Assembly (NCBI GenBank): GCA_039583705.1
Contig: JAVKSM010000002.1
Coordinates: 1 to 63,176, forward strand
Reading direction: 5' to 3'
DNA from: Pseudonocardiaceae bacterium
GTDB taxonomy: Bacteria > Actinomycetota > Actinomycetes > Mycobacteriales > Pseudonocardiaceae
Length of the DNA stretch: 63,176 bases
Below are positions 1 through 63,176 of the stretch, one piece after another (the first letter of the stretch is position 1; each line of letters opens with the position of its first letter). Position numbers and translations under genes: made by a program. The notes below the pieces were generated by a model. The model was not told the origin of the DNA, searched no databases, and was given only the letters and a program-made list of their open reading frames with translations.

Positions 1-162
1 CGGATCCATCGCCGGGCTTGTCGATGGGAGCGTTTGATCCGCAACTGGGTGCGGCGGCGCGAGCGGCGCACCTGTCAGCGGAGTTGTCGGTCGAACGTCC
101 GGAACGGATCGCCCCACCAACAGGCCCACCGCCGTAGCGGATCCCACAACCGCTGGACTCAG

Positions 163-483
163 TCACCGGCCCGCTGCCAGAATCCGGACCACGGTAAGCG
201 CCGCTTCGGGGACGCCGTCGTCGCGCAACCAGCGGCAGTAGACGAACGCGCAGTGACTGTTGTCCGCCCGCAGGTAGACATGAGCCTGGTCGTCACGGCA
301 GTGCGGGTGGTTGATCTCCAACATGCCCTCGAAGCCGCCCTCGATACCACTGCCCCGCACCGGCCAGGCATCTCCGGCCGCCTCCCGGTTCACCCGCACG
401 TAGACCGGGTCAATGCCGTAGCTTCCAGGCGGGTGAATGACCTGCACACCCCGCTGCCCGTCAGACTGCCGCGCTTTCACCAC
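163..483 (-). CDS. hypothetical protein (106 aa)
   Basis: Uninterrupted ORF with G/C-biased third codon positions. No motif recognised. Confidence 0.3.
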   Translation of the reverse strand: MVKARQSDGQRGVQVIHPPGSYGIDPVYVRVNREAAGDAWPVRGSGIEGGFEGMLEINHPHCRDDQAHVYLRADNSHCAFVYCRWLRDDGVPEAALTVVRILAAGR

Positions 484-772
484 TCACCGCCCGACCCTCA
501 GCTTCGTGGACCACGGCGAGGCCGGAGGCGTACGAGGGATTGGCCCCCCGGCCCCGCCGTGAAGCTCACATCTGCCGTCTGGTGCAAGTCGGGTTGCTTG
601 CTTCTCGTTACCAGTCGCCACATGCCTCAGTTTCGGACGGTTCCCGGCCAGCCGAAATGTCCTGCCGTAGAACCTGCGCTGCCGTTGCGTCGCACCAGCG
701 TTGCACTGGCGTAGTACCTGTAAGCGATTGGCTCCCACTATCGCGAGTGAGTGCTACGCACCCCGCCAAGGC

Positions 773-1285
773 TTATTCGCTGGTGGCGGCGGGAGCGTTT
801 TCGTGTGAGTGCCGTTGTCGCCAGACAGTGCAGCGTCGAACATAATCGGCGAGATGATGCTGGGAAAAATACTGGGGATCCCACGATCCGGCCGAAACTG
901 CCGGGCTGTCAAAGCAAACGTAGGCGAGCGCTCGGTGACCACCAACGAGGTTCAGTTGGCGCAGTTCGTAGAGGTCAGCTTCGAAGGCGTCGATGACGTT
1001 CCAATCATCCCGGGTGAGGCCGGTGATGAGGAGACCTGCGGCTGATTCATCAGTTGCAATCAGCAGCCCTGGGTAAACCACATGAGGCAGGGCAACGATG
1101 CGCCAGCCGTCCGCGTGCGCGGCAGTGGTGGTGGGAACGCGTCCTAGGAGGGCATGCAGGACTTCAGGAAAGAGAAGGGTGCCGTAGACGAACAGCGGGA
1201 TCTCGTTGAGGTCCTCCGATAGCCGGTCCAGCCGGCCAGAGGGCTTCGAGGTCGCTGGGTGTGAGCGGGTCGCGGTATGCGGCAC
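773..1285 (-). CDS. AIG2/GGACT-like gamma-glutamylcyclotransferase-fold protein
   Basis: N-terminal 'PLFVYGTLL' and later 'IDAFEADLYELR' match the AIG2/GGCT-like fold signature. The only start codon in frame (ATG 1285) overlaps the upstream gene by 122 nt, so the real start is uncertain. Confidence 0.7.
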   Translation of the reverse strand: MPHTATRSHPATSKPSGRLDRLSEDLNEIPLFVYGTLLFPEVLHALLGRVPTTTAAHADGWRIVALPHVVYPGLLIATDESAAGLLITGLTRDDWNVIDAFEADLYELRQLNLVGGHRALAYVCFDSPAVSAGSWDPQYFSQHHLADYVRRCTVWRQRHSHENAPAATSE

Positions 1286-2366
1286 GGAGTGCCTCCTGGG
1301 CGCTGACCGTAGTACCGCGGTCAGCGAGCGCGACGAACCAGTCCAGCCCTGCGGGGTAGGACCACAGGTAGGAGCGGAGCAAGGGGTTGGTTCCTCGGTC
1401 GGTCAGGAGGTCGGCGATCCGATCATCGCTCCAGTAGGGTACACGGGCATGTGCGTGCGTGGCGCACTCGTCGACCGTTGCGCCTGAGTTGATCGCCAGG
1501 TGGAGTTCGGCGAGGACGAGCTGGACGTAGTGGTCGAGGCGTACCCTCGCGACGAGGGCGCGGTCGCCTGCTGCGGCGAAAAGGGGTAGGGCCTGGGCAA
1601 GGCCTTCGAGCAGAACCTGGTGCGGTGCGTGGACTGACAGCAGACGGAGCCAGGGGACGTCATCGGTTGCACACCGGGCGGCCAGGCTGGCGCTCTGCAG
1701 TGCGTGACCGAGGACTTCGTGTAGTGCGAACTGCCGGGCACGTACGTTGGTGAAGTGTGCGTGTCGAAGGTTGAGCCGCAGCCGGGCGCGCGAGCCCGCG
1801 CCATCCAACCAGTAGGACCAGTAGGCGTCGACGTTCGTTGACTCGACGGACAATTCGTATTCAGCAGTCGAGGCGGTAATTTTACGGACGGTTGGTTCAA
1901 ATTCTACCACAGCCTGTCGGATCATATCAGGTACGATATCTGGATCTAATCGTCCCTCGACTTCCTCCAGATCGGCCTCGGCCTGGGGGCCCCACCCGAT
2001 GCCAAGTTCGCCAAGATTTCGCTGCGCGAGGGCGCCAACGTTGCTGACGTACTCGGGCGCCCAGCCGTTCGCCGGGCAGCCTTGGGTTTCCTGGATGTAG
2101 TGATCGAGAGGCCAGCGTTCCCCCATAAGCGCGCGAAGATACGCCATGTGGGCAGCGGTGGTCGCGGCGATCCAGTCATCGCCTTCCTCGCTCGACAGCC
2201 GACACAGATCAGAGAGTTCACCGAGGACGCTCAAGCGGCTTGATGCTGGAGTGATCTCCGCAGTCTGGAGGTGACAATCGTAATCGATGATCGGAGAGGC
2301 ACCACGATTGGTCTCGTGTAGGTTCCACGCCCGAAGGATGGTTTCGACGCGGTCACGCACCCTCAC
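1164..2366 (-). CDS. HExxH metallopeptidase-fold protein, DUF885-like layout
   Basis: 'RQFALHEVLGHALQ' is an HExxH motif. It is preceded by 'DAYWSYWLDGAGSRARLRLN' and followed by 'LLEGLAQAL' and 'YLWSYPAG', an order that recalls DUF885 proteins. The start overlaps the stop of the upstream HTH gene by 14 nt. Confidence 0.6.
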   Translation of the reverse strand: MRVRDRVETILRAWNLHETNRGASPIIDYDCHLQTAEITPASSRLSVLGELSDLCRLSSEEGDDWIAATTAAHMAYLRALMGERWPLDHYIQETQGCPANGWAPEYVSNVGALAQRNLGELGIGWGPQAEADLEEVEGRLDPDIVPDMIRQAVVEFEPTVRKITASTAEYELSVESTNVDAYWSYWLDGAGSRARLRLNLRHAHFTNVRARQFALHEVLGHALQSASLAARCATDDVPWLRLLSVHAPHQVLLEGLAQALPLFAAAGDRALVARVRLDHYVQLVLAELHLAINSGATVDECATHAHARVPYWSDDRIADLLTDRGTNPLLRSYLWSYPAGLDWFVALADRGTTVSAQEALRAAYRDPLTPSDLEALWPAGPAIGGPQRDPAVRLRHPSLS

Positions 2367-3342
2367 GGCGAACTTCCCACCGAAGGGTCATCGCCTGGTT
2401 TGGCATAAGATAGTCACGGATGAGCGTGATGACCACAGCGTCGCCGTCGTAGTCCCAGATCAGGTCTTCGGTTGCTGAATTTTCCGCGCCGTCTGGATGC
2501 TCCTCCGTTGCGGTGCAGTTGATCAACTGCTGTACGCCATAGTGTCGAAGGTTGATCGCCAGGTGCCTGGTGTATCGCGGCAGTGATTGACGCCAGTAGT
2601 GATCATTAAGAAACTGTCCGCCCTTGCAGGTGTAAGCGACAGTTGCCGACTCTCCCGGCTGGACAGCGGGTGAGATCTGGCAACCGAACTTGGCAAGGTG
2701 AGCTGTGTCGTGGACACGCAGAATGCTGAGATGCCGTTGACTCCCACTGGTCGGCTCGATGACAATCGGGCCGTCCGTGTTTTCGAACCACACTTCCCGA
2801 GCCAGCCGCGTAAGTGGCCGGGCGCTCATGTTGAAGAGATCATGTCGATACGTTACGCTCGCCCAACCATCCGGCGCGATGTCGATTTCTACCCGTAGGT
2901 GCAATTCGACGATGTTACCGACCAGGCCGGATAGTTGCTGAGCTTCTTCTGGTGACAACCCCAAAGGCCTCTCGATTACGGACATCTGCGCTAGCCGCTG
3001 TTCCGCCTGCAGAGAGGTCGACACGATAGAGGCGCCGTTTCCTACCCGCTTCACTATTCGTGTTTGAGCGTATTCATTACTACTAGTAGTTTCGGTCTCA
3101 CTTCCGCCCGTTACCAGGACTTCAAACCTGTCCTGCGCTTCCCGGCTCGCCTTCTCTAAAGCTGTGTCAAGGATCGCTTGCGTCTCGGGACGTGGCTGGA
3201 TATTGCGTCCACCCGCCTCCCATTTGGAAACCGCGCGAGGACTAATCCCGAGGCGTGCGGCAAAGTCCCGGACGCTCGCCCGTAATGCTGTGCGCAACGC
3301 CCGAGCCTCATAACCGGACCATGTTTGAACTGCCCTGACCAC
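2353..3342 (-). CDS. XRE-family HTH protein with a ~230-aa C-terminal domain of unknown function
   Basis: 'LRASVRDFAARLGISPRAVSKWEAGGRNIQP' is a classic XRE/Cro HTH. GTG at 3342 is chosen because the upstream part of the 431-aa ORF is Arg/Ala/Pro shadow sequence. The C-terminal domain is unrecognised. Confidence 0.7.
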   Translation of the reverse strand: MVRAVQTWSGYEARALRTALRASVRDFAARLGISPRAVSKWEAGGRNIQPRPETQAILDTALEKASREAQDRFEVLVTGGSETETTSSNEYAQTRIVKRVGNGASIVSTSLQAEQRLAQMSVIERPLGLSPEEAQQLSGLVGNIVELHLRVEIDIAPDGWASVTYRHDLFNMSARPLTRLAREVWFENTDGPIVIEPTSGSQRHLSILRVHDTAHLAKFGCQISPAVQPGESATVAYTCKGGQFLNDHYWRQSLPRYTRHLAINLRHYGVQQLINCTATEEHPDGAENSATEDLIWDYDGDAVVITLIRDYLMPNQAMTLRWEVRREGA

Positions 3343-4034
3343 CCCTGTGGTTCCTTCCTCGATCTGGAGGCGACAGTCTACGGCATCGAACTGACTGATC
3401 CGGGGAGACGGTTGGTCGGGATCACTCCCACAGAGGAGATGGGCGGCCCGGCGAGTCGCTGTGGTCGAGGTCCGCGGCGCATGCGTACCGCGCTTGGCGG
3501 GCGCGGCGCGGGCGAGCAGCGCCACCAGGTGCGCCAGCGCCACCAGCGTGGCCGGCGGGACTGCAGCCAGATGGCGATCAGCCACCCGGCTACGGCAGGC
3601 AGTAGGCTGACCCGGGCGTGACCGGTGACGTTCGCACCATGTGCGCACCTGCGAGGCCCCTGAGAAAGGTCATCTTCTCGCAGGTCTACTTGCGGGCAGC
3701 GGGCGTGGACACCACCAGCCGGCGGGGGCGGCTACCCGATGAGGTGCGGGGTAGCTGGTGACGTCCATTCGCCGGGAAGTGGGCGCCAACCGCCGGGTGA
3801 TCTCCCTCTACGTCAATACGCTGGTCGATGCCGGCCTAGTAGGCGTGGACCGGATCTGCGAAGCCCCGGCCCGAGGAAGGCTGGCCCGGGACCTCCCCGG
3901 CGCCGCGGCCCTTCCCGTGTACCTGGTCGTCCGCGCCCGCAGCCGTCGTGACCGATCCCACCCGGACGCCCCCGTCAGGCACGGCTGGGCGCCGATGCGG
4001 ACCGGGAGCGGCTCCGGGTCACCTTCGGCCGGGC

Positions 4035-4385
4035 CGCCGAGCTGTACCAACGGGCCCGCCCGACCACCCGGACTACCTGTTCGAGGAGCTGATCGCCGCG
4101 GCCGGCCTGCGACCCGGCCAGCATCTCCCGGAGATCGGCTGTGCCACCGGCAAGGCAACCCTCCCGCTGGCTCAGCGTGGGTTTCGGATCACCTGCGGCG
4201 AGCTCGGCCCCGAGCTCGCCGCTGCCGCCCGGCGCAACCTCGCCGACCTCGACGTGGAGGTGATCGAGGGACGCTTCGAGGACTGGGCTTCCGAGGCGCA
4301 CTTCCGACCTGGGGTTCGCCGCTACCGCCTGGCACTGGGTCGACCCGGCAATGCGATACCGCAAGGCATGGAAGCACAAGCGCTG
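4035..4385 (+). pseudogene. class I SAM-dependent methyltransferase, multiply frameshifted and truncated
   Basis: 'AELYQRARPTT' in one frame continues as 'PDYLFEELIAAAGLRPGQHLPEIGCATGKATLPLAQRG' (SAM-binding motif I) in a second frame. It continues as 'DLGFAATAWHWVDPAMRYRKAW' in a third frame, then reaches a premature stop. Confidence 0.6.
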
Positions 4386-4414
4386 AAAGGTTTGCATTGT
4401 GTGGGGCTGGGGCA

Positions 4415-5386
4415 CTAGCTGGGAGAATGGACCATACCGAGATCATTGAGCCCACCCGAGGGGTCCGTGCCATGCGGGAAGCCCAAGCCGCGTGGGGTGC
4501 GTAAGGGCCAGTAGGCAACGGCGAGCAGGATCAGCAGCGGCCCGCTGTTGGGATCGGTGCTTTGCCCGGTGAGGATCCCGCCGAAGTTCTCACCGATCAC
4601 CCAGTACGCGGCGCCGACCAGCATGGCCAGCACCAGGGTGGCGCGGCTTAGCGGTGGGGGCGCGAACACGCCGAGCGCGATGATCCCCAGAACGACCGCC
4701 GAGCCCACCGCGAACGTCTGGCCTGCACCCGCCAGCCCGCTGGCGACGGTGTGGTCCAGGCTGGCCAGCCCGCTCGGTTCGCCCGGGGCGAGCCCGGCGA
4801 TGGCGTCGTGGGGACCGTCAGCGGCCCGGTTGGCCGGCTGCACGGCGAAGTAGGCCAGGCTGCCCCAGAGCAGCAACCACAGCAGTCGGGCCGCGGTGTC
4901 GCCGAGCGGGTTGGTCGCGACCACCGAACCCTGACCTGGAAGGTGCTGCTGTTCGTGGTGGGCGGGGGGCCACAGCAGCACCGCGGCTAACGCATAGAGA
5001 ACGACCGCACCAGGGGCGCCGGTGAGCGGGTTCGCGCCACCTGTCAACATGGCGCCGAATCCTTCCCCCAACCACCACACCCCCAGCGACCACACCACAG
5101 ACGCGACCAAGGCTAGTTTGACGGTGCGCCGCCACAATAACCCCACCGCCAGGAGCAACTGCACGGTGGCGAACACCGCATTGGTGACCACAGTATGATC
5201 GACGACCAGCCCCACCGACCAGGTGATCGATTCAGCGACTGGCGTCGGGTTATCCTGCGCCGTGGAAGCCAAAGTCTGAGTGGCGAAGGCGCTGGAGAAC
5301 ATGTAAGGCTGATACTGCAACGCGGCGTCGAGCAGCCATATCACCCCGAGGGTGAGCTGCAACCCTCGCCGAAGGCCACTCACCAT
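4415..5386 (-). CDS. polytopic membrane protein of unknown function
   Basis: 323-aa ORF with about 8 hydrophobic segments and good codon bias. No catalytic motif recognised. Confidence 0.6.
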   Translation of the reverse strand: MVSGLRRGLQLTLGVIWLLDAALQYQPYMFSSAFATQTLASTAQDNPTPVAESITWSVGLVVDHTVVTNAVFATVQLLLAVGLLWRRTVKLALVASVVWSLGVWWLGEGFGAMLTGGANPLTGAPGAVVLYALAAVLLWPPAHHEQQHLPGQGSVVATNPLGDTAARLLWLLLWGSLAYFAVQPANRAADGPHDAIAGLAPGEPSGLASLDHTVASGLAGAGQTFAVGSAVVLGIIALGVFAPPPLSRATLVLAMLVGAAYWVIGENFGGILTGQSTDPNSGPLLILLAVAYWPLRTPRGLGFPHGTDPSGGLNDLGMVHSPS

Positions 5387-5818
5387 CGCCCGCCCTCCCG
5401 GTCAGCCTACACTCCCGGGTCCCCGCCTCACCGCGACCCCAGCCGTTCATTAGTTCGGATCGCGTGGGTGGCTGGTTCCCGCCGCCGCGACGTTTGCGTC
5501 GGGTGGTCGTCGCCTCGGTCGGCCCCACCCGGTGCCGGTGAGCCCCGAGTGCCGGGCGGGCGAGGGCACCGGGAAGCCCCTTGATTGCTGTGGTCGTGGG
5601 ATCCAGGCGGGAAGGCTGGCTCCGGACAGCCACGTGTCGTATTCAACTTCACGATCACGCCTGGGAGGATCGTCGCAATGACATCCTCGCCGACCCCGAG
5701 CGCTGCCAGCTCGACCTGACGGTCCTCAACGACCGACACGCCAAGCCGGCTATGGGCGTGAGGCCCCCCAAACGGGCGAGCGGCGGATGGATGGGCAAGG
5801 CTCGGTACGCGTGCCGGG

Positions 5819-6330
5819 TTGGAGGGAGGAGCGGTGCGAATCGACGTGGCACAGGCGCGGTCGGCGCTACAGGGCGCCGCGCGCCGGACGTCCGACCTGC
5901 TCGGCTCACTGGACGACGGCGACCTGCCGGTGAAGGGTCTGACCTGGACGGTAGGGGAGGTCGGCGCCCACCTCGTGGTCGCGCTGCAGGCGTTCACCGA
6001 GGCCGTCACGGGTTCCTTCGACGCGGTGTCGCCCCACATCTCCGACACCGTGGCCTTCCCCGACCGGCTCTCGCGGGTCACCGCCGGCACGCTCGCGCTG
6101 GTACCCGAGCGCCACACTGGCACGCTGGCCGGGCTGGTGCGCCAGGCGGGCACCAGGCCTTCCTGGCGGCGACCGCGGGGCAGTCGCCCGACGAACCTGT
6201 CCTTACTCCCTGGTACGCGCCCCACACGCTTCACTCCCTGGTACGCCCCACAGGCTTCGCTGAGCCTCGCGACGGCCACCTGTCTGCTGGTCGGGGAGCA
6301 GGTCGTCCACGGCTACGACATTGGGCGGAC
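5819..6330 (+). pseudogene. DinB/mycothiol-dependent maleylpyruvate-isomerase-like protein, disrupted
   Basis: The N-terminus 'LTWTVGEVGAHLVVAL' is DinB-fold-like. The reading frame jumps near 6125 ('QAFLAATAGQSPDEPVLTPWY' lies in another frame). An imperfect ~27-nt duplication (TPWYAP.. twice) shifts it again, and sense is lost after 'HGYDIGRTA'. Confidence 0.5.
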
Positions 6331-6579
6331 GGCCAGAGCACGGCGCCGCTCGACCGGGGTGGCGTCATCCGCGGCCGACCACCACGGCGCCCAGCGACGG
6401 GGCGGCCGACGACGCGGCGACCAGCGACGCGGCCGACGACGCGACGGCCAACAACGTGACCGTGGACGAGAACCCGGCAACCCGCGTGGCCCGCACCCGG
6501 CCCGGGGTGGCCCGACCGCGTGCGGGAAGGCGACGATGAGGGTCCCCACCCGCTCGACAAGAGATGAAGGAGGTCACGT

Positions 6580-7980
6580 ATGGCCGGTGGCAGCGGCGGC
6601 AACGCGGCGGACCTGTTGGTGATCTTCGGCATCACTGGGGATCTGGCCCGCAAGATGACGTTCCGCTCACTGTACCGGCTGGAGCGTCGCAAGCTTCTCG
6701 ACTGTCCGGTCTTGGGCGTGGCCGTTGACGACCTGTCCGTCGACCAGTTGGCCGAGCATGCCCGCAAGGCGATCGGCGACTCTGGTGAGAAGGTCGAGGA
6801 CGAGGTCTTCGACCGCTTGGCACGGCGGTTGGCCTACGTACCGGGTGATGTCATGGACGACGCGCTCTACCGCCGGCTCGCCGAGCGGATCGGTCGTCGT
6901 CACCGGCCGCTGTACTACCTGGAGATGCCCCCGTCGCTGTTCGGCCCGATCGTCGGACACCTCGGCGACGCCGGACTTGTCGAGCACGCACGCGTCGCCG
7001 TCGAGAAGCCGTTCGGACATGACCTCAGCTCGGCGCGCGAGCTGGACACCCGGTTGCACAACGTGCTGCGGGAGGACCAGATCCTGCGCGTGGACCACTT
7101 CCTGGGCAAGGAACCCGTCATCGAGCTGGAATACCTGCGGTTCGCCAACCTGGCGCTCGCGGAGGTGTGGGACCGCAAGAGCGTGTCCTGCGTCCAGATC
7201 ACGATGGCCGAAGACTTCGGCGTCGAGGATCGCGGCGGGTTCTACGATGCGGTCGGTGCGTTGCGTGACGTCGTCCAGAACCACCTGCTGCAGGTGCTCG
7301 GACTGGTCGCGATGGAGCCACCGGCCGGCGCCGGCGCCGATGAGCTGCGGGACAAGAAGGCCGAGGTGTTCCGGGCGATGCCAGCGGCCGACCCGCGGCA
7401 CTGCGTGCGGGGCCAGTACGACGGTTACACCGACGTGCCCGGGGTCGCGAACTCCTCGACCACCGAGACGTTCGTCGCGCTGCGCCTGGAAATCGACAAC
7501 TGGCGCTGGGCCGGAGTCCCGATCTTCCTGCGGGCCGGCAAGGCGCTGCCGGAACGGGTCACCGAGATCCGGCTGTTCCTGCGCCGGACGCCACGGCTGG
7601 CCTTCCTGCCCACACCGACACAGGTCGAACCCAACCAGATCGTGCTGCGGATCGACCCCGACCCGGGCCTGCGGTTGCAGATAGCCGCGAAGTCCGCTGA
7701 CTCGTGGCGGACCGTGCACCTGGACACCTCGTTCACCCAGGAACTCGGCGAACCCTTGGAACCGTACGAGCGGCTCCTGTATAGCGGGCTCATCGGCGAC
7801 CACCAACTCTTCGCCCGTGAGGACAGCGTCGAGGAAACCTGGCGCATCGTACAGCCGCTGCTCGACCACCCGTCGGAGATCCAGCCGTATCAGCGCGGAT
7901 CGTGGGGGCCGAGCGCGGCGGAGTCACTGGTCCGGGGCCATCACCGCTGGCAGCGCCCCTGGCTGGGCGACCGACGTTGA
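6580..7980 (+). CDS. zwf: glucose-6-phosphate 1-dehydrogenase
   Basis: 'VIFGITGDLARKM' dinucleotide motif, 'EKPFGHDL' and the 'RVDHFLGKE' active-site signature. An AAGGAGG RBS lies 7 nt upstream of the ATG. Confidence 0.95.
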   Translation: MAGGSGGNAADLLVIFGITGDLARKMTFRSLYRLERRKLLDCPVLGVAVDDLSVDQLAEHARKAIGDSGEKVEDEVFDRLARRLAYVPGDVMDDALYRRLAERIGRRHRPLYYLEMPPSLFGPIVGHLGDAGLVEHARVAVEKPFGHDLSSARELDTRLHNVLREDQILRVDHFLGKEPVIELEYLRFANLALAEVWDRKSVSCVQITMAEDFGVEDRGGFYDAVGALRDVVQNHLLQVLGLVAMEPPAGAGADELRDKKAEVFRAMPAADPRHCVRGQYDGYTDVPGVANSSTTETFVALRLEIDNWRWAGVPIFLRAGKALPERVTEIRLFLRRTPRLAFLPTPTQVEPNQIVLRIDPDPGLRLQIAAKSADSWRTVHLDTSFTQELGEPLEPYERLLYSGLIGDHQLFAREDSVEETWRIVQPLLDHPSEIQPYQRGSWGPSAAESLVRGHHRWQRPWLGDRR

Positions 7981-8010
7981 CGCGACCGACATGGACATGG
8001 AGGGACGGAG

Positions 8011-8499
8011 ATGGAGTTCGACGTCGTGGTCGAGATCCCCAAGGGGCACCGCAACAAGTACGAGGTGGATCACGAGACCGGCCGGATCCGGTTGGACCGC
8101 ACGTTGTTCACCGCGACGTCCTACCCGGCCGATTACGGCTTCATCGAGGACACCCTCGGTCAGGACGGCGACCCATTGGACGCGATCGTGCTGGTGGACG
8201 AGCCCACCTTCCCCGGCTGCGTCATCCGGTGTCGCCCGATCGGCATGCTGTGCATGGTCGACGAACACGGCCAGGACGACAAGGTGCTGTGCGTCCCGGC
8301 CGGCGATACGCGCAAGGAGCATCTGCGCGACGTGTTTGACGTCGCCGAGTTCGACCGACTGGAAATCCAGCACTTCTTCGAGGTCTACAAGGCCCTCGAA
8401 CCGGGCAAGGGCGTCAAGGGCGGCACGGCGTGGGTGGGCCGTGGGCAGGCGGAGGCGGAGATCGAGGACGCCCGCCGCCGTCTCGCCGAGCACCCGTGA
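8011..8499 (+). CDS. ppa: inorganic pyrophosphatase (family I)
   Basis: '[14 protein letters not shown]', '[12 protein letters not shown]' and '[10 protein letters not shown]' signatures. 162 aa. Confidence 0.95.
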
Positions 8500-8503
8500 G
8501 GTG

Positions 8504-9202
8504 TCAGCGGAACCGCGCCGCCTTCATCTGGGCCTCACTCGCGAGCTTGTGCACCCGCTCGTCGTGGCCGATCTGGCGGAACACGTCCGCGAGCGAGGCG
8601 AAGTGGCCGAAGTCGTCAGCGAATGTGGACTCGAAAGAAGTGTGCTCCCAGTCGGGATGCTCGGCGACCACGGTCATGTACTCGTGCTCGGCGTGGTCCT
8701 CGAAGTCCGCATTGAGACGGTACGACCAGCGGGGGCGCACCACGAAGAGCAACCATGACAACTGATAATAAACGAACGCGATCGTCTGCGGCAGCCAGAA
8801 GAACTTGATCCGTGGCTGCGGCTGACCAGACCGGGCGATCAGCTCTTCGATGACGAACAAGTGGTACATCTCGTTGTCCTGCTGCGCGCGGGACTCGGCG
8901 ACCCGGTCGTGTATGCGGCGCGCCATGTCGGTGCGCGAGTGTACGTGGGTGATCGCGATGAAGGCGATCTGCTCCCACGCCTGGTAGGGAACCCGGGCGA
9001 CCAGTTCGAGGACCTTGAACTTGCTCAGCGTGCGAGGCTTGCCGTATACCACGTCAAGCAGGGCGAACAGGATCCGGGCGGCGATCCCGTACCGTCGGCG
9101 GGGCGACTGCAGGGTCTGGGTCTGTGCCCGCCGGAGCTCGTCGTGCGTCAGTCGCTGCGGCTGCCCGGGCAGGGCCGCGCTCGTCGTCTCCCCCACGGTC
9201 AT
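8504..9202 (-). CDS. alternative-oxidase-like di-iron carboxylate protein (AOX/PTOX family)
   Basis: Four helix motifs in AOX order: 'LELVARVPY', 'DNEMYHL' (ExxH), 'FEDHAEHEY' and 'HDERVHK' (ExxH). Confidence 0.7.
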   Translation of the reverse strand: MTVGETTSAALPGQPQRLTHDELRRAQTQTLQSPRRRYGIAARILFALLDVVYGKPRTLSKFKVLELVARVPYQAWEQIAFIAITHVHSRTDMARRIHDRVAESRAQQDNEMYHLFVIEELIARSGQPQPRIKFFWLPQTIAFVYYQLSWLLFVVRPRWSYRLNADFEDHAEHEYMTVVAEHPDWEHTSFESTFADDFGHFASLADVFRQIGHDERVHKLASEAQMKAARFR

Positions 9203-9465
9203 GTCCGCGGTCCTTCCACCTCGCCCTGACCCTGATGGCCCGATGGTAGTCAGCGGATCCGCGGCTGACGTACCCGGTCACCCACGCCGACCTCGCCCCG
9301 GCACCGGCCCGGCGCTCCCCCGCCGCGTCGGCTCGCCACCCGCCTCGTAGACTGCACTCACGGCGATGGGACTCGCCGAAACCGCGGGCCACCCGGACCG
9401 CTGATGGTCTCTACCGCACAACCAGCCGGACGGCTGGACGACGGTAGAGGAGGACCCCGGGACCC

Positions 9466-10419
9466 ATGTTGCCCGTCTCCTTCGTGCAGGCGCTGCAGGT
9501 ACTCACCGTGCTCGTCGCGGCGCCGGGCATCAACGGCGTGGTCTCCCGGGTCCAGGCCCGGCTGCAGGGCCGGCGTGGGACGCGCCTGCTACAGCCCTAC
9601 TACGACATCGGCAAGTGGTTCCGCAAGGAGGCGCTGGCCCCGGTCGGCGCGAGCTGGGTGTTCCTCGCGGCGCCGCTGGTCGCGATGACCTGCTATCTCA
9701 CGGTGCCGCTGCTCATTCCGGTGCTGACGACGTTCCCGCTGCCCCTGGCGTACCTGGGTGACATCCTCGGCGGCGGGTTCATCCTGGCCCTGGCCAGCTT
9801 CGTCGTCGCGGTCGCCGCCGCCGGCACCGGTTCCCCTTACGCGCAGCTCGGGGCCAGCCGGGCCAAGACGTTCAGCGCGATCACCGAGCCGGTGGTGCTG
9901 TTCGTCGTGTTCACGGTCGCGATCGTGACCGGCACCGACCTGCCCTACGCGCTGGCCAGGACGGTGCGCGCATCCGCCGACCAGATCGTCCGCCCGGCCC
10001 ACCTGCTCGCCGCGGCCGCGCTGTTCCTCGTCATCCTCTACGAGACCGGCCGGATCCCGGTGGAAACCCACACCGGCAGCAACGAGTTCGGGATGATCGA
10101 GGAGGCCCGTCCGTTCGAGCACTCCGGCCCCTACCTGGCGCTGCTGCGCTGGGGCTCGGCGATGAAGCAGCTCATCCTTTTCGTGATCTTCATCAACGTC
10201 TTCGTCGCGCCGTGGGGGCTGGCCTCGGACGCCAGCGTGCTCGCCGTGGGGCTGGCGATCCTGGCCCTGGTCGGCAAGTCCGCGCTGCTCGGCGTCGGCA
10301 TCGCGGTGATCGACGACTCGTTCGCGAAGCTCCGCCTCTTCAAGATCACAGAGTTCGTGGCGGCAGCGTTCATGCTCGCCGTGCTCGCGGTGTTCACGCT
10401 CTACTTCGGAGGAGGCTGA
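9466..10419 (+). CDS. HyfC/HycD/NuoH-like membrane subunit
   Basis: The N-terminus 'GINGVVSRVQARLQGRRGTRLLQPYYDIGKWFRKE' is typical of HycD/NuoH. About 8 TM segments. First gene of a tightly packed operon. Confidence 0.85.
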   Translation: MLPVSFVQALQVLTVLVAAPGINGVVSRVQARLQGRRGTRLLQPYYDIGKWFRKEALAPVGASWVFLAAPLVAMTCYLTVPLLIPVLTTFPLPLAYLGDILGGGFILALASFVVAVAAAGTGSPYAQLGASRAKTFSAITEPVVLFVVFTVAIVTGTDLPYALARTVRASADQIVRPAHLLAAAALFLVILYETGRIPVETHTGSNEFGMIEEARPFEHSGPYLALLRWGSAMKQLILFVIFINVFVAPWGLASDASVLAVGLAILALVGKSALLGVGIAVIDDSFAKLRLFKITEFVAAAFMLAVLAVFTLYFGGG

Positions 10420-11106
10420 ATGGGCCATCTCGCGCAGGGCATCGCCGAGCCCCCCGGCAGCTACGCCGGACTGACCACCGTGCTGGCCGTGCTCATGCTG
10501 GTCATCGAGTTCGGCATGCTACAGGCCACATTGCTGCGCGCCCAGGTCAGGCTGTATGCCGCCCAGTCGGTGGTGATCTCCGTCCTGGCGGTGGTGGTGG
10601 CTGCCACCCGCCACGTGCCGGGGTTGTACGGGTTGGCGGCGTTCTCGGTGGCGCTCAAGGTGGTCGCCGTGCCGCTGGTCATGCTGCGGCTGCTGCGTCG
10701 CACCAACCAGGAGATCGCCGGCAGCCGGGCGCTCGGCGTGGCGAGCATGGTGCTGCTCGCGGTGGCGGTCGCCGCCTTCGGGTTCTTCGCCAGCGCCCGG
10801 TTCCGCCTGGCCAGCCCGGTGCTGCCGGCCACCGCGCTGGCGGTGGCCGTGGCGATCGTCCTGGTGTCGTTCGTCCTCATGATCATGCGAAGGGACGTCG
10901 TCTCCCAGGCGGTCGGGTTCTTCGTTCTGGAGAACGGTGTCTCGCTGGCGAGCCTGGTCGTGGCCGCCAGCCTGCCGCTGATCCTCGAGGTCGCGTTCCT
11001 GTTCGACCTGCTGGTGGCCGTCGTGGTGTTCGGCGTGCTGATCCGCCTGCACCACCTCCGGTCCGAGACGCTGTCCACGTCGCAGCTCACCGAGTTGCGG
11101 GGGTGA
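10420..11106 (+). CDS. HyfE/HycP-like small membrane subunit (NuoK-related)
   Basis: 228-aa polytopic protein. The ATG immediately follows the upstream stop. Position and size match HyfE-type subunits. Confidence 0.7.
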   Translation: MGHLAQGIAEPPGSYAGLTTVLAVLMLVIEFGMLQATLLRAQVRLYAAQSVVISVLAVVVAATRHVPGLYGLAAFSVALKVVAVPLVMLRLLRRTNQEIAGSRALGVASMVLLAVAVAAFGFFASARFRLASPVLPATALAVAVAIVLVSFVLMIMRRDVVSQAVGFFVLENGVSLASLVVAASLPLILEVAFLFDLLVAVVVFGVLIRLHHLRSETLSTSQLTELRG

Positions 11107-11111
11107 CGCCG

Positions 11112-12584
11112 ATGACCGTCGTCCTCGTGCTGCTCGCGCTGCTCCCGCTGGTGGCCGCGGCCCTCTCGCTGGTTCCGGGACGGGCGGTGGCGCCCGCGGT
11201 CAGCGTCGGGGTTGGCCTCGCCTGCCTCGGCCTCGCCCTCACGCTGGTTCCCGCGGCGGCGCGGGGCCCGGTCGGGATCGGGTTCCTGCGGGTCGACGCG
11301 ATCTCGGTGGTCTTCCTCCTCGGCACGGCTTTCCTCTACGCCGCCACCGCCGTCTACTCCGTCGGCTACCTGCGCGGTGAGCGGGAGCGGGAGGGTTGGG
11401 TGCGTTACTCCCGGTGGTTCTGGACCGGGCTCGACCTGTTCGCCTGGGCCATGCTGTGTGCCCCGCTGATGGACGGCCTGGCGCTGCTGTGGATCGCCGT
11501 GGAGATCACCACCGTGGTCTCCGCACTGCTCGTCGCCCTGGACGGCACCCGGCGCAGCGCCGAGGCGGCGTGGAAGTACGTGCTCATCGCGTCGTCTGGG
11601 CTGGGCATCGCCCTGCTCGCCACGATCGTCATGTACCACGCGGGCGCCTCGGTGCTCGGGGCGTCCTACGACCTGTCCTTCCCGCCCCTTCTCAGCGCCG
11701 GGTCGGCCCTGCCACATCCCGCGGTGGAGTTGGCGTTCGTACTCGCGGTGGTCGGGTTCGGCACCAAGGTCGGGCTGTTCCCGGTGCACACCTGGCTGCC
11801 CGACGCGCACTCCGAGGCGCCGACCCCGGTCTCCGCGCTGCTGTCCGGCTCGCTGCTCGCGGTGAGCTTCTACGCCGTGCTGCGTTACTACCAGGTCGCG
11901 GTCGCCACGCTGGGCGGCAGCTTCCCCCGGGTCGTGCTGCTCGTCTTCGGCATGCTCTCGCTGCTGCTCGCCGCGGTGTACCTGGTCGAGCAGCGCAACC
12001 TCAAGCGGCTGCTGGCCTACTCCAGTGTCGAGCACATGGGCATCCTGGCGATCGGGGTGTCGTTCGGCGCGCCGCTCGCCTTCGCCGGGGTGCTGCTGCA
12101 CGTGCTGTCCCACGCCGCGGCCAAGGGCAACGCGTTCTTCGGTGCCGGCGTGCTGGTACGGGCTTGCGGCAGCAAACAGATCGGACGGATCCGAGGTGGC
12201 TTCGACCGGCTGCCCTGGACCGCGCCGCTGTTCCTCTTCACGATCCTCGCGCTGTCCGCGATGCCGCCCTTCGGACTGTTCCGCAGCGAGTTCCAGATCG
12301 TCGCCGGTGGCCTGGGCTCGGCCCACGACGCTCCGGCGGCGGCCATGGTCGCCTTGGTCACGCTGGCCTTCCTCGGATTGTCACTGGCCACCACGCGGAT
12401 GCTGTTCCTCCCCGGCGCGGATTCGCCGGGAGCCGCGGCTGCGCCGCGGGGCGAGCCGAGCGCGTGGATGGTGGCGCCGATGCTCGTCGGGATCCTCGCG
12501 CTGCTGGTGCTGGGCTTGCACCCGCCGGACGCGCTCACCGACCTCCTCACCCGTGGTGCCGCCGAGCTGGGAGGGGCGCGGTGA
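11112..12584 (+). CDS. HyfF/HycQ-like antiporter-type subunit (NuoM/N family)
   Basis: 'FPVHTWLPDAHSEAPTPVSALLSG' and 'KRLLAYSSVEHMG' are NuoL/M/N-family motifs. Start ATG 11112 lies within a longer shadow ORF. Confidence 0.85.
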   Translation: MTVVLVLLALLPLVAAALSLVPGRAVAPAVSVGVGLACLGLALTLVPAAARGPVGIGFLRVDAISVVFLLGTAFLYAATAVYSVGYLRGEREREGWVRYSRWFWTGLDLFAWAMLCAPLMDGLALLWIAVEITTVVSALLVALDGTRRSAEAAWKYVLIASSGLGIALLATIVMYHAGASVLGASYDLSFPPLLSAGSALPHPAVELAFVLAVVGFGTKVGLFPVHTWLPDAHSEAPTPVSALLSGSLLAVSFYAVLRYYQVAVATLGGSFPRVVLLVFGMLSLLLAAVYLVEQRNLKRLLAYSSVEHMGILAIGVSFGAPLAFAGVLLHVLSHAAAKGNAFFGAGVLVRACGSKQIGRIRGGFDRLPWTAPLFLFTILALSAMPPFGLFRSEFQIVAGGLGSAHDAPAAAMVALVTLAFLGLSLATTRMLFLPGADSPGAAAAPRGEPSAWMVAPMLVGILALLVLGLHPPDALTDLLTRGAAELGGAR

Positions 12585-14086
12585 GCCTGTCGACGGCGCA
12601 GCGCCCGGCCCGGGACGCGGTCGGGGCACTGCAGGCCAACCTGTGCGCCCGGCTCGCCGAGGGCCAGCGGTTCGCCGGACTGCTCGGGCGCGGTGATCCC
12701 GCCTCCGGGACCGTGCTCACCGCGCTCGTGGCACACGGCGGCGAGCTCACCCCGCTGCGCGCCGCCCTGCCTGCCGGGGTCACCCGGTACCCCGCCCTGA
12801 CGCCGAGCGTCCCGGCGGCGTTCTGGTACGAGCGGGCGATCCACGACCTGGTCGGCCTGGTGCCCGAGGGGCACCCTCGGCTGGACCCGCTCGTGCTGCC
12901 GCACCGCGACGACGAAGGCCCGCTGCCCCACCCGGGCGCTGCCGGTCAGCCCGCGCGGATCGACCCCGACGAGCGGGCGCTCTCGACGCACGTGTCCGGC
13001 CCGGGCGTGTTCACCATCCCGCACGGCCCGGTGCGCTCGGGGGTGTTCGAGTCCGTCGAGTACCTGGTGGAGACCGCGGGTGAGGACATCCTCCACCTGC
13101 GGATCCGCCCGCACGCCAAGCACCGCGGGGTGCAGAAGCGGTTCGAGGGCATGACCGTGCAGGACGGGGTGCTGCTGGCGGAACGGGTCGAGGGGATCGC
13201 CTCGGTGGCCCACGCGCTGGCCTTCGCGCACGCCGTCGAGACCATCGCGGACGTGGCTGTGCCGCCCGCCGCCGAGCTGCTGCGGGTGCTGCACGCCGAG
13301 TTGGAGCGGGTCGCCAACCACCTCGACGTCCTCGCCAAGCTCACCGACGCCGCCGGGCTGGCCGTGGCCACCGCGCGGTTCACGCTGCACAAGGAACGCG
13401 CCCTGCGGTTCGCCGGTGCGCTGTGCGGCAGCCGGTTCGGGCGCGGCGTCGTCGTGCCCGGTGGCGTGAGCGCGGCCCCCCGGCTGTCCGGCGACGACAT
13501 CGGTGCCGGGCTGGAGCGGTTGCGGCGCGCGGTCGACGGCGACGTGCGCGCGCTGCTGGGCACCTCGTCGTTCCTTGACCGCGTCCGCGGCACCGGGCCG
13601 CTCGCTGTCGAGCTCGCCCGCAGCCACGGCGCGCTCGGCCCGGTAGGCCGCGCCTCCGGGTGCGTCGAGGACTGCCGGGTCACGCGTCCCTACGACGGCT
13701 ACCGCCAGCTCGCGGCGCCACCGGTCCCGGCCCGCGAGGCGGGCGACGCGCAGGCCCGGACGCAGGTCCGCATCGAGGAGATCGGGGCGTCGTTCCGCCT
13801 CACCCACCAGGCGCTCGCCCGGCTGCCCACCTGCGACGAGGCCCGCCTGCAGGTCGCGGTGCCAGCGGTGGCGGGGCAGGCGCTCGGCTGGGCGGAGGCA
13901 CCGCAGGGCGAGGTGCTCTACCTGCTACAGGTCGACGGCGAGGGTCGGATCCGCTACTGCGCGCCGCGGTCGGCGTCCTTCCACAACCTGGTGCTGTTCC
14001 CGTCGACGTTCGTCGGTGACATCCTCACCGACTTCCCCTTCATCGAGGCCAGTTTCGGGCTGTCCGTCGCGGGGGTGGTGATGTAG
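12581..14086 (+). CDS. HycE/NuoCD-like 'large subunit' lacking all four Ni-Fe cysteine ligands
   Basis: It has a NuoC-like part ('AAFWYERAIHDLVGLVPEGHPRLDPL') and a NuoD/HycE-like part. The N-terminal ligand motif reads 'AERVEGIASVAH' instead of RxCGxCxxxH. The C-terminus reads 'FIEASFGLSVAGVVM' instead of DPCxxCxx(H/R). GTGA start/stop overlap with the upstream gene. Confidence 0.85.
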   Translation: MSLSTAQRPARDAVGALQANLCARLAEGQRFAGLLGRGDPASGTVLTALVAHGGELTPLRAALPAGVTRYPALTPSVPAAFWYERAIHDLVGLVPEGHPRLDPLVLPHRDDEGPLPHPGAAGQPARIDPDERALSTHVSGPGVFTIPHGPVRSGVFESVEYLVETAGEDILHLRIRPHAKHRGVQKRFEGMTVQDGVLLAERVEGIASVAHALAFAHAVETIADVAVPPAAELLRVLHAELERVANHLDVLAKLTDAAGLAVATARFTLHKERALRFAGALCGSRFGRGVVVPGGVSAAPRLSGDDIGAGLERLRRAVDGDVRALLGTSSFLDRVRGTGPLAVELARSHGALGPVGRASGCVEDCRVTRPYDGYRQLAAPPVPAREAGDAQARTQVRIEEIGASFRLTHQALARLPTCDEARLQVAVPAVAGQALGWAEAPQGEVLYLLQVDGEGRIRYCAPRSASFHNLVLFPSTFVGDILTDFPFIEASFGLSVAGVVM

Positions 14087-14938
14087 ATGCCGGAGACCAG
14101 CTCGCCGGAGACCGAGCCGCGGGAGGCCAGCTTGCCGGAGGCCAGGTCGCTGTGGGCCGGGTTGCCGTGGGCGCTGCGGGGGCTGCGCGAGGGGGTGGTC
14201 ACGACCCGCTACCCCCGCCGGCCGGACCCCTACGCCGAGACCTTCCCGGCCGCGGTGGCGCCGCTCGCGGATGCGCCCGTCGAGTCGGTCCGGGATGGGT
14301 CCTTCTGCCCGACCGGCGCGATCCGGGGCGGCGACGGCGCGATCCGGGTGGACACCGGGCGCTGCATCCTCTGTGGCCGGTGCGTGCGGGAGCGGCCGGA
14401 CCTCTTTGGCTGGGTTCCCGGCAGCGCGACGGCGCGGCTGCACCGGCAGGCGCTGGTCGTCCCCCAGCTCCCGGAGACCGACGAGGCCGTCGAGCGGGTC
14501 CGCGCAGCGCTGGCGGCCCGCACCCGGATGCTGCGCCGGTCCGTGCACATCAGACACGTCGACGCCGGCTCGGACGGCTCGGAGGAGTGGGAGGTGCTCG
14601 CCCTGCTCAACCCGGTCTACGACGTGCACCGCCTCGGGATCTTCTTCACCGCCAGCCCCCGGCACGCCGACGTCCTGCTCGTCACGGGGGCGGGCTCGCA
14701 CGGCATGGCCGAGCCATTGGGTCGGACGATCGAGGCCATCCCGCGGCCGTACCTCGTCGTCGCTGCCGGAACCGATGCGGTCAGTGGTGGCCTCCTCGCC
14801 CCGGGCTACGCGGTCGCCGGCGGCATCGGCGAGCACCTCGACGTCGACGTGTGGGTGCCAGGCTCGCCGCCGTCCCCATTCAGCTTGCTGCACGCGCTGC
14901 TGCTCGCTGTCGGACGGATCAGACCAGGAGGCCGGTAG
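14087..14938 (+). CDS. fused NuoI/HycF-like ferredoxin remnant + NuoB/HycG-like 'small subunit' lacking the proximal-cluster cysteines
   Basis: The N-terminal half keeps only 'CPTGAI' plus 'CILCGRCVRERP'. The C-terminal half aligns to NuoB/HycG, but its motifs read 'HVDAGSDGSEEWEV', 'AAGTDAVSGG' and 'VPGSPPSP'. All four Cys positions are substituted. Confidence 0.8.
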   Translation: MPETSSPETEPREASLPEARSLWAGLPWALRGLREGVVTTRYPRRPDPYAETFPAAVAPLADAPVESVRDGSFCPTGAIRGGDGAIRVDTGRCILCGRCVRERPDLFGWVPGSATARLHRQALVVPQLPETDEAVERVRAALAARTRMLRRSVHIRHVDAGSDGSEEWEVLALLNPVYDVHRLGIFFTASPRHADVLLVTGAGSHGMAEPLGRTIEAIPRPYLVVAAGTDAVSGGLLAPGYAVAGGIGEHLDVDVWVPGSPPSPFSLLHALLLAVGRIRPGGR

Positions 14939-16972
14939 ATGCCCGCGTCGCTGCTCGCCGCGTCCCTGCTGGGGCTGGCCGCCGCCGGGCTGCTCGACCT
15001 GGTGGCCGGCGTTCGCAGCGCCGTGCTCCGCCCGGTGCCCTACCTCGTGGCCGCAGCCGCGTCGGTGCTGCTGGTCGTCGTCGGGGCCGCGGGCGTCGCC
15101 GGCGGCCGCCCCCGGCTCGGGCTGGGCTCCGCCCTCGGATCGGGGCTGCTCGGCTTCGGCGCCACCGGCCTGTCCGTCGACCCGCTCTCCGGGCTCTTCC
15201 TGCTGATCAGCTTCGGGGTGGCTGTCCCGGTGTGCCTGGTGTGCGCCGGTTGGGCCGCCCGACCGGGCCGGGTCCGGTACCGGGGACTGGCCGCGGAGCA
15301 CTGCCTGGTGCTCGCCTCGGTCGCCGTGATCACCACCGCGGACGACGTCTTCCTGTTCCTGCTGGCGTGGGAGCTGCTCACGGTTGCCTTCTACCTACTG
15401 GTCGGCTTCGAGCGGTCCAAGGCCGGCCGGGCCGACGCGGCGGTCACCACGCTCGCCCTGAGCAAGGTGAGCGGTGCGGCGCTGCTGCTCGGCTTCCTGT
15501 TGCTCGCCACCCGCGCCGGGGGTTTCACCTTCGCAGACCTCACCGCTCTGCCCAGGTCGGGGCTGCGGGACGCGGCGTTCGCACTGCTCGTCGGCGGGTT
15601 CGCGGTCAAGGTGGGGCTGGTGCCACTGCACGTCTGGATGCCCCGCGGTTACCGGGCCGCCCCCGGGCCGCTGCGAGCGGTGATGGCCGGGGTCGCGGTC
15701 AACGTCGGCTTCTACGGGATGTGGCGCACCCCGCAACTGCTGCAGGTGCCGCCGGGGTGGCTCGCGGTGGCGGTGCTGCTGCTCGGCGGCTTCACCGCCC
15801 TGCTGGGGATCGCCCACGCCACGGTGCAGACCGACCTGGCCGAGAGCGTCGCCTACTCCAGCGTCGAGAACGGCGGCCTGATCGCCGTCGGGTACGGCAT
15901 CGCCCTCGTGGGGGCGGCCACCGGCCGCCCGGCGCTGCTCGCCGTCGGGCTGCTCGCGGCCACCCTGCAGGCCGTGGCGCACGCCCTGGCGAAGTCGCTG
16001 CTGTTCTGCGCCACCTCCGGGATCGAGGACGCCACCGGCACCACCGAGCTGGAGGCGCTCCGCGGCGTCGGACACCGCCTGCCGGTCAGCGGGACCGGCC
16101 TGGCCTTCGGTGCGCTCACCCTCGCGGGGCTGCCGCTGACCGCGGGGTTCGTCTCGGAGTGGTTCCTGCTCGAGGCGCTCATGCAGCAGTTCCGGGTGGG
16201 TCGGCTGGTCTACGCGCTGCCGATGGCGCTCGCCGGTGCCCTGGTCGCGGTCACCGCCGGGTTCGCAGCGGTCGCCTTCGTGCGGATCGTGGGTCTCGTC
16301 GTGCTCGGGCCCCGCAGCCCGGGCGAGGCGCGCCGTACCCGGGACATCGGTGGGCTGGGCGGCAGTGGCCTGGCGCTGCTCGGGTTCGGCTGCCTGGGAC
16401 TCGCGGCGGTCGCTCCGCTCTGGATCCGCGTGCTGGCCGCCGGGCTCGACCCGGTGGTCAGGCGGGAGGTGACGGTCAGGTCGCTGAAGTCGCAGTGGGT
16501 GCTGCAGCCGGTCTATGCGGAGTTCTCGGCCCTCTCACCGTCCTGGCTCGCCGTCGCGATGCCCGTCCTGCTGCTCGGCGTGATCGCACTGTGCGTCGTC
16601 CTCGGTCGCGGGCGGATGTTCGCTGTCCGCCGGGTGCCGGCCTGGCGCTCGGCGACCGGCGGGGTGGCCGGGGAGAACCAGTACACCCCTTTCGGGTTCG
16701 CCAACCCCACTCGCAAGGTGCTGGCGAACCTGCTGCTCACCCGCTCCGAGCTCAGGGTTTTGGAGCGGGAGAGCGGCTCCCCGGCCCACCTCGGCTACAC
16801 CGCCGACGTGGTCGAAGTCGTCGAGCGGTTCCTGTTCCGCCCACTCGGCCGGCCGCTGCTCGCCCTCGTCCGCGCCGCGAAGCGGTTGCAGAGCGGCCGG
16901 CTGGATGCCTACCTCGGCTACCTGCTGCTGGCCGTGCTGGCCGTGCTCGCGGTCGTCGCCGGACTGGCCTGA
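14939..16972 (+). CDS. HyfB/NuoL-like antiporter-type subunit
   Basis: 677 aa. Carries 'VPLHVWMPRGYRAAPGPLRAVMAG' and 'AYSSVENGG' NuoL/M/N motifs. The ATG directly follows the upstream TAG. Confidence 0.85.
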   Translation: MPASLLAASLLGLAAAGLLDLVAGVRSAVLRPVPYLVAAAASVLLVVVGAAGVAGGRPRLGLGSALGSGLLGFGATGLSVDPLSGLFLLISFGVAVPVCLVCAGWAARPGRVRYRGLAAEHCLVLASVAVITTADDVFLFLLAWELLTVAFYLLVGFERSKAGRADAAVTTLALSKVSGAALLLGFLLLATRAGGFTFADLTALPRSGLRDAAFALLVGGFAVKVGLVPLHVWMPRGYRAAPGPLRAVMAGVAVNVGFYGMWRTPQLLQVPPGWLAVAVLLLGGFTALLGIAHATVQTDLAESVAYSSVENGGLIAVGYGIALVGAATGRPALLAVGLLAATLQAVAHALAKSLLFCATSGIEDATGTTELEALRGVGHRLPVSGTGLAFGALTLAGLPLTAGFVSEWFLLEALMQQFRVGRLVYALPMALAGALVAVTAGFAAVAFVRIVGLVVLGPRSPGEARRTRDIGGLGGSGLALLGFGCLGLAAVAPLWIRVLAAGLDPVVRREVTVRSLKSQWVLQPVYAEFSALSPSWLAVAMPVLLLGVIALCVVLGRGRMFAVRRVPAWRSATGGVAGENQYTPFGFANPTRKVLANLLLTRSELRVLERESGSPAHLGYTADVVEVVERFLFRPLGRPLLALVRAAKRLQSGRLDAYLGYLLLAVLAVLAVVAGLA

Positions 16973-17033
16973 GAGCACCGCTTCCAGCGAGTGGGGTCGA
17001 CGCGGCGCGGGAGATCGCGCAGGATCTCAGACC

Positions 17034-17813
17034 GTGGATGCCGTCGACCGTTTCACCGCGCTCGTCACAGGACGCCGCCGTGCTCTTGAGCTGGACCGGG
17101 CCTGCCTGGCCATCGCCGCCGGGGCACACCGGGACGTCGACGCGGATCACTGGTGCCGCGAGCTGGACCGGCTCGCGCGCGGTGTGGACTCGCTGGAAGG
17201 CCTGGTGCACCGGCTCTTCGTCGAGGAGGGCTTCACGGGGGACAGGGAGGGCTACTACGACCCCCGCAACTCGCTGCTGCCCGACGTGCTCTCCCGCCGG
17301 CTCGGCATCCCGATCACCCTGTCGGTGGTGTGCCTGGAGGTCGGTCGGCGGGCCGGCGTTGCGCTGGAGGGCGTCGGGATGCCCGGCCACTTCCTCGTCC
17401 GCCCGGTCGGCACCCGCCATCACCTCGACGCGTTCGACGGCGGCCGGATGCTCGACCTCGCCGACTGCGAAGCCCTGTTCCGGGCGAGCACCCGCGCCGG
17501 CCCCCGCACCCCGTTCCGGCCCGAGCTGCTGGCCACCACGCCGACCCCGGCGATCCTGGCCCGGGTACTGCAGAACCTGCGGGAGGTCTACCGCCGGCTG
17601 CGCCGCAACGCCGACCTGGAGTGGGTGCTGCGGATGCGGCTCGTCCTGCCCGGCGCCGGCCCAGCCGAGCTGCTCGAGCTGGGCAGGGCGATGGGTGAGC
17701 AGGGCCGCTGGCTCGAAGGCGCGCGCTTCCTGCACTCCCACGCCCCGCAGTGGCCAGCGCACGCTGAGACGCTCCAGACCGCGGCGCGCGCGCTGCAGGC
17801 CCACCTGAACTGA
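17034..17813 (+). CDS. SirB1/transglutaminase-like + TPR-like protein (UPF0162-type)
   Basis: 'YYDPRNSLLPDVLSRRLGIPITLSVVCLEVGRRAGVALEGVGMPGHFLV' matches the SirB1 N-terminal domain pattern. GTG 17034 chosen as start. Confidence 0.65.
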   Translation: MDAVDRFTALVTGRRRALELDRACLAIAAGAHRDVDADHWCRELDRLARGVDSLEGLVHRLFVEEGFTGDREGYYDPRNSLLPDVLSRRLGIPITLSVVCLEVGRRAGVALEGVGMPGHFLVRPVGTRHHLDAFDGGRMLDLADCEALFRASTRAGPRTPFRPELLATTPTPAILARVLQNLREVYRRLRRNADLEWVLRMRLVLPGAGPAELLELGRAMGEQGRWLEGARFLHSHAPQWPAHAETLQTAARALQAHLN

Positions 17814-17942
17814 CCGGGGTTGCCGACCGCCCGGCATGACGACCGAAGGGAACTCCTGGCCGCGGGCTGGCCCAGGTAGGCGTACGTGTGGGCGAACAGC
17901 AGCCAGGTGCCGGCCTCCTCCTCGCGCTTGGCGATGTCAACC

Positions 17943-19655
17943 TCAAGGGGACCTACTGTGAGGGTTTGCACGGTACCCACCAGGGGTCCGGGGTGATGCG
18001 GTTAGTTTGGTGGTGCGGGCCGTTTCGCGGCGGACGCGGAGGGCGGTGAGGAGCAGTCCGGCGGCGAGTGCCGCGCCGACCCCTTCACCGGCTCGGATGC
18101 GAAGGTCGAGCAGCGGTTCGCAGCCGAGCGCTTCGAGGACGAGGGGGTGGGCGGCTTCACGGCTGCGTTGTCCGGCGATGAGGCAGTGTTGGGCGGCGGG
18201 TTCGAGGAGGATGGCGGTCAGAGCGGCGACAGACACGGCGAGTCCATCGAGGACGACGGGCGTGCGCGCAGCGGCGGCGCCGAGCGTCACGCCGGCGAGA
18301 ACAGCGAGTTCTGGGCCGCCGGCCGCGGCGAGAGCGGCGAGCGGGTCGATGGGGCGGGTCGTTGCGCGGCGAGTGCGGGCGAGTGCGCCGGTGATCACTT
18401 CCCGCTTGCGCTGGAGGATGGCGGAGTCGGCGCCGGCGCCGAGCCCGACGACGGCGTCGGCGTCGAGGTCGAGAAGCAGCGCGGCGAGGGTTGCGGCGAC
18501 CGTGGTGTTGCCGATGCCGATTTCTCCGAGCGCGACAAGACCGGTGCCGCCGCTGGCGCTGCCGAGGACGCGTCCGAGCTTGAGGAGAGCGGTGACGTCG
18601 CCGGCGGTCATGGCGGGGCTGGTCAGAAGGTCGCCCCGCGGCCCGGTCGGGCGTGCCGCGACGGCACCGGGCACGGGTTCGTTGACGCCGGCGTCGACGA
18701 CGAGAACGTCGAGGCCCGCTGCTCGCGCCGCGCGCGCGCCGAGTGCGGAGTCGGCGACCGCGGCGCGGGTGACGTCGGCGGTGACGTGCGAGGAGTAGGC
18801 GGATACCCCGTGGACTGTGACCGGATGGTCAGCGGCGGCGATGACGAGCACACCGCCGGGGCAGTCGCGGTGCCCGAGCGCGATGACACGGTCGACGGCC
18901 CGGTCGAGCACGCCGAGGGATCCAAGTGCGGTGAGCAACGTATCGGCGTCGTCGCGGACGGCGACGACATCGGCGGGGGTGGGGGCGCGCAGCCGCGACG
19001 ACGGCGCGGCCGGTGCCTGTGCGTTGGGCCATCGGTCGGTGAGGACGACGTCGTGGAGGGGGAGCCGGCGCGACCAGCCGGCACGTTGCAGGCCGGGCTC
19101 GGGTGGGCGTTCGTCCGGCCAGCCCAGGCAGAGCCAGCCGAGAGTCACGACGCCGTCGGGGAGCCCGAGCAGCGCGGCGAGATCCTCGGGGCGAAACAGC
19201 GTGACCCAGCCGACGCCAAGACCTTCTGCTCGCGCGGCCAGCCACAAGTTCTGTATCGCTGTGGCGCAGCTCCACAGGTCGGCGCCGGGAAACGTCGCGC
19301 GGCCGAGGACGCCGGTGGCGGGGGCGCGGCGGTCGCAGAGCACGACGACGCCCAGCGGCGCTTCGCGGACCCCTTCCAGCTGAAGATCGAGCAGGCGCCG
19401 GGCGGCGTCGGGTTCGAGCAGCGACGCCTGACGAAGCCGTTCACGGTCGGTGAGAACCGCCGCCTCGTCGCGGATCGCTGGGTCGCGGACGACGACGAAC
19501 CGCCAGGGCTGGCTGTGTCCGACTGAGGGCGCGGCGTGCGCCGCCCGGAGCACCCGCTCGAGCATGTCGTCAGGGACGGGATCCGGGCGGTAACGGCGAA
19601 TGTCGCGGCGGGCGTAGATAACCGCGTGCAGGGCGTCGCGGACCTCGATCGGCAT
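17943..19655 (-). CDS. bluB-cobT: BluB (5,6-dimethylbenzimidazole synthase) fused to CobT (nicotinate-nucleotide:DMB phosphoribosyltransferase)
   Basis: The N-terminal nitroreductase-fold part has 'AVIYARRDIRRYRPDPVPDDMLERVLRAAHAAPSVGHSQPWRFVVV'. The C-terminal part has 'GEIGIGNTTVAATLAALLL' and 'RIRAGEGVGAALA', as in CobT. The start could also be ATG 19736. Confidence 0.85.
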   Translation of the reverse strand: MPIEVRDALHAVIYARRDIRRYRPDPVPDDMLERVLRAAHAAPSVGHSQPWRFVVVRDPAIRDEAAVLTDRERLRQASLLEPDAARRLLDLQLEGVREAPLGVVVLCDRRAPATGVLGRATFPGADLWSCATAIQNLWLAARAEGLGVGWVTLFRPEDLAALLGLPDGVVTLGWLCLGWPDERPPEPGLQRAGWSRRLPLHDVVLTDRWPNAQAPAAPSSRLRAPTPADVVAVRDDADTLLTALGSLGVLDRAVDRVIALGHRDCPGGVLVIAAADHPVTVHGVSAYSSHVTADVTRAAVADSALGARAARAAGLDVLVVDAGVNEPVPGAVAARPTGPRGDLLTSPAMTAGDVTALLKLGRVLGSASGGTGLVALGEIGIGNTTVAATLAALLLDLDADAVVGLGAGADSAILQRKREVITGALARTRRATTRPIDPLAALAAAGGPELAVLAGVTLGAAAARTPVVLDGLAVSVAALTAILLEPAAQHCLIAGQRSREAAHPLVLEALGCEPLLDLRIRAGEGVGAALAAGLLLTALRVRRETARTTKLTASPRTPGGYRANPHSRSP

Positions 19656-19894
19656 CGCCCACTCGCGCGGTCCCGCCGCCCGCTGGGCCGCCGATGTGCA
19701 GTCACCCACCAGCGACACCGGACGGGGCCAAACCATGCGCTCGCCGAGTTCGCCCACGCCATGCAGGATCTCACGTCGTGCGCAGTGGGTTCCCCGACGC
19801 CTGCTGCGGCTCGCGGTCGGGCGCGCTGCTGTATCGCGTCCACCTATGTCGCCGGCAGCCAGGCGCTCCCCGAGGACCGAGGAGCACCAGCCGC

Positions 19895-21439
19895 TCACGG
19901 GCGCAGCCGGCGCAGGGTGCGGTAGGTCGGTTCCAGGGCGTCGTAGAGGCTCGCGAAGACCGGCAGCAGTTCGGTGTAGACGGCCGCGGCCTCCGGGTCG
20001 GGCGTCAGGACGTCGTCCACCCGCACCAGGTCCGCGACGTGGTCCAAGCCGTCCACGAGACCCAGCGCCGCCATTCCCAGCAGCGCCGCTCCGAACCCGG
20101 AGCCTTCATAGCTGCGCGGGAACCCCACCGGTACGCCCAGCACGTCGGTGAGCATCTGACGCCAGAGCGGGCTGCGCGCGAACCCGCCGGTCGCCCGCAC
20201 CTCCCGCACGTCGTTTCCGGCCTCCCGCATGGACTCCGCCACCAGCGCCAACTGCTGGCACACCCCCTCCAACGCCGCCCGCACCAGGTGTTCCCGGCGA
20301 TGCTCCCGCCGCAGGCCCACGTAGGCGCCTCGCGGCAGGGCGCTCCAGTGCGGGGCCCGCTCGGAGAGCAGGTAGGGCAGCATGACCAGCCCGGCGCTGC
20401 CCGGTGGGGTCGTCGCGGCGAGCCGCAGCAGCGCGTCCACGTCGCCGCCGAGGTCGGGGGCGAGCGCGTCGCCCACCCAGTCCACGACCACGCCGCCGTT
20501 GTTCACCGCCCCTCCGATGACCCAGCGGCCCGCGGTGAGCGCGTAGCAGAACACCCGCCCGAGCGGGTCCACGCCCGGCCGCTCGACGGTCAGCCGGAGC
20601 GCCCCGCTGGTACCGATCGAGCACACCGCCACCCCTGGCCGGATCGCGCCGACACCGAGGTTGGCCAGCGGCCCGTCACCGGCACCGACGACAAGCGGTG
20701 TGCCTGCCGGCAGGCCGAGGGCATCCGCGCTCGGCGCGGTCAGCCCGGCCAGCACGTGCTCAGCGGGCACCAGCGGCGGCAACAGCTCGCGGTCGATGCC
20801 GGCGAGCCCCATCGCGACGCCGTCCCAGTCCAGGGTGGACATCGCGAGCAGCCCGGTCCCGGAGGCCAGCGAGTGGTCGGTGACGAGCCGCCCGGTCAGC
20901 CGGGACACCACGTACTCCTTGATGCCGCACCACGTCCGCGCGCTGGCGAAGGTCCGTGGCTCGGTCTCTCGCAGCCACACCAGCTTGGGCAACGGGGCCA
21001 TGGGGTGCAGCGGGGTGCCGGTGCGGCGGTGCAGCTCGAGACCGCCGGGCGCGGCGCGCAGCCGTTCGGCGACGGCGGCCGCCCTCGTGTCCGCCCAGGT
21101 GATCGACGGGGTGAGTGGGCTGCCCGCCGCGTCGAGGGCGAGCAGGCTGTGCATCGCGGAGCTGACCGACAGCCCGGCCACCGTCGCGCCGGCGGCCCGG
21201 ACCGCCGCCGCGGCCCGTCCGACGGTGGCGAGTACCGCCCGCAGGATCAGCTCCGGGTCCTGTACGGCGGCGCCGGGCTCCGGCTCGTCGAGCGGGTAGC
21301 CGACCTCGCCGAACGTCTGGGAGCGGCGGCCCACGTCCACGGCGACGACCTTGGTGGCGGTGGTTCCGATGTCGACGCCGAGCACGACCTCCTCACGCAC
21401 CGCGCGTGTCCTCACCGCCATGCCGTGATCCTCCCTCAA
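19895..21439 (-). CDS. FGGY-family carbohydrate kinase (gluconokinase-like)
   Basis: 'VLGVDIGTTATKVVAVD' N-terminal ATPase motif and a 'GGFARSPLWRQMLTDVLG' C-terminal FGGY motif. Confidence 0.85.
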   Translation of the reverse strand: MREDHGMAVRTRAVREEVVLGVDIGTTATKVVAVDVGRRSQTFGEVGYPLDEPEPGAAVQDPELILRAVLATVGRAAAAVRAAGATVAGLSVSSAMHSLLALDAAGSPLTPSITWADTRAAAVAERLRAAPGGLELHRRTGTPLHPMAPLPKLVWLRETEPRTFASARTWCGIKEYVVSRLTGRLVTDHSLASGTGLLAMSTLDWDGVAMGLAGIDRELLPPLVPAEHVLAGLTAPSADALGLPAGTPLVVGAGDGPLANLGVGAIRPGVAVCSIGTSGALRLTVERPGVDPLGRVFCYALTAGRWVIGGAVNNGGVVVDWVGDALAPDLGGDVDALLRLAATTPPGSAGLVMLPYLLSERAPHWSALPRGAYVGLRREHRREHLVRAALEGVCQQLALVAESMREAGNDVREVRATGGFARSPLWRQMLTDVLGVPVGFPRSYEGSGFGAALLGMAALGLVDGLDHVADLVRVDDVLTPDPEAAAVYTELLPVFASLYDALEPTYRTLRRLRP

Positions 21440-21527
21440 CGAGCCGGATCCGGCCGGACGCGTCGAGCAGGCAGGCGGCGAGGCCTGACCTGACAGCCCG
21501 CTTGGTCCTCACCACTAGGCTCCTCAC

Positions 21528-21623
21528 GGAGGCGTCAGGGCGCCTGGTGGCCCCCGCGGTCTTCAAAACCGACGTGGTCGAGTACCTCGGCCAGGCGGGT
21601 TCGATTCCCGTCCGCCTCCGCCA
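21528..21623 (+). tRNA. selC: tRNA-Sec (anticodon UCA)
   Basis: 96 nt: GGAGGCG...CGCCTCC-G-CCA acceptor, anticodon loop CUUCAAA (UCA), a long variable arm (GACGUGGUCGAGUACCUCGGCCAGG) and a GGTTCGATTCC T-loop. Adjacent to selD/selA/selB. Confidence 0.9.
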
Positions 21624-21864
21624 ACCCTCTCACCTGCAGCTTTGTCCCCGTCACGCGCTGCATCCTCGCCGAGGTCGGCGCCGCGCTGCCCGGATTGATC
21701 CGCGACATGCATACCCCGATCAACGCCGGGCGGGACGTGGGCGAGCTGCTGGACCTGGCGGTCCTGCTGCACAAAGGTCTCACGGCGGGGTGGCTGCGCC
21801 TTGCGGGCGCCCGGCAACCTGCCGCGGCGGGATGCTCGACCCGCTGGGCCGACTTGAGCGCCCA

Positions 21865-22893
21865 TCAGCGCAGGACGATCCGGCCGTCGCCGGCCCTGAC
21901 CCGGCCGACGACCGCGGCGGGCGGTCCGAGCTGCTCGACGGCGTGGGCCGCGGCCTGTGGGGCGGCGCCGAACAGCAGGCCACCGGAGGTCTGCGCGTCG
22001 GCGAGCAGCAGCACGGTGGTCTCGTCGGCGACACCCACGTCGAGCACGTCGCGCACGTGGTCGAGGTTGCGGTGGCTGCCCCCGGGCACCCGGTCGGCCT
22101 TGGCCAGCTCGACCACACCGGGCAGCAGCGGCACCGCGGCCACGTCCAACTCGACGTCGACGCCGGAGGCCTGCGCCATCCGTCCGAGGTGGCCGAGCAG
22201 CCCGAACCCGGTGACGTCGGTGGCGCCGGTGGCACCCGCCGCGAGCGCGGCCGCCGCGGCCGCGGCGTTGGGGGTGAGCATCGAGGCCACCGCGCCCGCC
22301 ACGACCTCTGGTGGCGCCACGCCGACCTTGATCGCGGTCGACGCCACCCCGGTGCCCAGCGCCTTGGTGAGCACCAGGGCGTCGCCGTCGCGCAGGCCGG
22401 TGTTGGTCAGCAGCCGGTCCGGGTGCACCTCCCCGACCACGGCCAGCCCGTACTTCGGCTCCGCGTCGTCGACGGTGTGCCCGCCCACGACTGCGAACCC
22501 GCACGCCGCCCCGGCCTCGGCGCCGCCGGCGAGCACCTCTGCGAGCAACGCGGTCGACAGCTCGGCGGCGTTCCACATGACGAGGTTGAGCGCAAACAGC
22601 GGTCGACCGCCCATCGCGTAGACGTCGGAGACGGAGTTCGTCGCGGCGATCCGGCCCCAGGTGCGGGCGTCGTCGACGATCGGGGTGATGAAGTCGGCGG
22701 TGGCGACCAGCGCGCGGGCGTCGTCCAGCCGCCACACCGCCGCGTCGTCACCGGTGTCGGTGCCGACCAGCAGGTCCGGCGCGGTGACCGGGCTCAGCGA
22801 GCGCAGGACCTGCGCCAGCTCGCCGGGGGCGAGCTTGCAGGCTCAACCCGCCCCGTGACTGAACTCGGTGAGCCGGCGCTGTTGTGAGGTCAC
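21865..22893 (-). CDS. selD: selenide, water dikinase (selenophosphate synthetase), itself a selenoprotein
   Basis: The track ORF (from 22737) lacks the N-terminus. Reading through the in-frame TGA at 22843-22845 gives 'VTSQQRRLTEFSHGAG-U-ACKLAPGELAQVLRSL...'. This is the canonical SelD G-x-G-(U/C)-x-C-K active-site loop. GTG start at 22893. Confidence 0.9.
22807..22842 (-). promoter_or_regulatory. candidate bacterial SECIS hairpin immediately 3' of the selD UGA
   Basis: The mRNA GCCUGC-A-AGCUCGC-CCCCG-GCGAGCU-GGC-GCAGGU can pair as a 6-bp lower stem plus a 7-8-bp upper stem. It starts at the first nucleotide after the UGA. Confidence 0.5.
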
Positions 22894-22940
22894 CAGCGAA
22901 CAGTAGCGGGCCAGCGAACAGTAGCGGGCCAGCGAGCGGG
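22893..22940. repeat. tandem 18-nt repeat (2 perfect copies + 1 shortened) in the selD/selA divergent intergenic region
   Basis: CCAGCGAACAGTAGCGGG at 22893-22910 and 22911-22928, then CCAGCGAGCGGG at 22929-22940. Confidence 0.9.
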
Positions 22941-22960
22941 CCTGCGGTTAGGCTCGGCAT

Positions 22961-24274
22961 GTGATCGACGCTCGCCGACGGGTGCCGCGCACCGACGCGG
23001 TGCTCGCCGAGCCGCGGGTCGTGGCGGCCACCCGGCGGCTCGGGCGGGACTGGGTCAAGCAGGCCGTCCTCAACGCCCAGCAGCGGGCACGGGACGGCCT
23101 GATCGCTCCGGAGCAGGTCGTCGACGAGGTCGTCGCGGCGCTGCCGGAGATCCCGTCGAGCCTGCGCCGGGTGCTCAACGCAACCGGGGTCCTGCTGCAC
23201 ACCAACCTCGGCCGCGCCCCACTCTCCTCGACAGCGGTGGACGCCCTGGTCGCGGCCGCCGGGACCACCGACGTCGAGCTCGACCTCGACACCGGCGAGC
23301 GCGGCCGCCGGGGAAGCGGGGCGCTGGCCGCGCTGGCCGCAGCGGTGCCCGCCGCCGGCGGCGTGCATGTGACGAACAACGGCGCCGCCGCGCTGGTGCT
23401 CGCCGCCACGGCGCTGGCCACCGGCCGGGAGATCGTGATTGCCCGCGGCGAGCTGGTGGAGATCGGCGACGGGTTCCGCATCCCCGACCTGCTGGTGAGC
23501 ACCGGCGCCCGGCTGCGGGAGGTCGGCACCACCAACCGGGTGCACCGTGACGACTACGCGGCCGCGATCGGCCCGGACACCGGCTTCGTGCTCAAGGTGC
23601 ACCCGTCGAACTTCGTCGTCACCGGCTTCACCTCCGCGGTGCCGGTGGCGGCGCTGGCCGACCTCGGCGTCCCGGTGGTGGCCGACATCGGCTCCGGGCT
23701 GCTCGCGCCGCACCCGCTGCTGCCCACCGAGCCGGACGCCGCCTCGACGCTGTCCGCCGGCGCGAACCTGGTCACCGCGTCCGGCGACAAGCTGCTCGGC
23801 GGCCCGCAGGCCGGACTCGTACTCGGCGACGCGGAGCTCGTGACACGGCTGCGGCGCCATCCGCTGGCCCGCGCGCTGCGGGTGGACAAGCTCACCCTCG
23901 CCGCGCTGGAGGCGACCCTGCGCGGCCCGGCCACACCCACCGCCGCGGCGCTGGCCGTCGACCCGAAAGCGCTGCGCGAGCGCGTCACACGCCTGGCCGA
24001 ATGGCTGGCCGCCTCCGGGGTGGACGCCGTCGCGGTAGCCAGCACGGCAACCGTCGGCGGCGGCGGGGCACCCGGGGTCAGCCTGCCCAGCGCGGCGCTC
24101 AGCCTGCCGGAGCACTTCGCCGCCGCGCTGCGCCACGGTCGACCGGCTGTGCTCGGCCGGCTCGAGCGCAACCGCTGCCTGCTCGACCTGCGGGCGCTGC
24201 CCCCACGCCTCGACGACGAGTTGGTCGTCGCCGTCATGCAGGCAGCCGCCCCGGGGACCAGAACGTGCACGTGA
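22961..24274 (+). CDS. selA: L-seryl-tRNA(Sec) selenium transferase
   Basis: 'RRVLNATGVLLHTNLGRAPL' and the PLP-lysine motif 'SGDKLLGGPQAG'. Confidence 0.9.
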   Translation: MIDARRRVPRTDAVLAEPRVVAATRRLGRDWVKQAVLNAQQRARDGLIAPEQVVDEVVAALPEIPSSLRRVLNATGVLLHTNLGRAPLSSTAVDALVAAAGTTDVELDLDTGERGRRGSGALAALAAAVPAAGGVHVTNNGAAALVLAATALATGREIVIARGELVEIGDGFRIPDLLVSTGARLREVGTTNRVHRDDYAAAIGPDTGFVLKVHPSNFVVTGFTSAVPVAALADLGVPVVADIGSGLLAPHPLLPTEPDAASTLSAGANLVTASGDKLLGGPQAGLVLGDAELVTRLRRHPLARALRVDKLTLAALEATLRGPATPTAAALAVDPKALRERVTRLAEWLAASGVDAVAVASTATVGGGGAPGVSLPSAALSLPEHFAAALRHGRPAVLGRLERNRCLLDLRALPPRLDDELVVAVMQAAAPGTRTCT

Positions 24275-26034
24275 TCGCCACCGCGGGGCACGTCGACCAC
24301 GGAAAGTCGACACTGGTGCGTGCGCTGACCGGGATGGAGCCCGACCGCTGGGCCGAGGAACGCCAGCGCGGCATGACGATCGACCTCGGCTTCGCCTGGA
24401 CGACGCTGGACGGGGGCGAGCAGGTCGCGTTCGTCGACGTGCCGGGCCACGAGCGGTTCGTGACCAACATGCTCGCCGGCGTCGGCCCGGTGCCGGCGGT
24501 GTTGCTCGTCGTCGCCGCCGACGAGGGCTGGATGCCGCAGTCGACCGAGCACCTCGACGCGCTGCACGCCCTCGGCGTGCGCCACGGACTGCTGGTGGTC
24601 ACCCGCAGTGACCTCATGGACCCGGAGCTGGCCCGCGACGAGGCGCTGGAGCACCTCGGCGGTTCGTCGCTGGGTCGGCTGCCGGCGGTGTGTGTCTCGG
24701 GGGCGACCGGCGCCGGGCTCGACGACCTGCGCACCGAACTGGCTGCGCTGCTGACCCGGCTGCCGCCGCCGGACGTCGCCGGCGACGTGCGACTGTGGGT
24801 GGACCGGGCGTTCACGGTGCGCGGCGCCGGCACGGTCGTCACCGGCACGCTGCCGACCGGGACCGTCGCGGTCGGCGACGAGCTCACGCTGGCGCCATCC
24901 GGGCGGTCGGTGACCGTCCGGTCCGTGCAGGCACTGGGAGCCCCCGCCGACGCCGTCAGCGCGGTCGCGCGGGTGGCACTCAACCTGCGTGGCCTGCCGT
25001 TGGAGGCGGTGCACCGCGGCCACGCCCTGACGACACCGGGGCGGTGGCTCTCCGTGCGCAGCGTGGACGCCCGGCTGCACGGCGATGCCGCGGCCGAGCT
25101 GCCCGAGCAGATCACCCTGCACGTCGGCGCCGCGGCGGTCACCGCGCTGGTCCGTCCGCTGGGGACGGATACCGTGCGGCTGACCCTGCGGTCCCCGCTG
25201 CCGCTGCGGATCGGTGACCGCGGCGTGTTGCGCGACCCGGGCGCGCGGCGGGTCGCGGCCGGTCTCACCGTGCTCGACGTCCGCCCGCCCGCGCTGCGGC
25301 GGCGCGGGGCAGCGCACGCCCGCGCCGCCGAGCTGTCCACGATGGACGGTGTACCGGACGGGCGGGCGGAGCTGTGTCGGCGCAGGACGGTGCGGCCCGA
25401 GGAGCTGCGCGCCATGGGCGCCGCGGTCCCCTTCGACGCGCCGGGCGCGGCTGGCTGGCTCATCGACCCGGATCACGCGGCGGCGCTCGCGGCGCGGCTC
25501 TCGGCGGCCGTCGTCGAGCAGGCGCGCACCTCCCCGTTGGAGCCGGGGCTGCCCACCGAGGCCGCGCGGCGCCTCCTCGGGCTGCCCGACGCCCGATTGC
25601 TGGACGTGCTGCTGGCCGCCCCCGCAACGGCAGCGCTTCGGCTGCGCAACGGGCGGGTGGTGCCGGCGACGGCCGGCACCGAGCTGCCCGGCGAGCTGCG
25701 CGCCGCAGTGGACACGGTGCTCGCCGAGCTGCGCGACGCCCCGTTCGAGGCGCCGGAGATGGCACACCTCGCCGAGCTGGGACTGGGACCCAGGCAGCTT
25801 GCGACGGCGGTGCGCGCCGGAGAACTGGTCAAGGTCGGCGACGGGGTTTACCTGGCTCCGGGGGCGGAGGATGCGGCGGTGGCGGTGCTGCGCGGGCTGC
25901 CAGCCGGGTTCACGCCCTCACAGGCCCGCCAAGCGCTGGGAACCAGCAGGCGGGTGGCGGTACCACTGCTGGAGCTGTTGGCCAGGCGGGGCCGGACCCG
26001 CCGCCTCGAGGACGGCCGCCACCAGTTGCGTTGA
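24265..26034 (+). CDS. selB: selenocysteine-specific translation elongation factor
   Basis: 'VIATAGHVDHGKSTLVRALTG' G1 motif, 'DVPGHERF' G3 motif, and a long C-terminal winged-helix region. The GTG start overlaps the selA stop. Confidence 0.9.
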   Translation: MHVIATAGHVDHGKSTLVRALTGMEPDRWAEERQRGMTIDLGFAWTTLDGGEQVAFVDVPGHERFVTNMLAGVGPVPAVLLVVAADEGWMPQSTEHLDALHALGVRHGLLVVTRSDLMDPELARDEALEHLGGSSLGRLPAVCVSGATGAGLDDLRTELAALLTRLPPPDVAGDVRLWVDRAFTVRGAGTVVTGTLPTGTVAVGDELTLAPSGRSVTVRSVQALGAPADAVSAVARVALNLRGLPLEAVHRGHALTTPGRWLSVRSVDARLHGDAAAELPEQITLHVGAAAVTALVRPLGTDTVRLTLRSPLPLRIGDRGVLRDPGARRVAAGLTVLDVRPPALRRRGAAHARAAELSTMDGVPDGRAELCRRRTVRPEELRAMGAAVPFDAPGAAGWLIDPDHAAALAARLSAAVVEQARTSPLEPGLPTEAARRLLGLPDARLLDVLLAAPATAALRLRNGRVVPATAGTELPGELRAAVDTVLAELRDAPFEAPEMAHLAELGLGPRQLATAVRAGELVKVGDGVYLAPGAEDAAVAVLRGLPAGFTPSQARQALGTSRRVAVPLLELLARRGRTRRLEDGRHQLR

Positions 26035-26039
26035 GCAAG

Positions 26040-26861
26040 CTAGCCGCTGTCGGTGAGCTCGCGCCGCAACTGGGAGAGGGTGCGGGCCAGCAGCCGGGAG
26101 ACGTGCATCTGCGACACCCCGACCCGGTCCGCGATCTGGGTCTGCGTCATGCCCCCGAAGAAGCGCAGCATGACGATCGTGCGCTCCCGCTGCGGGAGCT
26201 TCTGCAGCGCGGGCTGCAGCGTCTCCCGGTACTCCACCTGTTCGAGCTCCAGATCGGCCGCTCCGATGACGTCAGCGAGCCGGCCGCTGGAAGGGTCGTC
26301 GACGAGCATGTCGTCCAGCGAGGTACTGCGGTAGGCGTTGGCGGCTTCCAGCGCCTCGAGCACCTCGTCGCGGCTGCGCTGCAGGTGCTCGGCCAGCTCA
26401 CCTGGCGTCGGGGCCCGGCCCAGCCGCTGGGACAGCTCGGGCACGGCCGTGCCGATCGCCAGCCGGAGATCCTTGAGCCGGCGCGGGACGCGGGTGGCCC
26501 AGGCCTTGTCCCGGAAGTAGCGACGCACCTCCCCTGTGATGGTCGGCACAGCATAGGAGAGGAAGTCGCTGCCGCGGCCGGGCTCGAAGCGGTCGATGGC
26601 ATGGATCAGCCCCACCGTCGCGACCTGTTCGAGGTCCTCGACGGGCTCCCCGCGGTGGGCGAAGCGGCGGGCGATGTGTCGGGCGAGTGGGAGGTGCCCC
26701 TTGACCAACTGGTCCCGCAGCGTCTCACGGCGCGGGCCGTCGGCCCTGAGGCTGGCGAACTCGGCGAGCATCGGCGCCAGGTAGTCGTAGCCGGCGTCGG
26801 AGTCGGTCGAGGGCGACCGCTCGCTGCTCGGCTCGACGGTTCGTCCGCTGTGCTCGGTCAC
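26040..26861 (-). CDS. SigB/SigF-type group 3 RNA polymerase sigma factor
   Basis: Region 2 'VATVGLIHAIDRFEPGRGSDFLSYAVPTITGEVRRYFRD' and region 4 'QTQIADRVGVSQMHVSRLL'. GTG 26861 forms a GTGA overlap with the stop of the upstream anti-sigma gene. Confidence 0.85.
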   Translation of the reverse strand: MTEHSGRTVEPSSERSPSTDSDAGYDYLAPMLAEFASLRADGPRRETLRDQLVKGHLPLARHIARRFAHRGEPVEDLEQVATVGLIHAIDRFEPGRGSDFLSYAVPTITGEVRRYFRDKAWATRVPRRLKDLRLAIGTAVPELSQRLGRAPTPGELAEHLQRSRDEVLEALEAANAYRSTSLDDMLVDDPSSGRLADVIGAADLELEQVEYRETLQPALQKLPQRERTIVMLRFFGGMTQTQIADRVGVSQMHVSRLLARTLSQLRRELTDSG

Positions 26862-27268
26862 CCGGTGTTCCGGTCCTTGCGCAGCCGGATGCCGATCCAC
26901 GGCTTGCTGCCATCCTGCTCGCTGATGACCTCGGCCGAGTCGGCCAGCGTCGCGAGCACCCGCCAGCCGAAGGTGTCCTGCCGGATCGCCGTCGGTGCGC
27001 TGACGGCCACCGTCGCCGTAGCGACGATGTGGTCAGGACCCAACCCGAAGCCGCAGCACAGCACGGCGTCCGGCGCGGCCACGGCGACCAGCGCCGAGCA
27101 CGCCTCGTCCACCGCCATCCGCAGGTCAGACACCGCGTCGAGGTCGAAGTCGGCGCGCGCCGCCAGGTCGGCGGCCACCACGCGGACGGCGGAGATCAGC
27201 GACGGGCTGGCACGTACCCGCACCTCGACGGAGTCGGTTGCGCTGCTCACGTCATGCGTGACGTCCAT
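26858..27268 (-). CDS. anti-sigma factor, RsbW/UsfX-like
   Basis: 136 aa. 'VRVVAADLAARADFDLDAVSDLRMAVDEACSALV' is typical of RsbW/UsfX. Lies immediately upstream of the sigma gene and is translationally coupled to it. Confidence 0.75.
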   Translation of the reverse strand: MDVTHDVSSATDSVEVRVRASPSLISAVRVVAADLAARADFDLDAVSDLRMAVDEACSALVAVAAPDAVLCCGFGLGPDHIVATATVAVSAPTAIRQDTFGWRVLATLADSAEVISEQDGSKPWIGIRLRKDRNTG

Positions 27269-27347
27269 GGTCGTTGCTCTCCTACGTCAGTGCTCCTGCT
27301 TCCGGTGCCCGCGCTTGGTCGACAACGCTACTGCGGCCCGGCGCCGA

Positions 27348-27404
27348 TCGGACGGGGACGTCGAGGTTTGGCGACGACGCTCGGGCGGGGACGTCGAGGT
27401 TTGG
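27348..27404. repeat. two 24-nt direct repeats phased 33 bp apart
   Basis: TCGGACGGGGACGTCGAGGTTTGG (27348-27371) and TCGGGCGGGGACGTCGAGGTTTGG (27381-27404), with one mismatch. Located between two divergently transcribed anti-sigma genes. Confidence 0.9.
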
Positions 27405-27537
27405 ACCGCACCGCCCCCGGTCACCCCATTTCGACGCGCGCCGGATCCCTGGCGGGGAGGTCAGGGTGCTCGCATGTGGCACCACGACGGGCGGCTCGGT
27501 ACCAGCCGACCGCGAGCCGCGGGGAGGAGCTCGACTC

Positions 27538-27912
27538 GTGCACATCGTCGTGCCCGCCCGGCCGGCCCAGCTCGCGTCGCTGCGCGCCGAGCTGCGCGCC
27601 TGGCTGCGCCAGGTCGAGGAGACTTCAGCCGAGGCGGAGCTCGCTGTGCTCATTGCGGTCAACGAGGCGGCCTCCAACGTGATCGAGCACGCCTACCGCG
27701 GTCAGCCGCAGGGCGTCATCGATGTCGAACTGACGGCCACGGACGACGCGATCCGGGTCGAGGTCGTCGACCACGGCCGGTGGCGGCCACCGGCAGCGGA
27801 TCCGGGTAGCCGCGGTCGCGGTCTGCTGCTCATGCAGGGGTGCACCGACATATCCCTGAGCCGCGGCACCGACGGCACCCGGGTCGTCCTGCGCGTCCCC
27901 CGGGCCGCCTGA
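27538..27912 (+). CDS. HATPase_c-type anti-sigma regulatory kinase (RsbW-like)
   Basis: 'AVNEAASNVIEHAY' (N-box) and 'GRGLLLMQGCTD' (G-box). GTG start preceded by GGGGAGGAG. Confidence 0.75.
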   Translation: MHIVVPARPAQLASLRAELRAWLRQVEETSAEAELAVLIAVNEAASNVIEHAYRGQPQGVIDVELTATDDAIRVEVVDHGRWRPPAADPGSRGRGLLLMQGCTDISLSRGTDGTRVVLRVPRAA

Positions 27913-27933
27913 CCCCGCACCCGGGGCGCCCGA

Positions 27934-28380
27934 TCACTCCGGCTGCAATGCCCCTGCCACGTCCGGGTAGATGTCGAACAGTTCGGTGAGCCCCGTCGCC
28001 TCCAGCGGACGGCTGACCGGGCGCGACGCGCACGCCAGCCGCAACGACGTGCCGCGGCGCTGAGCGTCCTCGAGCGCCTCCACCAGAAGCGCCAGCCCAC
28101 TGGAACCCAGGAACTCCACCGCGAGCAGGTCGAGCACGACCACGGCCGGCTGCCGGTCGAGCTCCTCACCCAGCCGGGTGCGCAGGGCGGGGGTGGTGAG
28201 CATATCCAACTCGCCCCGCAACCGGACCACGACGCGCTCGGAATCCAGTCGCTCCACCTCGATGTCGACGACCTGGTCCGTCGTCAGGTCGCCCTCGGTC
28301 ACGAGCGCGGCGTCCCGATCGGCTCCGGTGGCATCAGCCATACTCTCGGTCCCATCCACGTGATGCCGTTGTTGCTCCAC
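27934..28380 (-). CDS. STAS-domain anti-sigma-factor antagonist
   Basis: 'VVRLRGELDMLTTPALR...VVVLDLLAVEFLGSSGLALLVEA' STAS pattern with the phosphorylatable Ser in 'GSSGL'. The start may be ATG 28341. Confidence 0.8.
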   Translation of the reverse strand: MEQQRHHVDGTESMADATGADRDAALVTEGDLTTDQVVDIEVERLDSERVVVRLRGELDMLTTPALRTRLGEELDRQPAVVVLDLLAVEFLGSSGLALLVEALEDAQRRGTSLRLACASRPVSRPLEATGLTELFDIYPDVAGALQPE

Positions 28381-28590
28381 CCCGCTGCCAACCCTACCCG
28401 CGCGCCGCGCCCGACGGTGACGTACGGGGCCTGCGGCACACCCGGTCTGCGACCAGGAACCTGACTGGGCGACCCGATCCTGGAAGAAACGGCGTCGGTG
28501 CCGGATCGGGACGATCTCTCCGGCGGCAGGTTTGGTCGGCTCGACTGCGGGCTATCCCGCGCCGAGCAGGCGGTAATTGATGAGGAGCGC

Positions 28591-28887
28591 ATGATGGCCG
28601 ACGTCCGGCGGTTGCCAGGCCCGATCCTTGATGCGTGGGACTGGCAGGTGCGCGCCGCCTGTCGCGGTATGGACTCCAGCTTCTTCTTCCACCCTGATGG
28701 CGAGCGCGGCCCGCGTCGCGAGCAGCGCGCCACCCGCGCCAAGGCGATCTGCGAACGCTGCCCGGTGATCGAACCCTGCCGCGCCCATGCGCTGGCGACC
28801 AGAGAGCCCTACGGCGTGTGGGGGGGCCTCACCGAGGACGAACGCCGCGTGCTCCTTCGCAAGCACCTCTCGGAACTGGCCGGCTGA
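28591..28887 (+). CDS. WhiB-family Fe-S transcription factor
   Basis: C-X(n)-C-X2-C-X5-C arrangement ('AACRGMD...AICERCPVIEPCRAHAL') followed by 'YGVWGGLTEDER'. ATG 28591 chosen inside the longer ORF. Confidence 0.85.
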   Translation: MMADVRRLPGPILDAWDWQVRAACRGMDSSFFFHPDGERGPRREQRATRAKAICERCPVIEPCRAHALATREPYGVWGGLTEDERRVLLRKHLSELAG

Positions 28888-28898
28888 GGCCCACGCCT

Positions 28899-29102
28899 TC
28901 ACTCCCGCCGCTCGACGCCCGACTGCTGCTCCGGCGCCACGCCTTGGGCGAGCGCCGGGTCGTCGTCGGCCGGCGGCTCCGGCTCGTTCCACTCTTCGCG
29001 CTGCGGCGGGCGTCCCGAGCGCACCATGCTCTCGGTTCCCTGCTTGAGCGCATCGTCCTCACGGGCCCCGTGCTTGTTGCTGCCGCGTTCCATGGTTGCC
29101 AC
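28899..29102 (-). CDS. small hydrophilic protein (67 aa)
   Basis: 'MERGSNKHGAREDDALKQGTESMVR' resembles small stress-associated actinobacterial proteins I cannot name with certainty. Confidence 0.45.
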   Translation of the reverse strand: MATMERGSNKHGAREDDALKQGTESMVRSGRPPQREEWNEPEPPADDDPALAQGVAPEQQSGVERRE

Positions 29103-29250
29103 CTACCCACCAGCGGCCTCCCCGACACTCCCCCGCGCCCGGCAAGAGATTCTTGTGTCGCTGGGTGAACAGTCGGTATCGTCGGGATGCCGACGTTCGT
29201 CCGGCCACTCTGCCGAGCCGTCGTGCCGCCGCAGACCTGAGGAGCCGCCG

Positions 29251-29685
29251 ATGTCCGGCCTCCCCGACCAGGACTTTGACCCGACCCTGACCAGCGGCAC
29301 GGATCCCGCCCCGGAAGATCTCATCAGGGTGAGCGTGACCCGTCCATGGGCCGGCACCGCGGTCGTGCACGTGGCCGGCGAGGTGGACATGTTCACCGGC
29401 CCGCTGCTCCGGCGCCGCATCGGCGACGAACTCGCGGTGGAACCCGAGCACCTCGTACTGGATCTGTCCGAGGTGGTGTTCCTCGGTTCCAACGGACTGT
29501 CGATCCTCGTGGACACCAGCCAGGTGGCGGCGGCGACCGGGACCAACGTGTGGCTCGTGGCCACCTCGACGGCCGTGACCCGCCCGCTGACGTGCACCGG
29601 GGTGTCCGAGCTGTTCCCGCACCACGCGACGGTCACCGACGCGCTGGCCGCCGCTGCGCTCGCCGGCCGCCAGGGCTCGCCTTAG
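29251..29685 (+). CDS. STAS-domain anti-sigma-factor antagonist
   Basis: 'VVHVAGEVDMFTGPLLR...LVLDLSEVVFLGSNGLSILV'. ATG preceded by GAGGAG. Confidence 0.8.
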   Translation: MSGLPDQDFDPTLTSGTDPAPEDLIRVSVTRPWAGTAVVHVAGEVDMFTGPLLRRRIGDELAVEPEHLVLDLSEVVFLGSNGLSILVDTSQVAAATGTNVWLVATSTAVTRPLTCTGVSELFPHHATVTDALAAAALAGRQGSP

Positions 29686-29927
29686 TGTCCCGCTCGGAAG
29701 CCGACCCGCTTGACGATCCCCTTGCCGGGATCGAGGTGCTGAAGGTGGTGAACCTCGTCCTCGGCCATCGGCGTCTCTGTCTGGTTGACGAGGTCCACCT
29801 GGAAGATCGGACAGTCAGGTGCGAGGTCCGCCAGCGAACGGATCTCCTGCGGGCTGATCGTGTCCTTGTCCCAGGAGTAGATGGTGTTCTCGACGGTGAC
29901 CTCGTAGCTCGAGGGTCCGCTTGTCAT
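29682..29927 (-). CDS. single beta-grasp protein resembling the prokaryotic 'multiubiquitin' domain (81 aa)
   Basis: 'YEVTVENTIYSWDKDTISPQEIRSLADLAPDCPIFQVDLVNQTETPMAEDEVHHL...VGF' follows the pattern I recall for this domain (value/partner-length beta strands, 'It..eI..LA', 'eDe.v.L'). Strong codon bias, with GGAAGGGA upstream of the ATG. Confidence 0.45.
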   Translation of the reverse strand: MTSGPSSYEVTVENTIYSWDKDTISPQEIRSLADLAPDCPIFQVDLVNQTETPMAEDEVHHLQHLDPGKGIVKRVGFRAGH

Positions 29928-30006
29928 TTCTCTGGTGTCCCTTCCGTTGGTCCGGGCCATCCTGGGTCGTCCTGGTGGCCGGGTGGTTACCATGGAGTTG
30001 ACAACA

Positions 30007-30380
30007 TGCCTGTGAAAGGGGCCTTGGACATGGGTCAGGAGCACCAGGATGCACCACCCGCCGATGGGGTGTCGGGTGAGGACAGGTGGGCTCCCCTGGC
30101 CTCGCGCGGCGACTGGAGCGAGGAGGCGCACACCAGGATCGACATCCACGAATGCACCACCGCCCGGTGTATGAACGTCGATGTGAACGTCGGCTTCCAG
30201 GGGCTCGCAGCAGGCTCTCCGCTGTCGCCGGCCGCTGCGGTAGGCGAGGATCTCCGCGCCGCGTGGCGGGCCAAGCTCGACGGCGAGGGCAAGGTGGGCT
30301 CGGGGACCACAAGCCTGCGGGACCTCGTCGCCAGGTCACAGGGCCCCGGGCCCCAGCCGCAGGGCGGCCCGCCCGACTGA
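30007..30380 (+). CDS. acidic hypothetical protein (124 aa)
   Basis: The C-terminal part of a longer shadow ORF. G/C-rich third positions from ATG 30007 onward. Divergent from the beta-grasp gene. No motif recognised. Confidence 0.35.
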
Positions 30381-30389
30381 TCGGGCGGT

Positions 30390-30641
30390 TCAGCTCGCCT
30401 CCCGCCAGGCGCCGCCAAGCTCGTCCGATGCCGCCGCAGGGGGACGGCGGCGGGTTCCGGCCACGCCGGTGAGCACGTCGCCCACACAGCGGTAGGGAGC
30501 CAGCGGCAGCCCTGCGAGTTCCGTCTTCGTCGTCGCGTCGGCGCCGTACGTCTCGGCCCACGTCACGATCTGCCACTTCTGCGCCGGGTAGCGGAGTCCC
30601 TCCAGCACCTGCCGCAACCGGGTCTCGTCTGCACTGGCCAT
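30390..30641 (-). CDS. DUF2795-like protein (83 aa)
   Basis: 'LEGLRYPAQKWQIVTWAETYGADATTKTELAGLPLAPYRCVGDV' matches the DUF2795 pattern (YPa.K..l...A...GA). ATG 30641. Confidence 0.65.
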   Translation of the reverse strand: MASADETRLRQVLEGLRYPAQKWQIVTWAETYGADATTKTELAGLPLAPYRCVGDVLTGVAGTRRRPPAAASDELGGAWREAS

Positions 30642-30763
30642 ATCACGCTCCTCGGTGTTGGCGCTGAGTGCCCTGCGCCCTACCTGCTGAAACGGCGCGG
30701 CAGGAAGGAGCGTCCGGTCCCGTGCCGGTCGCCGGGCAACGGGTCGCCACGCAACCGGTCGGC

Positions 30764-32512
30764 TCAGGGGTGGGTGGCGAGGCGGACGGAGCACTCCAGC
30801 AACAACGCGTGGACGAAGGCCTGCGGCAGATTGCCCCGCAACTGGCGCTGCACGACGTCGTACTCCTCGGCATAGAGTCCCGACGGTCCGCACGCCGCGC
30901 GCCCCCGCTCATACCAGCCCCGGGCCTGCACGTCCCGGCCCTGCTGCTTCGCCGCGAGCGCGGCGAGATAGCCGCAGAGCAGGAAGGCTCCCTCCGCTTC
31001 GCTCAGCGGACGAGGGTCTTGCCGGAACCGGTAGACATAGTCGTCCCGGACCAGGTCGGCGAGGACCGCGGCGAGGGTCGCCACGCTCCGCGGGTCGTCC
31101 GTCGGCACGGCACCCCGGATCGCTGGCAGCAACAGCGCAGCGTCGACCTTGTCGTCCTCCGGCGAGCGCTGCCAGCGCCCGGAGGGGTGAAGGCAGTCGG
31201 CGGCGGTGTCCGCGACGATGGCGTCGGCCAGGCTGCTCCACGCCGCGGCCTGCGTCGTGGTCGCCCCCCAACGCGCCACGGCCCGCAGTCCAGCCGCGCA
31301 GGTGAGCCGGGAGTGGGCCCACCGCCGGTTGTCGATCTCCCACAGGCCGGCGTCCGGCTCCCGCCAGCGCTGCTCGACGGCGGCCACCGCGGTCTCGACG
31401 GCCTTCCAGTGCTCGGACTCCAGCCGGTCGCGGCTGGCGGCCGCCGCGAAGAGCAGCAGCGCCTCGCCGAACGAGTCGAGCTGGAACTGCTCGTTGACCC
31501 AGTTGCCCACCCGGTCAGCACCGCCCGGGTAGCCCGACAGGTGCGTCAGCCGGCGCTCGTCGGGCACCCGGGCGCCGTCGACGCGGTAGGCAGGGGCGAG
31601 CCGCGGGCCGTCGGCCAGCAGCCGTTGCGCGACGAAGCGGACCGCGTCATCCAGCAGCGGGTGCGCGCCGTCGGCGGCGACGGCCTGGCCGGCATAACAC
31701 TGGTCGCGGATCCACACGTAGCGGTAGTCGTAGTTGCGCCCGGCCTCCGCCCGCTCCGGCAGGGACGTGGTCGCCGCCGCGACCATCCCCCCGCCCGAGC
31801 TGGTGAGACCGCGCAGCACCGCATAGGCGTGCCGCGCGTCCCGGCGCCCGATCACCTCACCCAGCCCGGGGACCGCGTCCGACCATGCCTGCTCGGTGGC
31901 CTGCCAGGCGATCTCGGGCTGCACGCGGTCGCCCAGCGGCTCCTCCGAAAGCTCCAGGACGAGGTCGTGGTGAGTGCCGGGTGCCAGGTGGAGGTCAAGG
32001 GACAGTCCCGCGTCCCCCGACGGCTCCGCGCGCTCGCCGCCTGACCACCGCAGCCGCACCGACCCCGCCCGCGCGCTCCAGACGCCCTCGTCGTCCCGGT
32101 GCAGCTCCCGCATCCGCTGCTTGCCGAAACCGGCGCGAAGGTCCAGCACCACGCGGACCCTGGCCGGTCCGTCGGTGGCGATCACCCGGCGCAGCAGCAC
32201 CGCGGTGCCCGGCGCCCCGGGAAAGGCCATGGCCTCCCGGCACTCGGTCGTCGCGTCGGTGGTCACCCACCGGGACCGCCAGATGAGGCTGCCGTCCTCG
32301 TAGTGCCCGCCCCACACGTACCGTCCTACGGGACTGACGGCGTAGACCCCGGCGCCCCCGATGAGGGTGCTGAAGACCGCGTCGGAGTCCCACCGGGGGA
32401 CGCACAGCCACACCACGTCCCCGTGAGGGCCGATGACCGCGCCGCGCTCGCCGTCGGCCAGCACCGCGTACTCTCGCAGCACGGTCGGGGGGAACTCCAG
32501 CGGCACCGTCAC
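30764..32512 (-). CDS. glycoside hydrolase family 15 (glucoamylase/trehalase-like)
   Basis: 'NYDYRYVWIRDQCYAGQAV', 'GLWEIDNRRWAHSRL' and 'LYAEEYD' are GH15 catalytic-domain motifs. Confidence 0.85.
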   Translation of the reverse strand: MTVPLEFPPTVLREYAVLADGERGAVIGPHGDVVWLCVPRWDSDAVFSTLIGGAGVYAVSPVGRYVWGGHYEDGSLIWRSRWVTTDATTECREAMAFPGAPGTAVLLRRVIATDGPARVRVVLDLRAGFGKQRMRELHRDDEGVWSARAGSVRLRWSGGERAEPSGDAGLSLDLHLAPGTHHDLVLELSEEPLGDRVQPEIAWQATEQAWSDAVPGLGEVIGRRDARHAYAVLRGLTSSGGGMVAAATTSLPERAEAGRNYDYRYVWIRDQCYAGQAVAADGAHPLLDDAVRFVAQRLLADGPRLAPAYRVDGARVPDERRLTHLSGYPGGADRVGNWVNEQFQLDSFGEALLLFAAAASRDRLESEHWKAVETAVAAVEQRWREPDAGLWEIDNRRWAHSRLTCAAGLRAVARWGATTTQAAAWSSLADAIVADTAADCLHPSGRWQRSPEDDKVDAALLLPAIRGAVPTDDPRSVATLAAVLADLVRDDYVYRFRQDPRPLSEAEGAFLLCGYLAALAAKQQGRDVQARGWYERGRAACGPSGLYAEEYDVVQRQLRGNLPQAFVHALLLECSVRLATHP

Positions 32513-32540
32513 GTCCGACCCCTACCCGGCGTCCGGTCCG

Positions 32541-32580
32541 CTCATGCCGGTCCGTTTCGCCTCATGCCGGTCCGTTTCGC
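32541..32580. repeat. perfect 20-bp tandem duplication
   Basis: CTCATGCCGGTCCGTTTCGC at 32541-32560 and 32561-32580, between the divergent GH15 and SDR starts. Confidence 0.95.
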
Positions 32581-32608
32581 CCCGGCGTGCGCCGGGAAGG
32601 ACGCACGC

Positions 32609-33619
32609 ATGGTGAACTGGAACGGCGAGGCCGTGGTGGTGACCGGAGCCAGCGGGGGTATCGGGCGGGCCGTGGCACGGGAGTTCGGCCGGCGGGGCGC
32701 GAGCGTGGCGCTGCTGGCCCGTGGCGAGGCCGGGCTCGCCGCGGCCGCCACGGAGATCGAAGACAGCGGCGGCAAGGCCCTCGTGGTGCCCACGGACACC
32801 GCCGACCACGCCGCCGTGGACGCCGCGGGGGAGCGCGCCGAACGGGAGCTGGGCCCGATCCGGGCGTGGGTGAACGTCGCTTTCACGTCGGTGTTCGCCC
32901 GTTTCGCCGACATCGAGCCCGACGAGTACGAGCGCGTCACCCAGGTCAACTACCTCGGCTTCGTCAACGGCACCCGGACGGCACTGCGCCACATGCTGCC
33001 GCGCGACTCCGGAGTGGTGGTGCAGGTCGGCTCCGCGCTGGCCTACCGCGGGATCCCGCTGCAGACCGCCTACTGCGGCTCCAAGCACGCCATCCAGGGC
33101 TTCCACGAGTCGCTGCGCTGTGAGCTGTTGCACGACGGCAGCAACGTCCGGGTGACGATGGTCCAGATGCCGGCGGTGAACACCCCGCAGTTCTCCTGGG
33201 TGCGCAACAAACTGCCGCGCAAGGCGCAGCCGGTGCCGCCGATCTACCAGCCCGAGGTCGCCGCCGGCGCCGTGCTCCACGCCGCCGAGCACCCGGCGCG
33301 GCGGGAATACTGGGTCGGCGCCAGCACCGCCACCACCCTCATCGCCAACGCCGTCGCGCCCGGCATCCTCGACCGCTACCTGGCCAGGACCGGGTTCTCC
33401 TCGCAGCAGACCGACGAGCCCAACCCACCGGACGCCCTGGAAAACCTTTATGCGGCCGCCGATGCCGGCCGGGACTTCGGCGCCCACGGCCGCTTCGACG
33501 AGCGGGCCGTTCCCCGGTCGCTACAACTGTGGGTCTCCCAGCGGCACGGGCTGCTCGGCGTGCTGGCCGGTGGTGCCGCCACCGCGGCGGCTGGCCTGGT
33601 GCTCTGGCGCCGCCGCTGA
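32609..33619 (+). CDS. short-chain dehydrogenase/reductase with a C-terminal membrane anchor
   Basis: 'VVVTGASGGIGRA' and the 'YCGSKHA' (YxxxK) motif. The hydrophobic tail is 'LLGVLAGGAATAAAGLVLW'. Confidence 0.85.
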   Translation: MVNWNGEAVVVTGASGGIGRAVAREFGRRGASVALLARGEAGLAAAATEIEDSGGKALVVPTDTADHAAVDAAGERAERELGPIRAWVNVAFTSVFARFADIEPDEYERVTQVNYLGFVNGTRTALRHMLPRDSGVVVQVGSALAYRGIPLQTAYCGSKHAIQGFHESLRCELLHDGSNVRVTMVQMPAVNTPQFSWVRNKLPRKAQPVPPIYQPEVAAGAVLHAAEHPARREYWVGASTATTLIANAVAPGILDRYLARTGFSSQQTDEPNPPDALENLYAAADAGRDFGAHGRFDERAVPRSLQLWVSQRHGLLGVLAGGAATAAAGLVLWRRR

Positions 33620-33713
33620 GGGTCTCTAAGAAGATCGTCTCGGGTGACCCGGACCATCCGCCACCGGAGGCGGAGCGCGTGTAGCCAGAGCGGCCGGAGG
33701 GTAGATATCCGAC

Positions 33714-34127
33714 ATGACAGAGGTGAGCAAGGACACGGATCTACACGAGCTGTCCACCGGTGAGCTGGTGAATCGGCTCACCGAGCAGGTCACGCACCTG
33801 GTCCGCGACGAGCTGCGGCTGGCACAAGCCGAGGTGAAGGAGAAGGGCAAGCGGGTCGGGCTGGGCGCCGGGCTCGCGAGCGTCGGCGGGATCCTGTCGG
33901 TCTTCGGCGTGGCCGCGCTGGTGACCGCGGCGATCGCGGCGTGGGCGATAATTGTGCCGGTGTGGGCCGGTGCCCTTATAGTCGCCGGCGTGCTCCTGGT
34001 GGTCGCCGGAATCTTCGCGTTGGCCGGGGTGGGCGAGGTGAAGCGCGCCAAGCCGCCCGCACCGGAACAGGCGATCGAGAGCACCAAACGCGATATCCAG
34101 GCCGTCAAGGAGAGTATGCAACGATGA
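33714..34127 (+). CDS. holin-X-like (phage holin superfamily III / DUF1469) membrane protein
   Basis: 'LVRDELRLAQAEVKEKGKRVGLGAGLASVGGIL' followed by two TM helices. Confidence 0.7.
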   Translation: MTEVSKDTDLHELSTGELVNRLTEQVTHLVRDELRLAQAEVKEKGKRVGLGAGLASVGGILSVFGVAALVTAAIAAWAIIVPVWAGALIVAGVLLVVAGIFALAGVGEVKRAKPPAPEQAIESTKRDIQAVKESMQR

Positions 34128-34516
34128 GCCACTCCATCGGGCCGAGCGGGGCGGACCCCGACGACCCGGCCGCGCTCCGCGGCGACATCGAGGGCGTCCG
34201 CGCCGATCTGGCGGAGACCGTCAACGCCCTTGCCTACAAGGCTGACCTCAAGGCCCGGAGCCGGGAGAAGGCGAAGGAGGTCAGGGCCCAGGCCAGCGAA
34301 TGGGCCGAGGAGCTCAGGGCGCAGGCCGCCCCGACCGCCCAGCAGCTCGCCGGGGTCGCCCAGGACAAGGCCCAGCAGGCCCTGCGGGTCGCCAAGGAGA
34401 ACCCCGGGCAGGCCAGGGTGGTCGGGGCCGCGTTCGCCGTGCTGACCCTGCTGGTGTTGCGGGGGCGGCGCAGGCGTCGGCGGGAGGACAGGCGTCGGCG
34501 GGAGGTCAGCTGGTGA
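34124..34516 (+). CDS. DUF3618-like protein
   Basis: 'LRGDIEGVRADLAETVNALAYKADLKARSREKA' plus a C-terminal TM segment. ATGA overlap with the upstream gene. Confidence 0.6.
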   Translation: MSHSIGPSGADPDDPAALRGDIEGVRADLAETVNALAYKADLKARSREKAKEVRAQASEWAEELRAQAAPTAQQLAGVAQDKAQQALRVAKENPGQARVVGAAFAVLTLLVLRGRRRRRREDRRRREVSW

Positions 34517-34773
34517 AACTGCTCTACAAACCACTGAGCCTGCTGACCAGCGTGCTCGGCGGGGTGCTCGCAGGCGCAGTCTTCAAGCGGGTCTGGAAGG
34601 CGGTGGCCGGCGAGGCGGAGCCCCCCGAGGCGACCTCCCCGGACTACGGCATGCGCCAGATCATGGTCGCGGCCGCGCTGCAGGGCGCGATCTTCGGCGG
34701 CGTCAAGGCAGCGGTGGACCGCGCGGGCGTCAAGGGCTTCCAGAAGCTCACCGGAACCCATCCTCGCGGTTGA
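34513..34773 (+). CDS. DUF4235-like protein
   Basis: 'LYKPLSLLTSVLGGVLAGAVFKRVWK'. GTGA overlap with the upstream gene. Confidence 0.55.
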   Translation: MKLLYKPLSLLTSVLGGVLAGAVFKRVWKAVAGEAEPPEATSPDYGMRQIMVAAALQGAIFGGVKAAVDRAGVKGFQKLTGTHPRG

Positions 34774-34785
34774 GGAGCTCAGGGG

Positions 34786-35274
34786 GTGATGGCGGGTGGG
34801 CGGATCGGCACCGGCGCGGTCGAGGCGGCCGCGTGGTGGCTGGTGCTCGTCGCCGGCTACCTGTTGCTGATCTCGACGGTGACGGTGGTCGAGTTCGCCG
34901 TCGGCGCGTTCATCTCGGCACTGGCCGGGGTTGCTGCGGTGGTGGCCCGCCGTGCCAGCGGTTCCCGCTTCGCGGTGGGCACCACACTGCGGCTGCTCGC
35001 CTACGTGCCCGCCTCGGTGCTCGCCGACACCGTGCTGCTCGTGCGCGTGCTGGTCGCTGAGCTGGGTCGCCGTGGCACGCCGGCGGGACGGATGCGCACC
35101 GTTCCGCTCGCCTCCCCCGGCGAGACGGCCGCGGAGAACACCTGGACGGCGGTCGCCGCCGGCACGATGAGCATGGCGCCGGGGACTTACGCGCTCGACA
35201 CCCACCGCGGCTCGCTGCTCGTCCACGCGCTGCGCGACGAGCCGGACCGGCTGGAGCGGGCGGTACGCCCGTGA
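34786..35274 (+). CDS. mrpE: Mrp/Mnh antiporter subunit E-like
   Basis: Size, two N-terminal TM helices and 'MSMAPGTYALD' match MnhE. First gene of a translationally coupled seven-gene block. Confidence 0.7.
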   Translation: MMAGGRIGTGAVEAAAWWLVLVAGYLLLISTVTVVEFAVGAFISALAGVAAVVARRASGSRFAVGTTLRLLAYVPASVLADTVLLVRVLVAELGRRGTPAGRMRTVPLASPGETAAENTWTAVAAGTMSMAPGTYALDTHRGSLLVHALRDEPDRLERAVRP

Positions 35275-35522
35275 CCCCCTGGCTGGCCTTCGCGGCCGCG
35301 CTGCTGCTCGTCGGGCTGGCACCTGCCGTGGTGGCCGCGGGCCGACGCGGCACGATGGACCGGCTCGCCGGGCTGGCGCTGGCCGGCACGGTGGCCCCCC
35401 TGGTGCTGCTGGAGCTCTCCGCCGGCTACCGGCGCACCTCCTATCTCGACACGGCTCTCGTGCTCGCGGCGCTGTCTCTCACCGGGTCCCTGGTGTTCGC
35501 CCGGCTGGTGGCCCGCCGGTGA
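35271..35522 (+). CDS. mrpF: Mrp/Mnh antiporter subunit F-like
   Basis: 83 aa, three TM helices, GTGA overlaps on both sides. Confidence 0.7.
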   Translation: MTPWLAFAAALLLVGLAPAVVAAGRRGTMDRLAGLALAGTVAPLVLLELSAGYRRTSYLDTALVLAALSLTGSLVFARLVARR

Positions 35523-35821
35523 CCACGATCGCGGAGATCGTCCTGCTGGTCGCGGGGACCATGGCGGTCGCGCTGGCCGGCCTCGGCCTGCTCGTCGCCC
35601 GTACCACGGCACTGCGGCTGCACTTCCTCGCCCCGGCCTCGTCGCTGGGCGTGCCGCTGGTGGTGGCCGCCCTGGCCGTCGACGAGGGGTGGGGGCGCAC
35701 CGCCGGCAAGGTGGTGCTCATCGGCGTGCTCCTGCTGGGCAGCGGGGCCGTCACGGTCTCGGCGCTGGGGCGGGCCACCGCGCAGCGCAGCGGCCTGGTC
35801 GAGACGGACTCCCCGGAGTGA
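35519..35821 (+). CDS. mrpG: Mrp/Mnh antiporter subunit G-like
   Basis: 100 aa, three TM helices, and the expected position after subunit F. Confidence 0.7.
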   Translation: MTTIAEIVLLVAGTMAVALAGLGLLVARTTALRLHFLAPASSLGVPLVVAALAVDEGWGRTAGKVVLIGVLLLGSGAVTVSALGRATAQRSGLVETDSPE

Positions 35822-36054
35822 CCGCGCTGCTCGTCGTGGCGCTGCTGCTCGTCGCGCTGGCCGGCACGCTCGTCGTGCTCGCGCCGGGACCCAGCCGCCA
35901 GGCCGTCACGCTCTCGGTGTTCGGGCTGGCGCTGACGGTGCTCTTCGTCGTGCTGCAGGCACCGGACGTGGCGCTGTCCCAACTGGGCGTGGGCACCGTC
36001 GTGGTGCCCCTGATGATCATGCTGACCGTGCAGAAGACCCGGAGGGGCCGGTGA
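35818..36054 (+). CDS. DUF4040 / MbhD-like (MrpA C-terminal-segment-like) membrane protein
   Basis: 'LQAPDVALSQLGVGTVVVPL' matches the DUF4040 'aPDvAlTq' signature. GTG 35818. Confidence 0.65.
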   Translation: MTALLVVALLLVALAGTLVVLAPGPSRQAVTLSVFGLALTVLFVVLQAPDVALSQLGVGTVVVPLMIMLTVQKTRRGR

Positions 36055-36800
36055 GCCGCCGGGCGAGGCTCGCGATGTTCGCCGTGGTGGCCGCCGCGCT
36101 CGGCGCCGCACTGGTGCTCGCGCTGCTCGGGCTGCCCCGCTTCGGCTCGGCCTTCCACCCCTATGGTGACCGCGCCGTGGCAGTGGCCGTCGGCCCGCAG
36201 CAGACCGCGAACGTGGTGGGGTCGGTGACCTTCGACCAGCGCGGCGTGGACACCCTCGGTGAGGAGTTCATCCTCTTCGGCTCGGTGATCGGCGCGCTGG
36301 TGCTGCTGCGGCCCGCACCGGAGGAACGCGAGGTCGGCGTCCGGGGCGCTGGCCGGGTGATGAGCAGCACCGGGTTGGCCGGCTACCTGCTGCTTCCCAT
36401 CAGCCTCCTGGTCGGCGGCTACATCGTCGCTCACGGCGCCGTCAGCCCCGGCGGCGGCTTCCAGGGCGGGGTGATCCTGGCGAGCGGGTGGCACCTGCTC
36501 TACGTCGCCGGGCGGTACGCGGCCCTGCGCCGACTGGTGCCCAACAAGCCGCTCGAGCTCGCCGAGGCGGTCGGCGGGGCGGCCTTCGCCGCGATCGGGG
36601 TGGCCGGGATCGGGGTGGCCGGCGTGTTCCTGGTCAACCTCCTGCCCAAGGGCAGCCTGGGCTCGCTGCTCTCCGCCGGCACCGTGCCGGTGCTCAACGG
36701 CGCGGTTGGGGTGGAGGTCACCAGCGGCGTCGTGCTGCTGCTCGCCTCGTTCCTCGACCAGGCGGTGGTGCTGCGAAGCATCGAGGAGGCGGACGAGTGA
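36051..36800 (+). CDS. mrpB: MnhB/MrpB-like subunit
   Basis: 'ANVVGSVTFDQRGVDTLGEEFILFGSVIGALVLL' is the MnhB-domain signature. Confidence 0.75.
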   Translation: MSRRARLAMFAVVAAALGAALVLALLGLPRFGSAFHPYGDRAVAVAVGPQQTANVVGSVTFDQRGVDTLGEEFILFGSVIGALVLLRPAPEEREVGVRGAGRVMSSTGLAGYLLLPISLLVGGYIVAHGAVSPGGGFQGGVILASGWHLLYVAGRYAALRRLVPNKPLELAEAVGGAAFAAIGVAGIGVAGVFLVNLLPKGSLGSLLSAGTVPVLNGAVGVEVTSGVVLLLASFLDQAVVLRSIEEADE

Positions 36801-37141
36801 CGCTGCTGCCCTACCTCGTCGCCGGCTGGCTGTTCCTCGCCGGCTGCTACGGCCTGGTCACCAGCCGCAACCTCGTCCACGCCGTGGGATGCCTGACCAT
36901 CGCGCAGTCCTCGACCTATGTGCTGCTGCTGGCGGTCGGCTACCGCTCCGGTGCCACGGCGCCGGTGTTCGGCGACCTTCCGGTCGGCGCGCCGGTCGTT
37001 GACCCGGTCGTGCAGGCGCTCACGCTCACCGACATCGTCGTGTCCGCCACCGTCACTGCCCTGCTGCTCGCGCTGACCCTCCAGATCCACAAGCGCCACG
37101 GCACTGTGGACCCGGACGAGCTGCGCGCGCTGCGGAACTAG
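36797..37141 (+). CDS. mrpC: MrpC/MnhC (NuoK-like) subunit
   Basis: 114 aa. 'LVTSRNLVHAVGCLTIAQSSTYVLLL' and 'DPVVQALTLTDIVV' are NuoK/MnhC-like. Confidence 0.8.
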   Translation: MTLLPYLVAGWLFLAGCYGLVTSRNLVHAVGCLTIAQSSTYVLLLAVGYRSGATAPVFGDLPVGAPVVDPVVQALTLTDIVVSATVTALLLALTLQIHKRHGTVDPDELRALRN

Positions 37142-37150
37142 GGCTCGTCG

Positions 37151-38962
37151 GTGGAGTCGCTCCCGCTGCTGTGCGTGGCGGTGCCGCTGCTGGTCGCCGC
37201 CGGGCTGGCCGCCGTGGGCCGCTGGCTGCCCCGCCCGGTCGTCGACGTCGTGTCGCTGCTGAGCTGCCTGGGCGTGCTCGGACTGGGCGTCACGCTGCTG
37301 GTGGCCACCGGCAGCCGTCGGGTCGTGAGCTGGGTCGCCGGCTACACCCCCCACGGCGGCGCCAGCGTCGGCGTCGTCTTCGTCGTCGACCGGGTCGGCG
37401 CCGGGCTCGCGGTGCTCGTCGCCGCGCTCATGACCGGCGCGCTGCTCTACACCTGGCGCTACTTCAGCGAGGTCGAGAGCAAGTTCCACGTGCTCATGCT
37501 GCTGTTCCTCGCGGGCATGGCCGGCTTCGCGCTGACCGGCGACCTGTTCGACGCGTTCGTCTTCTTCGAGCTCATGGGGGCGGTGGCCTACGCGCTCACC
37601 GGCTACAAGATCGAGGAGGCGCAGCCGCTCCAGGGCGCCCTCAACTTCGCGGTCGTCAACTCCCTCGGCGCCTACTGCACGCTGCTGGGTATCGGGCTGC
37701 TCTACGGCCGCACCGGCGAACTCGGCTTCGCCCAGATCCACCAGGCGCTCGCCGGCCACGGGCCGCCGGACGCCCTGGTCGTCGTCGGCGCGGCGCTCGT
37801 GCTCACCGGCTTCCTCGTCAAAGCGGCAGCGGTGCCGTTCCACTTCTGGCTGGCCGACGCGCACGCGGTGGCCCCCTCCCCGGTGTGCGTGCTGTTCTCC
37901 GGCGTCATGGTCGAGCTCGGGCTCTACGGCGTGGCCCGCACCTGGTCGGCGGCGCTGTCAGCGGCGCTGCCGGCCGAGCGGCTGCGCCCGGCGCTGCTCG
38001 TCGGCGGCGTGGTCACCGCCCTGGTCGCGTCGGTGATGTGCCTGGCACAGACCCATCTCAAACGGCTGCTGGCGTTCTCCACCATGGCCCATATGGGGCT
38101 GTTCCTCGTCGCCCTCGGGGCGCTGGAGCCGGCGTCGGTGGGCGGCCTCCTCGTGTACGTCCTGGGGCATGCCGGGGTCAAGGGCGCGCTGTTCCTCTGC
38201 GCCGGCCTGCTGCTCAACCATCACGGCAGCCTCGACGCCGAGGAGCTCTACGGGCGCGGGCGGGAGATGCCGGTGACCCGGGTGTGTTTCCTCGTCGGTG
38301 CGCTGGCGCTGGCCGGGCTGCCGCCGTCGGGGACCTGGCTGGGCAAGACCCTGTCCGAGGACGGCCTGTCGCACGCGGGCTACGGCTGGGCTCCGGCGCT
38401 GTTCGTCGCGACCTCGGCGCTGACCGGGGCCGCGGTGCTGCGGGTGGGGCTGCAGATCTTCCTCGGCGTCGGTGAGCGTCCCGGCAGCGCCGAGGACACC
38501 CGAGGCCGGCACGAGGACTCCGAGACCGGGGCGCTGCTGTCCCGGCTGCCCGCCACGATGGTCGGCCCGGCCGTCACGCTGCTCGGGGTGGGCGTGGCGC
38601 TGGGGATGGTGCCGGGGCTGGGCAGGGTCGCGGAGCAGGCCGCGCAGACCCTGCTGGACGGCGGCGGGTACGCGGCGGCGACGCTGCACGGCGCCGTCGG
38701 CGTGCACGCACCGGCCTCCGACGTCACGGGCTTCACGGCCTCCGGGGTCGTGCTCGGCCTGGTGTCGGTGGCGTTGGCGCTGGCTGTTGCGGCGGCCCAG
38801 CTGTATTCCCGCCGCCTGCCGGCGCCGGTGCGGGCGGTGGGCGTAGCGCTGCGGCCACCGCTGCGGATACTGCGCGCCACCCACTCCGGCCACCTGGGGG
38901 ACTACGTGGTGTGGCTGCTCCTCGGGGTCACGCTCCTGGCCGGTGCCATCGCCGTGAGCTGA
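37151..38962 (+). CDS. mrpD: MrpD/NuoL-M-N-type antiporter subunit (603 aa)
   Basis: 'VPFHFWLADAHAVAPSPVCVLFSG' and 'KRLLAFSTMAHMG'. Confidence 0.85.
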   Translation: MESLPLLCVAVPLLVAAGLAAVGRWLPRPVVDVVSLLSCLGVLGLGVTLLVATGSRRVVSWVAGYTPHGGASVGVVFVVDRVGAGLAVLVAALMTGALLYTWRYFSEVESKFHVLMLLFLAGMAGFALTGDLFDAFVFFELMGAVAYALTGYKIEEAQPLQGALNFAVVNSLGAYCTLLGIGLLYGRTGELGFAQIHQALAGHGPPDALVVVGAALVLTGFLVKAAAVPFHFWLADAHAVAPSPVCVLFSGVMVELGLYGVARTWSAALSAALPAERLRPALLVGGVVTALVASVMCLAQTHLKRLLAFSTMAHMGLFLVALGALEPASVGGLLVYVLGHAGVKGALFLCAGLLLNHHGSLDAEELYGRGREMPVTRVCFLVGALALAGLPPSGTWLGKTLSEDGLSHAGYGWAPALFVATSALTGAAVLRVGLQIFLGVGERPGSAEDTRGRHEDSETGALLSRLPATMVGPAVTLLGVGVALGMVPGLGRVAEQAAQTLLDGGGYAAATLHGAVGVHAPASDVTGFTASGVVLGLVSVALALAVAAAQLYSRRLPAPVRAVGVALRPPLRILRATHSGHLGDYVVWLLLGVTLLAGAIAVS

Positions 38963-38993
38963 CGGCCGCGCCGCCGCGCCGCCGCTGCTGGAC

Positions 38994-40079
38994 TCAGGCC
39001 TCGCGGACCACGTCTCGGGGTTCCTTGTCGGTACGCATGCCTCGAAACCGGGGGTGGCGCAGCCGGCCGTCGCCAGTCCACTCGGTGAAGCCGACCTGCG
39101 CGACCAGCTCCGGGTCCACCCAGTGCGCGCCGGGCTCAGCGACCCGCTCGGCGAAGGGGCTGCGCGGCCGCTCCAACCCGTCCATCCGCGACCGCAGCGA
39201 CCGCAACACGCGGTCGTTGTAGCCGGTACCCACCTTGCCGGCATAAAGCAGCCGGCCGCCGTCGTAGTAGCCGACGAGCAGCGCCCCGAAGCCGACCCGG
39301 GAACCGGCGGGGTCGGTGAAGCCGCCGACGACGAACTCCTGGTCCCGCACGCACTTGAGCTTGCGCCAGTCCGGGGAGCGGCGGTGCTGGTATGCCGAGT
39401 CGGCCCGCTTGGCGATCAGGCCCTCCCAGCCGCGCGCGCAGGCCAGCTCCAGGAAGCGCCGGCCGTCGCCGGTGCGGTGCGCGGAGTACCGAACCGGGTC
39501 GCTGAAACCGAACGTCGCTCGCAGCAGCCGCTTGCGGGTGCGCAACGGCAGCCGGGTGAGGTCGACCTCGCCGAGCACCAGCAGGTCGAAAAGGTACAGG
39601 TACACCGCTACCGCGCTGCGCCGGGCCCGCGCCGGGTCGGTGAGGTGGATCCGGGCCTGCAGCGTGGCGAAGCTGGTCTGCGTGCCGTCGAAGGCGACGA
39701 CCTCGCCGTCGGCGACGAACCGGGCCGGCCCGTGCACCGCCAGCGCCTCGACCAGCTCCGGGTAAGCCGCGTCCATGCGCTTGCGGTTGCGCGACCACAG
39801 CGCCGGCTCGCCCCGGTCGCGGCTGCCGATCGCGCGCACCCCGTCGAGTTTGCGCTCGTAGATCCACGCGTCGTCGGAGAAGGGTTCGGCGGTGAGCGTG
39901 GCGAGCATGGGCACGCGATAGCCGATGTCCGGTGCGCGGCGCAGCAAAGCCTGTTCGGCCTGCGTCAGGGCCAGCCGGTCCACCTGGCCGACGTTAGTGT
40001 CGCCAGGGTTGGCCGGCCGCGCGGACGACACCGACACTGACTTTCCTGCAAGGGACTTGCAACGAGTATAGTGATGCAT
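38994..40079 (-). CDS. ATP-dependent DNA ligase (LigC / LigD-ligase-domain type)
   Basis: Adenylation motif I 'YERKLDGVR' (KxDG), 'EGLIAKR' and 'WRKLK'. The true start may be internal, near 'PMLATL'. Confidence 0.85.
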   Translation of the reverse strand: MHHYTRCKSLAGKSVSVSSARPANPGDTNVGQVDRLALTQAEQALLRRAPDIGYRVPMLATLTAEPFSDDAWIYERKLDGVRAIGSRDRGEPALWSRNRKRMDAAYPELVEALAVHGPARFVADGEVVAFDGTQTSFATLQARIHLTDPARARRSAVAVYLYLFDLLVLGEVDLTRLPLRTRKRLLRATFGFSDPVRYSAHRTGDGRRFLELACARGWEGLIAKRADSAYQHRRSPDWRKLKCVRDQEFVVGGFTDPAGSRVGFGALLVGYYDGGRLLYAGKVGTGYNDRVLRSLRSRMDGLERPRSPFAERVAEPGAHWVDPELVAQVGFTEWTGDGRLRHPRFRGMRTDKEPRDVVREA

Positions 40080-40136
40080 CTACTGTCACCCGGGAGCGCC
40101 GTCCGCCCGGGATGGCCGTGACGCAGCGAGGAAGCC

Positions 40137-41276
40137 GTGGCCCCCGGAGCTGTCGCCGTTCCCCTTTCCCGGTTGCGCCGGGTCCGTTCCGCGCTCACTC
40201 CGGGAGAGTGGGCGGGCATCTTCGGCATGACCGGGCTCATCGTGCTGCTCAACGTGATCGGGTGGGGGGTGCTGACGGCGTTCGTGGTGCCGGCCCACTA
40301 CGACCTGGGCACCTCCGGGGTGTTCGGGATCGGGCTGGGCGTCACCGCGTTCACCTTCGGGATGCGTCATGCCTTCGACGCCGACCACATCGCCGCGATC
40401 GACAACACCACCCGCAAGCTCATGGCCGAGGGGAAACGCCCGCTGTCGGTCGGGTTCTGGTTCTCCCTGGGCCACTCGACGATCGTGTTCGGGCTGTGCC
40501 TGCTGCTGGCGCTGGGCATCCGGGCACTCGCCGGGCAGGTGCAGGACGGCTCCTCGACCCTGCACCAGGCCACCGGGTTGATCGGCACCATGGTGTCGGG
40601 GGTGTTCCTCTACCTGCTCGGGGTCATCAACCTGGTGATCCTCATCGGGATCGTCAAGGTGTTCCGCGGGATGCGCCACGGTCGCTTCGACGAGGCCGGG
40701 CTGGAGAACCACCTCAACAACCGGGGGTTCATGAACCGCCTGCTCAAAGGCGCCACCAAGGCGGTGCGCAAGCCCTGGCACATCTACCCGGTCGGGGTGC
40801 TGTTCGGCCTGGGGTTCGACACCGCCACCGAGGTCGGGCTGCTCGTGCTCGCCGCTGGTGCCGCCGCCTTCGCGCTGCCCTGGTACGCGATACTCGTGCT
40901 GCCGGTGCTCTTCGCCGCCGGGATGAGCATGTTCGACACCGCCGACGGCTGCTTCATGAACTTCGCCTACGGCTGGGCCTTCGCCAAGCCCGTCCGCAAG
41001 ATCTACTACAACATCACCGTCACCGCGCTGTCAGTCGCGGTCGCCCTCGTCGTCGGCACCATCGAGCTGACCTCCATCCTGACCGACAAGCTGGGCATCG
41101 ACTCGGGCCCACTGGCCTGGATCGGCAACCTCGACCTCAACGACGTCGGTTTCGGCATCGTCGGTCTGTTCGTCGTCACCTGGATCCTCGCGCTGGCGGT
41201 ATGGCGGTTGGGCCGCATCGAGGACAAGTGGTCGGTCCACCTCAGCCCCACCCCGCCGGCGACCGCTCCGGACTGA
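40137..41276 (+). CDS. NiCoT-family (HoxN/HupN/NixA) nickel/cobalt transporter
   Basis: 'RHAFDADHIAAIDNTTRK' signature, 'FSLGHSTIV' and 'LFGLGFDTATEV'. Confidence 0.9.
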   Translation: MAPGAVAVPLSRLRRVRSALTPGEWAGIFGMTGLIVLLNVIGWGVLTAFVVPAHYDLGTSGVFGIGLGVTAFTFGMRHAFDADHIAAIDNTTRKLMAEGKRPLSVGFWFSLGHSTIVFGLCLLLALGIRALAGQVQDGSSTLHQATGLIGTMVSGVFLYLLGVINLVILIGIVKVFRGMRHGRFDEAGLENHLNNRGFMNRLLKGATKAVRKPWHIYPVGVLFGLGFDTATEVGLLVLAAGAAAFALPWYAILVLPVLFAAGMSMFDTADGCFMNFAYGWAFAKPVRKIYYNITVTALSVAVALVVGTIELTSILTDKLGIDSGPLAWIGNLDLNDVGFGIVGLFVVTWILALAVWRLGRIEDKWSVHLSPTPPATAPD

Positions 41277-41320
41277 GCACCGTCCTGCGCGGCCCGCCGC
41301 CAGGGCATAGCGTCGGGGTC

Positions 41321-41503
41321 ATGGGCGCAGCGCAGCAGGGACAGAAGGCGGCCGAGCAGGTTGACCGGGAGGTGTCCACGCAAGAGGAACGGGAGGACCT
41401 CGTGCGGGGACTGGACGAGGACAGCCCCGACACCGCCGACGCCAAGCGCACGGTGCAGGCCACGACCGACGCCGACCGCGACATCGAGGAGATGACCGGG
41501 TAG
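41321..41503 (+). CDS. small acidic hypothetical protein (60 aa)
   Basis: The in-frame tail of a shadow ORF, with coding-like composition. No motif recognised. Confidence 0.3.
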   Translation: MGAAQQGQKAAEQVDREVSTQEEREDLVRGLDEDSPDTADAKRTVQATTDADRDIEEMTG

Positions 41504-41553
41504 CCGCTGCCGCCGCCGGTACCGCCAGCCCTGGACGCGCCTGCGCCCGGACT

Positions 41554-41655
41554 GCCGCCACCGCGGAAGGGCCGCCACCGCGGAAGGGCCGCCACCGCGG
41601 AAGGGCCGCCACCGCGGAAGGGCCTCAGCCCCGGAAAGGCCTCAGCCCCGAACCG
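41554..41655. repeat. 17-nt tandem repeat: 4 perfect copies plus 2 variant copies
   Basis: GCCGCCACCGCGGAAGG x4 (41554-41621), then GCCTCAGCCCCGGAAAG and GCCTCAGCCCCGAACCG. The last unit contains the stop codon of the UPF0016 gene. Confidence 0.95.
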
Positions 41656-42229
41656 CCGCCACCAGGCTCACGACCGCCAGCACGGTCATCGCCGCCGCCG
41701 CCGCCCGCACCACCCACTGGATCGGCAGCAGCCGCGCCACCCGCTCGCCGCCGAACGCCGCCAGCGCGCCGACCGTCCACAACGCCAGCACACTGCCGAC
41801 GCCGACCGACAGCGGGGCGTGGTAGGCGGCGGCCAGGGTGGCCGTCACGATCTGGGTGAGGTCACCGAATTCCGCGATCAGCACGACCCCGAAGCTGGTC
41901 AGCGCCACCCGCGCGGGCGAGCGACTCGGCGCGCCCTCGACCCGCTCGTCGTGCCCGGCGACCCCGTGGCAGCCCCCCAGCAGCAGCGCCGCGCCGAGCA
42001 GGAACAGACCCGCCACCACGCCCTCCAGGGTCCGGTGCGGCAGCAGTGTGAGCAGGCTGCCGGCGGCCACGGCGAGCACGACGTGCACGACGAACGCGGC
42101 GCCCGCACCGGCAAGCACCCAGATCGGGCGGTACCGGGTGCCGAGCACGAGGCTGGCCAGGGCGGTCTTGTCGGGCAGTTCGGCCGGAAAGACGATCACG
42201 AAGGCGGTGAGGGCGACGGCGAGGTCCAC
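41642..42229 (-). CDS. UPF0016 (TMEM165/GDT1/MneA-type) cation (Mn2+/Ca2+) exporter
   Basis: Two copies of the E-x-G-D-(K/R)-(T/S) motif ('ELPDKT', 'EFGDLTQ') in a two-fold repeated 6-TM protein. Confidence 0.85.
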   Translation of the reverse strand: MDLAVALTAFVIVFPAELPDKTALASLVLGTRYRPIWVLAGAGAAFVVHVVLAVAAGSLLTLLPHRTLEGVVAGLFLLGAALLLGGCHGVAGHDERVEGAPSRSPARVALTSFGVVLIAEFGDLTQIVTATLAAAYHAPLSVGVGSVLALWTVGALAAFGGERVARLLPIQWVVRAAAAAMTVLAVVSLVAAVRG

Positions 42230-42298
42230 GGCTGCGGTGTCCTGTCATTCGGGCTGCCGCACCGCAGACGCTTCGGCACGGCAGCGGCAAGCTGCGGC

Positions 42299-42390
42299 CG
42301 AAGGTCTCGCTCAGCACCTCCAGGTGCTCCGGGAGCCGGGCCCGGGGGGCCAGCATGTCGACGTCCCGGCGAGGGAGCTACTCCCCTTCG
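42299..42390 (-). promoter_or_regulatory. yybP-ykoY (manganese) riboswitch aptamer
   Basis: The mRNA reads CGAAGG-GGAGUAGC...GUCGACAUGC...GAGCGAGA-CCUUCG. That gives the conserved GGGGAGUAG, (U/C)GACAU and AGC(A/G)AGACC blocks closed by a 6-bp P1. It sits 70 nt upstream of the UPF0016 start. Confidence 0.75.
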
Positions 42391-42439
42391 CTTCTCCCGA
42401 GCCTACGACCCGTGCCGCCGTACTGCCCAGGTCCCCCCC

Positions 42440-43162
42440 TCACCCGAGGACGGCGGACAGCGCGAGCTCGAGGAGGGCGGCCTCGACGTCGCTGCGCCGC
42501 CGTTCCCGCTCCGGTGGCAGTGGATCGGTCCAGGAGCGGCCGGCGGCGAGGTCGTCCCACACGTAGAGCAACGATGCGGCGTGCATCCCGACCCAGGACG
42601 CGGCCGCCAGCGTCGCCGCGCTCTCCATGTCCACGGCGAGCAACCCGTCGGCGCGCCACCGGGCCACCAGCGAGGCGGGCTGGCGCAGCAGCACCTCGGT
42701 CGTCACGGTCGGTCCCCGCCGTACCGCCAGTCCCCGAGCGGCGGCGGCGGCGGCCAACGCGTCGACCAGCGCCGCGTCGGGGCGTACCCACCGACCTGCG
42801 CCGTAGTGCGCCGACGCGCCCTCCTCGCAGCGCACCTCCTCGGCGAGCACGAGGTCCCCGGGCGCCGACCCGGGCGCCACCGCCCCGCACGAACCGATCT
42901 GGACCACGACCGGGCAGCCGAGCTGGCCCAACACGTGCACCGGTTCAACGGTCCGCGCCGCGCCGTACACACAGGCGTAGCCCACGGCGGTGCCCCGCCA
43001 ACGGCCCCACCACCAGTCCGGGGCGGCGAGCTCGCGAACGTCGCTGAGCAGGGCCAGTCGCTGGCGTTCCCGGTCCCGGCGCCACCACGACCCTTCGACG
43101 ACGAGCAGCCGCGGGACCTCCTCCGGGGCGAGTCCCACGATCCGAGCCCAGTCCTGGTCCAC
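42440..43162 (-). CDS. PNP_UDP_1-family nucleoside phosphorylase-like protein
   Basis: 'QIGSCGAV' and 'LAVDMESAA' motifs of the purine/uridine phosphorylase fold. Confidence 0.65.
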   Translation of the reverse strand: MDQDWARIVGLAPEEVPRLLVVEGSWWRRDRERQRLALLSDVRELAAPDWWWGRWRGTAVGYACVYGAARTVEPVHVLGQLGCPVVVQIGSCGAVAPGSAPGDLVLAEEVRCEEGASAHYGAGRWVRPDAALVDALAAAAAARGLAVRRGPTVTTEVLLRQPASLVARWRADGLLAVDMESAATLAAASWVGMHAASLLYVWDDLAAGRSWTDPLPPERERRRSDVEAALLELALSAVLG

Positions 43163-43264
43163 CGAGGCAGGTTAGAGGCACGATCCGGAACGGCAGGCCG
43201 CGACGAACACCTCGTCACGCAGCCCACCCGCCCCCGTCCCGCCGTGAGGATCCTGGGAGGACAG

Positions 43265-44548
43265 ATGGCCGCCGCCCTCACCGACGCCGTCGACGCCCCA
43301 CCGCCACCGGCCGCGCCCGCTCCGCGCCACGTCGCCATCCTGGGGGCCGGGCCGATCGGCTTGGACGCCGCGTTGGCCTGCGTCGAGGCCGGATGGCCGT
43401 TCACGGTCTACGAGGCGGCCACGACCGTCGCCGGCAACGTCCGAGCCTGGGGCCACGTGCGGCTGTTCACCCCGTGGTCGATGAACGTCTCGGACCGGAT
43501 GCGGTCGCACCTGTCGGCCGCCGGGGTCGCGGTGCCCGCGGCCGGCGGCGGCTACCCCACCGGCGCCGAGGTCGCCGAGCGGTTGCTCGAGCCGCTGGGC
43601 GCACTGCCGACGCTGGCGCCCCACATCCGCACCGCGACCGAGGTGCTGGGCATCGCCCGCCGCGGCCTGCTCAAGCACGAGGAGATCGCCACCGCGGTAC
43701 GCGGCGAGCATCCGTTCCGGTTGCTGCTGGCCGGGCCGGACGGCAGCGAGCGGGTCGAGTACGCCGACCTGGTGCTGGACTGCACGGGCAGCTACGGGCG
43801 GGGCAACACCCTCGGCGACGGCGGCATTCCGGCACCGGGCGAGCAACGGCTGGCCGACCGGATCACGCGGCGGATCCCGGATCTGGTCGCCGACCGGGCC
43901 GGGTGGAGCGGACGCACCGTACTGCTCGTCGGTGCCGGGAAGTCGGCCCAGACCGCTGCCCGCGACCTCGCCGACCTGGCGCGGGCCGAGTCGGCCACCC
44001 GGGTGGTGTGGGCGGTCCGAGCCTCGGAGCCGGACTGGGGCGAAGTGCCCGACGACCCGCTGCCGCAGCGCCAGGAGCTGGTCGACGTCGCCGAGCGGCT
44101 GCGCTCCGGCGAGGTGCGGGGCGTGGAGGTCCGCACCGGGGTGGTGGTCGACGCGCTGCGCGCCGAGGGGGACGGCGTGGCGGTGACGCTGCGCACCGAC
44201 GCGGGTGACGCCGAGGAGATCGCTGTCGACCGGGTGCTCGCGCTGACCGGGTTCCTCGGTGACACCTCGCTGTACCGCCAGCTCCAGGTCCACGAGTGCT
44301 ACGCCACCGCGGCCCCGATGAACCTGTCCGCCGCGCTGCTGGCCGCGGCCGGCGACGGCCCGGCGGACTGCCTGACCCAGGAGCCGCACGGCGTGGACGC
44401 GCTGCGGGTGCCCGAGCCGAACTTCTTCGTGCTCGGCATGAAGTCCTACGGCCGCAACCCCACCTTCCTGCTCCGGGTCGGCTACGAGCAGGTGGACGAG
44501 ATCGCCGCCGCCTACTCTCCGGGTCCGCGTCAGACGGCGCAGTTGTAG
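43265..44548 (+). CDS. FAD/NAD(P)-binding oxidoreductase
   Basis: 'HVAILGAGPIGLDAALA' and a second 'VLLVGAGKSAQTAA' Rossmann motif. ATG 43265 lies inside a 909-aa shadow ORF. Confidence 0.7.
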   Translation: MAAALTDAVDAPPPPAAPAPRHVAILGAGPIGLDAALACVEAGWPFTVYEAATTVAGNVRAWGHVRLFTPWSMNVSDRMRSHLSAAGVAVPAAGGGYPTGAEVAERLLEPLGALPTLAPHIRTATEVLGIARRGLLKHEEIATAVRGEHPFRLLLAGPDGSERVEYADLVLDCTGSYGRGNTLGDGGIPAPGEQRLADRITRRIPDLVADRAGWSGRTVLLVGAGKSAQTAARDLADLARAESATRVVWAVRASEPDWGEVPDDPLPQRQELVDVAERLRSGEVRGVEVRTGVVVDALRAEGDGVAVTLRTDAGDAEEIAVDRVLALTGFLGDTSLYRQLQVHECYATAAPMNLSAALLAAAGDGPADCLTQEPHGVDALRVPEPNFFVLGMKSYGRNPTFLLRVGYEQVDEIAAAYSPGPRQTAQL

Positions 44549-46257
44549 ACCAGGGGCAGTGAGCCGTCACGCTGGCGCAGCCGCAGGAACAACTCCACCG
44601 CGCGCCGCTTGGCCTCGGCCATGCCGATCTCCGGAGAACCGAGCAGCATGTCAGGGCTCGTGCCGACGTCGGCGCCCGCGGGGTGCCAGTGCCAGCCGTC
44701 GGTCGTTGCGGTCAGCTCCGGAACCGTGTTGTCCTCGTCGATGACGATGCCGTCATCGGAGTTCCCGCGCTTGACCAGCGGCCGCACCGCGAAGTCGCGG
44801 CCCTGGACACCGTGCGCGACCAGCAGCTCGCGCAGCGGCTCGACCTGGGCGGAATTGGCGGGAGTCTCGGTCATCCCGACCCGCACCGGCAGCCCCAGCG
44901 AGAGGGCTGTCGACAGCCCGTCCATCGCCCGGGCCCACGACCCCGCGCCACGGTTGGCGTCGTGGAAACGGGCCTGCGCGCCGTCCAGCGACGTCTGCAG
45001 CACCAGCCGCGGGCGGCCCGCCAGGCGCCACAACTGCTGGCGGCGCCAGCCCTGGTACAGCATGCCGTTGGTCAGGCACACGGTGTCGATGCGCTCGGTG
45101 CAGTAGAGCAGCATCTCGACGATGTCCGGTTCGAGGAACGGCTCGCCGCCGGTGACGTAGAGCTCCGTGAAACCCTCGCCGACGGCCTCGTCGACCAGCT
45201 CGGTGAACCGTGCCGACCCCATCCGGCGGCGCCGCGCCTGCGGCGAGGAGGCGACCGAGCAGTACGTGCAGGCCAGGTTGCAGTGGAAGTTCGTGTAGAG
45301 CCACAGTCGCGACGGGAACTGCGCCGAGCCGAACAGCGGCAGCACCGGCAGCCCGTCGTCGGGCACCTCCGGAGCGTCCGCCCAGCTCGCCTCGGCGCCC
45401 GCGAAGGCGGGCACGGCGGTCTTGTAGAGCTGGTACCGGCCCCGGGAGCGCTCCGCCGGCGGCACGATCTCCAGGCAGGTGGTCCACCAGCCGGTTTCGA
45501 CGGTCTGGACGAACGCCTCCGGCAGCCCGGCAGCCCGCATCGAGGCGGCGTGCGCGCGCCAGTCGTAGTCCAGCTTCACCAGCTCCGCCGACGCCCGCCC
45601 TTCGGCGCAGTCCAGCAGCGCGTACCAGACGTGGCGGCCGCCGTCGTTGGCCGGACGTCCGATCACGCCGACGTTGACGACGAGGGTCTCCCGGCCGTCA
45701 GCCCCGGTCTCAGCTCCGGGGTCGTCCGCACCCTGGTCCCCGCCGAAGCGCCGGATCCATGGTATGCCGGAGTGGGTGCAGCAGATGACGTCCGCTCCCG
45801 AGGCGGCGATCCGCAGCCGGTGCTGCTCGTCGGGCAGCGACTCCCACCAGAAGTCGTTGAGCGCCAGCGGGGAGCCGTGCACCAGGTGGAGGTCCACGCC
45901 GTCGACGCGCTCGCGTCGCTCGGTGGCCAGCGTCGTCATCCAGTGGGCGAACTCCGCGCTGGTGTGGCGGAAGGTGTAGTCGTAGGCGACCGCCGCGAAA
46001 GCGTTGTCGTCGGCGTCCGCGTAGCCGCAGCCGCAGTCCGCCTGGCGCCTGCCGATCGCGACGTCATAGTTCCCGGCGATGCACTCGACGCCGGCGTCGA
46101 GCAGGATCGGCCACAGCGCGTCGGGGTCGGCACCGAAGCCCCCGAGGTCACCGAGGAACACCAGCCGGTCGGCTCCCCTGGCCCGGGCGTCGGCGACGAA
46201 CGCGCGCAGCGCGTAGGGGTTGGAGTACGTGCCGCCGCACAGGGCCAGCCGGGTCAT
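44530..46257 (-). CDS. metallophosphoesterase-like domain fused to a radical SAM domain (575 aa)
   Basis: The N-terminal half has 'FLGDLGGFG', 'GNYD', 'HLVHGSP' and 'CCTHSGIPW' (calcineurin-like order). The C-terminal half has 'YTNFHCNLACTYCS' (CxxxCxxC) and 'LYVTGGEPFL'. ATG 46257 is preceded by GAGGAGG. Confidence 0.8.
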   Translation of the reverse strand: MTRLALCGGTYSNPYALRAFVADARARGADRLVFLGDLGGFGADPDALWPILLDAGVECIAGNYDVAIGRRQADCGCGYADADDNAFAAVAYDYTFRHTSAEFAHWMTTLATERRERVDGVDLHLVHGSPLALNDFWWESLPDEQHRLRIAASGADVICCTHSGIPWIRRFGGDQGADDPGAETGADGRETLVVNVGVIGRPANDGGRHVWYALLDCAEGRASAELVKLDYDWRAHAASMRAAGLPEAFVQTVETGWWTTCLEIVPPAERSRGRYQLYKTAVPAFAGAEASWADAPEVPDDGLPVLPLFGSAQFPSRLWLYTNFHCNLACTYCSVASSPQARRRRMGSARFTELVDEAVGEGFTELYVTGGEPFLEPDIVEMLLYCTERIDTVCLTNGMLYQGWRRQQLWRLAGRPRLVLQTSLDGAQARFHDANRGAGSWARAMDGLSTALSLGLPVRVGMTETPANSAQVEPLRELLVAHGVQGRDFAVRPLVKRGNSDDGIVIDEDNTVPELTATTDGWHWHPAGADVGTSPDMLLGSPEIGMAEAKRRAVELFLRLRQRDGSLPLVYNCAV

Positions 46258-46490
46258 CGGCGTCCTCCTCAGGTATCGGTTGAACCTACGTTCGGTCCGG
46301 CCGACCTGTCCGGGTCGGCGTCGGACGTCACGATCAGCTCGCCCGGGCTCGGGCGCCGGCGCCGACGCGGCTGACCAGGCGCTGGGATGGTCACGGCCGG
46401 CCGGTATGTCGAACACAGGCTTCCCCCGTCCGCCGAGCCCACCCGCCAGGGTGTCGTCGCGCCCGCCCGGGCCTGCCGTACCGTCGCTGG

Positions 46491-47480
46491 ATGGAACGCT
46501 GCTCGACGCTGTCGGCAGCCCTCGGCGAGCCGCTGGCCGGCACCGCACCCCAGGCCGTGCGGTGGTTGTGCGTGGAGCACGACGGCCCGTGGGGTCGCGA
46601 CGTCGAAGAGACCGACCCGACCCTCGCCGAGCTGGGCCGCCGGGCCGCGGCGACCAACACCCGGCTCGAGCTGATGCGGCGGCCCGGCCGTCTCCCATCA
46701 CCCGGCCGTCTCCCATCCCCCGGCCGCTTCCCAGAACCCGGCCGTCTCTCCGCACCCGGCCGCCGACGCGCCGCGTTGCTCGCCGACACCCGGCCTGGTT
46801 CGAGCCGGCTGCACCTGCTGGAGATCGCCGGACTCGACGAGCTGCTCGACCTCGACCTCGACCTCACCGCCGCGCTGCCGGGCACCCGACTGGACGAGCC
46901 GCAGTTGCTGGTCTGCGGTCACAGCCGGCGCGACCAGTGCTGCGCGATCGCCGGTCGTGCGCTGGGTGCGGCACTGCCCGGTGCCTGGCAGTGCAGCCAC
47001 CTCGGCGGCCACCGCTTCGCCCCCACCGCGGTGGTGCTGCCGACCGGCTACCTCTACGGCCGGCTCGACGCCGCAACCGCCGCCGCAGCGTTGACCGCCG
47101 CCACGGTCGGAGACGTGGTGACCGAGCGTTGCCGGGGCCGCTCCACGTGGGATCCGGTCGGGCAGGTCGCCGAGCTGGCCGTGCGTGCGTTCTCTGGGGA
47201 GCGCGGCGCCGACGCGCTGACCGTCCCCACTCCGGAGGTGCCCGGAACGAAGGGGTCCGGCGCGAGCCAGCCCGGCACGAACCGACCCGCGCCGGATGGA
47301 TTCTGGGTGCAGGTCGACGCCCGCGACGGCCGGAGCTGGCGGGTGCGCATCGAGGCCGCGCCGCTGCCCGGTGTGCGCCCGAGCAGCTGCGGCGCCGAGG
47401 CAACCCCGGCCAGCCCGCTGGTGGCGGCCGGGGTGACCCCGCTGCACCGGCCGGCTACCGCTGGCCGCCCTCCACGGTGA
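46491..47480 (+). CDS. sucrase/ferredoxin-like (thioredoxin-like [2Fe-2S]) protein
   Basis: 'LLVCGHSRRDQCCAIAGRAL' and 'CSHLGGHRFAP' match the Suc_Fer-like signature. Confidence 0.75.
   Translation: MERCSTLSAALGEPLAGTAPQAVRWLCVEHDGPWGRDVEETDPTLAELGRRAAATNTRLELMRRPGRLPSPGRLPSPGRFPEPGRLSAPGRRRAALLADTRPGSSRLHLLEIAGLDELLDLDLDLTAALPGTRLDEPQLLVCGHSRRDQCCAIAGRALGAALPGAWQCSHLGGHRFAPTAVVLPTGYLYGRLDAATAAAALTAATVGDVVTERCRGRSTWDPVGQVAELAVRAFSGERGADALTVPTPEVPGTKGSGASQPGTNRPAPDGFWVQVDARDGRSWRVRIEAAPLPGVRPSSCGAEATPASPLVAAGVTPLHRPATAGRPPR
46683..46766 (+). repeat. in-frame 18-nt (hexapeptide PGRLPS) tandem repeat, about 4.5 copies, inside the ferredoxin-like gene
   Basis: CCCGGCCGTCTCCCATCA / CCCGGCCGTCTCCCATCC / CCCGGCCGCTTCCCAGAA / CCCGGCCGTCTCTCCGCA / CCCGGCCGCCGA... 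Confidence 0.9.
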
Positions 47481-47483
47481 CCG

Positions 47484-48239
47484 TCACTGGGCGCTGACGA
47501 TCACATAGAACCGCGCGCCGAACGGGTCGGCGAGCTGTGCCCAGCGCCCGTAGGGCGCGTCCTGCGGCTCGGACACCACCGAGCCGCCCAGCTCCCGGGC
47601 CCGCGCGGCCGTGGCGTCTGCGTCCGTCACATCGAAGTACACCCGCCAGTGCGAGGGTGCGTCCGCGCCCTCGCACTGGCCACCCACGGAGTTGCCGTCG
47701 ACCTTCATGACGGTGTAGCCGAATCCCTGTCCCTCCCCCACCTGGTCGTAGGTGTAGCCGAAAACGGTGGCGTAGAACTCGTTGGACCGCGGCCGGTCCG
47801 GCGTGGACAGCTCGTTCCACGCCATCGTGCCGGGCTCGTTGACGAGCTGGGCGCCGGTGTGCTCACCCGCCTGCCAGACGCCGAAAGTCGCCCCCGTCGG
47901 ATCGAGCGCGAAGCACATCCGACCCTGCGTGCCGACGTCCGTCGGCTCCATGAGCAGGGTGGCGCCGGCGTCTACGGCGGCCTTCGCCGTCGCGTCCGCG
48001 TCGTCAGTGGCGAAGTAGGTGTTCCAGGTCGGCGACGCCTCGCCCCCCTGCGCCGGGCTCACCGCGGCAACCCTCTTCCCGCGCAGGTAGGCGATGGAGT
48101 AGGAGCCATACTCCGGCTCGCCCTTCTCGATCTCCCAGCCGAACAGCTCCCGGTAGAACCGGACGCCGCCGTCGATGTCCGGGCAGGTGACGTCCGCCCA
48201 GGACGGCGTGCCCGGCGCGTACCCGCTCTTCTCGACCAT
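47484..48239 (-). CDS. VOC (glyoxalase/bleomycin-resistance/dioxygenase) family protein, two-domain
   Basis: Duplicated 'FY..LFGW / FYATVFGY' beta-alpha-beta-beta-beta modules. ATG 48239 chosen, because upstream ORF sequence is translation of a DNA repeat array. Confidence 0.8.
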   Translation of the reverse strand: MVEKSGYAPGTPSWADVTCPDIDGGVRFYRELFGWEIEKGEPEYGSYSIAYLRGKRVAAVSPAQGGEASPTWNTYFATDDADATAKAAVDAGATLLMEPTDVGTQGRMCFALDPTGATFGVWQAGEHTGAQLVNEPGTMAWNELSTPDRPRSNEFYATVFGYTYDQVGEGQGFGYTVMKVDGNSVGGQCEGADAPSHWRVYFDVTDADATAARARELGGSVVSEPQDAPYGRWAQLADPFGARFYVIVSAQ

Positions 48240-48305
48240 CGCTGCCTCCTCCTCGTGGTCAGGCGAGCAGCATCGCACGCCGGTCCGACACAAATGGCGA
48301 AGGCG

Positions 48306-48440
48306 GTCGCCCGCACGACTCGGGTGAAAAAGTTGCCCGCCCGCACGACCCGGGTGAAAAGTTGCCCGCCTGACCCGGGTGGAACAGAAGGTGGTTGCCC
48401 GCCTGACCCGGGTGAACAACGGTCGCCGCCCGAGGTGGAC
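48306..48440. repeat. array of five ~27-33-bp direct repeats, three carrying an exact ACCCGGGT palindrome
   Basis: GTCGCCCGCACGACTCGGGTGAAAAA / GTTGCCCGCCCGCACGACCCGGGTGAAAA / GTTGCCCGCCTGACCCGGGTGGAACAGAAGGTG / GTTGCCCGCCTGACCCGGGTGAACAACG / GTCGCCGCCCGAGGTGGACC. Fills the divergent VOC/ACAD intergenic region. Confidence 0.85.
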
Positions 48441-48469
48441 CACCTTCCCGCGCCTGCCGGCGGATAGCG

Positions 48470-49612
48470 TTGACGGACGTGCAGGTACCCGCGCTGTTCG
48501 CCCCCGCCGCCGAAATCGTCGACCACCCTGCGGTGCGCACCGCCTCCCGCCTCGCCGACGATCTGATCGCCCCGCACGCGGCGGAGTCCGACGACCCGGC
48601 CCTCGGCGTCGACCCGGCCCGGCTTCGTGCCCTCGCCGACGCCGGGCTGGCGTCGGTCAAGGTGCCCGCCGCCGACGGTGGCCTGGGTGGCAGCGACCGG
48701 GTCGACGCCGAGGTCGTCGAACTGCTCGCCGGGGCCGACGCCGCCACCTGGTTCGTCCTCACCCAACACCGGCTGCCCCAGAACCTGTGCCGCGCTCCCG
48801 CTGCCGGGCTGCCCGACGGCGCCGCCACCGCCGGGCCCGCTGGGCGCCGGTACCGCGACCCGCTGTGCCGGGCGAGCGGGCTGGCCGGTATCGCGATCGC
48901 GCACGTCCGCCGCCCCGGGTCGCCCGCGGTAGCCGCCGAGCCCGACGGCCACGGCGGCTACCGGCTCTCCGGCCGCGCCGACTGGTGCACCGGGTGGGGC
49001 CTGATCGACCTGCTGCTGGTCGCCGCGCGCACCCCGGACGAGCGCTTCGTCTTCGGGTTGCTGCCCGCCCGCGAGCAGCCCGGGCTGCGGGCCAGCGGGC
49101 CGCTGCCGCTCTCGGTCATGGGCGGGACCCGGACCGTCTCGCTGACCCTGGACGGGCTCGCGCTGGCGGCCGAGGACCTGCTGCTCACCGTCGACATCGC
49201 GGCCTGGCAGCGGGTCGACCTGGCCCGGACCGCCAACGCCACGCCGGCGTCGCTCGGCCTGCTGCGCAGGGTGCTGACCGAGCTGGAACGGCTCGGCGCG
49301 GCGCGGCGGCTCCCGGAGGCCGTCGACCTCGCGCTCGCGCTGGCACAACCGGCCGTCAAGCTGCGCGCCGAGGCCTACGCCCTGCTCTGCGAGGTGCCGC
49401 CCACCGAGCGGGTTGCGGAGCGGGCGGCGCTGCGCGCCGAGCTGTCCGAGCTGACGGTACGGGCCGTGGCCGGGCTGGTCGCCGCCCGGGCAGGCTCGGC
49501 GATGCTGACCACGAGTCCGGAGCAGCGCTGGGCGAGGGAAGCCGCGTTCTTCCTGGTCCAGGCGCAGACGGGCGATGTCCGGGCCGCCCAGTTGCGGGCA
49601 CTGCGAGGATGA
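48470..49612 (+). CDS. acyl-CoA dehydrogenase-fold protein
   Basis: The overall ACAD layout is recognisable ('LADAGLASVKVPAADGGLG', 'WCTGWG'). TTG start in the track; the call is weak. Confidence 0.55.
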   Translation: MTDVQVPALFAPAAEIVDHPAVRTASRLADDLIAPHAAESDDPALGVDPARLRALADAGLASVKVPAADGGLGGSDRVDAEVVELLAGADAATWFVLTQHRLPQNLCRAPAAGLPDGAATAGPAGRRYRDPLCRASGLAGIAIAHVRRPGSPAVAAEPDGHGGYRLSGRADWCTGWGLIDLLLVAARTPDERFVFGLLPAREQPGLRASGPLPLSVMGGTRTVSLTLDGLALAAEDLLLTVDIAAWQRVDLARTANATPASLGLLRRVLTELERLGAARRLPEAVDLALALAQPAVKLRAEAYALLCEVPPTERVAERAALRAELSELTVRAVAGLVAARAGSAMLTTSPEQRWAREAAFFLVQAQTGDVRAAQLRALRG

Positions 49613-49616
49613 GCCG

Positions 49617-50441
49617 GTGCGGGTGCTGCAGGCGGACTGGAATCACTGGCCGGACCACGGTGCGCCCGCCGAGGCCGACCCGGCCTGCTGGGAGGCATGC
49701 GCCCGGCTCGGGGTCGGCGGTGTCGAGGTCGGGATCTACGAGGCGGCCGTGGAGCTGTCAGCCGCCCGGGAGCGCGCCCGCGACGTGCTGGCCGCCGAGC
49801 ACCCGGTCGAGGTGGCCGCATTGCTGTTGTCGCTGCCGGCCGCGCGCTGGCCCGCGGGGGCGCTGTCCGGTGGACAGACCGACCGGCTGGTGCTCGAGGT
49901 GACGGCGTGCGCAGCGGTCACCGCACGTCGGGGCCTTGCCGTCCTCGGGCTGTGGCCGGGGGCCGACCCTGCGCTTGCGCCCTGGGAGGAGTGCGTGGCG
50001 GCCCTGGCCCGCTGCCGCGACGCGGCAGCGGCGCACGCCGTCCGGCTGGCCGTGGAGTACAAGCCCGGCACGGTGGTCGGTGACGTCGACGCGGCGCTGC
50101 GGCTGGCTCGGGCGGTGCCGGGCACGGGGGTGCTGCTGGACACCGGGCACGCCTGGGCCGCCGGGGAGGACCCCGCCGAGTGCGTGCACCGGCTCGCCGG
50201 GCAGGACGTGCTGTGGCAGGTCCACCTCGGTGACGCGGCGGACGGGGCGGCCGACGACGACCTGCCGCTCGGCCGGATCCACGACCCGGCGCCGCTGGTC
50301 GCCGCGCTGGAGGAGGTGGGCTACCCGGGCACGGCCACCTTCGACCTCTACGGCGCGGTCTGCTCCGGGGCGTGGTCGGGAGAGGAGGCGCTGGCACAGT
50401 CGCTGGCCGCCCTGCGTTCGGCGGCACGGGGTGACGAGTGA
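49617..50441 (+). CDS. xylose-isomerase-like TIM-barrel sugar(-phosphate) isomerase/epimerase
   Basis: 'RLAVEYKPG', 'VLLDTGHAWAAGEDP' and 'VHLGDA' follow the AP-endonuclease-2/UlaE/SgbU-type motif order. Confidence 0.7.
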   Translation: MRVLQADWNHWPDHGAPAEADPACWEACARLGVGGVEVGIYEAAVELSAARERARDVLAAEHPVEVAALLLSLPAARWPAGALSGGQTDRLVLEVTACAAVTARRGLAVLGLWPGADPALAPWEECVAALARCRDAAAAHAVRLAVEYKPGTVVGDVDAALRLARAVPGTGVLLDTGHAWAAGEDPAECVHRLAGQDVLWQVHLGDAADGAADDDLPLGRIHDPAPLVAALEEVGYPGTATFDLYGAVCSGAWSGEEALAQSLAALRSAARGDE

Positions 50442-51373
50442 GGGCACTGGTCGCCCGGGGGCCCGGCGCGTTCGCCGTCGAGGAGGTGCCCGAGCCGGTA
50501 GTGGCACCGGGTGGGCGGCTGGTACACGTCGAGGCCGCCGGGGTGTGCGCCGCGGACCGCAAGCTGTACACCGGTCAGCACCCGTGGGGCGAGCTTGAGT
50601 GGCCGGTCGTCCCGGGTCACGAGCTGCTCGGCGTCGATGACGCCACCAGCGAGCGGATCACCTGCGAGGTCAAGGTCCCCTGTGGACGGTGTCGGTGCTG
50701 TGCGAGCGGCAGGGGGAACCTGTGCCCCACCGGCCCACACCTGGGATCCGGCATCCCCGGCGCGTTCGCGGAGCGTCTGGCGCTGCCGCCGGACGCCCTG
50801 GTGCACCGGGTGCCGGCCGCGCTCGCGACGACGGCCGCGGTGCTCGCCGAGCCGATGGCCTGCGCGCTGCACGCGGTGCGCCGCGCCGGGGTACGGGCCG
50901 GGGACGCGGTGACAGTGATCGGGTTGGGCTCGGTCGGAGCCCTGGCCGTGCACGCCGCCCGGGCGGCCGGCGCCGAGGTCGCCGCCGTGGTCCGCAGCCA
51001 GGCCAAGGCGACGCTGGCACGCCGCCTCGGTGCGAGCGTCGACGTCGGGGACGCCCCCCGTGTGGTGATCGAGTGCTCGGGGTCGGCGGCCGGCGCGGCC
51101 GCGGCGTTGCGGCTCGTCGCTCCCGGCGGGAGCGTCTGCTACTTCGGTGTCTATCCGCCGACGGTGGCACTGGACCTCAACCAGGTGGCCGAGTTCAAGG
51201 AGCTGACGGTGGTCGGCGGGCACCTTGCGCCCGGCTGCTTCCCCGAGGCGGTCGAACTCCTGTCCACCGTCGACGCTGACGCCGTGGTGACCGCGCGGCG
51301 CCCGCTGGCGCAGTTCCGGGTCGCCCTGGAACCGTCCGTTGCTCCCCGTGTCAAGGAGGTTCTGGTGCCGTGA
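50438..51373 (+). CDS. zinc-dependent medium-chain alcohol/polyol dehydrogenase
   Basis: 'AAGVCAADRKLYTG', 'VPGHELLG' and the structural-Zn Cys cluster 'CGRCRCCASGRGNLC'. ATGA/GTGA coupling to its neighbours. Confidence 0.85.
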   Translation: MRALVARGPGAFAVEEVPEPVVAPGGRLVHVEAAGVCAADRKLYTGQHPWGELEWPVVPGHELLGVDDATSERITCEVKVPCGRCRCCASGRGNLCPTGPHLGSGIPGAFAERLALPPDALVHRVPAALATTAAVLAEPMACALHAVRRAGVRAGDAVTVIGLGSVGALAVHAARAAGAEVAAVVRSQAKATLARRLGASVDVGDAPRVVIECSGSAAGAAAALRLVAPGGSVCYFGVYPPTVALDLNQVAEFKELTVVGGHLAPGCFPEAVELLSTVDADAVVTARRPLAQFRVALEPSVAPRVKEVLVP

Positions 51374-52032
51374 GCTACCCCAGCGGAGACCTGCGCGACC
51401 AGCTTGCGCACGTCGGCGCGGACGCCGTGCGCGCTGGGCTCGTCGTCGGCTCCGGCGGAAACCTCTCGGCCCGCCACCCCGGCGCGGACGCCTGCTGGGT
51501 GACCGCGTCGGGCACCTGGCTGGACCGCCTGGAGCGCCCGGGGTTCTCCCTGGTGCGGATCCCGGACGGTGCCGTGCTCGACGGGCACCCGAACCCGTCG
51601 AGCGAGTGGCGGCTGCACACCGAGACCTATCTTGCCCGCGCCGACGTCAACGCGATCGTCCACCTGCACCCGCAGACGTCGGTGCTGCTCGCCGCGCTCG
51701 GCCACCAGGTCAAGTTGATCACTACCGACCACGCCTACTACGTGCGGGCGGTGGCGGTGGCGCCGTTCGCCGAGCCCGGCACCGAGAAGCTGGCCAGGGA
51801 GGCCGCCGACGCGGTGGCCGGCGGGGTCGACGCGCTGATCCTGTCCCACCACGGCTGCTCGGTCCTCGGGCCGGACGTGGAGCTGGCGCACAAGCGGGCG
51901 TCCAACCTCGAGGAGGCCGCCCGGGCCACCTATGCCGCGCTGCTGCTGGTCGGGGGAGACGCGGCGAGGGTGCCGGGATGCCCGCCGGAGTACCTGGAGA
52001 ACATCCTGCGCGGCGCCGCCTCCAGCGCATGA
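51370..52032 (+). CDS. class II aldolase/adducin-family protein (L-ribulose-5-P 4-epimerase / fuculose-P aldolase-like)
   Basis: 'GSGGNLSAR', 'SSEWRLHTETY' and 'AIVHLHP' motifs. Confidence 0.85.
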   Translation: MSYPSGDLRDQLAHVGADAVRAGLVVGSGGNLSARHPGADACWVTASGTWLDRLERPGFSLVRIPDGAVLDGHPNPSSEWRLHTETYLARADVNAIVHLHPQTSVLLAALGHQVKLITTDHAYYVRAVAVAPFAEPGTEKLAREAADAVAGGVDALILSHHGCSVLGPDVELAHKRASNLEEAARATYAALLLVGGDAARVPGCPPEYLENILRGAASSA

Positions 52033-53399
52033 GCGACTACGTGCTGCTGCTCGACGTGGGTGGCTCGGCGGTCAAGGCGAGCGCGCACGGACCGCAGACC
52101 GCGGTCGTCGTCACCCGGGGCTACCCGGTTCACCGGCCCGCGCCCGGTCGGGTGGAGGTCGACCCGCAGACCCTGCTCGCGGTGGCGCTTGGCGCCGGCG
52201 CGCAGGCCGTGTCAGCCGCCGGCGCGGGCTGTCTGGCCGTCGTGGCATGCACGCTGCGTCAGGGCTTCGTGTTGCTCGGCGGCGGCGGACGCGAACTGGG
52301 TCCATTAGTGCCGAACAACGACCGCCGCGGCGCCGGGCACGAGATCGTCCTCGCTGGCCGGTACGAGCTGACCGGCCACTGGCCGGCCGCCGAGCTGACC
52401 CTGCCCAAACTGCTCACGATCGCCGACGAGCAGCCCGAGCTGCTGGCCGAGACCGCCCACCTGCTCTTCTGGCACGACTGGCTGCTGCACCGCCTCGGCG
52501 CACGGCCGCTCTGCGGTGTGGACTACGTGTGCGCGGGCGGGATGGCCGACGTGGCCGCCCGCGGCTGGGCCCGGGACTGGTTGGTCGAGCTCGGGATTCC
52601 CGGCCGCTGGCTCGGTGAGGTCGTCGAGGCCGGTACCCGGGTCGGGGCGTTGTCGCACGGCGCGGCCGGCGCGCTCGGTCTGCCGGCCGGGACGCCCCTG
52701 GTGGCCGGCGGCGGCGACACCCAGATGGCGGCGGCCGGCTCCGGGGGTCTGGCCGCGGACACCGTCACGGTCGTCGCCGGCTCGTCCACCCCGGTGCAGC
52801 TCGCCGCCGCCGCTGCGACGACCGGCGACCCTTGCCAGCATCCCTGGGTGTCCACGCATCTGCGCGCCGACCTGTGGGCGCTGGAAGGCAACGCCGGCTA
52901 CCCGGGAGCCCACTGGGGCGGGGTACAGCGGATGTTCGGCTCGGCGGCTCCCGCCGAGGCGGAGGTCGACGAGGTTCCGCCAGGGGCCGACGGGTTGCTG
53001 GCACTGGTCGCCGCGCCCTGCTGGGCGGCGGAGGTGTGGCGGCGGCGTCCGCCGGCGGGACTGGTCGGGCTCACCCCTCACACGACGGCGGCGCAGCTCG
53101 TGGCAGCCGTCGAAGAGGCGCACGGCCACGGTGTGCGTGGCAACGTCGAAGATCTGCAACGGGTCGTCGGGCGTCGACTCGACGTGGTGGTCGCCGGACC
53201 GGCTCGGATCGCGCAGCGGGTGGCCGACGCGCTGGGCCGCCCCGTGCGCCACGCCGCGGCGGCGGGCGCCGCCGCCGCGGCGTGGTCGCTGACCACCGAC
53301 GAGCCGCTGCCTTCGCCCGGACCGGAGCGCGCCCCGCGCCCGGACCGGGTCGACGGTGTCGACGCCGCCTACCACCGCTGGCTCGCTGCGCTCGGATAG
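52029..53399 (+). CDS. FGGY-family sugar kinase
   Basis: 'LLLDVGGSAVKA' N-terminal motif and 'GGGDTQMAAAGSG'. ATG 52029 overlaps the upstream stop. Confidence 0.8.
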   Translation: MSDYVLLLDVGGSAVKASAHGPQTAVVVTRGYPVHRPAPGRVEVDPQTLLAVALGAGAQAVSAAGAGCLAVVACTLRQGFVLLGGGGRELGPLVPNNDRRGAGHEIVLAGRYELTGHWPAAELTLPKLLTIADEQPELLAETAHLLFWHDWLLHRLGARPLCGVDYVCAGGMADVAARGWARDWLVELGIPGRWLGEVVEAGTRVGALSHGAAGALGLPAGTPLVAGGGDTQMAAAGSGGLAADTVTVVAGSSTPVQLAAAAATTGDPCQHPWVSTHLRADLWALEGNAGYPGAHWGGVQRMFGSAAPAEAEVDEVPPGADGLLALVAAPCWAAEVWRRRPPAGLVGLTPHTTAAQLVAAVEEAHGHGVRGNVEDLQRVVGRRLDVVVAGPARIAQRVADALGRPVRHAAAAGAAAAAWSLTTDEPLPSPGPERAPRPDRVDGVDAAYHRWLAALG

Positions 53400-53409
53400 C
53401 GTCGGGGGC

Positions 53410-54459
53410 GTGGGACGCGCGCTGGTCACCGCCGAGGTCTCCGATGCCGGGCTGGCCCGGCTCGCGCGGCTGGGCTACCAGGTCCACCGGGCCGGTTGGG
53501 GTGCCACCGGCCAGACGCTGCGGCCAGCCGAGCTGCTCGCGGCGGCGGCGGGCGCCGAGCTGCTCGTCACCGAGGTCGAGCCCGTCGACGCGGCTGTGCT
53601 GGAGGTCTGCCCGGGACTGCGGGCCGTCGCCGCCGCCCGCGGCACACCGTCGAATGTGGACGTCACGGCGTGCACGGACCGCGGCGTGCCGGTGCTGCAC
53701 GCACCGGGCCGCAACGCTGCGTCGGTCGCCGACTTCACCCTCGGGCTGATCCTGGCGGTGGCCCGGCGGATCGTGGCGGGGGCCGAGCACCTGCGTCGGC
53801 AGGGCTGGCACGTGGTCTCCGCCGACGGCGTCGTCGAGCTGCCCTACTTGCACTTCCGGGGCCCGGAGCTGGCCGGTCGGGCCCTCGGGCTCATCGGCTA
53901 CGGCGCCGTCGGCCAAGCGGTGGCTCGGCGTGCCGCGGCCGGCTTCGGGATGCGGGTGGTGTACTGCGACCCCAACGTCGCGGGCTCGCTCCCGCTGGAG
54001 GAGCTGCTGGGGGCCGTCGACGTCGTCAGCCTGCACTGCCCGCGCGGCCCCGAGACCGAACGGCTGATCCGGTACGACACGCTCGCGCTGATGCGGCCGG
54101 GTACGGTGCTCGTCAACACCGCTGGCGGGGCCTGCGCGGACGGGCTGGACGTGCTGGGCGCACTGCGGTCCGGACAGCTCGCCGGCGCTGCGCTGGACGT
54201 CTTCGCGACCGAGCCGCTGCCGGCTGACGACCCGCTGCGGGCCGGCGTCGAGGAGGGCCTGAACCTGCTGCTCACCCCGCACCTGGCCGGCGCGGCCGAC
54301 GACGTCGTCGCCCACCACAGCGACATGCTGTGCGCCGACATCGAGGCGCTGCACGCCGGACACCCGCCCCGGTACTGCGCCAACCCGTCCGTGCTGTCGG
54401 CCGCTCACCTGGCGGAGGGCGCAGCTACCCGGGACGCGCGGCTAGGCTCGCCGCCGTGA
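53410..54459 (+). CDS. D-isomer-specific 2-hydroxyacid dehydrogenase family protein
   Basis: '[16 protein letters not shown]' NAD motif, 'LVNTAGG' and '[10 protein letters not shown]'. Confidence 0.85.
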
Positions 54460-55082
54460 CCGGCGCCTTGGTGTGGATCGACTGCGAGATGACGGGCCTC
54501 AACCTGGGCTCGGATGCGCTCATCGAGATCGCGGCCCTGGTCACCGACGCCGAACTGCAGGTGCTCGGCGACGGGGTCGACCTCGTCATCCACACCGACG
54601 ACGAGGTGCTCGCGGCCATGCCGGAGGTGGTCCGCGAGATGCACGACCGCTCCGGCCTCACCGAGGAGGTGCGGTCCTCGGCGGTCACGCTGACGCAGGC
54701 CGAGCAACGGGTGCTCGACTACGTCCGCCGATGGGTGCCGGAGACGCGCAGCGCCCCCCTGGCGGGCAACTCGGTGGCCACCGACCGTGCGTTCATCGCC
54801 CGTGACATGCCCGAGCTCGACGCTCACCTGCACTACCGGATCGTTGACGTCAGCTCGATCAAGGAGCTGTGCCGGCGGTGGTACCCGCGGATCTACTACG
54901 CGCAGCCCGAGAAGGGTCTGGCGCACCGGGCGCTGGCCGACGTCCGGGAGTCCATCAGAGAGTTGGAGTACTACCGGCGGACGGCCTTCGTCCCACCGCC
55001 CGGGCCGAGCACCGAGCAGGCCCAGCGGGCAGCGGCAGAGGTGCTCGGCCCGTGGCGACCGGAGACGCGGGCGGGTGCCTGA
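54456..55082 (+). CDS. orn: oligoribonuclease
   Basis: '[11 protein letters not shown]' (Exo I), '[13 protein letters not shown]' (Exo II) and '[11 protein letters not shown]' (Exo III). Confidence 0.9.
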
Positions 55083-55130
55083 GCGGGTCGGGTACGATCG
55101 TTCCCGGTCCGACGCTTGGCGCCGAGACAT

Positions 55131-55204
55131 GGTGGGTGTAGCTCAGCTGGTAGAGCACTGGGTTGTGGTCCCAGGTGTCGCGGGTTCAAATCCCGTCACT
55201 CACC
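55131..55204 (+). tRNA. tRNA-His (anticodon GUG)
   Basis: Cloverleaf with the extra G-1 paired to C73, anticodon loop UUGUGGU and T-loop GGTTCAAATCC. Confidence 0.9.
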
Positions 55205-55212
55205 CCGATGAC

Positions 55213-55254
55213 GCCACGGCGCCCGCGCCGAACCCCTGCGCCGGGCGCCGTGGC
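55213..55254 (+). terminator. 13-bp perfect stem hairpin downstream of tRNA-His
   Basis: GCCACGGCGCCCG (55213-55225) pairs with CGGGCGCCGTGGC (55242-55254). No U-tract, so its function as a terminator is uncertain. Confidence 0.35.
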
Positions 55255-55406
55255 CAGTGGAGGACGCGCCACACCCGAGGACACGACCGTCCGCTGTGGT
55301 CTTCGGGATCCGAGCACCCGCGGTTCGGACCGGCCCGCGCCCCGGCCGGCCAGGGGCTGTCGACGCTGTGTTACCGTGGCGTCGCTGTCGCGCACGGTCC
55401 GCGCAG

Positions 55407-55482
<76 letters not shown>

Positions 55483-55540
55483 TCACCGCAGGTCAACGGC
55501 TTACATGGACAGTCTGCTATCCTCCCGAGAGATCGAACTT

Positions 55541-55560
55541 GACGGAAACTAGACGGAAAC
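55541..55560 (+). repeat. GACGGAAAC direct repeat (x2, 2-nt spacer) just upstream of the integrase gene
   Basis: GACGGAAAC-TA-GACGGAAAC at 55541-55560, in the AT-richer spacer between tRNA-Lys and int. Confidence 0.6.
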
Positions 55561-55579
55561 CTCCTTCCGAGGAGTCGTC

Positions 55580-56809
55580 ATGGCTCGTCCGCCGCTCGCT
55601 CTCGGGCACCATGGAACGGTCAAGCTCTCCCGTGAGGACGGGCAGTGGGTGGCTCGCTGCCGGGTCCGCGACCTCGATGGCGTGACCCGCCGTGTCGCAC
55701 GCTGGGGATCCTCACGGGCAGCGGCGCAGCGTGCCTTGCAAGACGAGCTGCGCCAGCGCCGCGGTGAGCGCACCGAACCGCTCCGGCCGCACTCCCGGTT
55801 CAGCGACGCCGCGGCCATATGGATGGAGAAGATCAGAGAGCGGCGAGAAGACTCCACCGCCGACACTTACCGACACTGGCTTGAACACGTCGTGCTCCCC
55901 CAGCTCGGCGCGCTGCGCCTCGCCGAGTGCGACGTCGTCCAGCTCGATGCCTTCTTCACCCGCCTGGAACGCGCTCGACGCGCTGTCGAGCGCGAGGACG
56001 GCTCAACCTCCGAGGTGGTCCGCTATGCGGCGAACACCCGACGCACCATTCGCGCCATCGTGGCCGGCGTCCTGCAGCAGGCCGTGCTCCACCAAGCCCT
56101 CGCAGCCAACCCGGTCCGCGAGCTGGAGCGCATCGAGTCCCCCAGGAGCCACCGCAGGGCCCCGCCCCGTGGGTTGACCGCCGAAGAGCGGCACCGGCTG
56201 CTCGCCTTCATCGACACTGACAAGGTTGCTATCGGCGCCGACCTACCCGACCTGATCCGCTTGGGCATCGGCTCCGGGCTGCGCATCGGTGAGCTGTGCG
56301 CGGTGCGCTGGCTCGACCTCAACCTGAAGGGCATCCCCGTCGTCAGCGAGCACGACATGCGCTTGGTGCCGGTGGTGGCAGTGCGGCAGAACGTCTACCC
56401 CGTCAAGGGCAAGGGTCTGGTCGTGCATGGCGGCAAGACCGCCACGGCGCTGCGCATTGTCCCCCTCCCCGAGTTCGTCATCACCCGGTTGCGCGTGCGG
56501 TGGCACGGCGACGAGAACCCGGAATGGCCGGTGTTCGCCGCCGCAGGCCGCGACGGACAACCCACTTACCGCTGGCCCTCCAACGTCCGGCGCAGCGTGC
56601 GTGCGGTCCGCGAGCAGGTGTGCCTGGAGTGGATGACCCCGCACACCTGGCGACGCACCTACGCCACCATCCTTGACGACGAGATGAGCTTGACCGACCG
56701 CGTCAAGGCCGACCTCATGGGCCAGGCAAAATTCCTCAAAGACACCTACGTCAGCCGTGGGGAGCTTCACCCCGACGCCGCGGTGTTTCTCGACGCGGCA
56801 TTGCGTTAA
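55580..56809 (+). mobile_element. tyrosine-type site-specific recombinase (phage/ICE integrase) next to tRNA-Lys
   Basis: 409 aa. 'GLRIGELCAVRW' (box I Arg) and 'TPHTWRRTYATIL' (HxxR), with a C-terminal Tyr in 'KDTYVSRG'. Starts 98 nt after the tRNA. Confidence 0.85.
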
Positions 56810-56818
56810 CATACCCGC

Positions 56819-57136
56819 TTGGCCAAGCAGTCCGGACTCGACGTGGTACGCGAGCTCGTCGGGCGGCTGTTCGACGACCTGTTGCTTGCCGCGCCGCGGC
56901 TGGGAGCCGGGTTGGACTGGAAGACCAGTCTGCAGGAGCTCACCGCGGCCTCCGGCCTGGGCGTGCCGGAGTACCGGGTGGTGGAGAAGGGCCCCGACCA
57001 CCTCAAGGAGTTCACCGCAATGGTCCTGGTCGCCGGGCGGCGACTCGGCACCGGTGACGGGCGGACCAAGAAGGAAGCCGAGCAGAAGGCCGCCCGGATC
57101 GCCTGGGAGTCATGGCGGGAGATGAGGGTGGCGTAG
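56819..57136 (+). pseudogene. rnc: C-terminal fragment of ribonuclease III (end of catalytic domain + dsRBD only)
   Basis: '[70 protein letters not shown]' is a typical RNase III dsRBD. The catalytic N-terminal ~130 aa are absent. Confidence 0.7.
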
Positions 57137-57408
57137 TCAGCCAGCCACGATGGGTGAACCTCTGGCCAGCTACGATTCGACCCAACAACGATCGCGGCCA
57201 CTCCGAAGCACCCCGCCGGTCTGGAAGCTACGCCACGTCCACGCTCCTCGCATCGGGTCTCCTCCTACGTCAAGACCTTCTAATCCGTAGTGGCGACGCC
57301 CCCATGCTCATACCCGGCACCATGGGATTCATCGGGCTCTGTACCCGCGAAACTGGGCTTCCCAGGCAACGAGGTGCACCAGTTCGTGGACCAGACTGTG
57401 GACTGAGA

Positions 57409-58272
57409 TCAACCGGGCCTGCGCGCACAGCGCGACGCTGGTTCGGCGCGCTGAGACCAGGAGAACACCCCGCGCACCGCGGTGCGCGCATCGCCGCCGA
57501 CATCCAGCAGCTCCAACCGCCGCTGCTCATCACCCAACTCGCCCACCAGGTGGGCCAGGCTGGTGGCCGGGCGGGACGCGGCGAGCTCGGCGGCCACCCG
57601 CAACGCCAACGGCAGCCGGGCGCACAGCTGCGCGAGCGTGGCGGCGGCCTCGGGTTCGGCCCGCACCCGCTCCCCGATCAGCGCGCCAGCAGGGCGACCG
57701 CATCGGCGTGCGGCAGCAGGTCCAGGTCCAGGCGGCGGGCGCCGTGGCGGCCCACCAACCCCGCCAGCGAGTTCCGGCTGCTCACCACCACCACGCTCGA
57801 CGCCGTGCCGGGCAGCAGCGGGCGGATCTGCTCCACCGAGGAGGCGTTGTCCAACACCACCAGGATCCGCCGCCCAGCCAGCAGGCTGCGGTAGGCGGCA
57901 GCGCGTTCCTCCACCTCCAGCGGGATGGCTTGGCCGGCCACCCCCACGCGTGCAGGAACCCGCCAGCGCATCGGCCGCCGACAGCGGTTGGTGTACACCC
58001 GCTGGTCCGCCCCGACGAGCCGCCGCTGGCGCCTGGGCTCGACGTCGCCAGCGTCGTCATCAACACAGCGACGGGCCTGCCGCAGTGAGCTGCAGCAGCA
58101 GCGGGAGCTCGTCCTCCTCGACCCGCGGCCCGCCGAGCAGCCCATCATCGACCAACCGGCGCACCGCCGCGCGCAGCTCCTCCTCAGTTACCGCTCCCCG
58201 GGCGCCTGTGCGGCGCGCTCGTTGAACCAGAGCAGGAAGGCCCTGGCACAGGGCGGCCTTGCGGGGGTCCAT
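57409..58272 (-). pseudogene. NB-ARC/AfsR-SARP-type STAND ATPase, frameshifted debris
   Basis: 'YRSLLAGRRILVVLDNASSVEQIRPLLPGTASSVVVVSSRNSLAGL' and 'LCARLPLALRVAAELAA' lie in different frames. No P-loop is found, and there are at least two frame changes. Confidence 0.6.
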
Positions 58273-58537
58273 GCCCCAGAACGCTACTGTGCTGCCCCGA
58301 CGGTCTCAGTCCGCCGCGGCCGGATTACCGGCGCGACGTGGTAAGCCGCTGTATCACGTAGCGACTGAAGCGAGTTGCATCGGGTGCGACAACTCGCGCT
58401 CTGCTCGCCAGCCGGCGGGTCAGACGGCCACTGTGACGCCCGAGACGCTCCAAAGCCGAAACGGAAGGACAACGATCGGAGCCGCTGGCCGGGCGTCCTG
58501 ACCCGTGCTCGGGCGGTCAGCGAGGCTCGTGCCGCGA

Positions 58538-59689
58538 TCACGGACCGACGGAGAGCCGCTGAAACACCGGACGACAGGTCGTACCCCAGTTACGGCAGAT
58601 GGTATCGAATCCATTGTTTCCGTCGTACAGGCTTCCGGCGCCGTCGGTTGTTGTTACCCAGCGAGATAGACCGACGGCTGACTGGAGGTATCTGTAGTCA
58701 GTGTAGAGCCCGTAGTCCCTGCCACCGATGTCGAGGTCAACGTAGTTGTCGACGAGAATCTCCTCGTCCGTGAAGATATGTCCCTCGCCCGGGGCGGGGG
58801 CGGCTATTACCATGCCTACGGATACACGGAAGCTATAAAGTGCCGAGCCGTTGTGTAGATGGATCCGAAGACGCCAGGTTCCGTCTGGGAAAACTGACAA
58901 GTGCTCGTTTCCTGAAACGGAGACACCATGAAGGCCTACATCCGGGAAGGTGAGCGCATTGACATCGTATTGGAGCATGTGCACCAGCGTGTAGGTATCA
59001 CCTGGAGTCGAGTAAATCCAGCCGCCTTCAAAGTTGGTTGTAGTAGGGAAGTTATGAGCGTGCGGAGTCACGTCCGATATCGGGAATCCCAGCCATCCCG
59101 ATTCGAGGCCTTCCGCCTGGTACTTGATGAATGTGTCGCCGTAGACGATGTGAGTTCCCCGTGTAGGGTGGGAAACGATGACCGCGTTTTGGAAGATGGC
59201 GAGCTGGCCCGTCCCCGTGGTGGAGTCATGGATGTCACTAGTCGGGAAGCCGGCCTGCCAATTTCCTCCCGTGTCGTTATCCCTCCACTTGGAGAAGAAC
59301 TCACCCCACAGAGCGTGGGCCCCCGTGCCAGAGGTCCAGAGAATGACACCATTCGCAAAATCCTCTTGCATACCACCGTGGTCCTCGACGTACGGGAGGT
59401 CAACAGGGCAGCCGAGCGGAGAGTACTGGGACGTAGGGTGTCGAGAACCTGCGCTGGCGACGTATTCGTTCAAAATTGGCCCAGCGTGCATCACTATTCC
59501 GCAGTCCGTTTCATTCTGGGCGGGACCGGGCACGCAGACAATTCCAAAACCCGTGCGCCTGCAGTCGTCGGCGTGAGCTTGAGAGGCATTCCCCACCGTG
59601 ATGGCAGCACTGAACATAACGATGAGGAGCATCACCACCCAACCGGGACGCAACCGCGTGCCCACCCAACGCAATCGCCTGATATCCAT
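58538..59689 (-). CDS. secreted LGFP-repeat protein, paralogue 1 (383 aa)
   Basis: The signal peptide ends 'ASQAHA-DD'. It has three LGFP-type repeats ('PLGCP', 'QAGFPTSD', 'GWLGFPISD') and then a ~170-aa C-terminal domain ending in a Cys pair (CRNWGTTC). AT-richer than its surroundings. Confidence 0.75.
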   Translation of the reverse strand: MDIRRLRWVGTRLRPGWVVMLLIVMFSAAITVGNASQAHADDCRRTGFGIVCVPGPAQNETDCGIVMHAGPILNEYVASAGSRHPTSQYSPLGCPVDLPYVEDHGGMQEDFANGVILWTSGTGAHALWGEFFSKWRDNDTGGNWQAGFPTSDIHDSTTGTGQLAIFQNAVIVSHPTRGTHIVYGDTFIKYQAEGLESGWLGFPISDVTPHAHNFPTTTNFEGGWIYSTPGDTYTLVHMLQYDVNALTFPDVGLHGVSVSGNEHLSVFPDGTWRLRIHLHNGSALYSFRVSVGMVIAAPAPGEGHIFTDEEILVDNYVDLDIGGRDYGLYTDYRYLQSAVGLSRWVTTTDGAGSLYDGNNGFDTICRNWGTTCRPVFQRLSVGP

Positions 59690-59697
59690 GTGACTTC
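59081..59697. repeat. ~0.6-kb direct repeat, copy A (5' half of LGFP paralogue 1)
   Basis: Near-identical to 60275-60891. Identity stops about 8 nt upstream of the start codons and decays after the 'GWLGFP' codons. Confidence 0.85.
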
Positions 59698-59764
59698 ACG
59701 ATCCAATCAATGTTGGTTGCTGTACGGCCTGGACTAAGCGCCCATTAGTTGCAACTCGGCAGGA

Positions 59765-60883
59765 TCAGTAATTGAAATTAGGATTTCCATCAAGTGGAGT
59801 AAGAACCTTGAAGCAAGATTTCCTCCAATTGGCACAGGCCGACATTCCGGGGCCGATTGAGCCGCCATCCGATTCCGAGGTAGCTGAGGTGATCAGAGTA
59901 GTCGGTGCCTGGATATCGATATAATTGTCCTCGATAATTTCATCGCGACCCCAAAAATCGAAGTCCCCATTTTCTCCAAAACCATCCGAGGCGAATACCA
60001 GGCCAATCTCTGACGCAGTGCTGGAAAGCACGAAAGAGGCAGCTGGCACGCTGTCGTAGCCGTAGAAGTGGCCCCAGAAGTGGTAGGTCCCGTCCGGCGT
60101 CACCGTCAGATGCATATTCCCTCCTCCCCCATCGCCGACACTGAGGGTATCCCGATCGAAGTGCAGGGAGTATTGCAGCGTGTAGGCCCCCCTTTTCGCG
60201 TCCCAATAGATCTGCGATCTTTCGAACTCGACATACTTTGTCTTCCCGTCAGCCACGGTCACCACATCTGTCAACGGAAACCCTAGCCACCCCGATTCGA
60301 GGCCTTCCGCCTGGTACTTGACGAAAACGTCGCCGTAGACGATGTGAGTTCCCCGTGTAGGGTGGGAAATGATGACCGCGGTTTGGAAGTTGGCGAGCTG
60401 GCCCGTCCCCGTGGTGGAGTCATGGATGTCACTAGTCGGGAAGCCGGCCTGCCAATTTCCTCCCGTGTCGTTATCCCTCCACTTGGAGAAGAACTCACCC
60501 CACAGAGCGTGGGCCCCCGTGCCAGAGGTCCAGAGAATGACACCATTCGCAAAATCCTCTTGCATACCACCGTGGTCCTCGACGTACGGGAGGTCAACAG
60601 GGCAGCCGAGCGGAGAGTACTGGGACGTAGGGTGTCGAGAACCTGCGCTGGCGACGTATTCGTTCAAAATTGGCCCAGCGTGCATCACTATTCCGCAGTC
60701 CGTTTCATTCTGGGCGGGACCGGGCACGCAGACAATTCCAAAACCCGTGCGCCTGCAGTCGTCGGCGTGAGCTTGAGAGGCATTCCCCACCGTGATGGCA
60801 GCACTGAACATAACGATGAGGAGCATCACCACCCAACCGGGACGCAACCGCGTGCCCACCCAACGCAATCGACTGATATTCAT
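59765..60883 (-). CDS. secreted LGFP-repeat protein, paralogue 2 (372 aa)
   Basis: The first ~165 aa are identical to paralogue 1 except for 2 residues. The C-terminal domain is diverged but collinear ('HLTVTPDGTYHF', 'IEDNYIDI', 'CANWRKSC'). Confidence 0.75.
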   Translation of the reverse strand: MNISRLRWVGTRLRPGWVVMLLIVMFSAAITVGNASQAHADDCRRTGFGIVCVPGPAQNETDCGIVMHAGPILNEYVASAGSRHPTSQYSPLGCPVDLPYVEDHGGMQEDFANGVILWTSGTGAHALWGEFFSKWRDNDTGGNWQAGFPTSDIHDSTTGTGQLANFQTAVIISHPTRGTHIVYGDVFVKYQAEGLESGWLGFPLTDVVTVADGKTKYVEFERSQIYWDAKRGAYTLQYSLHFDRDTLSVGDGGGGNMHLTVTPDGTYHFWGHFYGYDSVPAASFVLSSTASEIGLVFASDGFGENGDFDFWGRDEIIEDNYIDIQAPTTLITSATSESDGGSIGPGMSACANWRKSCFKVLTPLDGNPNFNY

Positions 60884-60891
60884 GTGACCTT
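60275..60891. repeat. ~0.6-kb direct repeat, copy B (5' half of LGFP paralogue 2)
   Basis: See copy A. The offset between the copies is 1,194 bp. Confidence 0.85.
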
Positions 60892-61289
60892 CTTCCTAAC
60901 TAAGGCCGAAATTGGTTTGTACCCACCCAAGAACCCATGTTCGTCTGCGTAGAGCACCGTCGCGCGCGATGGCTTATCGACTATCGGGTAGCGTCGAAAG
61001 CGGTCCGCCACGGCGCGACGTCGCTGACGCGATGTCCGATGCACAGCGTGTACACATTTCTGCGCCTTCTCATCTGCTCCTGGTAGAGAGAAGACTAGAC
61101 ACGGCAGGCGTGGTGACGCCTCGGCAGGAACACCCATTCTCAGCTGGCAGGCCTGCGGGGCGATGGGTAGTTGTACCCACGGTCAGGCCAGGCCATGTCG
61201 CCGGCACGAACCGAGCACTCGACGCCGATCGCAACATCCGCGCCCGTCCCATGTCTAATTATGGCCTGTACCGCTCCAGTCGGCGCCTA

Positions 61290-61440
61290 TCGCGACGGAG
61301 CTGGCCAGTTCCTTCTTCTCCGCGCTCGTCAGGCGTGTCTCGCTGCCAGCCTCGTCGGCGTCGGCCTGGGTCATCCAGTTCCGCAGGCACGAGTCGGAGA
61401 TGCCTAGATCCTTGGCCAACTCGTTGTGCGCAGCCTCAGG
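61290..61440 (-). mobile_element. IS3-family transposase OrfA remnant
   Basis: 'ELAKDLGISDSCLRNWMTQADADEAGSETRLTSAEKKEL' is the IS3/IS911 OrfA HTH region. 'QLRRDRRRLER' continues in another frame, and no OrfB follows. Confidence 0.55.
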
Positions 61441-63112
61441 CCAGACCGTGGTCGAAGGCGAAGGCGGTCGCCGCGGTCCGGGTCGCCACACCGAGCTTGC
61501 TGAGGATGTTGCTCACGTGCCGGTCGACCGTGCGCTCACTCAGAACCAGACGAGCCGCGATGGCACGGTTGGTACGGCCGGTGGCGACGAGCCCGAGCAC
61601 CTGCGCCTCCCGCGAACTCAACCCCCCCGGCAGGCCGATCCGCTGGTGCGCTCCGGTCCCTGGCTCGACGGTGGTGTTCCGCAACGCCGCCAGAGCTGCC
61701 TCGGCCGCCGCCCGGTGCGCGGTGGCCGCCTCCTGGTCTCCCAGCGCCGCGCAGGCGCGTCCGAGCAGGAATCGAGCTTGCGCGGCCTCGTAGGGCGCCT
61801 GCAGCGACGTCCAACAACCCCAGGCATCACGCAGCGCGACCCCGGCGTCGGCGGCGTCCCCGCCAGCGAGGGCAACCGCACCGCTGGCATGCCGCGCCGC
61901 GGCCCGCAAACCCTGGGCGGGCCAGCGGGCCGCTAACTCGGCCAGCTCCCGGGCGGCCTCGGCGGCCTCGGCGGCCTCGGCGGGCTCGTCCGCCGCGAGG
62001 AACACCTCCACAGCGGCGGGAAGCAGATGAGCTCGCCGCAGCGGATCCTCGGCCACCGCTACGGCGCGCCGCAGGGCCGCCAGCGCGACCTGGCCACGGT
62101 GCTGCTGCAGGTGCAATCGGGCGAGGCCGGGCATCGGGTCGTGGCCATCCCGCTGCGCGGTGAGGTATGCCCGCTCGGCCTCGTCGGTCCGGCCCAACCG
62201 CTGCAGCGCCTCACCCTGCTGGTAAGCCGCCGCCGCCGCGGCGGCGGCGTGCCCGTCCCGCTCGGCGCACCGCGCGGCCGAGCGGGCCTCCAGCAAGGAA
62301 TCGTGCCAATGCCCGCGCCGGAGCAGCACCTCCGCCCGGTGGACCAGGCACTGCCCGCTGAACGGCACCAGCTCCGGCTGCTCGTCACACCAAGCCGACA
62401 GCGCCGCCGTCCATTCCGCGGCCCGATCGAACGCACCGACCTCCTGGCACCCGTCGACAACGCTGCACGCCACGTTCCCCGTCAACACCGGCGACCTCAA
62501 CCCCGCCGGAAGCACCTCGACGAAAACCTCGTCGAGCAACGCAAGCCCGTCGTGGAGCCGCTCCAAACGCAGCAGCGCGCGGCCCTGACTGTGCCGAGCA
62601 AAGGCAACGAGGTCACCCTCGTCATGCCGTCGACCGATCTCCTCGACCGACCGCGCCACCTCGAACGTGTCCTGGTAGCGGCCGGCCGCATAGTGCGCAC
62701 GGGCCACCGGCAGAAGCAGATACCCCCGCTCAGCGCAGTCATCCTCCCCGGACTGCTGCAGCAGCCGCGCCGCACGACCCAGCCAACCACCCGCCGCCGC
62801 CGGTGCGCCCCTCCCGGCAAGTGTCAGACCGATCCAGAACGCCGCGCGAGCCGCCGCACGCGCCGCACCCTCCCCCACATGCGCGTGAAACGCCCGCTCA
62901 TACGCCCCCACACAACCCGCCGGATCACCACTGAGAAAAGCCGCCTCCGCCAGCATCGCGAGATCCTCGGGACCGAGCCCACCGGCGGCGTCGGCGGCAC
63001 GCAGAGCCTGCACCGCCTGCTGCCACGCGCGGCCCCGATGAGCTACTCGCCCCGCGTTGCGGAGCTCGTCCACCGCCGTCACCCCCCGCGCACCACAGAA
63101 AACGCACAACAT
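61436..63112 (-). CDS. TPR-rich LuxR-family transcriptional regulator
   Basis: C-terminal 'LSSREAQVLGLVATGRTNRAIAARLVLSERTVDRHVSNILSKLGV'. The long Ala/Leu-rich helical-repeat N-terminus has no P-loop. Confidence 0.8.
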   Translation of the reverse strand: MLCVFCGARGVTAVDELRNAGRVAHRGRAWQQAVQALRAADAAGGLGPEDLAMLAEAAFLSGDPAGCVGAYERAFHAHVGEGAARAAARAAFWIGLTLAGRGAPAAAGGWLGRAARLLQQSGEDDCAERGYLLLPVARAHYAAGRYQDTFEVARSVEEIGRRHDEGDLVAFARHSQGRALLRLERLHDGLALLDEVFVEVLPAGLRSPVLTGNVACSVVDGCQEVGAFDRAAEWTAALSAWCDEQPELVPFSGQCLVHRAEVLLRRGHWHDSLLEARSAARCAERDGHAAAAAAAAYQQGEALQRLGRTDEAERAYLTAQRDGHDPMPGLARLHLQQHRGQVALAALRRAVAVAEDPLRRAHLLPAAVEVFLAADEPAEAAEAAEAARELAELAARWPAQGLRAAARHASGAVALAGGDAADAGVALRDAWGCWTSLQAPYEAAQARFLLGRACAALGDQEAATAHRAAAEAALAALRNTTVEPGTGAHQRIGLPGGLSSREAQVLGLVATGRTNRAIAARLVLSERTVDRHVSNILSKLGVATRTAATAFAFDHGLA

Positions 63113-63176
63113 GATCCCACTACCCCCATGATGACCAACAGCCCGTCGACGGTAACCCGAACGGGTACCCTTGCGT

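Follow-up and report, generated by a model that had tools for sequence, protein, structure and literature searches.

Does an operon with part of the gene set of a formate hydrogenlyase still encode a hydrogenase when its metal-binding cysteines have been replaced, and what might its product do otherwise? The question is raised by the DNA of a Pseudonocardiaceae bacterium (GCA_039583705.1 JAVKSM010000002.1:1-63176; the whole stretch of 63,176 nucleotides is here called the window), in which six tightly packed genes, abutting or overlapping by 4 nt, occupy positions 9466-16972 of the plus strand. Subunit identities were derived from Pfam and NCBIfam profile matches, the NCBIfam scores of all six genes being below the curated equivalog cut-offs.

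Subunits of the complex and the membrane arm

Gene 1 (9466..10419, 317 aa) encodes a NuoH/HycD-like membrane subunit (Pfam NADHdh, 2.8e-29) and gene 2 (10420..11106, 228 aa) a HyfE-like membrane subunit that matches NCBIfam PRK11492 'hydrogenase 4 membrane subunit' below the cut-off (1e-24) and for which the PDB search returned no relative. The product of gene 3 (11103..12584, 493 aa), whose GTG start overlaps the gene 2 stop, is a HyfF/NuoN-like antiporter-like subunit (Pfam Proton_antipo_M, 3e-49; top NCBIfam match HyfF, 8e-97). The HycE-like large subunit encoded by gene 4 (12581..14086, 501 aa) consists of a NuoC fragment and a NuoD fold (top PDB match 7z0s_E, HycE, 2e-41). Gene 5 (14087..14938, 283 aa) is a fusion of a NuoI/HycF-like and a NuoB/HycG-like domain (PDB 7z0s_G, HycG, 3e-26; Fer4-type Pfam matches at residues 86-143); it may start at TTG 14162 (258 aa) instead of ATG 14087, because homologues begin at the position aligned to this TTG, residue 26 of the ATG-14087 reading. 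Gene 6 (14939..16972, 677 aa) encodes an antiporter-like subunit of the HyfB/HycC/NuoL kind that is extended at its C-terminus and matches NCBIfam HyfB along its full length (5e-111; PDB match 7z0s_C, HycC, 1e-31).

Reading frames and profiles agree with the six-gene operon and the subunit assignments of the preliminary description, which had also equated the operon with the gene set of formate hydrogenlyase-2. HyfB, HyfE and HyfF of Hyf (FHL-2) are the best NCBIfam matches, HycE, HycG, HycC and, weakly, HycF of E. coli FHL-1 (PDB 7Z0S) are the best structural-database relatives, and HycE and gene 4 both have a NuoC-like N-terminal domain. However, the operon is only a subset that, compared with FHL-1 and FHL-2, lacks FdhF, HycB/HyfA, HyfD, the HycI protease and hyp. 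Genes for hyp, endopeptidase, FdhF, HycB or CooS were found neither in the 63-kb window nor among the 15 neighbour families that recur most often in 80 related loci.

Across 64 orthologues the identity of gene 1 is 66-91%, 47% of its positions being at least 95% conserved, and the residues E193, R196, E200, E207, E213 and E218 of its acidic TM5-6 loop are invariant, as are E30, E171 and E190 of gene 2. In genes 3 and 6 alike, the glutamates of TM5 and TM12 and the lysines of TM7 and TM11 do not vary (E134, K222, K341 and E396 in gene 3; E145, K224, K352 and E407 in gene 6), and both subunits therefore look functional, in line with the earlier suggestion that the complex still serves ion translocation. 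The TM7 lysine is kept in gene 6, whereas HycC has leucine at the aligned position. Judged by these aligned positions, genes 1, 2, 3 and 6 retain the charged residues through which ions move in complex I, Mbh and Mrp. Two MrpA/D-type subunits with a TM5 Glu, a TM7 Lys and a TM12 acidic residue are common to Mrp (CPA3), the Mbh/MBS modules and the operon. In contrast to Mrp, genes 3 and 6 are the only members of the MrpA-G set in the operon, MrpB/C/E/F/G being absent, and the operon also encodes a NuoH-like subunit and a soluble NuoC/D/B/I-like arm. The complex is thus not a member of Mrp, but it may work in an Mrp-like manner. The window contains a separate Mrp-like cluster at another position (34786-38962).

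Ligands of the peripheral arm and class assignment

The register of the ligand motifs was fixed by phmmer alignments to solved structures of E. coli FHL, Mbh and complex I. In gene 4, the L1 sequence RVEGIASVAH lies opposite RVCGICGFAH of HycE and RMCGICSFSH of MbhL, and the replacements E and A hold in nearly all of 120 homologues. No cysteine stands at the metal positions in these alignments, which for L1 removes the concern that the ligands had been missed through a shifted manual alignment. The C-terminus of gene 4 reads FIEASFGLSVAGVVM before the stop codon and is conserved in homologues as FxEASFGLSxAG. Here the HMMER alignment stops at 'FPFIEAS' / 'APLIIGS', and the following FGLSVAGVVM was matched by eye to the C-terminal motif, which is DPCxxC in HycE; relatives with four cysteines (e.g. 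P0234, P0254 and P0260) have LCYSCLDR in the same columns. Gene 4 hence contains neither the L1 motif RxCGxCxxxH nor the L2 motif DPCxxCxxH/R of [NiFe] hydrogenases, and the loss of the Ni-Fe cysteines noted earlier is confirmed by alignment to proteins of solved structure for L1 and by eye for L2. The complex-I-type quinone ligands, for which a check had been suggested, are likewise absent from gene 4 in the ungapped alignment to 2fug_4, where H38 and Y87 (Thermus Nqo4 numbering) correspond to F156 and G205. H148, R152, R202, E204, H211 and E489 are invariant across orthologues, and R152, E204, H211 and E489 sit at the old metal site.

The NuoB-like domain of gene 5 shows in the phmmer alignment to HycG DAGSDGSEE for DCGGCNGCE, GTDAVSGG for GACGNSGG and PGSPPSP for PGCPPTP. 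The residues opposite the cluster cysteines of HycG and MbhJ are A, D, E, D or S, and these substitutes are invariant in the 36-sequence alignment A4. The ligands of the proximal [4Fe-4S] cluster of group 4 hydrogenases and of N2 of complex I are both missing, as had been claimed; a Foldseek search with a low-confidence gene 5 model gave HycG, MbhJ and PSST as top matches. The NuoI-like domain keeps one full set of four cysteines (C74-P and C93xxC96xxC99). Aligned with 2x[4Fe-4S] ferredoxins, it retains just the CP from motif 1 and the CxxCxxC from motif 2, and so has one cluster site compared with two clusters in HycF. These cysteines are 97-99% conserved in 71 orthologues, and by the ligands of Thermus Nqo9 the retained cluster is presumably the equivalent of N6b. 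The site had been overlooked: the loss of catalytic and cluster cysteines applies to the Ni-Fe and proximal sites, but not to this strictly conserved one. As far as ligand positions tell, the arm formed by genes 4 and 5 has neither the Ni-Fe site nor the proximal [4Fe-4S] cluster any longer, and of the two NuoI clusters one is gone; the arm keeps one [4Fe-4S] site and invariant Glu, His and Arg residues at the former active site.

The cysteine-less motifs recur in 120 homologues at 58-77% identity, and of the 150 nearest representatives of 50%-identity clusters most have them too. Gene order is the same in 80 of 80 related genome loci, and dN/dS is 0.14-0.24 for each of the six genes, all of which are under purifying selection. 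Since none of the four Ni-Fe cysteines and none of the proximal-cluster cysteines is left, the residues in their place are conserved and dN/dS is low, the complex is Ehr-type and neither a hydrogenase nor an artefact. Respiratory complex I was also considered and rejected: the N2 cysteines and the H38/Y87 equivalents are missing, and Pfam and NCBIfam searches of the six genes gave no NuoA/J/K or NuoEFG homologue.

Ehr complexes are defined here by a group 4 large-subunit homologue without the Ni-Fe CxxC motifs (PMC6349859, PMC10284858). The operon encodes such a large subunit together with NuoB-, NuoH- and Mrp antiporter-like partners, which upholds the class proposed in the preliminary description. 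The Ehr class was published in 2013 and its function was still described as unknown in 2023 (PMC6349859, PMC4758237, PMC10284858). As portrayed in papers citing that work, Ehr complexes share with the operon the group 4 large and small subunit homologues without Ni-Fe ligands and the NuoH-like and antiporter-like membrane subunits. The operon clade is marked by riboswitch control, the D-E-F-L-(I+S)-B order, the fused NuoI-NuoB, the missing proximal cluster and the single remaining cluster, traits that may set it apart.

The 'hyc' locus of M. tuberculosis (Rv0081-Rv0087), of which the preliminary description had named Rv0082-Rv0087 as having the same gene set, is a possible relative with a six-protein set similar to that of the operon. 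Its order is small subunit, HyfB-like, D, P, Q, E, a cyclic permutation of the operon order. The hyc genes are regulated by DosR and MprA, to our knowledge no riboswitch has been reported for them, and no Mycobacterium genome is among the 80 closest loci. In PMC6728331 the locus is described as an EHR complex that is 'not a functional hydrogenase', and Rv0081 as a transcriptional hub regulating the hyc genes.

The fluoride riboswitch and its surroundings

On the coding strand of the 5' leader, Rfam cmscan detects a fluoride riboswitch aptamer (crcB RNA motif, RF01734) at 9353..9420. It scores 40.5 bits, above the gathering score of 34 (E = 9e-8 over the whole window), with model positions 1-64 matched in full. 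The aptamer ends 46 nt before the gene 1 ATG (9466), its conserved core is intact (GGCGAUGG...UCGCC...AACCGC...GCUGAUG...CUAC) and its helix pairs covary. This riboswitch directly upstream of the operon had escaped the preliminary description. It is found at the same place in 61 of 62 orthologous actinobacterial loci with upstream sequence. When 12 loci were scanned with Rfam, 7 exceeded the gathering score upstream of gene 1; in the closest Pseudonocardiaceae relatives, only the model R1 built in this analysis revealed the riboswitch. In an Acidimicrobiia locus of 49% identity the gene order is the same, gene 1 is preceded by a riboswitch that does not reach the Rfam gathering score, and the adjoining crcB-DUF190-crcB genes carry their own riboswitch. 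The complex is an Ehr-type relative of energy-converting hydrogenases without Ni-Fe site, belonging to an Actinomycetota-wide clade behind a fluoride riboswitch.

A putative -10 hexamer, TAGACT (9348..9353, plus strand), recognized by its sequence, lies directly 5' of the aptamer; a consensus promoter scan of the leader found nothing. In the predicted expression platform (9409..9454, plus strand), the aptamer 3' strand CUCUACCG (9409-9416) could form a helix with CGGUAGAG (9442-9449), a segment that shares nucleotides with the purine-rich Shine-Dalgarno sequence GAGGAGGA (9447-9454). This hairpin is present in the MFE and centroid folds, and no intrinsic terminator was found in the leader. In other loci, the competing helix with the pseudoknot strand has a median length of 6 nt versus 3.8 in shuffles and reaches at least 8 nt in 23 of 63; it is common, yet variable between loci. 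From the predicted folds we infer that the riboswitch is a translational ON switch.

Recurrent neighbours in the 80 loci are genes for DUF190 (23), MutS-like (19), CrcB (16), enolase (11) and USP (9) proteins, several of which carry their own fluoride riboswitches, and in about 8 loci a pyrophosphatase gene is found no more than 10 kb away. The operon thus resembles the fluoride regulon with its 5' UTR aptamers and with crcB, DUF190, enolase, pyrophosphatase, MutS-like and USP genes. Association of the crcB RNA motif with 'formate hydrogen lyase' genes has been described (Weinberg 2010, PMC2864571), and the fluoride riboswitch literature counts them among the most common riboswitch-associated genes (PMC2864571; Baker 2012 via PMC11139923). 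The Ehr class and this link have each been published separately; we found no paper that joins them.

Possible functions

We propose, with moderate confidence, that the complex is a fluoride-induced ion-translocating module for pH and proton-motive-force homeostasis under HF stress. Cytoplasmic fluoride would bind the aptamer, the aptamer 3' strand would then be held in the pseudoknot, and the Shine-Dalgarno region would become free for synthesis of the six proteins. The complex would act as an Mrp/complex-I-like proton or cation/proton translocator and so offset the acidification and the drop in proton-motive force that result from HF influx and from electrogenic F- export via CrcB/Fluc, with the remodelled peripheral arm as coupling, gating or structural cap. 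Translocation is probably not redox-driven, because no electron-transfer chain to a catalytic site remains. Among the genes with fluoride riboswitches, those for Na+/H+ antiporters form the second most frequent class, and resistance to fluoride depends centrally on pH homeostasis (PMC11139923); the role in pH and ion homeostasis that we propose for the operon is shared with Mrp and the Mbh/MBS modules. The riboswitch in nearly all orthologous loci, the fluoride-regulon neighbours, the lost hydrogenase and quinone ligands, the single conserved Fe-S site, the invariant ion-path residues, the purifying selection on all six genes and the lack of an electron-input module, with no FdhF, NuoEFG or hyp genes found in the window or among the recurrent neighbours, are consistent with this reading. 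Against it stand the predicted nature of the platform, the variation of competing helices between loci, and a window that holds no crcB and whose pyrophosphatase gene has no riboswitch. A further objection is that Mrp antiporters operate without a peripheral arm, whereas here strong purifying selection, the invariant Fe-S site and the invariant Glu/His/Arg pocket suggest that the arm does more than cap the membrane arm.

It is unlikely, in our estimate, that the complex is a redox-driven pump whose [4Fe-4S] cluster takes electrons from a soluble donor, for instance ferredoxin, F420H2 or a separately encoded dehydrogenase, and which reduces an acceptor at or near the remodelled pocket, with pumping that restores the proton-motive force under fluoride stress. 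The conserved cluster cysteines and the invariant former active-site region speak for such a pump, and PMC8165549 gives the precedent of MBS/Mbx, which lost the Ni-Fe site and kept redox-driven ion pumping. However, no relay reaches the pocket because the proximal and the second NuoI clusters are lost, no electron-input gene is conserved beside the operon in the 80 loci, and gene 4 lacks the quinone ligands.

Two further possibilities give fluoride itself a role in the complex. We consider it improbable that the Glu/His/Arg pocket beside the single [4Fe-4S] cluster, where Ni-Fe or quinone was once bound, binds fluoride or a metal-fluoride and couples this to ion translocation through the antiporter-like subunits as a fluoride-stress energy converter; the complex I superfamily would thereby gain a new class of substrate, and Ehr complexes their first function. 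A fluoride-specific machine, for example with energy-coupled F-/HF extrusion or with ion flow gated by fluoride (or Mg-F) at this pocket, seems a little more doubtful still. It would account for the near-universal riboswitch association and the invariant residues at the old metal site, and the operon is found alongside CrcB and not in its place; but the idea is speculative, no fluoride-binding motif is recognizable, and the same loci already encode dedicated exporters (CrcB). We know of no precedent for a fluoride-handling machine of this kind.

A genuine formate hydrogenlyase or [NiFe] hydrogenase that shifts metabolism to anaerobic formate oxidation has almost no probability left. Database names such as 'formate hydrogenlyase subunit 5' and 'Ni,Fe-hydrogenase III large subunit' point to it, and the fluoride-riboswitch literature reads the associated genes in this way (PMC11139923), whereas the operon proteins lack every hydrogenase ligand, with conserved replacements, FdhF, HycB and hyp were not found in the window or among recurrent neighbours, and NCBIfam scores are far below the cut-offs; at the sequence level this identity is refuted. 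A decaying remnant, which the loss of catalytic residues could indicate, or a functionless assembly artefact, which the preliminary description had listed as a possible refutation, is equally close to nil, being refuted by six intact frames in the same order in 80 genomes, by dN/dS and by conservation of the substituted motifs and the regulatory RNA themselves.

For the proposed homeostasis module, as for the clade as a whole, the conserved riboswitch supplies a physiological context. Because the operon directly follows a fluoride-sensing riboswitch, an Ehr-type class of unassigned function becomes testable under fluoride stress.

The operon and its riboswitch leader

The six genes lie on the plus strand of a window with a G+C content of about 73%, and neighbouring genes either abut or overlap by 4 nt. 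Pfam and NCBIfam identify gene 1 (9466–10419, start ATG at 9466) as NuoH/HycD-like, gene 2 (10420–11106) as HyfE-like, gene 3 (11103–12584) as HyfF-like, gene 4 (12581–14086) as a NuoC fragment plus a NuoD/HycE-like part, gene 5 (14087–14938) as a ferredoxin-like domain plus a NuoB/HycG-like part, and gene 6 (14939–16972) as HyfB-like. The NCBIfam scores of all six are far under the curated equivalog cut-off; the genes are therefore divergent relatives, not orthologues, of the named subunits. Where gene 5 starts is ambiguous (14087–14164): ATG 14087 abuts the gene 4 stop, but the homologues have their first residue where TTG 14162 lies, a start (homologue consensus MPWVLRGLR) that would make gene 5 258 aa long. 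In its predicted structure (mean pLDDT 62) the NuoI-like domain is poorly modelled, and Foldseek with this model re-confirmed the HycG/PSST fold and returned nothing further.

Upstream of gene 1, Rfam places an aptamer of the fluoride riboswitch family RF01734 (crcB RNA motif) at 9353–9420 (+), with 40.5 bits (gathering score 34) and an intact conserved core. The 3' strand of this aptamer, CUCUACCG (9409–9416), can alternatively pair with CGGUAGAG (9442–9449), a segment that overlaps the Shine-Dalgarno sequence GAGGAGGA. No terminator was found in the window leader, and we infer a putative translational ON switch; expression platforms vary from locus to locus. In seven of 12 related loci scanned with Rfam, a gathering-level match lies upstream of gene 1, and there are more matches elsewhere in the flanks. 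A covariance model of our own, built from 13 Rfam-validated riboswitch copies and run over the window and 80 loci, found 139 copies. The aptamer helices covary, and a coding-strand copy lies at most 400 nt from the gene 1 start in 61 of the 62 loci that have at least 250 nt of upstream sequence. At the level of sequence, the operon is that of an Ehr-type complex under predicted fluoride-riboswitch control. The preliminary description, which had interpreted the operon as Ehr-type, was right as far as it went; it missed both the riboswitch leader and an Fe-S cluster retained in gene 5.

Lost and retained sites of the complex

Alignment to solved structures settles the register of the cysteine-less motifs, which had been assigned by hand. 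RVEGIASVAH of gene 4 is the ungapped counterpart of RVCGICGFAH in HycE (7Z0S) and of RMCGICSFSH in MbhL, and DCGGCNGCE, GACGNSGG and PGCPPTP of HycG correspond to DAGSDGSEE, GTDAVSGG and PGSPPSP of gene 5. Gene 4 ends in FIEASFGLSVAGVVM directly before its stop, where genuine four-cysteine relatives show LCYSCLDR in the matching alignment columns. All Ni-Fe and proximal-cluster cysteine motifs are thus replaced, as had been claimed from the sequence alone, and with the small-subunit motifs the cluster equivalent to N2 is gone as well. The quinone-pocket residues of the NuoD type, which the preliminary description had proposed to look for, are missing from gene 4: in the alignment, the complex I quinone ligands H38 and Y87 of Thermus Nqo4 correspond to F156 and G205. 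Judged from these ligands, the predicted complex can be neither a [NiFe] hydrogenase nor a quinone reductase of the complex I type.

In gene 5, the N-terminal domain can be aligned with 2x[4Fe-4S] ferredoxins and, weakly, with MbhN and HycF. It has kept just the Cys-Pro of motif 1 and the CxxCxxC of motif 2, which together make up exactly one full set of cluster ligands; the complementary set has been lost. The four cysteines are 97–99% conserved in 71 orthologues. Going by the ligands of Thermus Nqo9, the retained set is probably that of N6b, the cluster beside N2. Around the former active site of gene 4, residues H148, R152, R202, E204, H211 and E489 are invariant.

Ion translocation had been suggested to be retained, and the residues of the membrane subunits are in line with this. 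Each of the two antiporter-like subunits has the canonical TM5 Glu, TM7 Lys, TM11 Lys and TM12 Glu as invariant residues (E134, K222, K341 and E396 in gene 3; E145, K224, K352 and E407 in gene 6). The NuoH-like subunit likewise has an invariant acidic loop, and the membrane arm looks functional from its residues. A second, Mrp-like cluster lies at 34786–38962 (+) and comprises MnhE, a gap, MnhG, MnhB/MbhE-like, NuoK-like (MnhC) and MnhD-like genes. Its order is that of the Mbh membrane module and not the usual mrpA-G, and it shows no N-terminal subunit of the MrpA type.

Distribution and genomic neighbourhood

A scan with one genome per species gave 317 genomes with a relative, the best 80 of which were analysed as loci. 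These 80 are Actinomycetota only (among them Pseudonocardiaceae, Amycolatopsis, Nocardia, Sciscionella, Streptomyces, Streptosporangiaceae, Trebonia, Acidothermus, Actinoallomurus and Actinocatenispora), and all 80 closest loci have an identical gene order. AERVEGIASVAH, or a one-residue variant of it, and FxEASFGLSxAG are kept across 120 homologues of 58–77% identity, and the cysteines are also missing from most of the 150 nearest representatives of 50%-identity clusters, a set that extends to about 31% identity. For each of the six genes, close relatives compared in pairs give a dN/dS of 0.14–0.24, the two “degenerate” peripheral subunits included; the complex is under purifying selection. 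Given the kept motifs, the constant order and these dN/dS values, the substitutions are not assembly artefacts, a possibility that had been raised earlier.

In the flanks of the related loci the classic fluoride regulon recurs. Neighbours of the operon are DUF190 (23 of 80 loci), MutS-like (19), dynamin-like GTPase (17), CrcB (16), enolase (11), USP (9) and pyrophosphatase (about 8, in some with its own riboswitch) genes. Riboswitch copies other than that of gene 1 precede MutS-like, tandem DUF190, NUDIX, enolase, pyrophosphatase, dynamin-like and CrcB genes. Several related loci (L052, L018, L069, L060, L025 and others) form “fluoride islands” with up to eight copies in 21 kb (L052), some as divergent pairs. 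The six genes are in the same order in an Acidimicrobiia locus with 49% large-subunit identity, where a riboswitch under the Rfam gathering score lies upstream and crcB-DUF190-crcB with a separate riboswitch adjoins the operon. In the clade of locus L084 (44% large-subunit identity, same six-gene order) the leader has P1 and the pseudoknot strand and is devoid of the AACCGC linker (160–235 of L084). It gave no Rfam match and 15 bits with our covariance model, and may be a variant fluoride aptamer. No riboswitch was found at L081, a locus with 35% identity to gene 4 (clade about 31–37%) and the order B-D-E-F-L.

Just upstream of the window operon, 6580–8499 encodes glucose-6-phosphate dehydrogenase and an inorganic pyrophosphatase that has no riboswitch of its own. 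An AOX-like di-iron protein (8504–9202, −; Pfam AOX 1e-10) is transcribed divergently to the riboswitch leader; other genomes do not conserve it beside the operon, and it was rejected as a functional neighbour. About 4.5 kb downstream of the operon lies a complete selenocysteine toolkit (21528–26034) of tRNA-Sec (21528–21623, +), a selD-like gene of the AIR-synthase family (21865–22737, −), selA (22961–24274, +) and selB (24265–26034, +). The window shows no gene for a selenoprotein such as formate dehydrogenase, and across the 80 other loci no sel gene recurs close to the operon; a link to formate dehydrogenase was rejected, and we treat the proximity as coincidence.

Elsewhere, a 651-aa fusion of a nitroreductase (BluB-like) and a DBI_PRT (CobT-like) domain (17943–19898, −) presumably serves synthesis and activation of the cobalamin lower ligand. 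A NicO-family high-affinity nickel/cobalt transporter (40137–41276, +) shares the window with a “hydrogenase” unable to bind nickel, and a GDT1 divalent cation/proton antiporter is found at 41642–42229. A sigma factor and a cluster of anti-sigma kinase-like (HATPase_c_2) and STAS anti-anti-sigma genes form a partner-switching module (26040–29685). Region 55132–63176 probably represents an integrated mobile element, with a phage-type integrase (55736–56809) after tRNA-His and tRNA-Lys and a fall in G+C to 0.60–0.64. Low G+C (0.63–0.64) is also found in the first 4 kb.

Proposed role and relation to known systems

We propose that fluoride would switch on the synthesis of an ion-translocating module, which may help to keep cytoplasmic pH and proton-motive force during the inward leak of HF and the electrogenic expulsion of F−. 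Such a role would fit the prominent place that Na+/H+ antiporters hold in the fluoride-riboswitch regulon (PMC11139923). We favour a mechanism that would not be redox-driven, because the old active site has no cluster relay leading to it and input modules are not conserved. Neither the window nor the recurrent neighbours of related loci include a formate dehydrogenase, a NuoEFG-type module or a hyp gene. The same two points weigh against the redox half of the alternative that we keep alive, a redox-driven or ligand-gated mechanism, to which the invariance of the Fe-S site and of the pocket lends weight. Real formate hydrogenlyase or other hydrogen production by the Actinomycetota operons is ruled out at the level of sequence, since every hydrogenase ligand is lost.

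First described in the 2000s, Ehr complexes are relatives of complex I with a wide distribution. They form an established class that has been assigned no function (PMC6349859, PMC4758237, PMC10284858) and whose function was called unknown as late as 2023 (PMC10284858), and HydDB leaves them out of the hydrogenases (PMC5037454). The M. tuberculosis locus Rv0081–87 has been named an EHR complex (PMC6728331); no Mycobacterium genome is among the best 80 of our 317 relatives. In 2010, the crcB RNA motif was described in front of “formate hydrogen lyase” genes (PMC2864571), and since 2010–2012 the fluoride literature has listed these among the commonest riboswitch-controlled genes. A 2024 review still explains the association by real formate oxidation or hydrogenlyase activity (PMC11139923). 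The window operon and its 80 relatives, which are riboswitch-associated genes of this “FHL” kind, are without any hydrogenase ligand. Our literature search, with key primary papers outside its reach, found no paper that joins the fluoride-riboswitch and Ehr literatures. Thus, the Ehr class and the riboswitch association were each already known, and what is new is that the two are connected, together with the corrected reading.

On the evidence of the window locus and its 80 relatives, the riboswitch-controlled “formate hydrogen lyase” genes of Actinomycetota are those of a cysteine-less Ehr-type complex, which corrects their functional reading in the fluoride literature. Ehr research gains a defined candidate inducing condition as well as cultured carriers (Amycolatopsis, Nocardia, Streptomyces and Sciscionella), and ion movement by such a complex without a redox chain becomes experimentally addressable.

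Follow-up and report, generated by a model that had tools for sequence, protein, structure and literature searches.

Arsenic is a mimic of phosphate, and radical adenosylases are found paired with nucleosidases of the PNP family, as in HpnH/HpnG and MqnE/MqnB. Car1, a recently described arsenate reductase of Rufibacter with a phosphoesterase fold, requires Cys74 and Cys76 for its reductase activity, and the Orf1 proteins of Paraclostridium dentum and Tepidibacter are about 40% identical to it (PMC12124457). ArsS, according to Cheng et al. (2021) as cited in PMC12159101, adenosylates DMAs(III), while the flavoproteins ArsO and ArsV have also been described (bioRxiv 10.1101/2021.08.12.456183). 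The window analysed here, a stretch of 63,176 nucleotides, encodes a protein that joins a Car1-like domain to a radical SAM domain, and the genes conserved around it suggest that carbon-arsenic compounds may be built there by an undescribed route, rather than a chemistry of phosphorylated substrates.

Layout of the locus

The features of the locus are the following.

42440-43162, minus strand: PNP_UDP_1 nucleoside phosphorylase/nucleosidase-like gene (Pfam E 9e-24)
43265-44548, plus strand: two-Rossmann flavoprotein (P0002), 427 aa (Pfam Pyr_redox_2)
44530-46257, minus strand: fusion gene (P0001), 575 aa, Car1-like CxC phosphoesterase-fold domain and Rv1681-like radical SAM domain (translation, Pfam/NCBIfam)
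44533-45321, minus strand: radical SAM domain, residues 313-575; nearest NCBIfam model NF049973, 'Rv1681 family'
44539-44541, minus strand: C573 in the C-terminal 'NCAV', invariant among fusion proteins (alignment A1)
45259-45282, minus strand: CX3CX2C motif, C326, C330 and C333, read from the sequence and invariant in A1
45418-46257, minus strand: N-terminal domain, residues 1-280, metallophosphoesterase fold (3rqz alignment, Foldseek, alignments A1-A3)
46027-46035, minus strand: Cys pair C75-G-C77, inside an 8-residue insertion, invariant in A2 and A3
46491-47480, plus strand: Suc_Fer-like gene, 329 aa (Pfam E 6e-17)
47484-48245, minus strand: two-domain VOC/glyoxalase gene
48470-49612, plus strand: ACAD-like gene (Pfam/NCBIfam)
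49575-50441, plus strand: xylose-isomerase-like TIM barrel gene (Pfam/NCBIfam)
50438-51373, plus strand: Zn-ADH gene (Pfam/NCBIfam)
51370-52032, plus strand: class II aldolase gene (Pfam/NCBIfam)
52029-53399, plus strand: FGGY kinase gene (tblastn plus translation)
53356-54459, plus strand: 2-hydroxyacid dehydrogenase gene (Pfam/NCBIfam)

Three of these genes had been placed by a sequence-only reading of the window, and re-deriving their coordinates gave the same arrangement: the flavoprotein gene converges on the fusion gene, the two sharing 19 bp, while on the other side 233 bp separate the fusion gene from the divergent Suc_Fer-like gene. The PNP_UDP_1 gene is divergent from the flavoprotein gene, and the overlapping genes from ACAD-like to 2-hydroxyacid dehydrogenase (48470-54459, plus strand) form an operon. 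The conserved gene cluster of the fusion extends from 42440 to 54459.

A conserved fusion protein

Pfam matches Metallophos_2 at residues 15-219 (E 1e-7) and Radical_SAM at residues 325-461 (E 5e-16), and the AF2 model of the whole protein has a mean pLDDT of 85. Homologues number more than 3000; the best 120 are 526-643 aa long and for the most part match both domains in Pfam. Full-length homologues occur in 331 species genomes across Actinomycetota, and 331 genome loci encode a relative. Neighbourhood counts rest on the 80 of these loci that were kept, isolates such as Pseudonocardia nigra DSM 104088 and Actinomycetospora cinnamomea DSM 45771 being among them. An assembly artefact is ruled out by this distribution, and the fusion of a calcineurin-like phosphoesterase with a radical SAM domain, as first read from the letters, is real and conserved; the motifs then quoted, 'GGTYSN', 'DCGCGY', 'CNLACTYC' and 'GGEPFL', are all present. 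That reading knew of no characterised enzyme with such an architecture, and we found none either.

For the N-terminal domain, Foldseek matched 3qfm and 3rqz with target-normalised TM-scores of 0.75-0.81, and its motifs were read from a residue-level alignment to the solved phosphoesterase 3rqz. At motif I, SDVHAN is replaced by GGTYSN (D to G9, H to Y11), as had been noticed in the absence of DxH. The accompanying view that motifs II to V are recognisable holds for II and IV, where D37 and H127 are retained, but III and V are each half-degenerate: GNH has become GNY64, keeping N63 and losing the His, and GHTH has become THSG, keeping H162 with G164 in place of the second His. All three ligands of the M1 site are replaced (G9, Y11, G164), while those of the M2 site (D37, N63, H127, H162) are retained and invariant in the alignment. 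An 8-residue insertion, 'DCGCGYAD', follows motif III and carries C75 and C77, which correspond to Cys74 and Cys76 of Car1 and are invariant in 30/30 sequences of A2 and 9/9 of A3, ars-operon phosphoesterases included. A third conserved Cys, C261, lies in a C-terminal extension of the domain ('GWWTTC261LEIVPP') that is peculiar to this subfamily.

Stand-alone homologues with the same CxC sit in ars operons: in the five genomes sampled, ACR3 is adjoining in four, ArsM in two and ArsR in one, the gene order being arsR-DUF6428-MPE-ACR3 on a Pontibacter plasmid and arsR-MPE-arsM on a Paraclostridium plasmid. In another protein, P0243, the same type of domain is joined to a TIGR04169 'arsenosugar-associated peroxidase-like' protein. 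The N-terminal domain is a diverged branch of the Car1 lineage, in which a metallophosphoesterase fold has become an arsenate reductase. Car1-type proteins keep the binuclear centre whereas this domain is without it, so that it may not be a reductase. The phosphorylated substrate that had been imagined for the fusion is unlikely, since this domain has gained a Car1-type Cys pair and kept neither the motif III His nor any M1 ligand, and since the flavoprotein, together with the ArsM, TIGR04283 and ArsR genes near relatives, points to arsenic.

The C-terminal domain scores 259.9 bits against NF049973 (cut-off 380), covering profile positions 71-326, and holds the whole of a radical SAM core, its lineage being that of Rv1681, which is uncharacterised, with C326, C330 and C333 as the putative ligands of the SAM-cleaving [4Fe-4S] cluster. 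Its structural neighbours are SkfB, SuiB, BlsE and MoaA. Matches to HpnH (E 2e-11) and to ArsS (TIGR04167; 39 bits, E 4e-10) are at a generic level, and assignment as ArsS was rejected on that low score and for want of an ArsS-type Cys-rich C-terminus. In the alignments the fusion has no SPASM/twitch cluster, which bears out what had been seen at first sight: past CX3CX2C the only conserved Cys is C573, which is also found in stand-alone Rv1681-family proteins and belongs to a tail that the model predicts as flexible (residues 568-575, pLDDT <50). The stand-alone Rv1681-like genes adjoin either an Rv1680 SBP-like protein or GalE-like SDR and DoxD-like genes, and no arsenic context was seen among the neighbours looked at.

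Neighbouring genes

Of the 80 fusion loci, 35 encode a TIGR04283 'arsenosugar biosynthesis glycosyltransferase' (cut-off 182 bits, with 234.6 for the one representative scored), 9 an ArsM-like protein and 2-3 an ArsR-type regulator; at least one of the three occurs in 44/80. The 'arsenosugar' names of TIGR04283 and TIGR04169 rest themselves on co-occurrence. A SelL-related redox protein is encoded in 33/80 loci, MerA-like redox proteins also travel with the fusion, and ALDH genes lie near it in relatives. Within the window no ArsM, ArsR, ACR3 or TIGR04283 gene was found; elsewhere in the same genome there is an ArsM-like gene (contig C153), 69% identical to those adjoining relatives' fusions, and an ACR3 gene with ArsR (contig C105).

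The flavoprotein, already taken for a partner by the sequence-only reading, is a conserved one, linked to the fusion in 49/80 loci and in 26/36 of those that span 15 kb or more. Its alignment with ars-operon flavoproteins from Rhodococcus, Arthrobacter and Streptomyces plasmids is end to end, at 36-38% identity over >90% of its length, and it belongs to this ArsO/ArsV-type family, the ars-operon members of which have a Cys-rich tail, unlike the protein of the window. Among solved structures its fold is nearest to Bdr/YpdA, with TrxR-like FNRs and N-hydroxylating monooxygenases coming next.

The PNP_UDP_1 gene, for which HpnG is the best, though weak, NCBIfam match, is linked in 17/80 loci, where it mostly stands back to back with the flavoprotein gene, and in 13 loci from another class the set running from ACAD-like to dehydrogenase keeps its synteny with the fusion. 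None of the 80 loci holds both the glycosyltransferase and the PNP/sugar-cleavage contexts, a mutual exclusion in keeping with a single ribosyl intermediate that can go either of two ways.

Proposed chemistry and its alternatives

We tentatively understand the fusion as a bifunctional arsenic-transforming enzyme, the N-terminal domain of which would reduce or hold an arsenical while the radical SAM domain would make a C-As bond, probably by ArsS-like adenosylation, neighbouring enzymes then trimming the adenosyl group; we give this whole a probability of roughly 0.45. For the fusion and Rv1681 families we infer every chemical step. A pentavalent arsenical, arsenate or, because the metal is lost, more likely a methylated species, would bind the remodelled phosphate site and be reduced by C75/C77, with formation of a disulfide. 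The As(III) species would then move on, perhaps aided by C261 and the flexible C573, to the active site of the radical SAM domain, where the 5'-deoxyadenosyl radical would add to arsenic. The flavoprotein would re-reduce the disulfide in a Bdr/YpdA-like way, or adjust the oxidation state of arsenic as an ArsV-like enzyme, and the PNP-like enzyme would take off adenine. In clusters of the window's type the isomerase-like TIM barrel, FGGY kinase and class II aldolase would split 5-arsinoyl-ribose, giving DHAP and an arsenical aldehyde of two carbons, which ADH (ALDH in relatives) would turn into an alcohol or acid; in the alternative type, that of most Pseudonocardiales, the TIGR04283 glycosyltransferase would replace the sugar-cleaving genes. 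Adenosyl transfer is supported by the linkage of a PNP_UDP_1 gene whose best match is HpnG, and by the synteny, across classes, of a deoxysugar-type isomerase/kinase/aldolase set with one radical SAM gene. Counting against this reading are a radical SAM domain that is not ArsS, stand-alone relatives outside arsenic contexts, the missing binuclear centre and a window without ArsM, ArsR, ACR3 or TIGR04283; the PNP-like gene and the sugar operon might also do no more than salvage 5'-deoxyadenosine.

This last point opens another arsenic-related reading, in which the radical SAM domain abstracts hydrogen canonically to break down or transform an organoarsenical (C-As cleavage, demethylation, rearrangement) after reduction to the trivalent form, and the by-product is recycled by the PNP-like enzyme with isomerase, kinase and aldolase, 5-deoxyribose being disposed of as DHAP and acetaldehyde. 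Such a salvage does need an isomerase, a kinase and a class II aldolase; PhnC/D/E-type ABC importer genes adjoin the fusion in 12/80 loci, which suggests uptake of an organo-oxyanion; with its ALDH, ADH and ACAD-like genes the cluster resembles a catabolic one, and no specific likeness to the known adenosylating enzymes is seen in the radical SAM domain. We nevertheless find it unlikely, as general salvage is not expected to be syntenic with one radical SAM gene across classes, the relatives' ArsM and glycosyltransferase indicate biosynthesis, and the exclusion between contexts is easier to understand for a product that contains the sugar. It is quite unlikely that the N-terminal domain is no reductase and acts as a built-in chaperone, a thiol-based module for binding and delivery of As(III) or another soft metalloid in which C75, C77 and C261 hold the trivalent substrate for the radical SAM domain, reduction taking place elsewhere. 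Three-thiolate sites are typical for As(III), as in ArsR, ArsD and ArsM, and the loss of all M1 ligands and of the motif III His, with the presence of C261 and C573, would agree with this; the invariant M2 ligands, however, argue for a retained oxyanion or metal site, and the MerA-like and SelL-related proteins and the Bdr-like flavoprotein fit disulfide turnover.

Phosphorus or selenium might also replace arsenic, for instance in an adenosylation of phosphite giving a C-P bond, or in the chemistry on a phosphorylated substrate mentioned earlier. Transporter genes of the PhnD/PhnE type lie nearby, the binding protein Rv1680, which partners stand-alone Rv1681, is PhnD-like and matches a 'putative selenate' SBP model as well, the SelL-related protein is frequent, and the same operon could cleave 5-phosphono-ribose to phosphonoacetaldehyde. 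Yet three independent components, the CxC domain, the flavoprotein and the ArsM-like gene, have homologues in bona fide ars operons, the catalytic apparatus of the phosphoesterase is degenerate, and to our knowledge a dithiol cannot reduce phosphate, all of which makes this substitution highly unlikely. Hardly credible, finally, is the self-sufficient three-gene unit of the sequence-only reading, where the Suc_Fer-like [2Fe-2S] protein, as dedicated donor, feeds electrons to the radical SAM cluster and is recharged by the flavoprotein. The adjacency of the genes in the window, the solid Suc_Fer-like match (E 6e-17) and the need for some reductant in SAM cleavage speak for it, but of the fusion's two partners in this unit only the flavoprotein is conserved: a Suc_Fer-like gene occurs in 0/80 relatives' loci, which suggests that it is dispensable. 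The VOC gene is likewise found in 0/80, and the two together break up a divergent arrangement that is otherwise conserved. Directly upstream of the fusion gene, and divergent from it, the Acidimicrobiales loci L058 and L065 have the ACAD-like/TIM/ADH operon, as do L057 and L063 by tblastn positions, whereas in the window this operon is 2.2 kb away. Because the operon abuts the fusion in L058 and L065 and linkage is absent from all 80 loci, the Suc_Fer-like and VOC genes (46491-48245) are probably an insertion, outside the conserved system.

A widespread fusion protein

The three genes at the centre of this analysis lie exactly at the coordinates that the sequence-only reading had assigned to them, and they take their place in the cluster as follows.

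Features of the cluster in the window
42440-43162: PNP-like gene; HpnG is its best NCBIfam match, a weak one
43265-44548, forward strand: flavoprotein (P0002), 427 aa; Pyr_redox_2 (Pfam)
44530-46257, reverse strand: fusion (P0001), 575 aa; Metallophos_2 at residues 15-219 and Radical_SAM at residues 325-461 (Pfam)
46491-47480, forward strand: Suc_Fer-like protein (P0003), 329 aa; Suc_Fer-like (Pfam)
48470-54459, forward strand: operon of six genes whose stop and start codons overlap, from an ACAD-like protein to a 2-hydroxyacid dehydrogenase; syntenic with the fusion in Acidimicrobiales
52029-53399, forward strand: FGGY kinase, inside a longer 686-aa open reading frame (51339-53399) and missed by plain ORF lists

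The flavoprotein gene runs convergently into that of the fusion, with a 19-bp overlap, and the fusion and Suc_Fer-like genes diverge, with 233 bp between them. The true start of the fusion is the ATG at 46257, because homologues open with the same M-T/I-R-L/I-A; a longer open reading frame of 741 aa was set aside as a high-GC artefact. A word-indexed search yielded more than 3000 homologues, the best 120 of which are 526-643 aa long, with Pfam matches to both domains recorded for most of them. In a scan of one genome per species, 331 loci were found to encode a relative of the fusion, in Pseudonocardiales, Mycobacteriales, Frankiales, Acidimicrobiales, Egibacteraceae and Solirubrobacterales, and two cultured isolates, Pseudonocardia nigra DSM 104088 and Actinomycetospora cinnamomea DSM 45771, are among the carriers. 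Numbers of this order, isolates included, rule out a chance fusion or an assembly artefact, the latter a concern raised when the gene was first noticed: the architecture is conserved. In an evenly drawn set of 301 genomes from the phylum, the fusion is present in 3-4, a stand-alone Rv1681-like radical SAM gene in about 12 and a stand-alone homologue of the amino-terminal domain in about six. A Rosetta-stone fusion of Rv1680 and Rv1681 of Mycobacterium tuberculosis was also considered and rejected, Rv1680 being a PhnD-like binding protein and not a phosphoesterase, and the genomes of that set with the stand-alone Rv1681-like gene having no match to the amino-terminal domain at E <= 1e-20.

Our literature search found no report of this architecture, nor of Rv1681 as a radical SAM enzyme, in line with the earlier impression that no characterised enzyme is built in this way. 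The novelty resides in the architecture, as a Car1 type of reductase and radical SAM chemistry at carbon-arsenic bonds are each of a kind already known.

A phosphoesterase fold with half of its metal centre

The amino-terminal domain (residues 1-280) has a calcineurin-like metallophosphoesterase fold, as indicated by Pfam PF12850 and by a profile match to the solved phosphoesterase 3rqz (E 1e-18). In the AF2 model of the fusion (mean pLDDT 85), Foldseek places SapH (3qfm) and 3rqz as the nearest solved folds of the domain, with target-normalised TM-scores of 0.75-0.81; an NCBIfam search with the domain returned no model at E <= 0.01. The five-motif set of a competent enzyme of this fold (DxH, GD, GNH(D/E), H and GHxH) is incomplete in the fusion. 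When the domain is aligned to 3rqz and to family members, motif I changes from SD-H-N to GG-Y-N (D to G9, H to Y11), motif II keeps D37, motif III passes from GNH to GNY with N63 retained, motif IV keeps H127, and motif V passes from GHTH to THSG, H162 being retained and the second histidine replaced by G164. The initial description of motifs II-V as recognisable therefore holds for II and IV, while III and V are half lost, and motif I is gone altogether. In the standard phosphoesterase scheme, metal site 1 has lost all three of its ligands, and site 2 retains an invariant set of four. Past motif III, an insertion of eight residues, 'DCGCGYAD', carries C75 and C77, which are invariant in two alignments of relatives (A2, with 30 sequences, and A3), the phosphoesterases of ars operons included.

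This pair of cysteines recalls Car1, an arsenate reductase of metallophosphoesterase fold from Rufibacter tibetensis (Shen et al., Mol Microbiol 2024;122:201), whose reductase activity, according to PMC12124457, requires Cys74 and Cys76. The same paper describes, in Paraclostridium dentum and in Tepidibacter isolates, an Orf1 about 40% identical to Car1, in the order arsR-Orf1-arsM. Among five sampled genomes with a stand-alone CxC homologue in an ars operon, the adjoining gene is ACR3 in four; an ArsM-like gene stands next to it in two of them and ArsR in a single one of the five. Such homologues are also borne on plasmids, under the annotation 'metallophosphoesterase family protein', as in Pontibacter (arsR-DUF6428-MPE-ACR3) and Paraclostridium (arsR-MPE-arsM), and these two are 28-29% identical to the domain of the fusion.

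Judged through ars-operon proteins of the bacterial family or genus of the published ones, Car1 and the amino-terminal domain have in common the calcineurin-like fold, a CxC motif in the corresponding position (Cys74/Cys76 in Car1, C75/C77 in the fusion) and a motif III that reads GNY. They differ in that the ars-operon proteins keep SDIHxN and GHTH, hence the full set of binuclear ligands, whereas the fusion has GGxYSN and THxG; in that P-KDG of the former is PANDG in the latter; and in that the fusion possesses a carboxy-terminal extension with C261, is covalently joined to a radical SAM domain and lies, in the window, outside any ars resistance operon. The fusion domain shares GGxYSN, THxG/GHCG and PANDG with its closest stand-alone relatives, P0149 and P0176, and with two other fusions, P0208 and P0243, and this subfamily has the carboxy-terminal extension, mostly with an additional cysteine. 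Because the alignment splits the two subfamilies in this way, the domain is best classified, on its sequence, as a derived branch of the Car1 lineage and not as a Car1 orthologue. If so, we have here a phosphoesterase fold one step beyond Car1, with half of the metal centre lost. In P0243 this type of domain is fused to a TIGR04169 arsenosugar-associated protein.

The contexts of the stand-alone relatives were seen on short contigs only. P0149 (L104, an ENA contig, 1-2500) is preceded, 10 bp away, by a gene whose product has a Cys-rich tail and no significant match to P0208 or to Pfam, and is followed by a DedA/VTT-domain gene, then by a MerA-like disulfide reductase gene ('GGDCLAFGCVPSK'). 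P0176 (L106, 168-2384) lies directly behind a gene for a phosphate-selective porin (Porin_O_P).

A radical SAM domain of the Rv1681 type

In the radical SAM domain (residues 313-575) the CX3CX2C motif corresponds to C326, C330 and C333, invariant in the alignment of fusion relatives (A1), and GGEPF is present. The fusion has no cysteine between residue 334 and C573, the only conserved one after the core, also invariant in A1 and located in a tail predicted to be flexible. The absence of a SPASM or twitch cluster, noted at the outset, is thereby borne out, and with it a role as peptide maturase was rejected, matches to MftC, SkfB and the like remaining at the level of the generic core. Sequence and fold matches to SkfB, BlsE, SuiB and MoaA are equally generic; in the case of MoaA (E 1e-14) this disposes of the molybdopterin role conveyed by the old name 'MoeX'.

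The closest family model is NCBIfam NF049973 ('Rv1681 family radical SAM protein'), with 259.9 bits over profile positions 71-326 only, below the curated cut-off of 380 bits; the stand-alone member P0166 scores 456.8 bits. Both kinds of protein share the core, an 'HWHP'-type region and a carboxy-terminal ...C-A ending (the stand-alone P0159, P0166 and P0170 end in (N/R)CA), and PhnD-like binding-protein genes recur near both. The Rv1681 proteins have an amino-terminal part of about 70 residues (profile positions 1-70) where the fusion has its 280-residue CxC phosphoesterase-fold domain. By eye, residues 1-80 of P0166 and P0170 resemble a TusA/SirA-like sulphur carrier in which the cysteine of CPxP is replaced. 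No arsenic genes were found around stand-alone Rv1681-like genes at the five loci inspected; a Rv1680-family PhnD-like binding protein adjoins at one, and at the other four a GalE-like SDR is near in three and a DoxD-like protein in two.

ArsS is the radical SAM enzyme of the arsenosugar pathway, which adds 5′-deoxyadenosyl to DMAs(III) (Cheng et al. 2021, as cited in PMC12159101). It resembles the fusion in being a radical SAM enzyme and in its companions, ArsM and TIGR04283 being found beside relatives of the fusion and TIGR04169 fused to its type of amino-terminal domain elsewhere. It differs by a Cys-rich carboxy-terminal domain that the fusion does not have, and the fusion, with only 39.4 bits against the ArsS model TIGR04167 (cut-off 300), is of another lineage, Rv1681-like, with a reductase-like domain built in.

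The flavoprotein is the most constant partner

The flavoprotein P0002 is the most constant neighbour of the fusion, in 49 of the 80 loci kept and in 26 of the 36 that span at least 15 kb, and we may regard it as a true partner. Its plasmid homologues, which fill 154 records, are 36-38% identical to it along more than 90% of the length, and all three of the plasmid regions inspected are ars operons: arsR, flavoprotein, MFS transporter and oxidoreductase in Rhodococcus pREL1; arsC, trxB, flavoprotein, arsC, LMW phosphatase and MFS transporter in Arthrobacter; arsR, flavoprotein and arsI in Streptomyces. Likened through these ars-operon homologues, P0002 is, as far as its sequence tells, an ars flavoprotein of the ArsO/ArsV kind, ArsO being a putative flavin monooxygenase and ArsV an NADPH flavin monooxygenase active in MAs(III) oxidation (bioRxiv 10.1101/2021.08.12.456183). 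In the flavoprotein alignment (A5) the ars-operon proteins end in a Cys-rich tail, which the P0002 type does not have, whereas the latter carries a 'QLQVHECYATAAPM' segment, absent from the three ars-operon flavoproteins. The nearest fold to the model of P0002 (pLDDT 79) is the bacillithiol disulfide reductase Bdr/YpdA, followed by TrxR-like FNRs and N-hydroxylating monooxygenases, and the model is compatible with a role as reductase as well as with one as oxygenase.

Of the three-gene neighbourhood first proposed, the flavoprotein stands and the Suc_Fer-like [2Fe-2S] protein, seen then as part of a self-sufficient module, does not: neither it nor the adjacent VOC gene is linked to the fusion in any of the 80 loci, and on conservation it is ruled out as a partner and can be taken as incidental. 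In two relatives (L058 and L065) the ACAD-like operon directly abuts the fusion, divergently, and tblastn finds the same in L057 and L063; therefore the Suc_Fer and VOC pair of the window is probably an insertion. The Suc_Fer-like protein has a proline-rich, repeat-like insert at about residues 63-93, 'RPGRLPSPGRLPSPGRFPEPGRLSAPGRRR', between its amino-terminal part and its Cys-bearing core.

Two alternative contexts

De novo clustering of the neighbours in the 80 loci separates two types of context around the fusion, and no locus has both. Type I (35 loci, chiefly Pseudonocardiales) comprises a TIGR04283 'arsenosugar biosynthesis glycosyltransferase' (234.6 bits against a cut-off of 182 for the single representative tested), a second radical SAM protein of 470 aa, a SelL-related redox protein and a MerA-like disulfide reductase. 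The second radical SAM protein, with 'CNLACTPCYHS', is encoded at L009:6469-7878 (reverse strand) and at 38 other loci; it has no NCBIfam match and a weak one to Pfam Radical_SAM, and in most Pseudonocardiales loci its gene adjoins the fusion divergently, with the SelL-related and MerA-like genes.

Type II is found in Acidimicrobiales, Frankiales, Mycobacteriales, Egibacteraceae and the window, which has the full set. A PNP_UDP_1 enzyme gene is divergent from the flavoprotein gene in 17 loci, and the operon for ACAD-like, TIM-barrel, Zn-ADH, class II aldolase, FGGY kinase and 2-hydroxyacid dehydrogenase proteins is present in 13; ALDH (15 loci), PhnC/D/E-type transporter genes (12), an ArsM-like gene (9) and ArsR-type regulators complete the picture. 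In the window the ACAD-like protein has a SfnB-like amino-terminus and the TIM barrel is xylose-isomerase-like; the FGGY kinase, whose ATG overlaps the stop codon of the aldolase (ATGA), is 45% identical to the kinase of the Acidimicrobiales operons. The operon looks like a pathway for cleavage of a deoxysugar, of the fucose or 5-deoxyribose type. Curiously, the closest similarity of the window's fusion (81%) is to proteins from type I contexts.

ArsM adjoins the fusion in nine of the 80 loci and ArsR in two or three, and 44 have at least one arsenic-annotated gene. The window has no ArsR, ACR3 or ArsM, and its genome no TIGR04283, second radical SAM or PhnDE genes. That genome does encode, on a 5.3-kb contig (C153, 1707-3035) without companion ars genes, an ArsM-like methyltransferase with 'CCPVDYD' near its amino-terminus and 'GCC' near its carboxy-terminus, which shares 69% identity with its counterparts next to the fusion in relatives, and, on contig C105 (2960-4401), a pair made of a classical ArsR with a CVC motif and ACR3.

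A putative arsenic chemistry

With a probability that we put at about 0.8, the fusion and its cluster form an arsenic system, because the CxC domain, the flavoprotein and the ArsM-like gene all have homologues in bona fide ars operons, and because the amino-terminal type of domain is also joined to an arsenosugar-associated protein. The phosphorylated substrate of the sequence-only reading thus gives way to arsenic as the most likely one, in place of a phosphate ester.

Within this system the amino-terminal domain would be a putative thiol-coupled reductase of As(V) to As(III), and we infer, from the PNP-like, glycosyltransferase and ArsM contexts, that the radical SAM domain may adenosylate a trivalent arsenical. 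The order of the domains suggests reduction, then transfer: a pentavalent arsenical would enter the remodelled phosphate site, be reduced by C75/C77 and be passed in its trivalent form to the radical SAM site, where this domain, and not ArsS, would transfer the adenosyl group to arsenic in an ArsS-type reaction. The PNP-like enzyme would then remove adenine, and the isomerase, FGGY kinase and class II aldolase would convert the arsinoyl-ribose to DHAP and arsinoyl-acetaldehyde, which ADH or ALDH would turn into the alcohol or the acid.

Radical adenosylases paired with a nucleosidase of the PNP family have precedents in HpnH/HpnG and MqnE/MqnB, which act on a hopene and on a chorismate derivative. 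What they share with the cluster is that a radical SAM enzyme is accompanied by a PNP_UDP_1 enzyme; similarities to the window's proteins are all weak (E about 1e-11), and the substrates of the precedents are not metalloids. The linked PNP-family enzyme, read in the light of these pairs, favours adenosyl transfer over plain hydrogen abstraction. The main rival reading gives the PNP-like, isomerase, kinase and aldolase genes another purpose, the recycling of 5′-deoxyadenosine. We hold it to be unlikely: an isomerase, kinase and aldolase set of the fucose or 5-deoxyribose kind that remains syntenic with one radical SAM gene across classes, and that alternates with a glycosyltransferase, argues for adenosyl transfer. 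A bolder proposal still, and one that we consider quite improbable, is that type II clusters, through adenosyl transfer, encode every step by which bacteria would convert arsenic, inorganic or methylated, to C2 organoarsenicals (dimethylarsinoyl-ethanol, dimethylarsinoyl-acetate or the corresponding arsonates). On this proposal an ArsM-like methyltransferase would help to finish the product, and clusters of the glycosyltransferase type would turn the same intermediate into arsenosugar-like glycosides.

To our knowledge, only three types of enzyme are known to make C-As bonds, ArsM, ArsS and ArsL, and genes are missing for most of the organoarsenic cycle, among them those for reducing methylated pentavalent arsenicals, for removing adenine and processing the sugar downstream of ArsS, and for forming DMAE, DMAA, arsenocholine and arsenobetaine. 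The companions of the fusion are enzymes of the kinds that these missing steps need, and the fusion itself, which hundreds of soil actinobacterial species possess, apparently couples within one polypeptide a domain derived from an arsenate reductase to radical SAM chemistry. Adenosyl transfer, if it occurs, would add to ArsS and ArsL a third way for radical SAM enzymes to form C-As bonds. If the C2 route exists, its products of the DMAE or DMAA type would be the long-postulated precursors of arsenocholine and arsenobetaine, for which we know of no genes. For the Rv1681 ('MoeX') family of Mycobacterium tuberculosis, the fusion also offers a first lead on function and, as there are cultured carriers, the arsenic proposal is directly testable.

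Borders of the cluster

Past the PNP-like gene, the window encodes a GDT1/UPF0016 cation antiporter (41642-42229, reverse strand) and a NicO-type high-affinity nickel/cobalt transporter (40137-41276, forward strand), neither of them found beside the fusion in any of the 80 loci of relatives. At the other side, some 1.1 kb past the end of the operon, lies a gene for a phage-type integrase (55580-56809, forward strand), and G+C drops from about 0.75 to 0.60-0.64 towards the end of the contig (56000-63176); the nearby integrase gene and this drop suggest that an integrated element borders the cluster.

What the first reader, a model, noticed from the sequence alone, without database searches (positions are those of the whole stretch)
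58538..60891. Tandem secreted LGFP-repeat paralogues: near-identical signal peptide and LGFP half, diverged cysteine-capped C-terminal half, in an AT-richer patch
The two minus-strand genes are 1,194 bp apart. They share about 0.6 kb of almost identical 5' sequence: 2 substitutions in the first ~165 codons, with identity ending ~8 nt upstream of the ATG. After 'GWLGFP' they diverge strongly while keeping a collinear skeleton (PDGT..H, I/VxDNYxD, C-x-NW-xxx-C).

The DNA is conspicuously less GC-rich than the rest of the window, for example 'attgaaattaggatttccatcaagtggagtaagaacc', and lies inside the integrase island.

Constant-N/variable-C tandem arrays are the hallmark of polymorphic surface or toxin-like proteins, diversifying under selection or exchanging cassettes by gene conversion. 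I cannot assign the C-terminal domain to any family.
Basis: partly seen in the sequence, partly recalled or inferred. Interest (0 to 1): 0.6.

Follow-up and report, generated by a model that had tools for sequence, protein, structure and literature searches.

The report
Tandem wall-binding paralogues with converted 5' halves
Two neighbouring genes for secreted, cell-wall-binding (LGFP-repeat) proteins are old duplicates whose first ~0.5-0.6 kb was recently overwritten by gene conversion, and their diverged ends belong to a rare unnamed protein domain family; this is a clean textbook case, not a toxin system.

Summary
Gene A (58538-59689, minus strand, 383 aa) and gene B (59765-60883, minus strand, 372 aa) lie 1,194 bp apart. 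They are identical from 5 nt upstream of the ATG to codon 164, apart from substitutions in codons 2 and 4.

Synonymous divergence is 0 over codons 5-164, 0.04 over codons 165-197, and saturated from codon 198 onward. The break falls inside the third LGFP repeat, not at a domain border. This is the pattern of recent gene conversion between old tandem paralogues.

Each protein has a Sec-type signal peptide, three scored LGFP repeats, and a C-terminal domain of about 140 aa. The two C-terminal domains are 33% identical to each other. They are very divergent members of an unnamed family with no Pfam or PDB match. That family usually follows lectin-like or wall-binding modules and ends in a hydrophobic tail. 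Both genes here lack the tail and carry a C-x-NW-x3-C loop instead.

- No immunity-like ORF, orphan cassette or further paralogue was found, so the polymorphic-toxin reading is not supported.
- GC3 is 0.65-0.66, against 0.82-0.91 in neighbouring genes, which points to horizontal acquisition.
- No close relative was found in any collection searched.
- The biochemical function of the C-terminal domain remains unknown.

The parts
59765..60883 (-). Gene B, 372 aa: signal peptide, LGFP repeats, divergent C-terminal domain. A purine-rich AGGAAGAAGG sequence ends 7 nt upstream of the ATG.
   Evidence: ORF and translation. Pfam LGFP 107.9 bits against a cut-off of 22. Upstream sequence read.
58538..59689 (-). 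Gene A, 383 aa, same architecture. It lies 75 nt downstream of gene B and is probably co-transcribed, as no terminator-like site was found in the spacer.
   Evidence: ORF and translation. Pfam LGFP 87.7 bits. Terminator scan.
60293..60888 (-). Converted (homogenised) tract, copy in gene B. It runs from 5 nt upstream of the ATG to about codon 197. Codons 5-164 (60392-60871) are identical to gene A.
59099..59694 (-). Converted (homogenised) tract, copy in gene A. Codons 5-164 (59198-59677) are identical to gene B.
60761..60883 (-). Predicted Sec signal peptide of gene B (residues 1-41). It has an Arg-rich n-region, the hydrophobic core GWVVMLLIVMFSAAITVG, and a likely A-H-A / DD cleavage site. 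The same sequence lies in gene A at 59567-59689.
   Evidence: Read from the translations and judged by eye; no signal-peptide predictor was available. The poor AF2 model does give a helix over residues 15-46.
60176..60610 (-). LGFP repeat region of gene B (residues ~92-236, three scored repeats). The same region in gene A is 58982-59416. The third repeat (from codon ~199) is already in the diverged part.
   Evidence: Pfam PF08310. The PHROG endolysin profile matches only this part. Relatives' LGFP proteins match residues ~90-240 only.
59768..60172 (-). C-terminal domain of gene B (residues 238-372). It is a divergent member of the unnamed 'GVPVGG...DGsYnFSGHFHdSG...GTFEPGSRD' family. It has no hydrophobic tail and ends with C350-x-NW-x3-C357.
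58541..58981 (-). C-terminal domain of gene A (residues 237-383), of the same family and 33% identical to that of gene B. It ends with C365-x-NW-x3-C372.
59690..59764 (.). 75-nt spacer between gene B's stop and gene A's start. It is unique sequence with GC 0.52, and no ORF lies within it.
58540..61250 (.). Low-GC patch (GC 0.50-0.64 in 200-nt windows) that carries both genes and the upstream region of gene B.
55407..56809 (+). tRNA-Lys(CUU) at 55407-55482 and a tyrosine integrase gene at 55580-56809: the left end of the variable region. Between it and gene A lie a dsRBD fragment and a minus-strand ORF (57678-58148) with no Pfam match, which an earlier unchecked note calls decayed STAND/NB-ARC debris. 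An IS3 OrfA stump lies at 61255-61491.
   Evidence: Earlier notes e1-4276032, e1-4276033 and e1-4276035.

Best explanation
Genes A and B are an old tandem duplicate of a single gene for a secreted, cell-envelope-associated protein.

**Protein architecture.** Each protein has a Sec-type signal peptide, a Cys-containing N-terminal stretch, three LGFP repeats, and a C-terminal beta-rich domain of about 140 aa. LGFP repeats are proposed, non-covalent cell-wall-binding modules. The C-terminal domain belongs to an unnamed family that is usually attached behind lectin-like or wall-binding modules.

**Lineage-specific changes.** In this lineage the domain lost the family's hydrophobic C-terminal tail. 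It also lost some of the family's invariant residues and gained a C-x-NW-x3-C loop, presumably closed by a disulfide. Both copies share these changes, so the duplication came after them.

**Divergence, then conversion.** The copies diverged until synonymous sites were saturated. Non-reciprocal homologous recombination (gene conversion) between them then overwrote the 5' part, from the start codon to about codon 164-197. The stepped 3' border (dS 0, then 0.04, then saturated) suggests at least two events. The 5' half therefore appears to be evolving in concert. The 3' half has probably diverged too far to recombine, or is kept different by selection.

**Origin.** Both the conserved and the diverged parts keep GC3 of about 0.58-0.70 in a genome with GC3 of about 0.85. 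The pair was therefore probably acquired as a unit from a lower-GC donor, into the variable region beside tRNA-Lys and the integrase.

**Shown and inferred.**
- Shown: the mosaic, the LGFP repeats, the family membership, the composition, and the absence of further copies.
- Inferred: secretion, wall binding, disulfides, direction and number of conversion events, co-transcription, and any role of the C-terminal domain. My guess is an exposed binding module held on the wall by the LGFP repeats.
For: **Mosaic structure**
- There are 0 differences at 114 synonymous sites in codons 5-164.
- Codons 165-197 give dS 0.04 and dN 0.08.
- Synonymous difference is 0.73-0.81 per site from codon 198 on.
- The break lies inside the third LGFP repeat.
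- Flanks upstream of the two ATGs are unrelated, and the spacer is unique.

**The two copies are true paralogues along their whole length**
- The C-terminal parts are 33% identical and collinear.
- They share features absent from the family: no hydrophobic tail, and the C-x-NW-x3-C loop.

**Domain family**
- A profile of the two C-terminal parts, searched against 1.84 billion representative proteins, finds P0008, P0009 and P0010 at E = 2.8e-5, 2.6e-4 and 5.7e-4.
- hhalign against a 123-member family alignment gives 96.3% probability over 91 columns.
- P0002 aligns collinearly over residues 106-323 with P0079, which has an N-terminal hydrophobic segment that looks like a signal peptide, three LGFP repeats and the family domain (E = 2e-19).
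- A Pseudonocardiaceae protein (locus L018) also has LGFP repeats followed by the domain.
- The family has at least 168 proteins, all annotated 'hypothetical'.
- It is found at 107 loci in many phyla.

**LGFP as a wall-binding module**
- Pfam scores are 87.7 and 107.9 bits.
- The same region matches the C-terminal part of a phage endolysin profile.
- The literature proposes wall anchoring for the repeat (PMC3314691; repeat defined in PMC2447325).

**Foreign origin**
- GC and GC3 values.
- tRNA-Lys and the integrase lie nearby.
- No homologue was found in 300 genomes of the same family, apart from three distant domain relatives.

**Full-length gene model**
- The LGFP match starts at residue 92, upstream of the M107 start that the public gene calls used (P0003 at 277 aa, P0004 at 266 aa).
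Against: The tandem order and the exact 100% identity of the tract are therefore untested against reads. Graph simplification could have turned, say, 98% identity into 100%.

**Another odd repeat exists.** Contig C92 holds the only other internal repeat over 500 bp, and it looks odd. Assembler behaviour at repeats is a real concern.

**Family membership is weak on one side.** The family HMM scores the two proteins at only 22 and 18 bits. Invariant family residues are missing: the second His in gene B, and the GTFEPGSR motif in both, though gene B keeps a degenerate trace.

**No usable structure.** The AF2 models have pLDDT of 36-37.

**No functional evidence.** There is no expression or localisation evidence, and no signal-peptide predictor was run.

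**Too few sequences.** With only two sequences, neither the direction of conversion nor the selection regime can be established.
Confidence: 0.75

Rival explanations
1. Polymorphic surface or toxin system. A constant N-terminal delivery or anchoring part carries exchangeable C-terminal effector cassettes, diversified by selection or cassette exchange, with cognate immunity genes.
For: The layout has a constant N-terminal half and a variable C-terminal half, in tandem, in a foreign-composition patch near an integrase. The differences in the near-identical part are mostly non-synonymous: both changes in codons 1-164, and about 6 of the 7 nucleotide changes in codons 165-197. The domain family is often fused to lectin-like targeting modules.
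Against: - The two C-terminal parts are homologous and collinear (33% identity, one family), not unrelated modules.
- The break in identity lies inside an LGFP repeat, not at a linker.
- No ORF fits in the 75-nt spacer, and no credible small ORF lies downstream of gene A.
- The genome has no orphan cassettes or extra copies.
- There is no LXG, WXG, Rhs, PAAR or CdiA-type trafficking domain and no toxin-domain match.
- Family members elsewhere are single-copy, with no conserved neighbour.
- The excess of non-synonymous changes is not significant given the small counts.
Confidence: 0.07
2. Assembly artefact. The metagenome assembler collapsed or mis-joined reads from two strains or two loci. On this view the tandem arrangement, or the perfect identity of the 5' halves, is not real.
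For: The genome is a short-contig MAG (237 contigs, N50 21 kb, 100-N scaffold gaps elsewhere). A near-exact repeat of about 480-600 bp is hard for short reads. Another suspicious 683-bp exact repeat with unrelated flanks exists on C92. Reads could not be examined.
Against: - The window has no N gap.
- The two copies have different upstream sequences, a unique 75-nt spacer, and copy-specific substitutions at both edges of the tract: codons 2 and 4, and codons 165-205. An allelic collapse would not create these.
- An X-R-B'-s-R-A'-Y graph has a single traversal.
- Even if identity was rounded up by bubble popping, the halves would still need to be about 97% or more identical, against saturated divergence downstream. 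The mosaic conclusion therefore survives.
Confidence: 0.1
3. No conversion. A recent partial duplication or recombination placed a copy of one gene's 5' half in front of an unrelated-age homologous 3' fragment (a chimeric gene birth). Alternatively, strong purifying selection alone keeps the N-terminal halves identical.
For: The end state, identical 5' and old 3', is the same as after conversion. The 5' border of identity coincides with the start codon.
Against: - Purifying selection cannot hold 114 synonymous sites identical while the neighbouring synonymous sites are saturated.
- Both genes keep a complete, anciently diverged third LGFP repeat (codons 198-236, synonymous difference 0.73 per site). 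Both were therefore already full LGFP-plus-domain genes before the 5' parts became identical.
- A graded border (0, then 0.04, then saturated) fits repeated conversion better than a single illegitimate join.
- Mechanistically, homologous replacement of one paralogue's 5' part by the other's is gene conversion.
Confidence: 0.06

Closest known systems
LGFP-repeat proteins (Pfam PF08310), for example Corynebacterium glutamicum PS1/mycoloyltransferase C-terminal repeats, and actinophage endolysins with LGFP C-terminal domains (Barnyard gp39)
   Same: Both proteins have three tandem ~54-aa LGFP repeats scoring well above the Pfam threshold. The same region matches an endolysin profile's C-terminal part. 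The repeat is proposed to anchor proteins to the actinobacterial cell wall (PMC3314691).
   Different: Here the repeats sit N-terminal to the other domain rather than C-terminal to an enzyme. No catalytic domain is recognisable; the nearest LGFP relatives, at 32-33% identity, carry YkuD or GH25 domains instead.
Unnamed domain family with consensus 'itFggGVPVGGwanLTlfsDGsYnFSGHFHdSGapsYn ... GTFEPGSRDdDWn ... aW..L ... hydrophobic tail', for example the Rhodococcus jostii hypothetical protein P0024 and the metagenomic LGFP fusion P0079
   Same: The first ~100 residues of the domain are collinear with the family (hhalign 96.3%). The overall order, N-terminal signal-peptide-like segment, LGFP repeats, then domain, is the same as in P0079, and the LGFP-then-domain order is shared with locus L018. 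The motif DG-T-[YW]-x-[FL]-x-x-H is kept.
   Different: - Both genes lack the family's hydrophobic C-terminal tail and have a Cys-x-NW-x3-Cys loop instead.
- Gene B has lost the second His of HxH.
- GTFEPGSR is absent in gene A and degenerate in gene B.
- The family HMM scores are only 18-22 bits.
- Family genes elsewhere are single-copy.
Concerted evolution of bacterial paralogues by gene conversion (for example tufA/tufB in Salmonella, or duplicated esx and PE/PPE genes in mycobacteria; from my own knowledge, not checked here)
   Same: A tract of a few hundred bp has zero synonymous divergence inside otherwise old paralogues, and its borders are unrelated to domain borders.
   Different: Only part of the gene is homogenised, and the rest is saturated. 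The pair sits in horizontally acquired DNA and has no known function.
Polymorphic toxin systems (CdiA-CT, Rhs, and LXG/WXG100 toxins with immunity genes)
   Same: The layout is superficially similar: a constant N-terminal half and a variable C-terminal half, in tandem.
   Different: The C-terminal parts are homologous to each other. There is no trafficking domain, no immunity ORF and no orphan cassettes.

Membership tests
LGFP repeat proteins (PF08310) | One or more LGFP repeats above Pfam's gathering score | tested here: met
   Scores are 87.7 bits (gene A) and 107.9 bits (gene B) against a cut-off of 22, with three stretches each.
LGFP repeat proteins (PF08310) | Extracytoplasmic location (signal peptide) and binding to the cell wall | not testable with these tools
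   The N-terminus looks like a Sec signal peptide: an Arg-rich n-region, an 18-residue hydrophobic core, and AHA/DD. Each protein has six Cys. No predictor or experiment was available.
Unnamed GVPVGG/GHFHdSG/GTFEPGSRD domain family | Significant profile similarity over the domain | tested here: met
   A profile of the A and B C-terminal parts finds family members at E = 2.8e-5 to 5.7e-4 in 1.84 billion proteins. hhalign gives 96.3% probability. P0002 aligns collinearly with P0079.
Unnamed GVPVGG/GHFHdSG/GTFEPGSRD domain family | Invariant residues: GVPVGG, H-x-H-x-SG, GT(F)E(P)GSR | tested here: not met
   - Gene A has GVSVSG and HLHNGS but no GTFEPGSR.
- Gene B has GGGG and HFYGYDS, so the second His is lost, and only a degenerate GFGENG-DFDFW.
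- The alignment of the second half of the domain is uncertain.
Unnamed GVPVGG/GHFHdSG/GTFEPGSRD domain family | Hydrophobic C-terminal tail at the very end of the protein | tested here: not met
   In most listed family members, at least 0.7 of the last 16 residues are hydrophobic by a crude count. Gene A ends in ...CRPVFQRLSVGP and gene B in ...CFKVLTPLDGNPNFNY.
Polymorphic toxin systems | Unrelated, exchangeable C-terminal toxin domains | tested here: not met
   The C-terminal parts are 33% identical, collinear, and of the same family. No toxin family match was found.
Polymorphic toxin systems | Immunity gene immediately downstream of each toxin gene | tested here: not met
   The 75-nt spacer has no internal ORF. 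Downstream of gene A there are only Arg/Ser-rich ORFs in high-GC DNA; the 85-aa one tested (58284-58541) has no Pfam match.
Polymorphic toxin systems | Dedicated trafficking domain (LXG, WXG100, PAAR, Rhs, TPS, etc.) and orphan cassettes | tested here: not met
   Only LGFP repeats are found in Pfam. The genome has only two copies by protein search and by domain-profile search.
Gene conversion between paralogues | A tract with far lower synonymous divergence than the rest of the same gene pair, with borders independent of domain borders | tested here: met
   dS is 0 over 114 synonymous sites, then 0.04, then saturated. The border lies inside LGFP repeat 3.
Gene conversion between paralogues | Both copies truly present in one genome | not testable with these tools
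Indirect support comes from the unique spacer, the different upstream flanks, and copy-specific substitutions at both tract edges.

The most novel reading that the evidence does not exclude
The unnamed C-terminal domain family could be a new kind of glycan-targeted, membrane- or envelope-active module. It has no Pfam or PDB match and occurs in many soil-bacterial phyla. It is nearly always the last domain, sits behind lectin-like beta-propellers or wall-binding repeats, and ends in a hydrophobic tail.

On this reading, the two genes here are tail-less, disulfide-capped, secreted derivatives. Selection would keep their exposed domains different, for example for binding different ligands or for evading phage or antagonists. 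Conversion would keep their anchoring halves identical.
Probability: 0.1. Interest if true: 0.6.

Novelty: new member of a known kind. Interest (0 to 1): 0.3.

Why it matters
This is a very clean natural example of partial concerted evolution. Within a single gene pair, synonymous divergence steps from zero to saturation inside a repeat. The locus is useful for teaching and for measuring conversion-tract length in Actinomycetota.

The work also defines a domain family that lacks a Pfam entry. The family has at least 168 proteins and occurs at 107 loci across many phyla. Its fusion partners are lectin-like or wall-binding modules, which hints at a role at the cell surface.

The analysis also corrects the public gene models. 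The 266-aa and 277-aa calls start at M107 and so lose the signal peptide and part of the first LGFP repeat.

It does not reveal a new mechanism.

Tried and rejected
- **Structure prediction.** Single-sequence AlphaFold2 of both proteins gave unusable models (pLDDT 36 and 37).
- **PDB sequence and profile searches.** Searches with the C-terminal alignment and with the family alignment gave nothing significant.
- **Family libraries.** Pfam, NCBIfam and PADLOC gave no match for the C-terminal domain. PHROGs matched only the LGFP part.
- **Word-indexed search of 5.8 billion proteins.** Each half of the proteins returned only the window's own gene calls, plus two LGFP enzymes at 32-33% identity.
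- **Metagenome contig scan with P0002.** No relatives were found.
- **Conserved-neighbour analysis of 80 family loci.** Only antisense shadows of the gene itself were found, with no partner gene.
- **att repeat of the tRNA-Lys 3' end.** Only chance-level matches were found.
- **Synteny of the LuxR gene with orn in relatives.** The two are not linked, so the right border of the island is undefined.
- **Literature search for the family motifs.** Nothing relevant was found.
- **Earlier notes of this scan, searched by sequence.** Nothing was found.
Full report
**1. The observation**

Two minus-strand ORFs occupy 58538-59689 (gene A, 383 aa, P0001) and 59765-60883 (gene B, 372 aa, P0002). Their starts are 1,194 bp apart.

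The DNA alignment and a codon-by-codon comparison show identity from 5 nt upstream of the ATG through codon 164. The only exceptions are codon 2 (GAT/AAT) and codon 4 (AGG/AGT). Five codons differ between 165 and 188. From codon 198 the sequences diverge quickly, and the proteins fall to 33% identity over the last ~140 residues.

The region is compositionally foreign. GC is 0.55-0.58 against 0.70-0.77 elsewhere. GC3 is 0.65-0.66 against 0.82-0.91 in orn, the integrase, the dsRBD fragment and the LuxR gene.

**2. Mosaic divergence**

| Codons | Synonymous divergence | Notes |
|---|---|---|
| 5-164 | dS = 0 | 0 differences at 114 synonymous sites |
| 165-197 | dS = 0.04 | dN = 0.08 |
| 198-236 | 0.73 differences per site | effectively saturated |
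| 237-end | 0.81 differences per site | effectively saturated |

These are Nei-Gojobori counts. Purifying selection cannot produce this step at synonymous sites. The two parts of the gene pair have very different ages.

The step lies inside the third LGFP repeat, which starts at about residue 199. It is therefore not a module junction. Both genes keep a complete, anciently diverged third repeat and a homologous C-terminal domain. Both were therefore full-length paralogues before their 5' parts became identical.

The simplest mechanism is non-reciprocal homologous recombination (gene conversion) between tandem paralogues. The graded 3' border suggests more than one event. The 5' border sits where homology between the two loci begins, at the start codon, which is where a conversion tract would have to end.

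**3. What the proteins are**

- **LGFP repeats.** Pfam finds three LGFP repeats in each protein, at 87.7 and 107.9 bits against a cut-off of 22. The same stretch matches the C-terminal part of a phage endolysin profile. The LGFP proteins of related genomes match only residues ~90-240. The repeat was defined computationally (PMC2447325). It is proposed to anchor proteins to the wall in Corynebacterium PS1 and in an actinophage endolysin (PMC3314691).
- **Signal peptide.** The N-terminus reads as a Sec signal peptide: an Arg-rich n-region, the core GWVVMLLIVMFSAAITVG, and AHA/DD. This was judged by eye only.
- **Cysteines.** Each protein has six Cys, four near the N-terminus and two in the terminal C-x-NW-x3-C. 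This fits an extracytoplasmic protein.
- **Gene models.** The public gene calls (277 and 266 aa) start at M107. That start would cut the first scored LGFP repeat, which begins at residue 92, so the long ORFs are the better models.

**4. The C-terminal domain**

No library recognises the domain.

- A profile of the two C-terminal parts was searched exhaustively against 1.84 billion representative proteins. Besides the window's own gene B call and three repeat-driven false positives, it found three proteins at E = 2.8e-5, 2.6e-4 and 5.7e-4.
- These three share the motif '...F..GVPVGG...LTv.pDGtY.FsGHFHdSG..sY...'.
- Using a Kutzneria member (P0011, found) as query gave 168 proteins, all annotated 'hypothetical' and none with a Pfam hit on the domain itself.
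- A degenerate-pattern scan of one genome per species gave 107 confirmed loci. They lie in Rhodococcus, Streptomyces, Nonomuraea, Microbispora, Frankia, Nostoc, Acidobacteriaceae, Bradyrhizobium, Gemmataceae, Dictyobacter and others.
- hhalign of the A and B profile against 123 family domains gives 96.3% probability over 91 columns.
- P0002 aligns in one collinear BLASTP segment (residues 106-323, E = 2e-19) with P0079. That metagenomic protein has an N-terminal signal-peptide-like segment, three LGFP repeats and the family domain.
- A 648-aa Pseudonocardiaceae protein also has LGFP repeats followed by the domain.

The whole architecture is therefore inherited, not assembled here.

The family domain is almost always C-terminal and ends in a short hydrophobic tail. 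Its N-terminal partners are LGFP, DUF346, tachylectin-like, fungal fucose-lectin-like and Vgb-lyase-like propellers, DUF1036, and Cys-rich repeats. Family genes are single-copy with no conserved neighbour. No solved structure matches by sequence.

Genes A and B are extreme members. The family HMM scores them at only 22 and 18 bits. They lack the tail and the GTFEPGSR motif, and gene B has lost the second His of HxH. Both share these derived features and the Cys loop. They are therefore each other's closest relatives, and the duplication followed those changes.

**5. Context and origin**

The gene order is as follows (earlier notes):

1. orn
2. tRNA-His
3. tRNA-Lys (55407-55482)
4. tyrosine integrase (55580-56809)
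5. an RNase III-like dsRBD fragment
6. a minus-strand ORF (57678-58148) with no Pfam match, which an earlier unchecked note describes as STAND-ATPase debris
7. gene A
8. gene B
9. an IS3 OrfA stump
10. a TPR-LuxR gene

There is no second att copy in the window. The LuxR gene is not linked to orn in relatives. The right border of the variable region therefore lies beyond the contig.

The genome is a 3.2-Mb, 237-contig MAG. Its family is Pseudonocardiaceae, because a same-family genome's contig matches a Kutzneria record. Neither gene has a close relative in 300 genomes of that family, in 5.8 billion clustered proteins, or in JGI metagenome contigs.

Both the identical and the saturated parts keep a low GC3. 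The duplication and divergence therefore probably predate the transfer, and the pair arrived as a unit. This is an inference.

**6. Rivals**

*Polymorphic toxin or cassette system (0.07).* The C-terminal parts are homologous to each other. There is no trafficking domain, no immunity-like ORF, and no orphan cassette. The non-synonymous bias of the few changes in the near-identical part rests on too few changes to be significant.

Against an artefact stand the unique spacer, the unrelated upstream flanks, and copy-specific substitutions at both tract edges. There is also no N gap in the window. The only other internal repeat over 500 bp in the assembly, on C92, has unrelated flanks and may be either an artefact or a fragment duplication. 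Some caution remains. Even if identity was rounded up, the mosaic stands.

*Chimeric gene birth, or selection alone (0.06).* These do not fit the synonymous-site pattern or the ancient third repeat present in both genes.

**7. Verdict**

The toxin or cassette part is not. The locus is a new member of known kinds: LGFP wall-associated proteins, and concerted evolution by conversion. The C-terminal domain belongs to an uncharacterised family whose function I could not determine. My best guess, at low confidence, is an exposed binding module held on the wall by the LGFP repeats. Interest is modest at 0.3.

Noticed in passing
Genome contig C92 (not in the window): 6684-7366 and 12154-12836; fetched as L102 (C92:5000-13959): A 683-bp segment is 100% identical at two places 5.5 kb apart, with sharp borders and unrelated flanks. 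Copy 1 lies inside a multicopper oxidase ORF (676 aa). Copy 2 is fused in frame upstream of a luciferase-like monooxygenase domain (595-aa ORF). It is either a recent fragment duplication creating a chimeric ORF or a misassembly. It is the only other internal repeat over 500 bp in the assembly.
   Followed up: partly
window 58538-59689 and 59765-60883: The public gene calls for both genes (277 aa and 266 aa, P0003 and P0004) start at M107. They omit the signal peptide, four Cys, and the beginning of the first scored LGFP repeat. The long ORFs are the better models.
   Followed up: yes
L018 (G055:C22, 1312-3258, minus strand) and L019 (G077:C264, 712-2151, minus strand): These are two further architectures of the unnamed domain in Pseudonocardiaceae. 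One is a 648-aa protein with a long N-terminal region, LGFP repeats, the domain, a hydrophobic stretch and a Cys-rich end. The other is a 479-aa protein in which a weakly matching domain (E = 8.8e-5) precedes a region containing HELTHVWD, an HExxH metalloprotease-like motif.
   Followed up: no
Family proteins P0024, P0043, P0120, P0032 etc.: Most short members of the family (~200-225 aa) have no N-terminal signal peptide. Instead they share a loosely conserved N-terminal stretch ('..L.EL......a.vSGGa.Ll'), together with the hydrophobic C-terminal tail. How, or whether, these reach the cell surface is unclear.
   Followed up: no
window 58060-58272 (minus strand): A 70-aa ORF (MDPRKAALCQGLPALVQRARRTG...EEELRAAVRRLVDDGLL...) looks like a fragment of a real protein.
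   Followed up: no
L101 (JGI contig carrying P0079): The closest full-architecture relative (P0079, LGFP repeats plus domain) is a single-copy gene. It lies about 5 kb from a large AAA_16-GerE (LuxR-type) regulator gene. The window's pair also has a TPR-LuxR gene about 0.55 kb upstream of gene B. This is probably coincidence.
   Followed up: no
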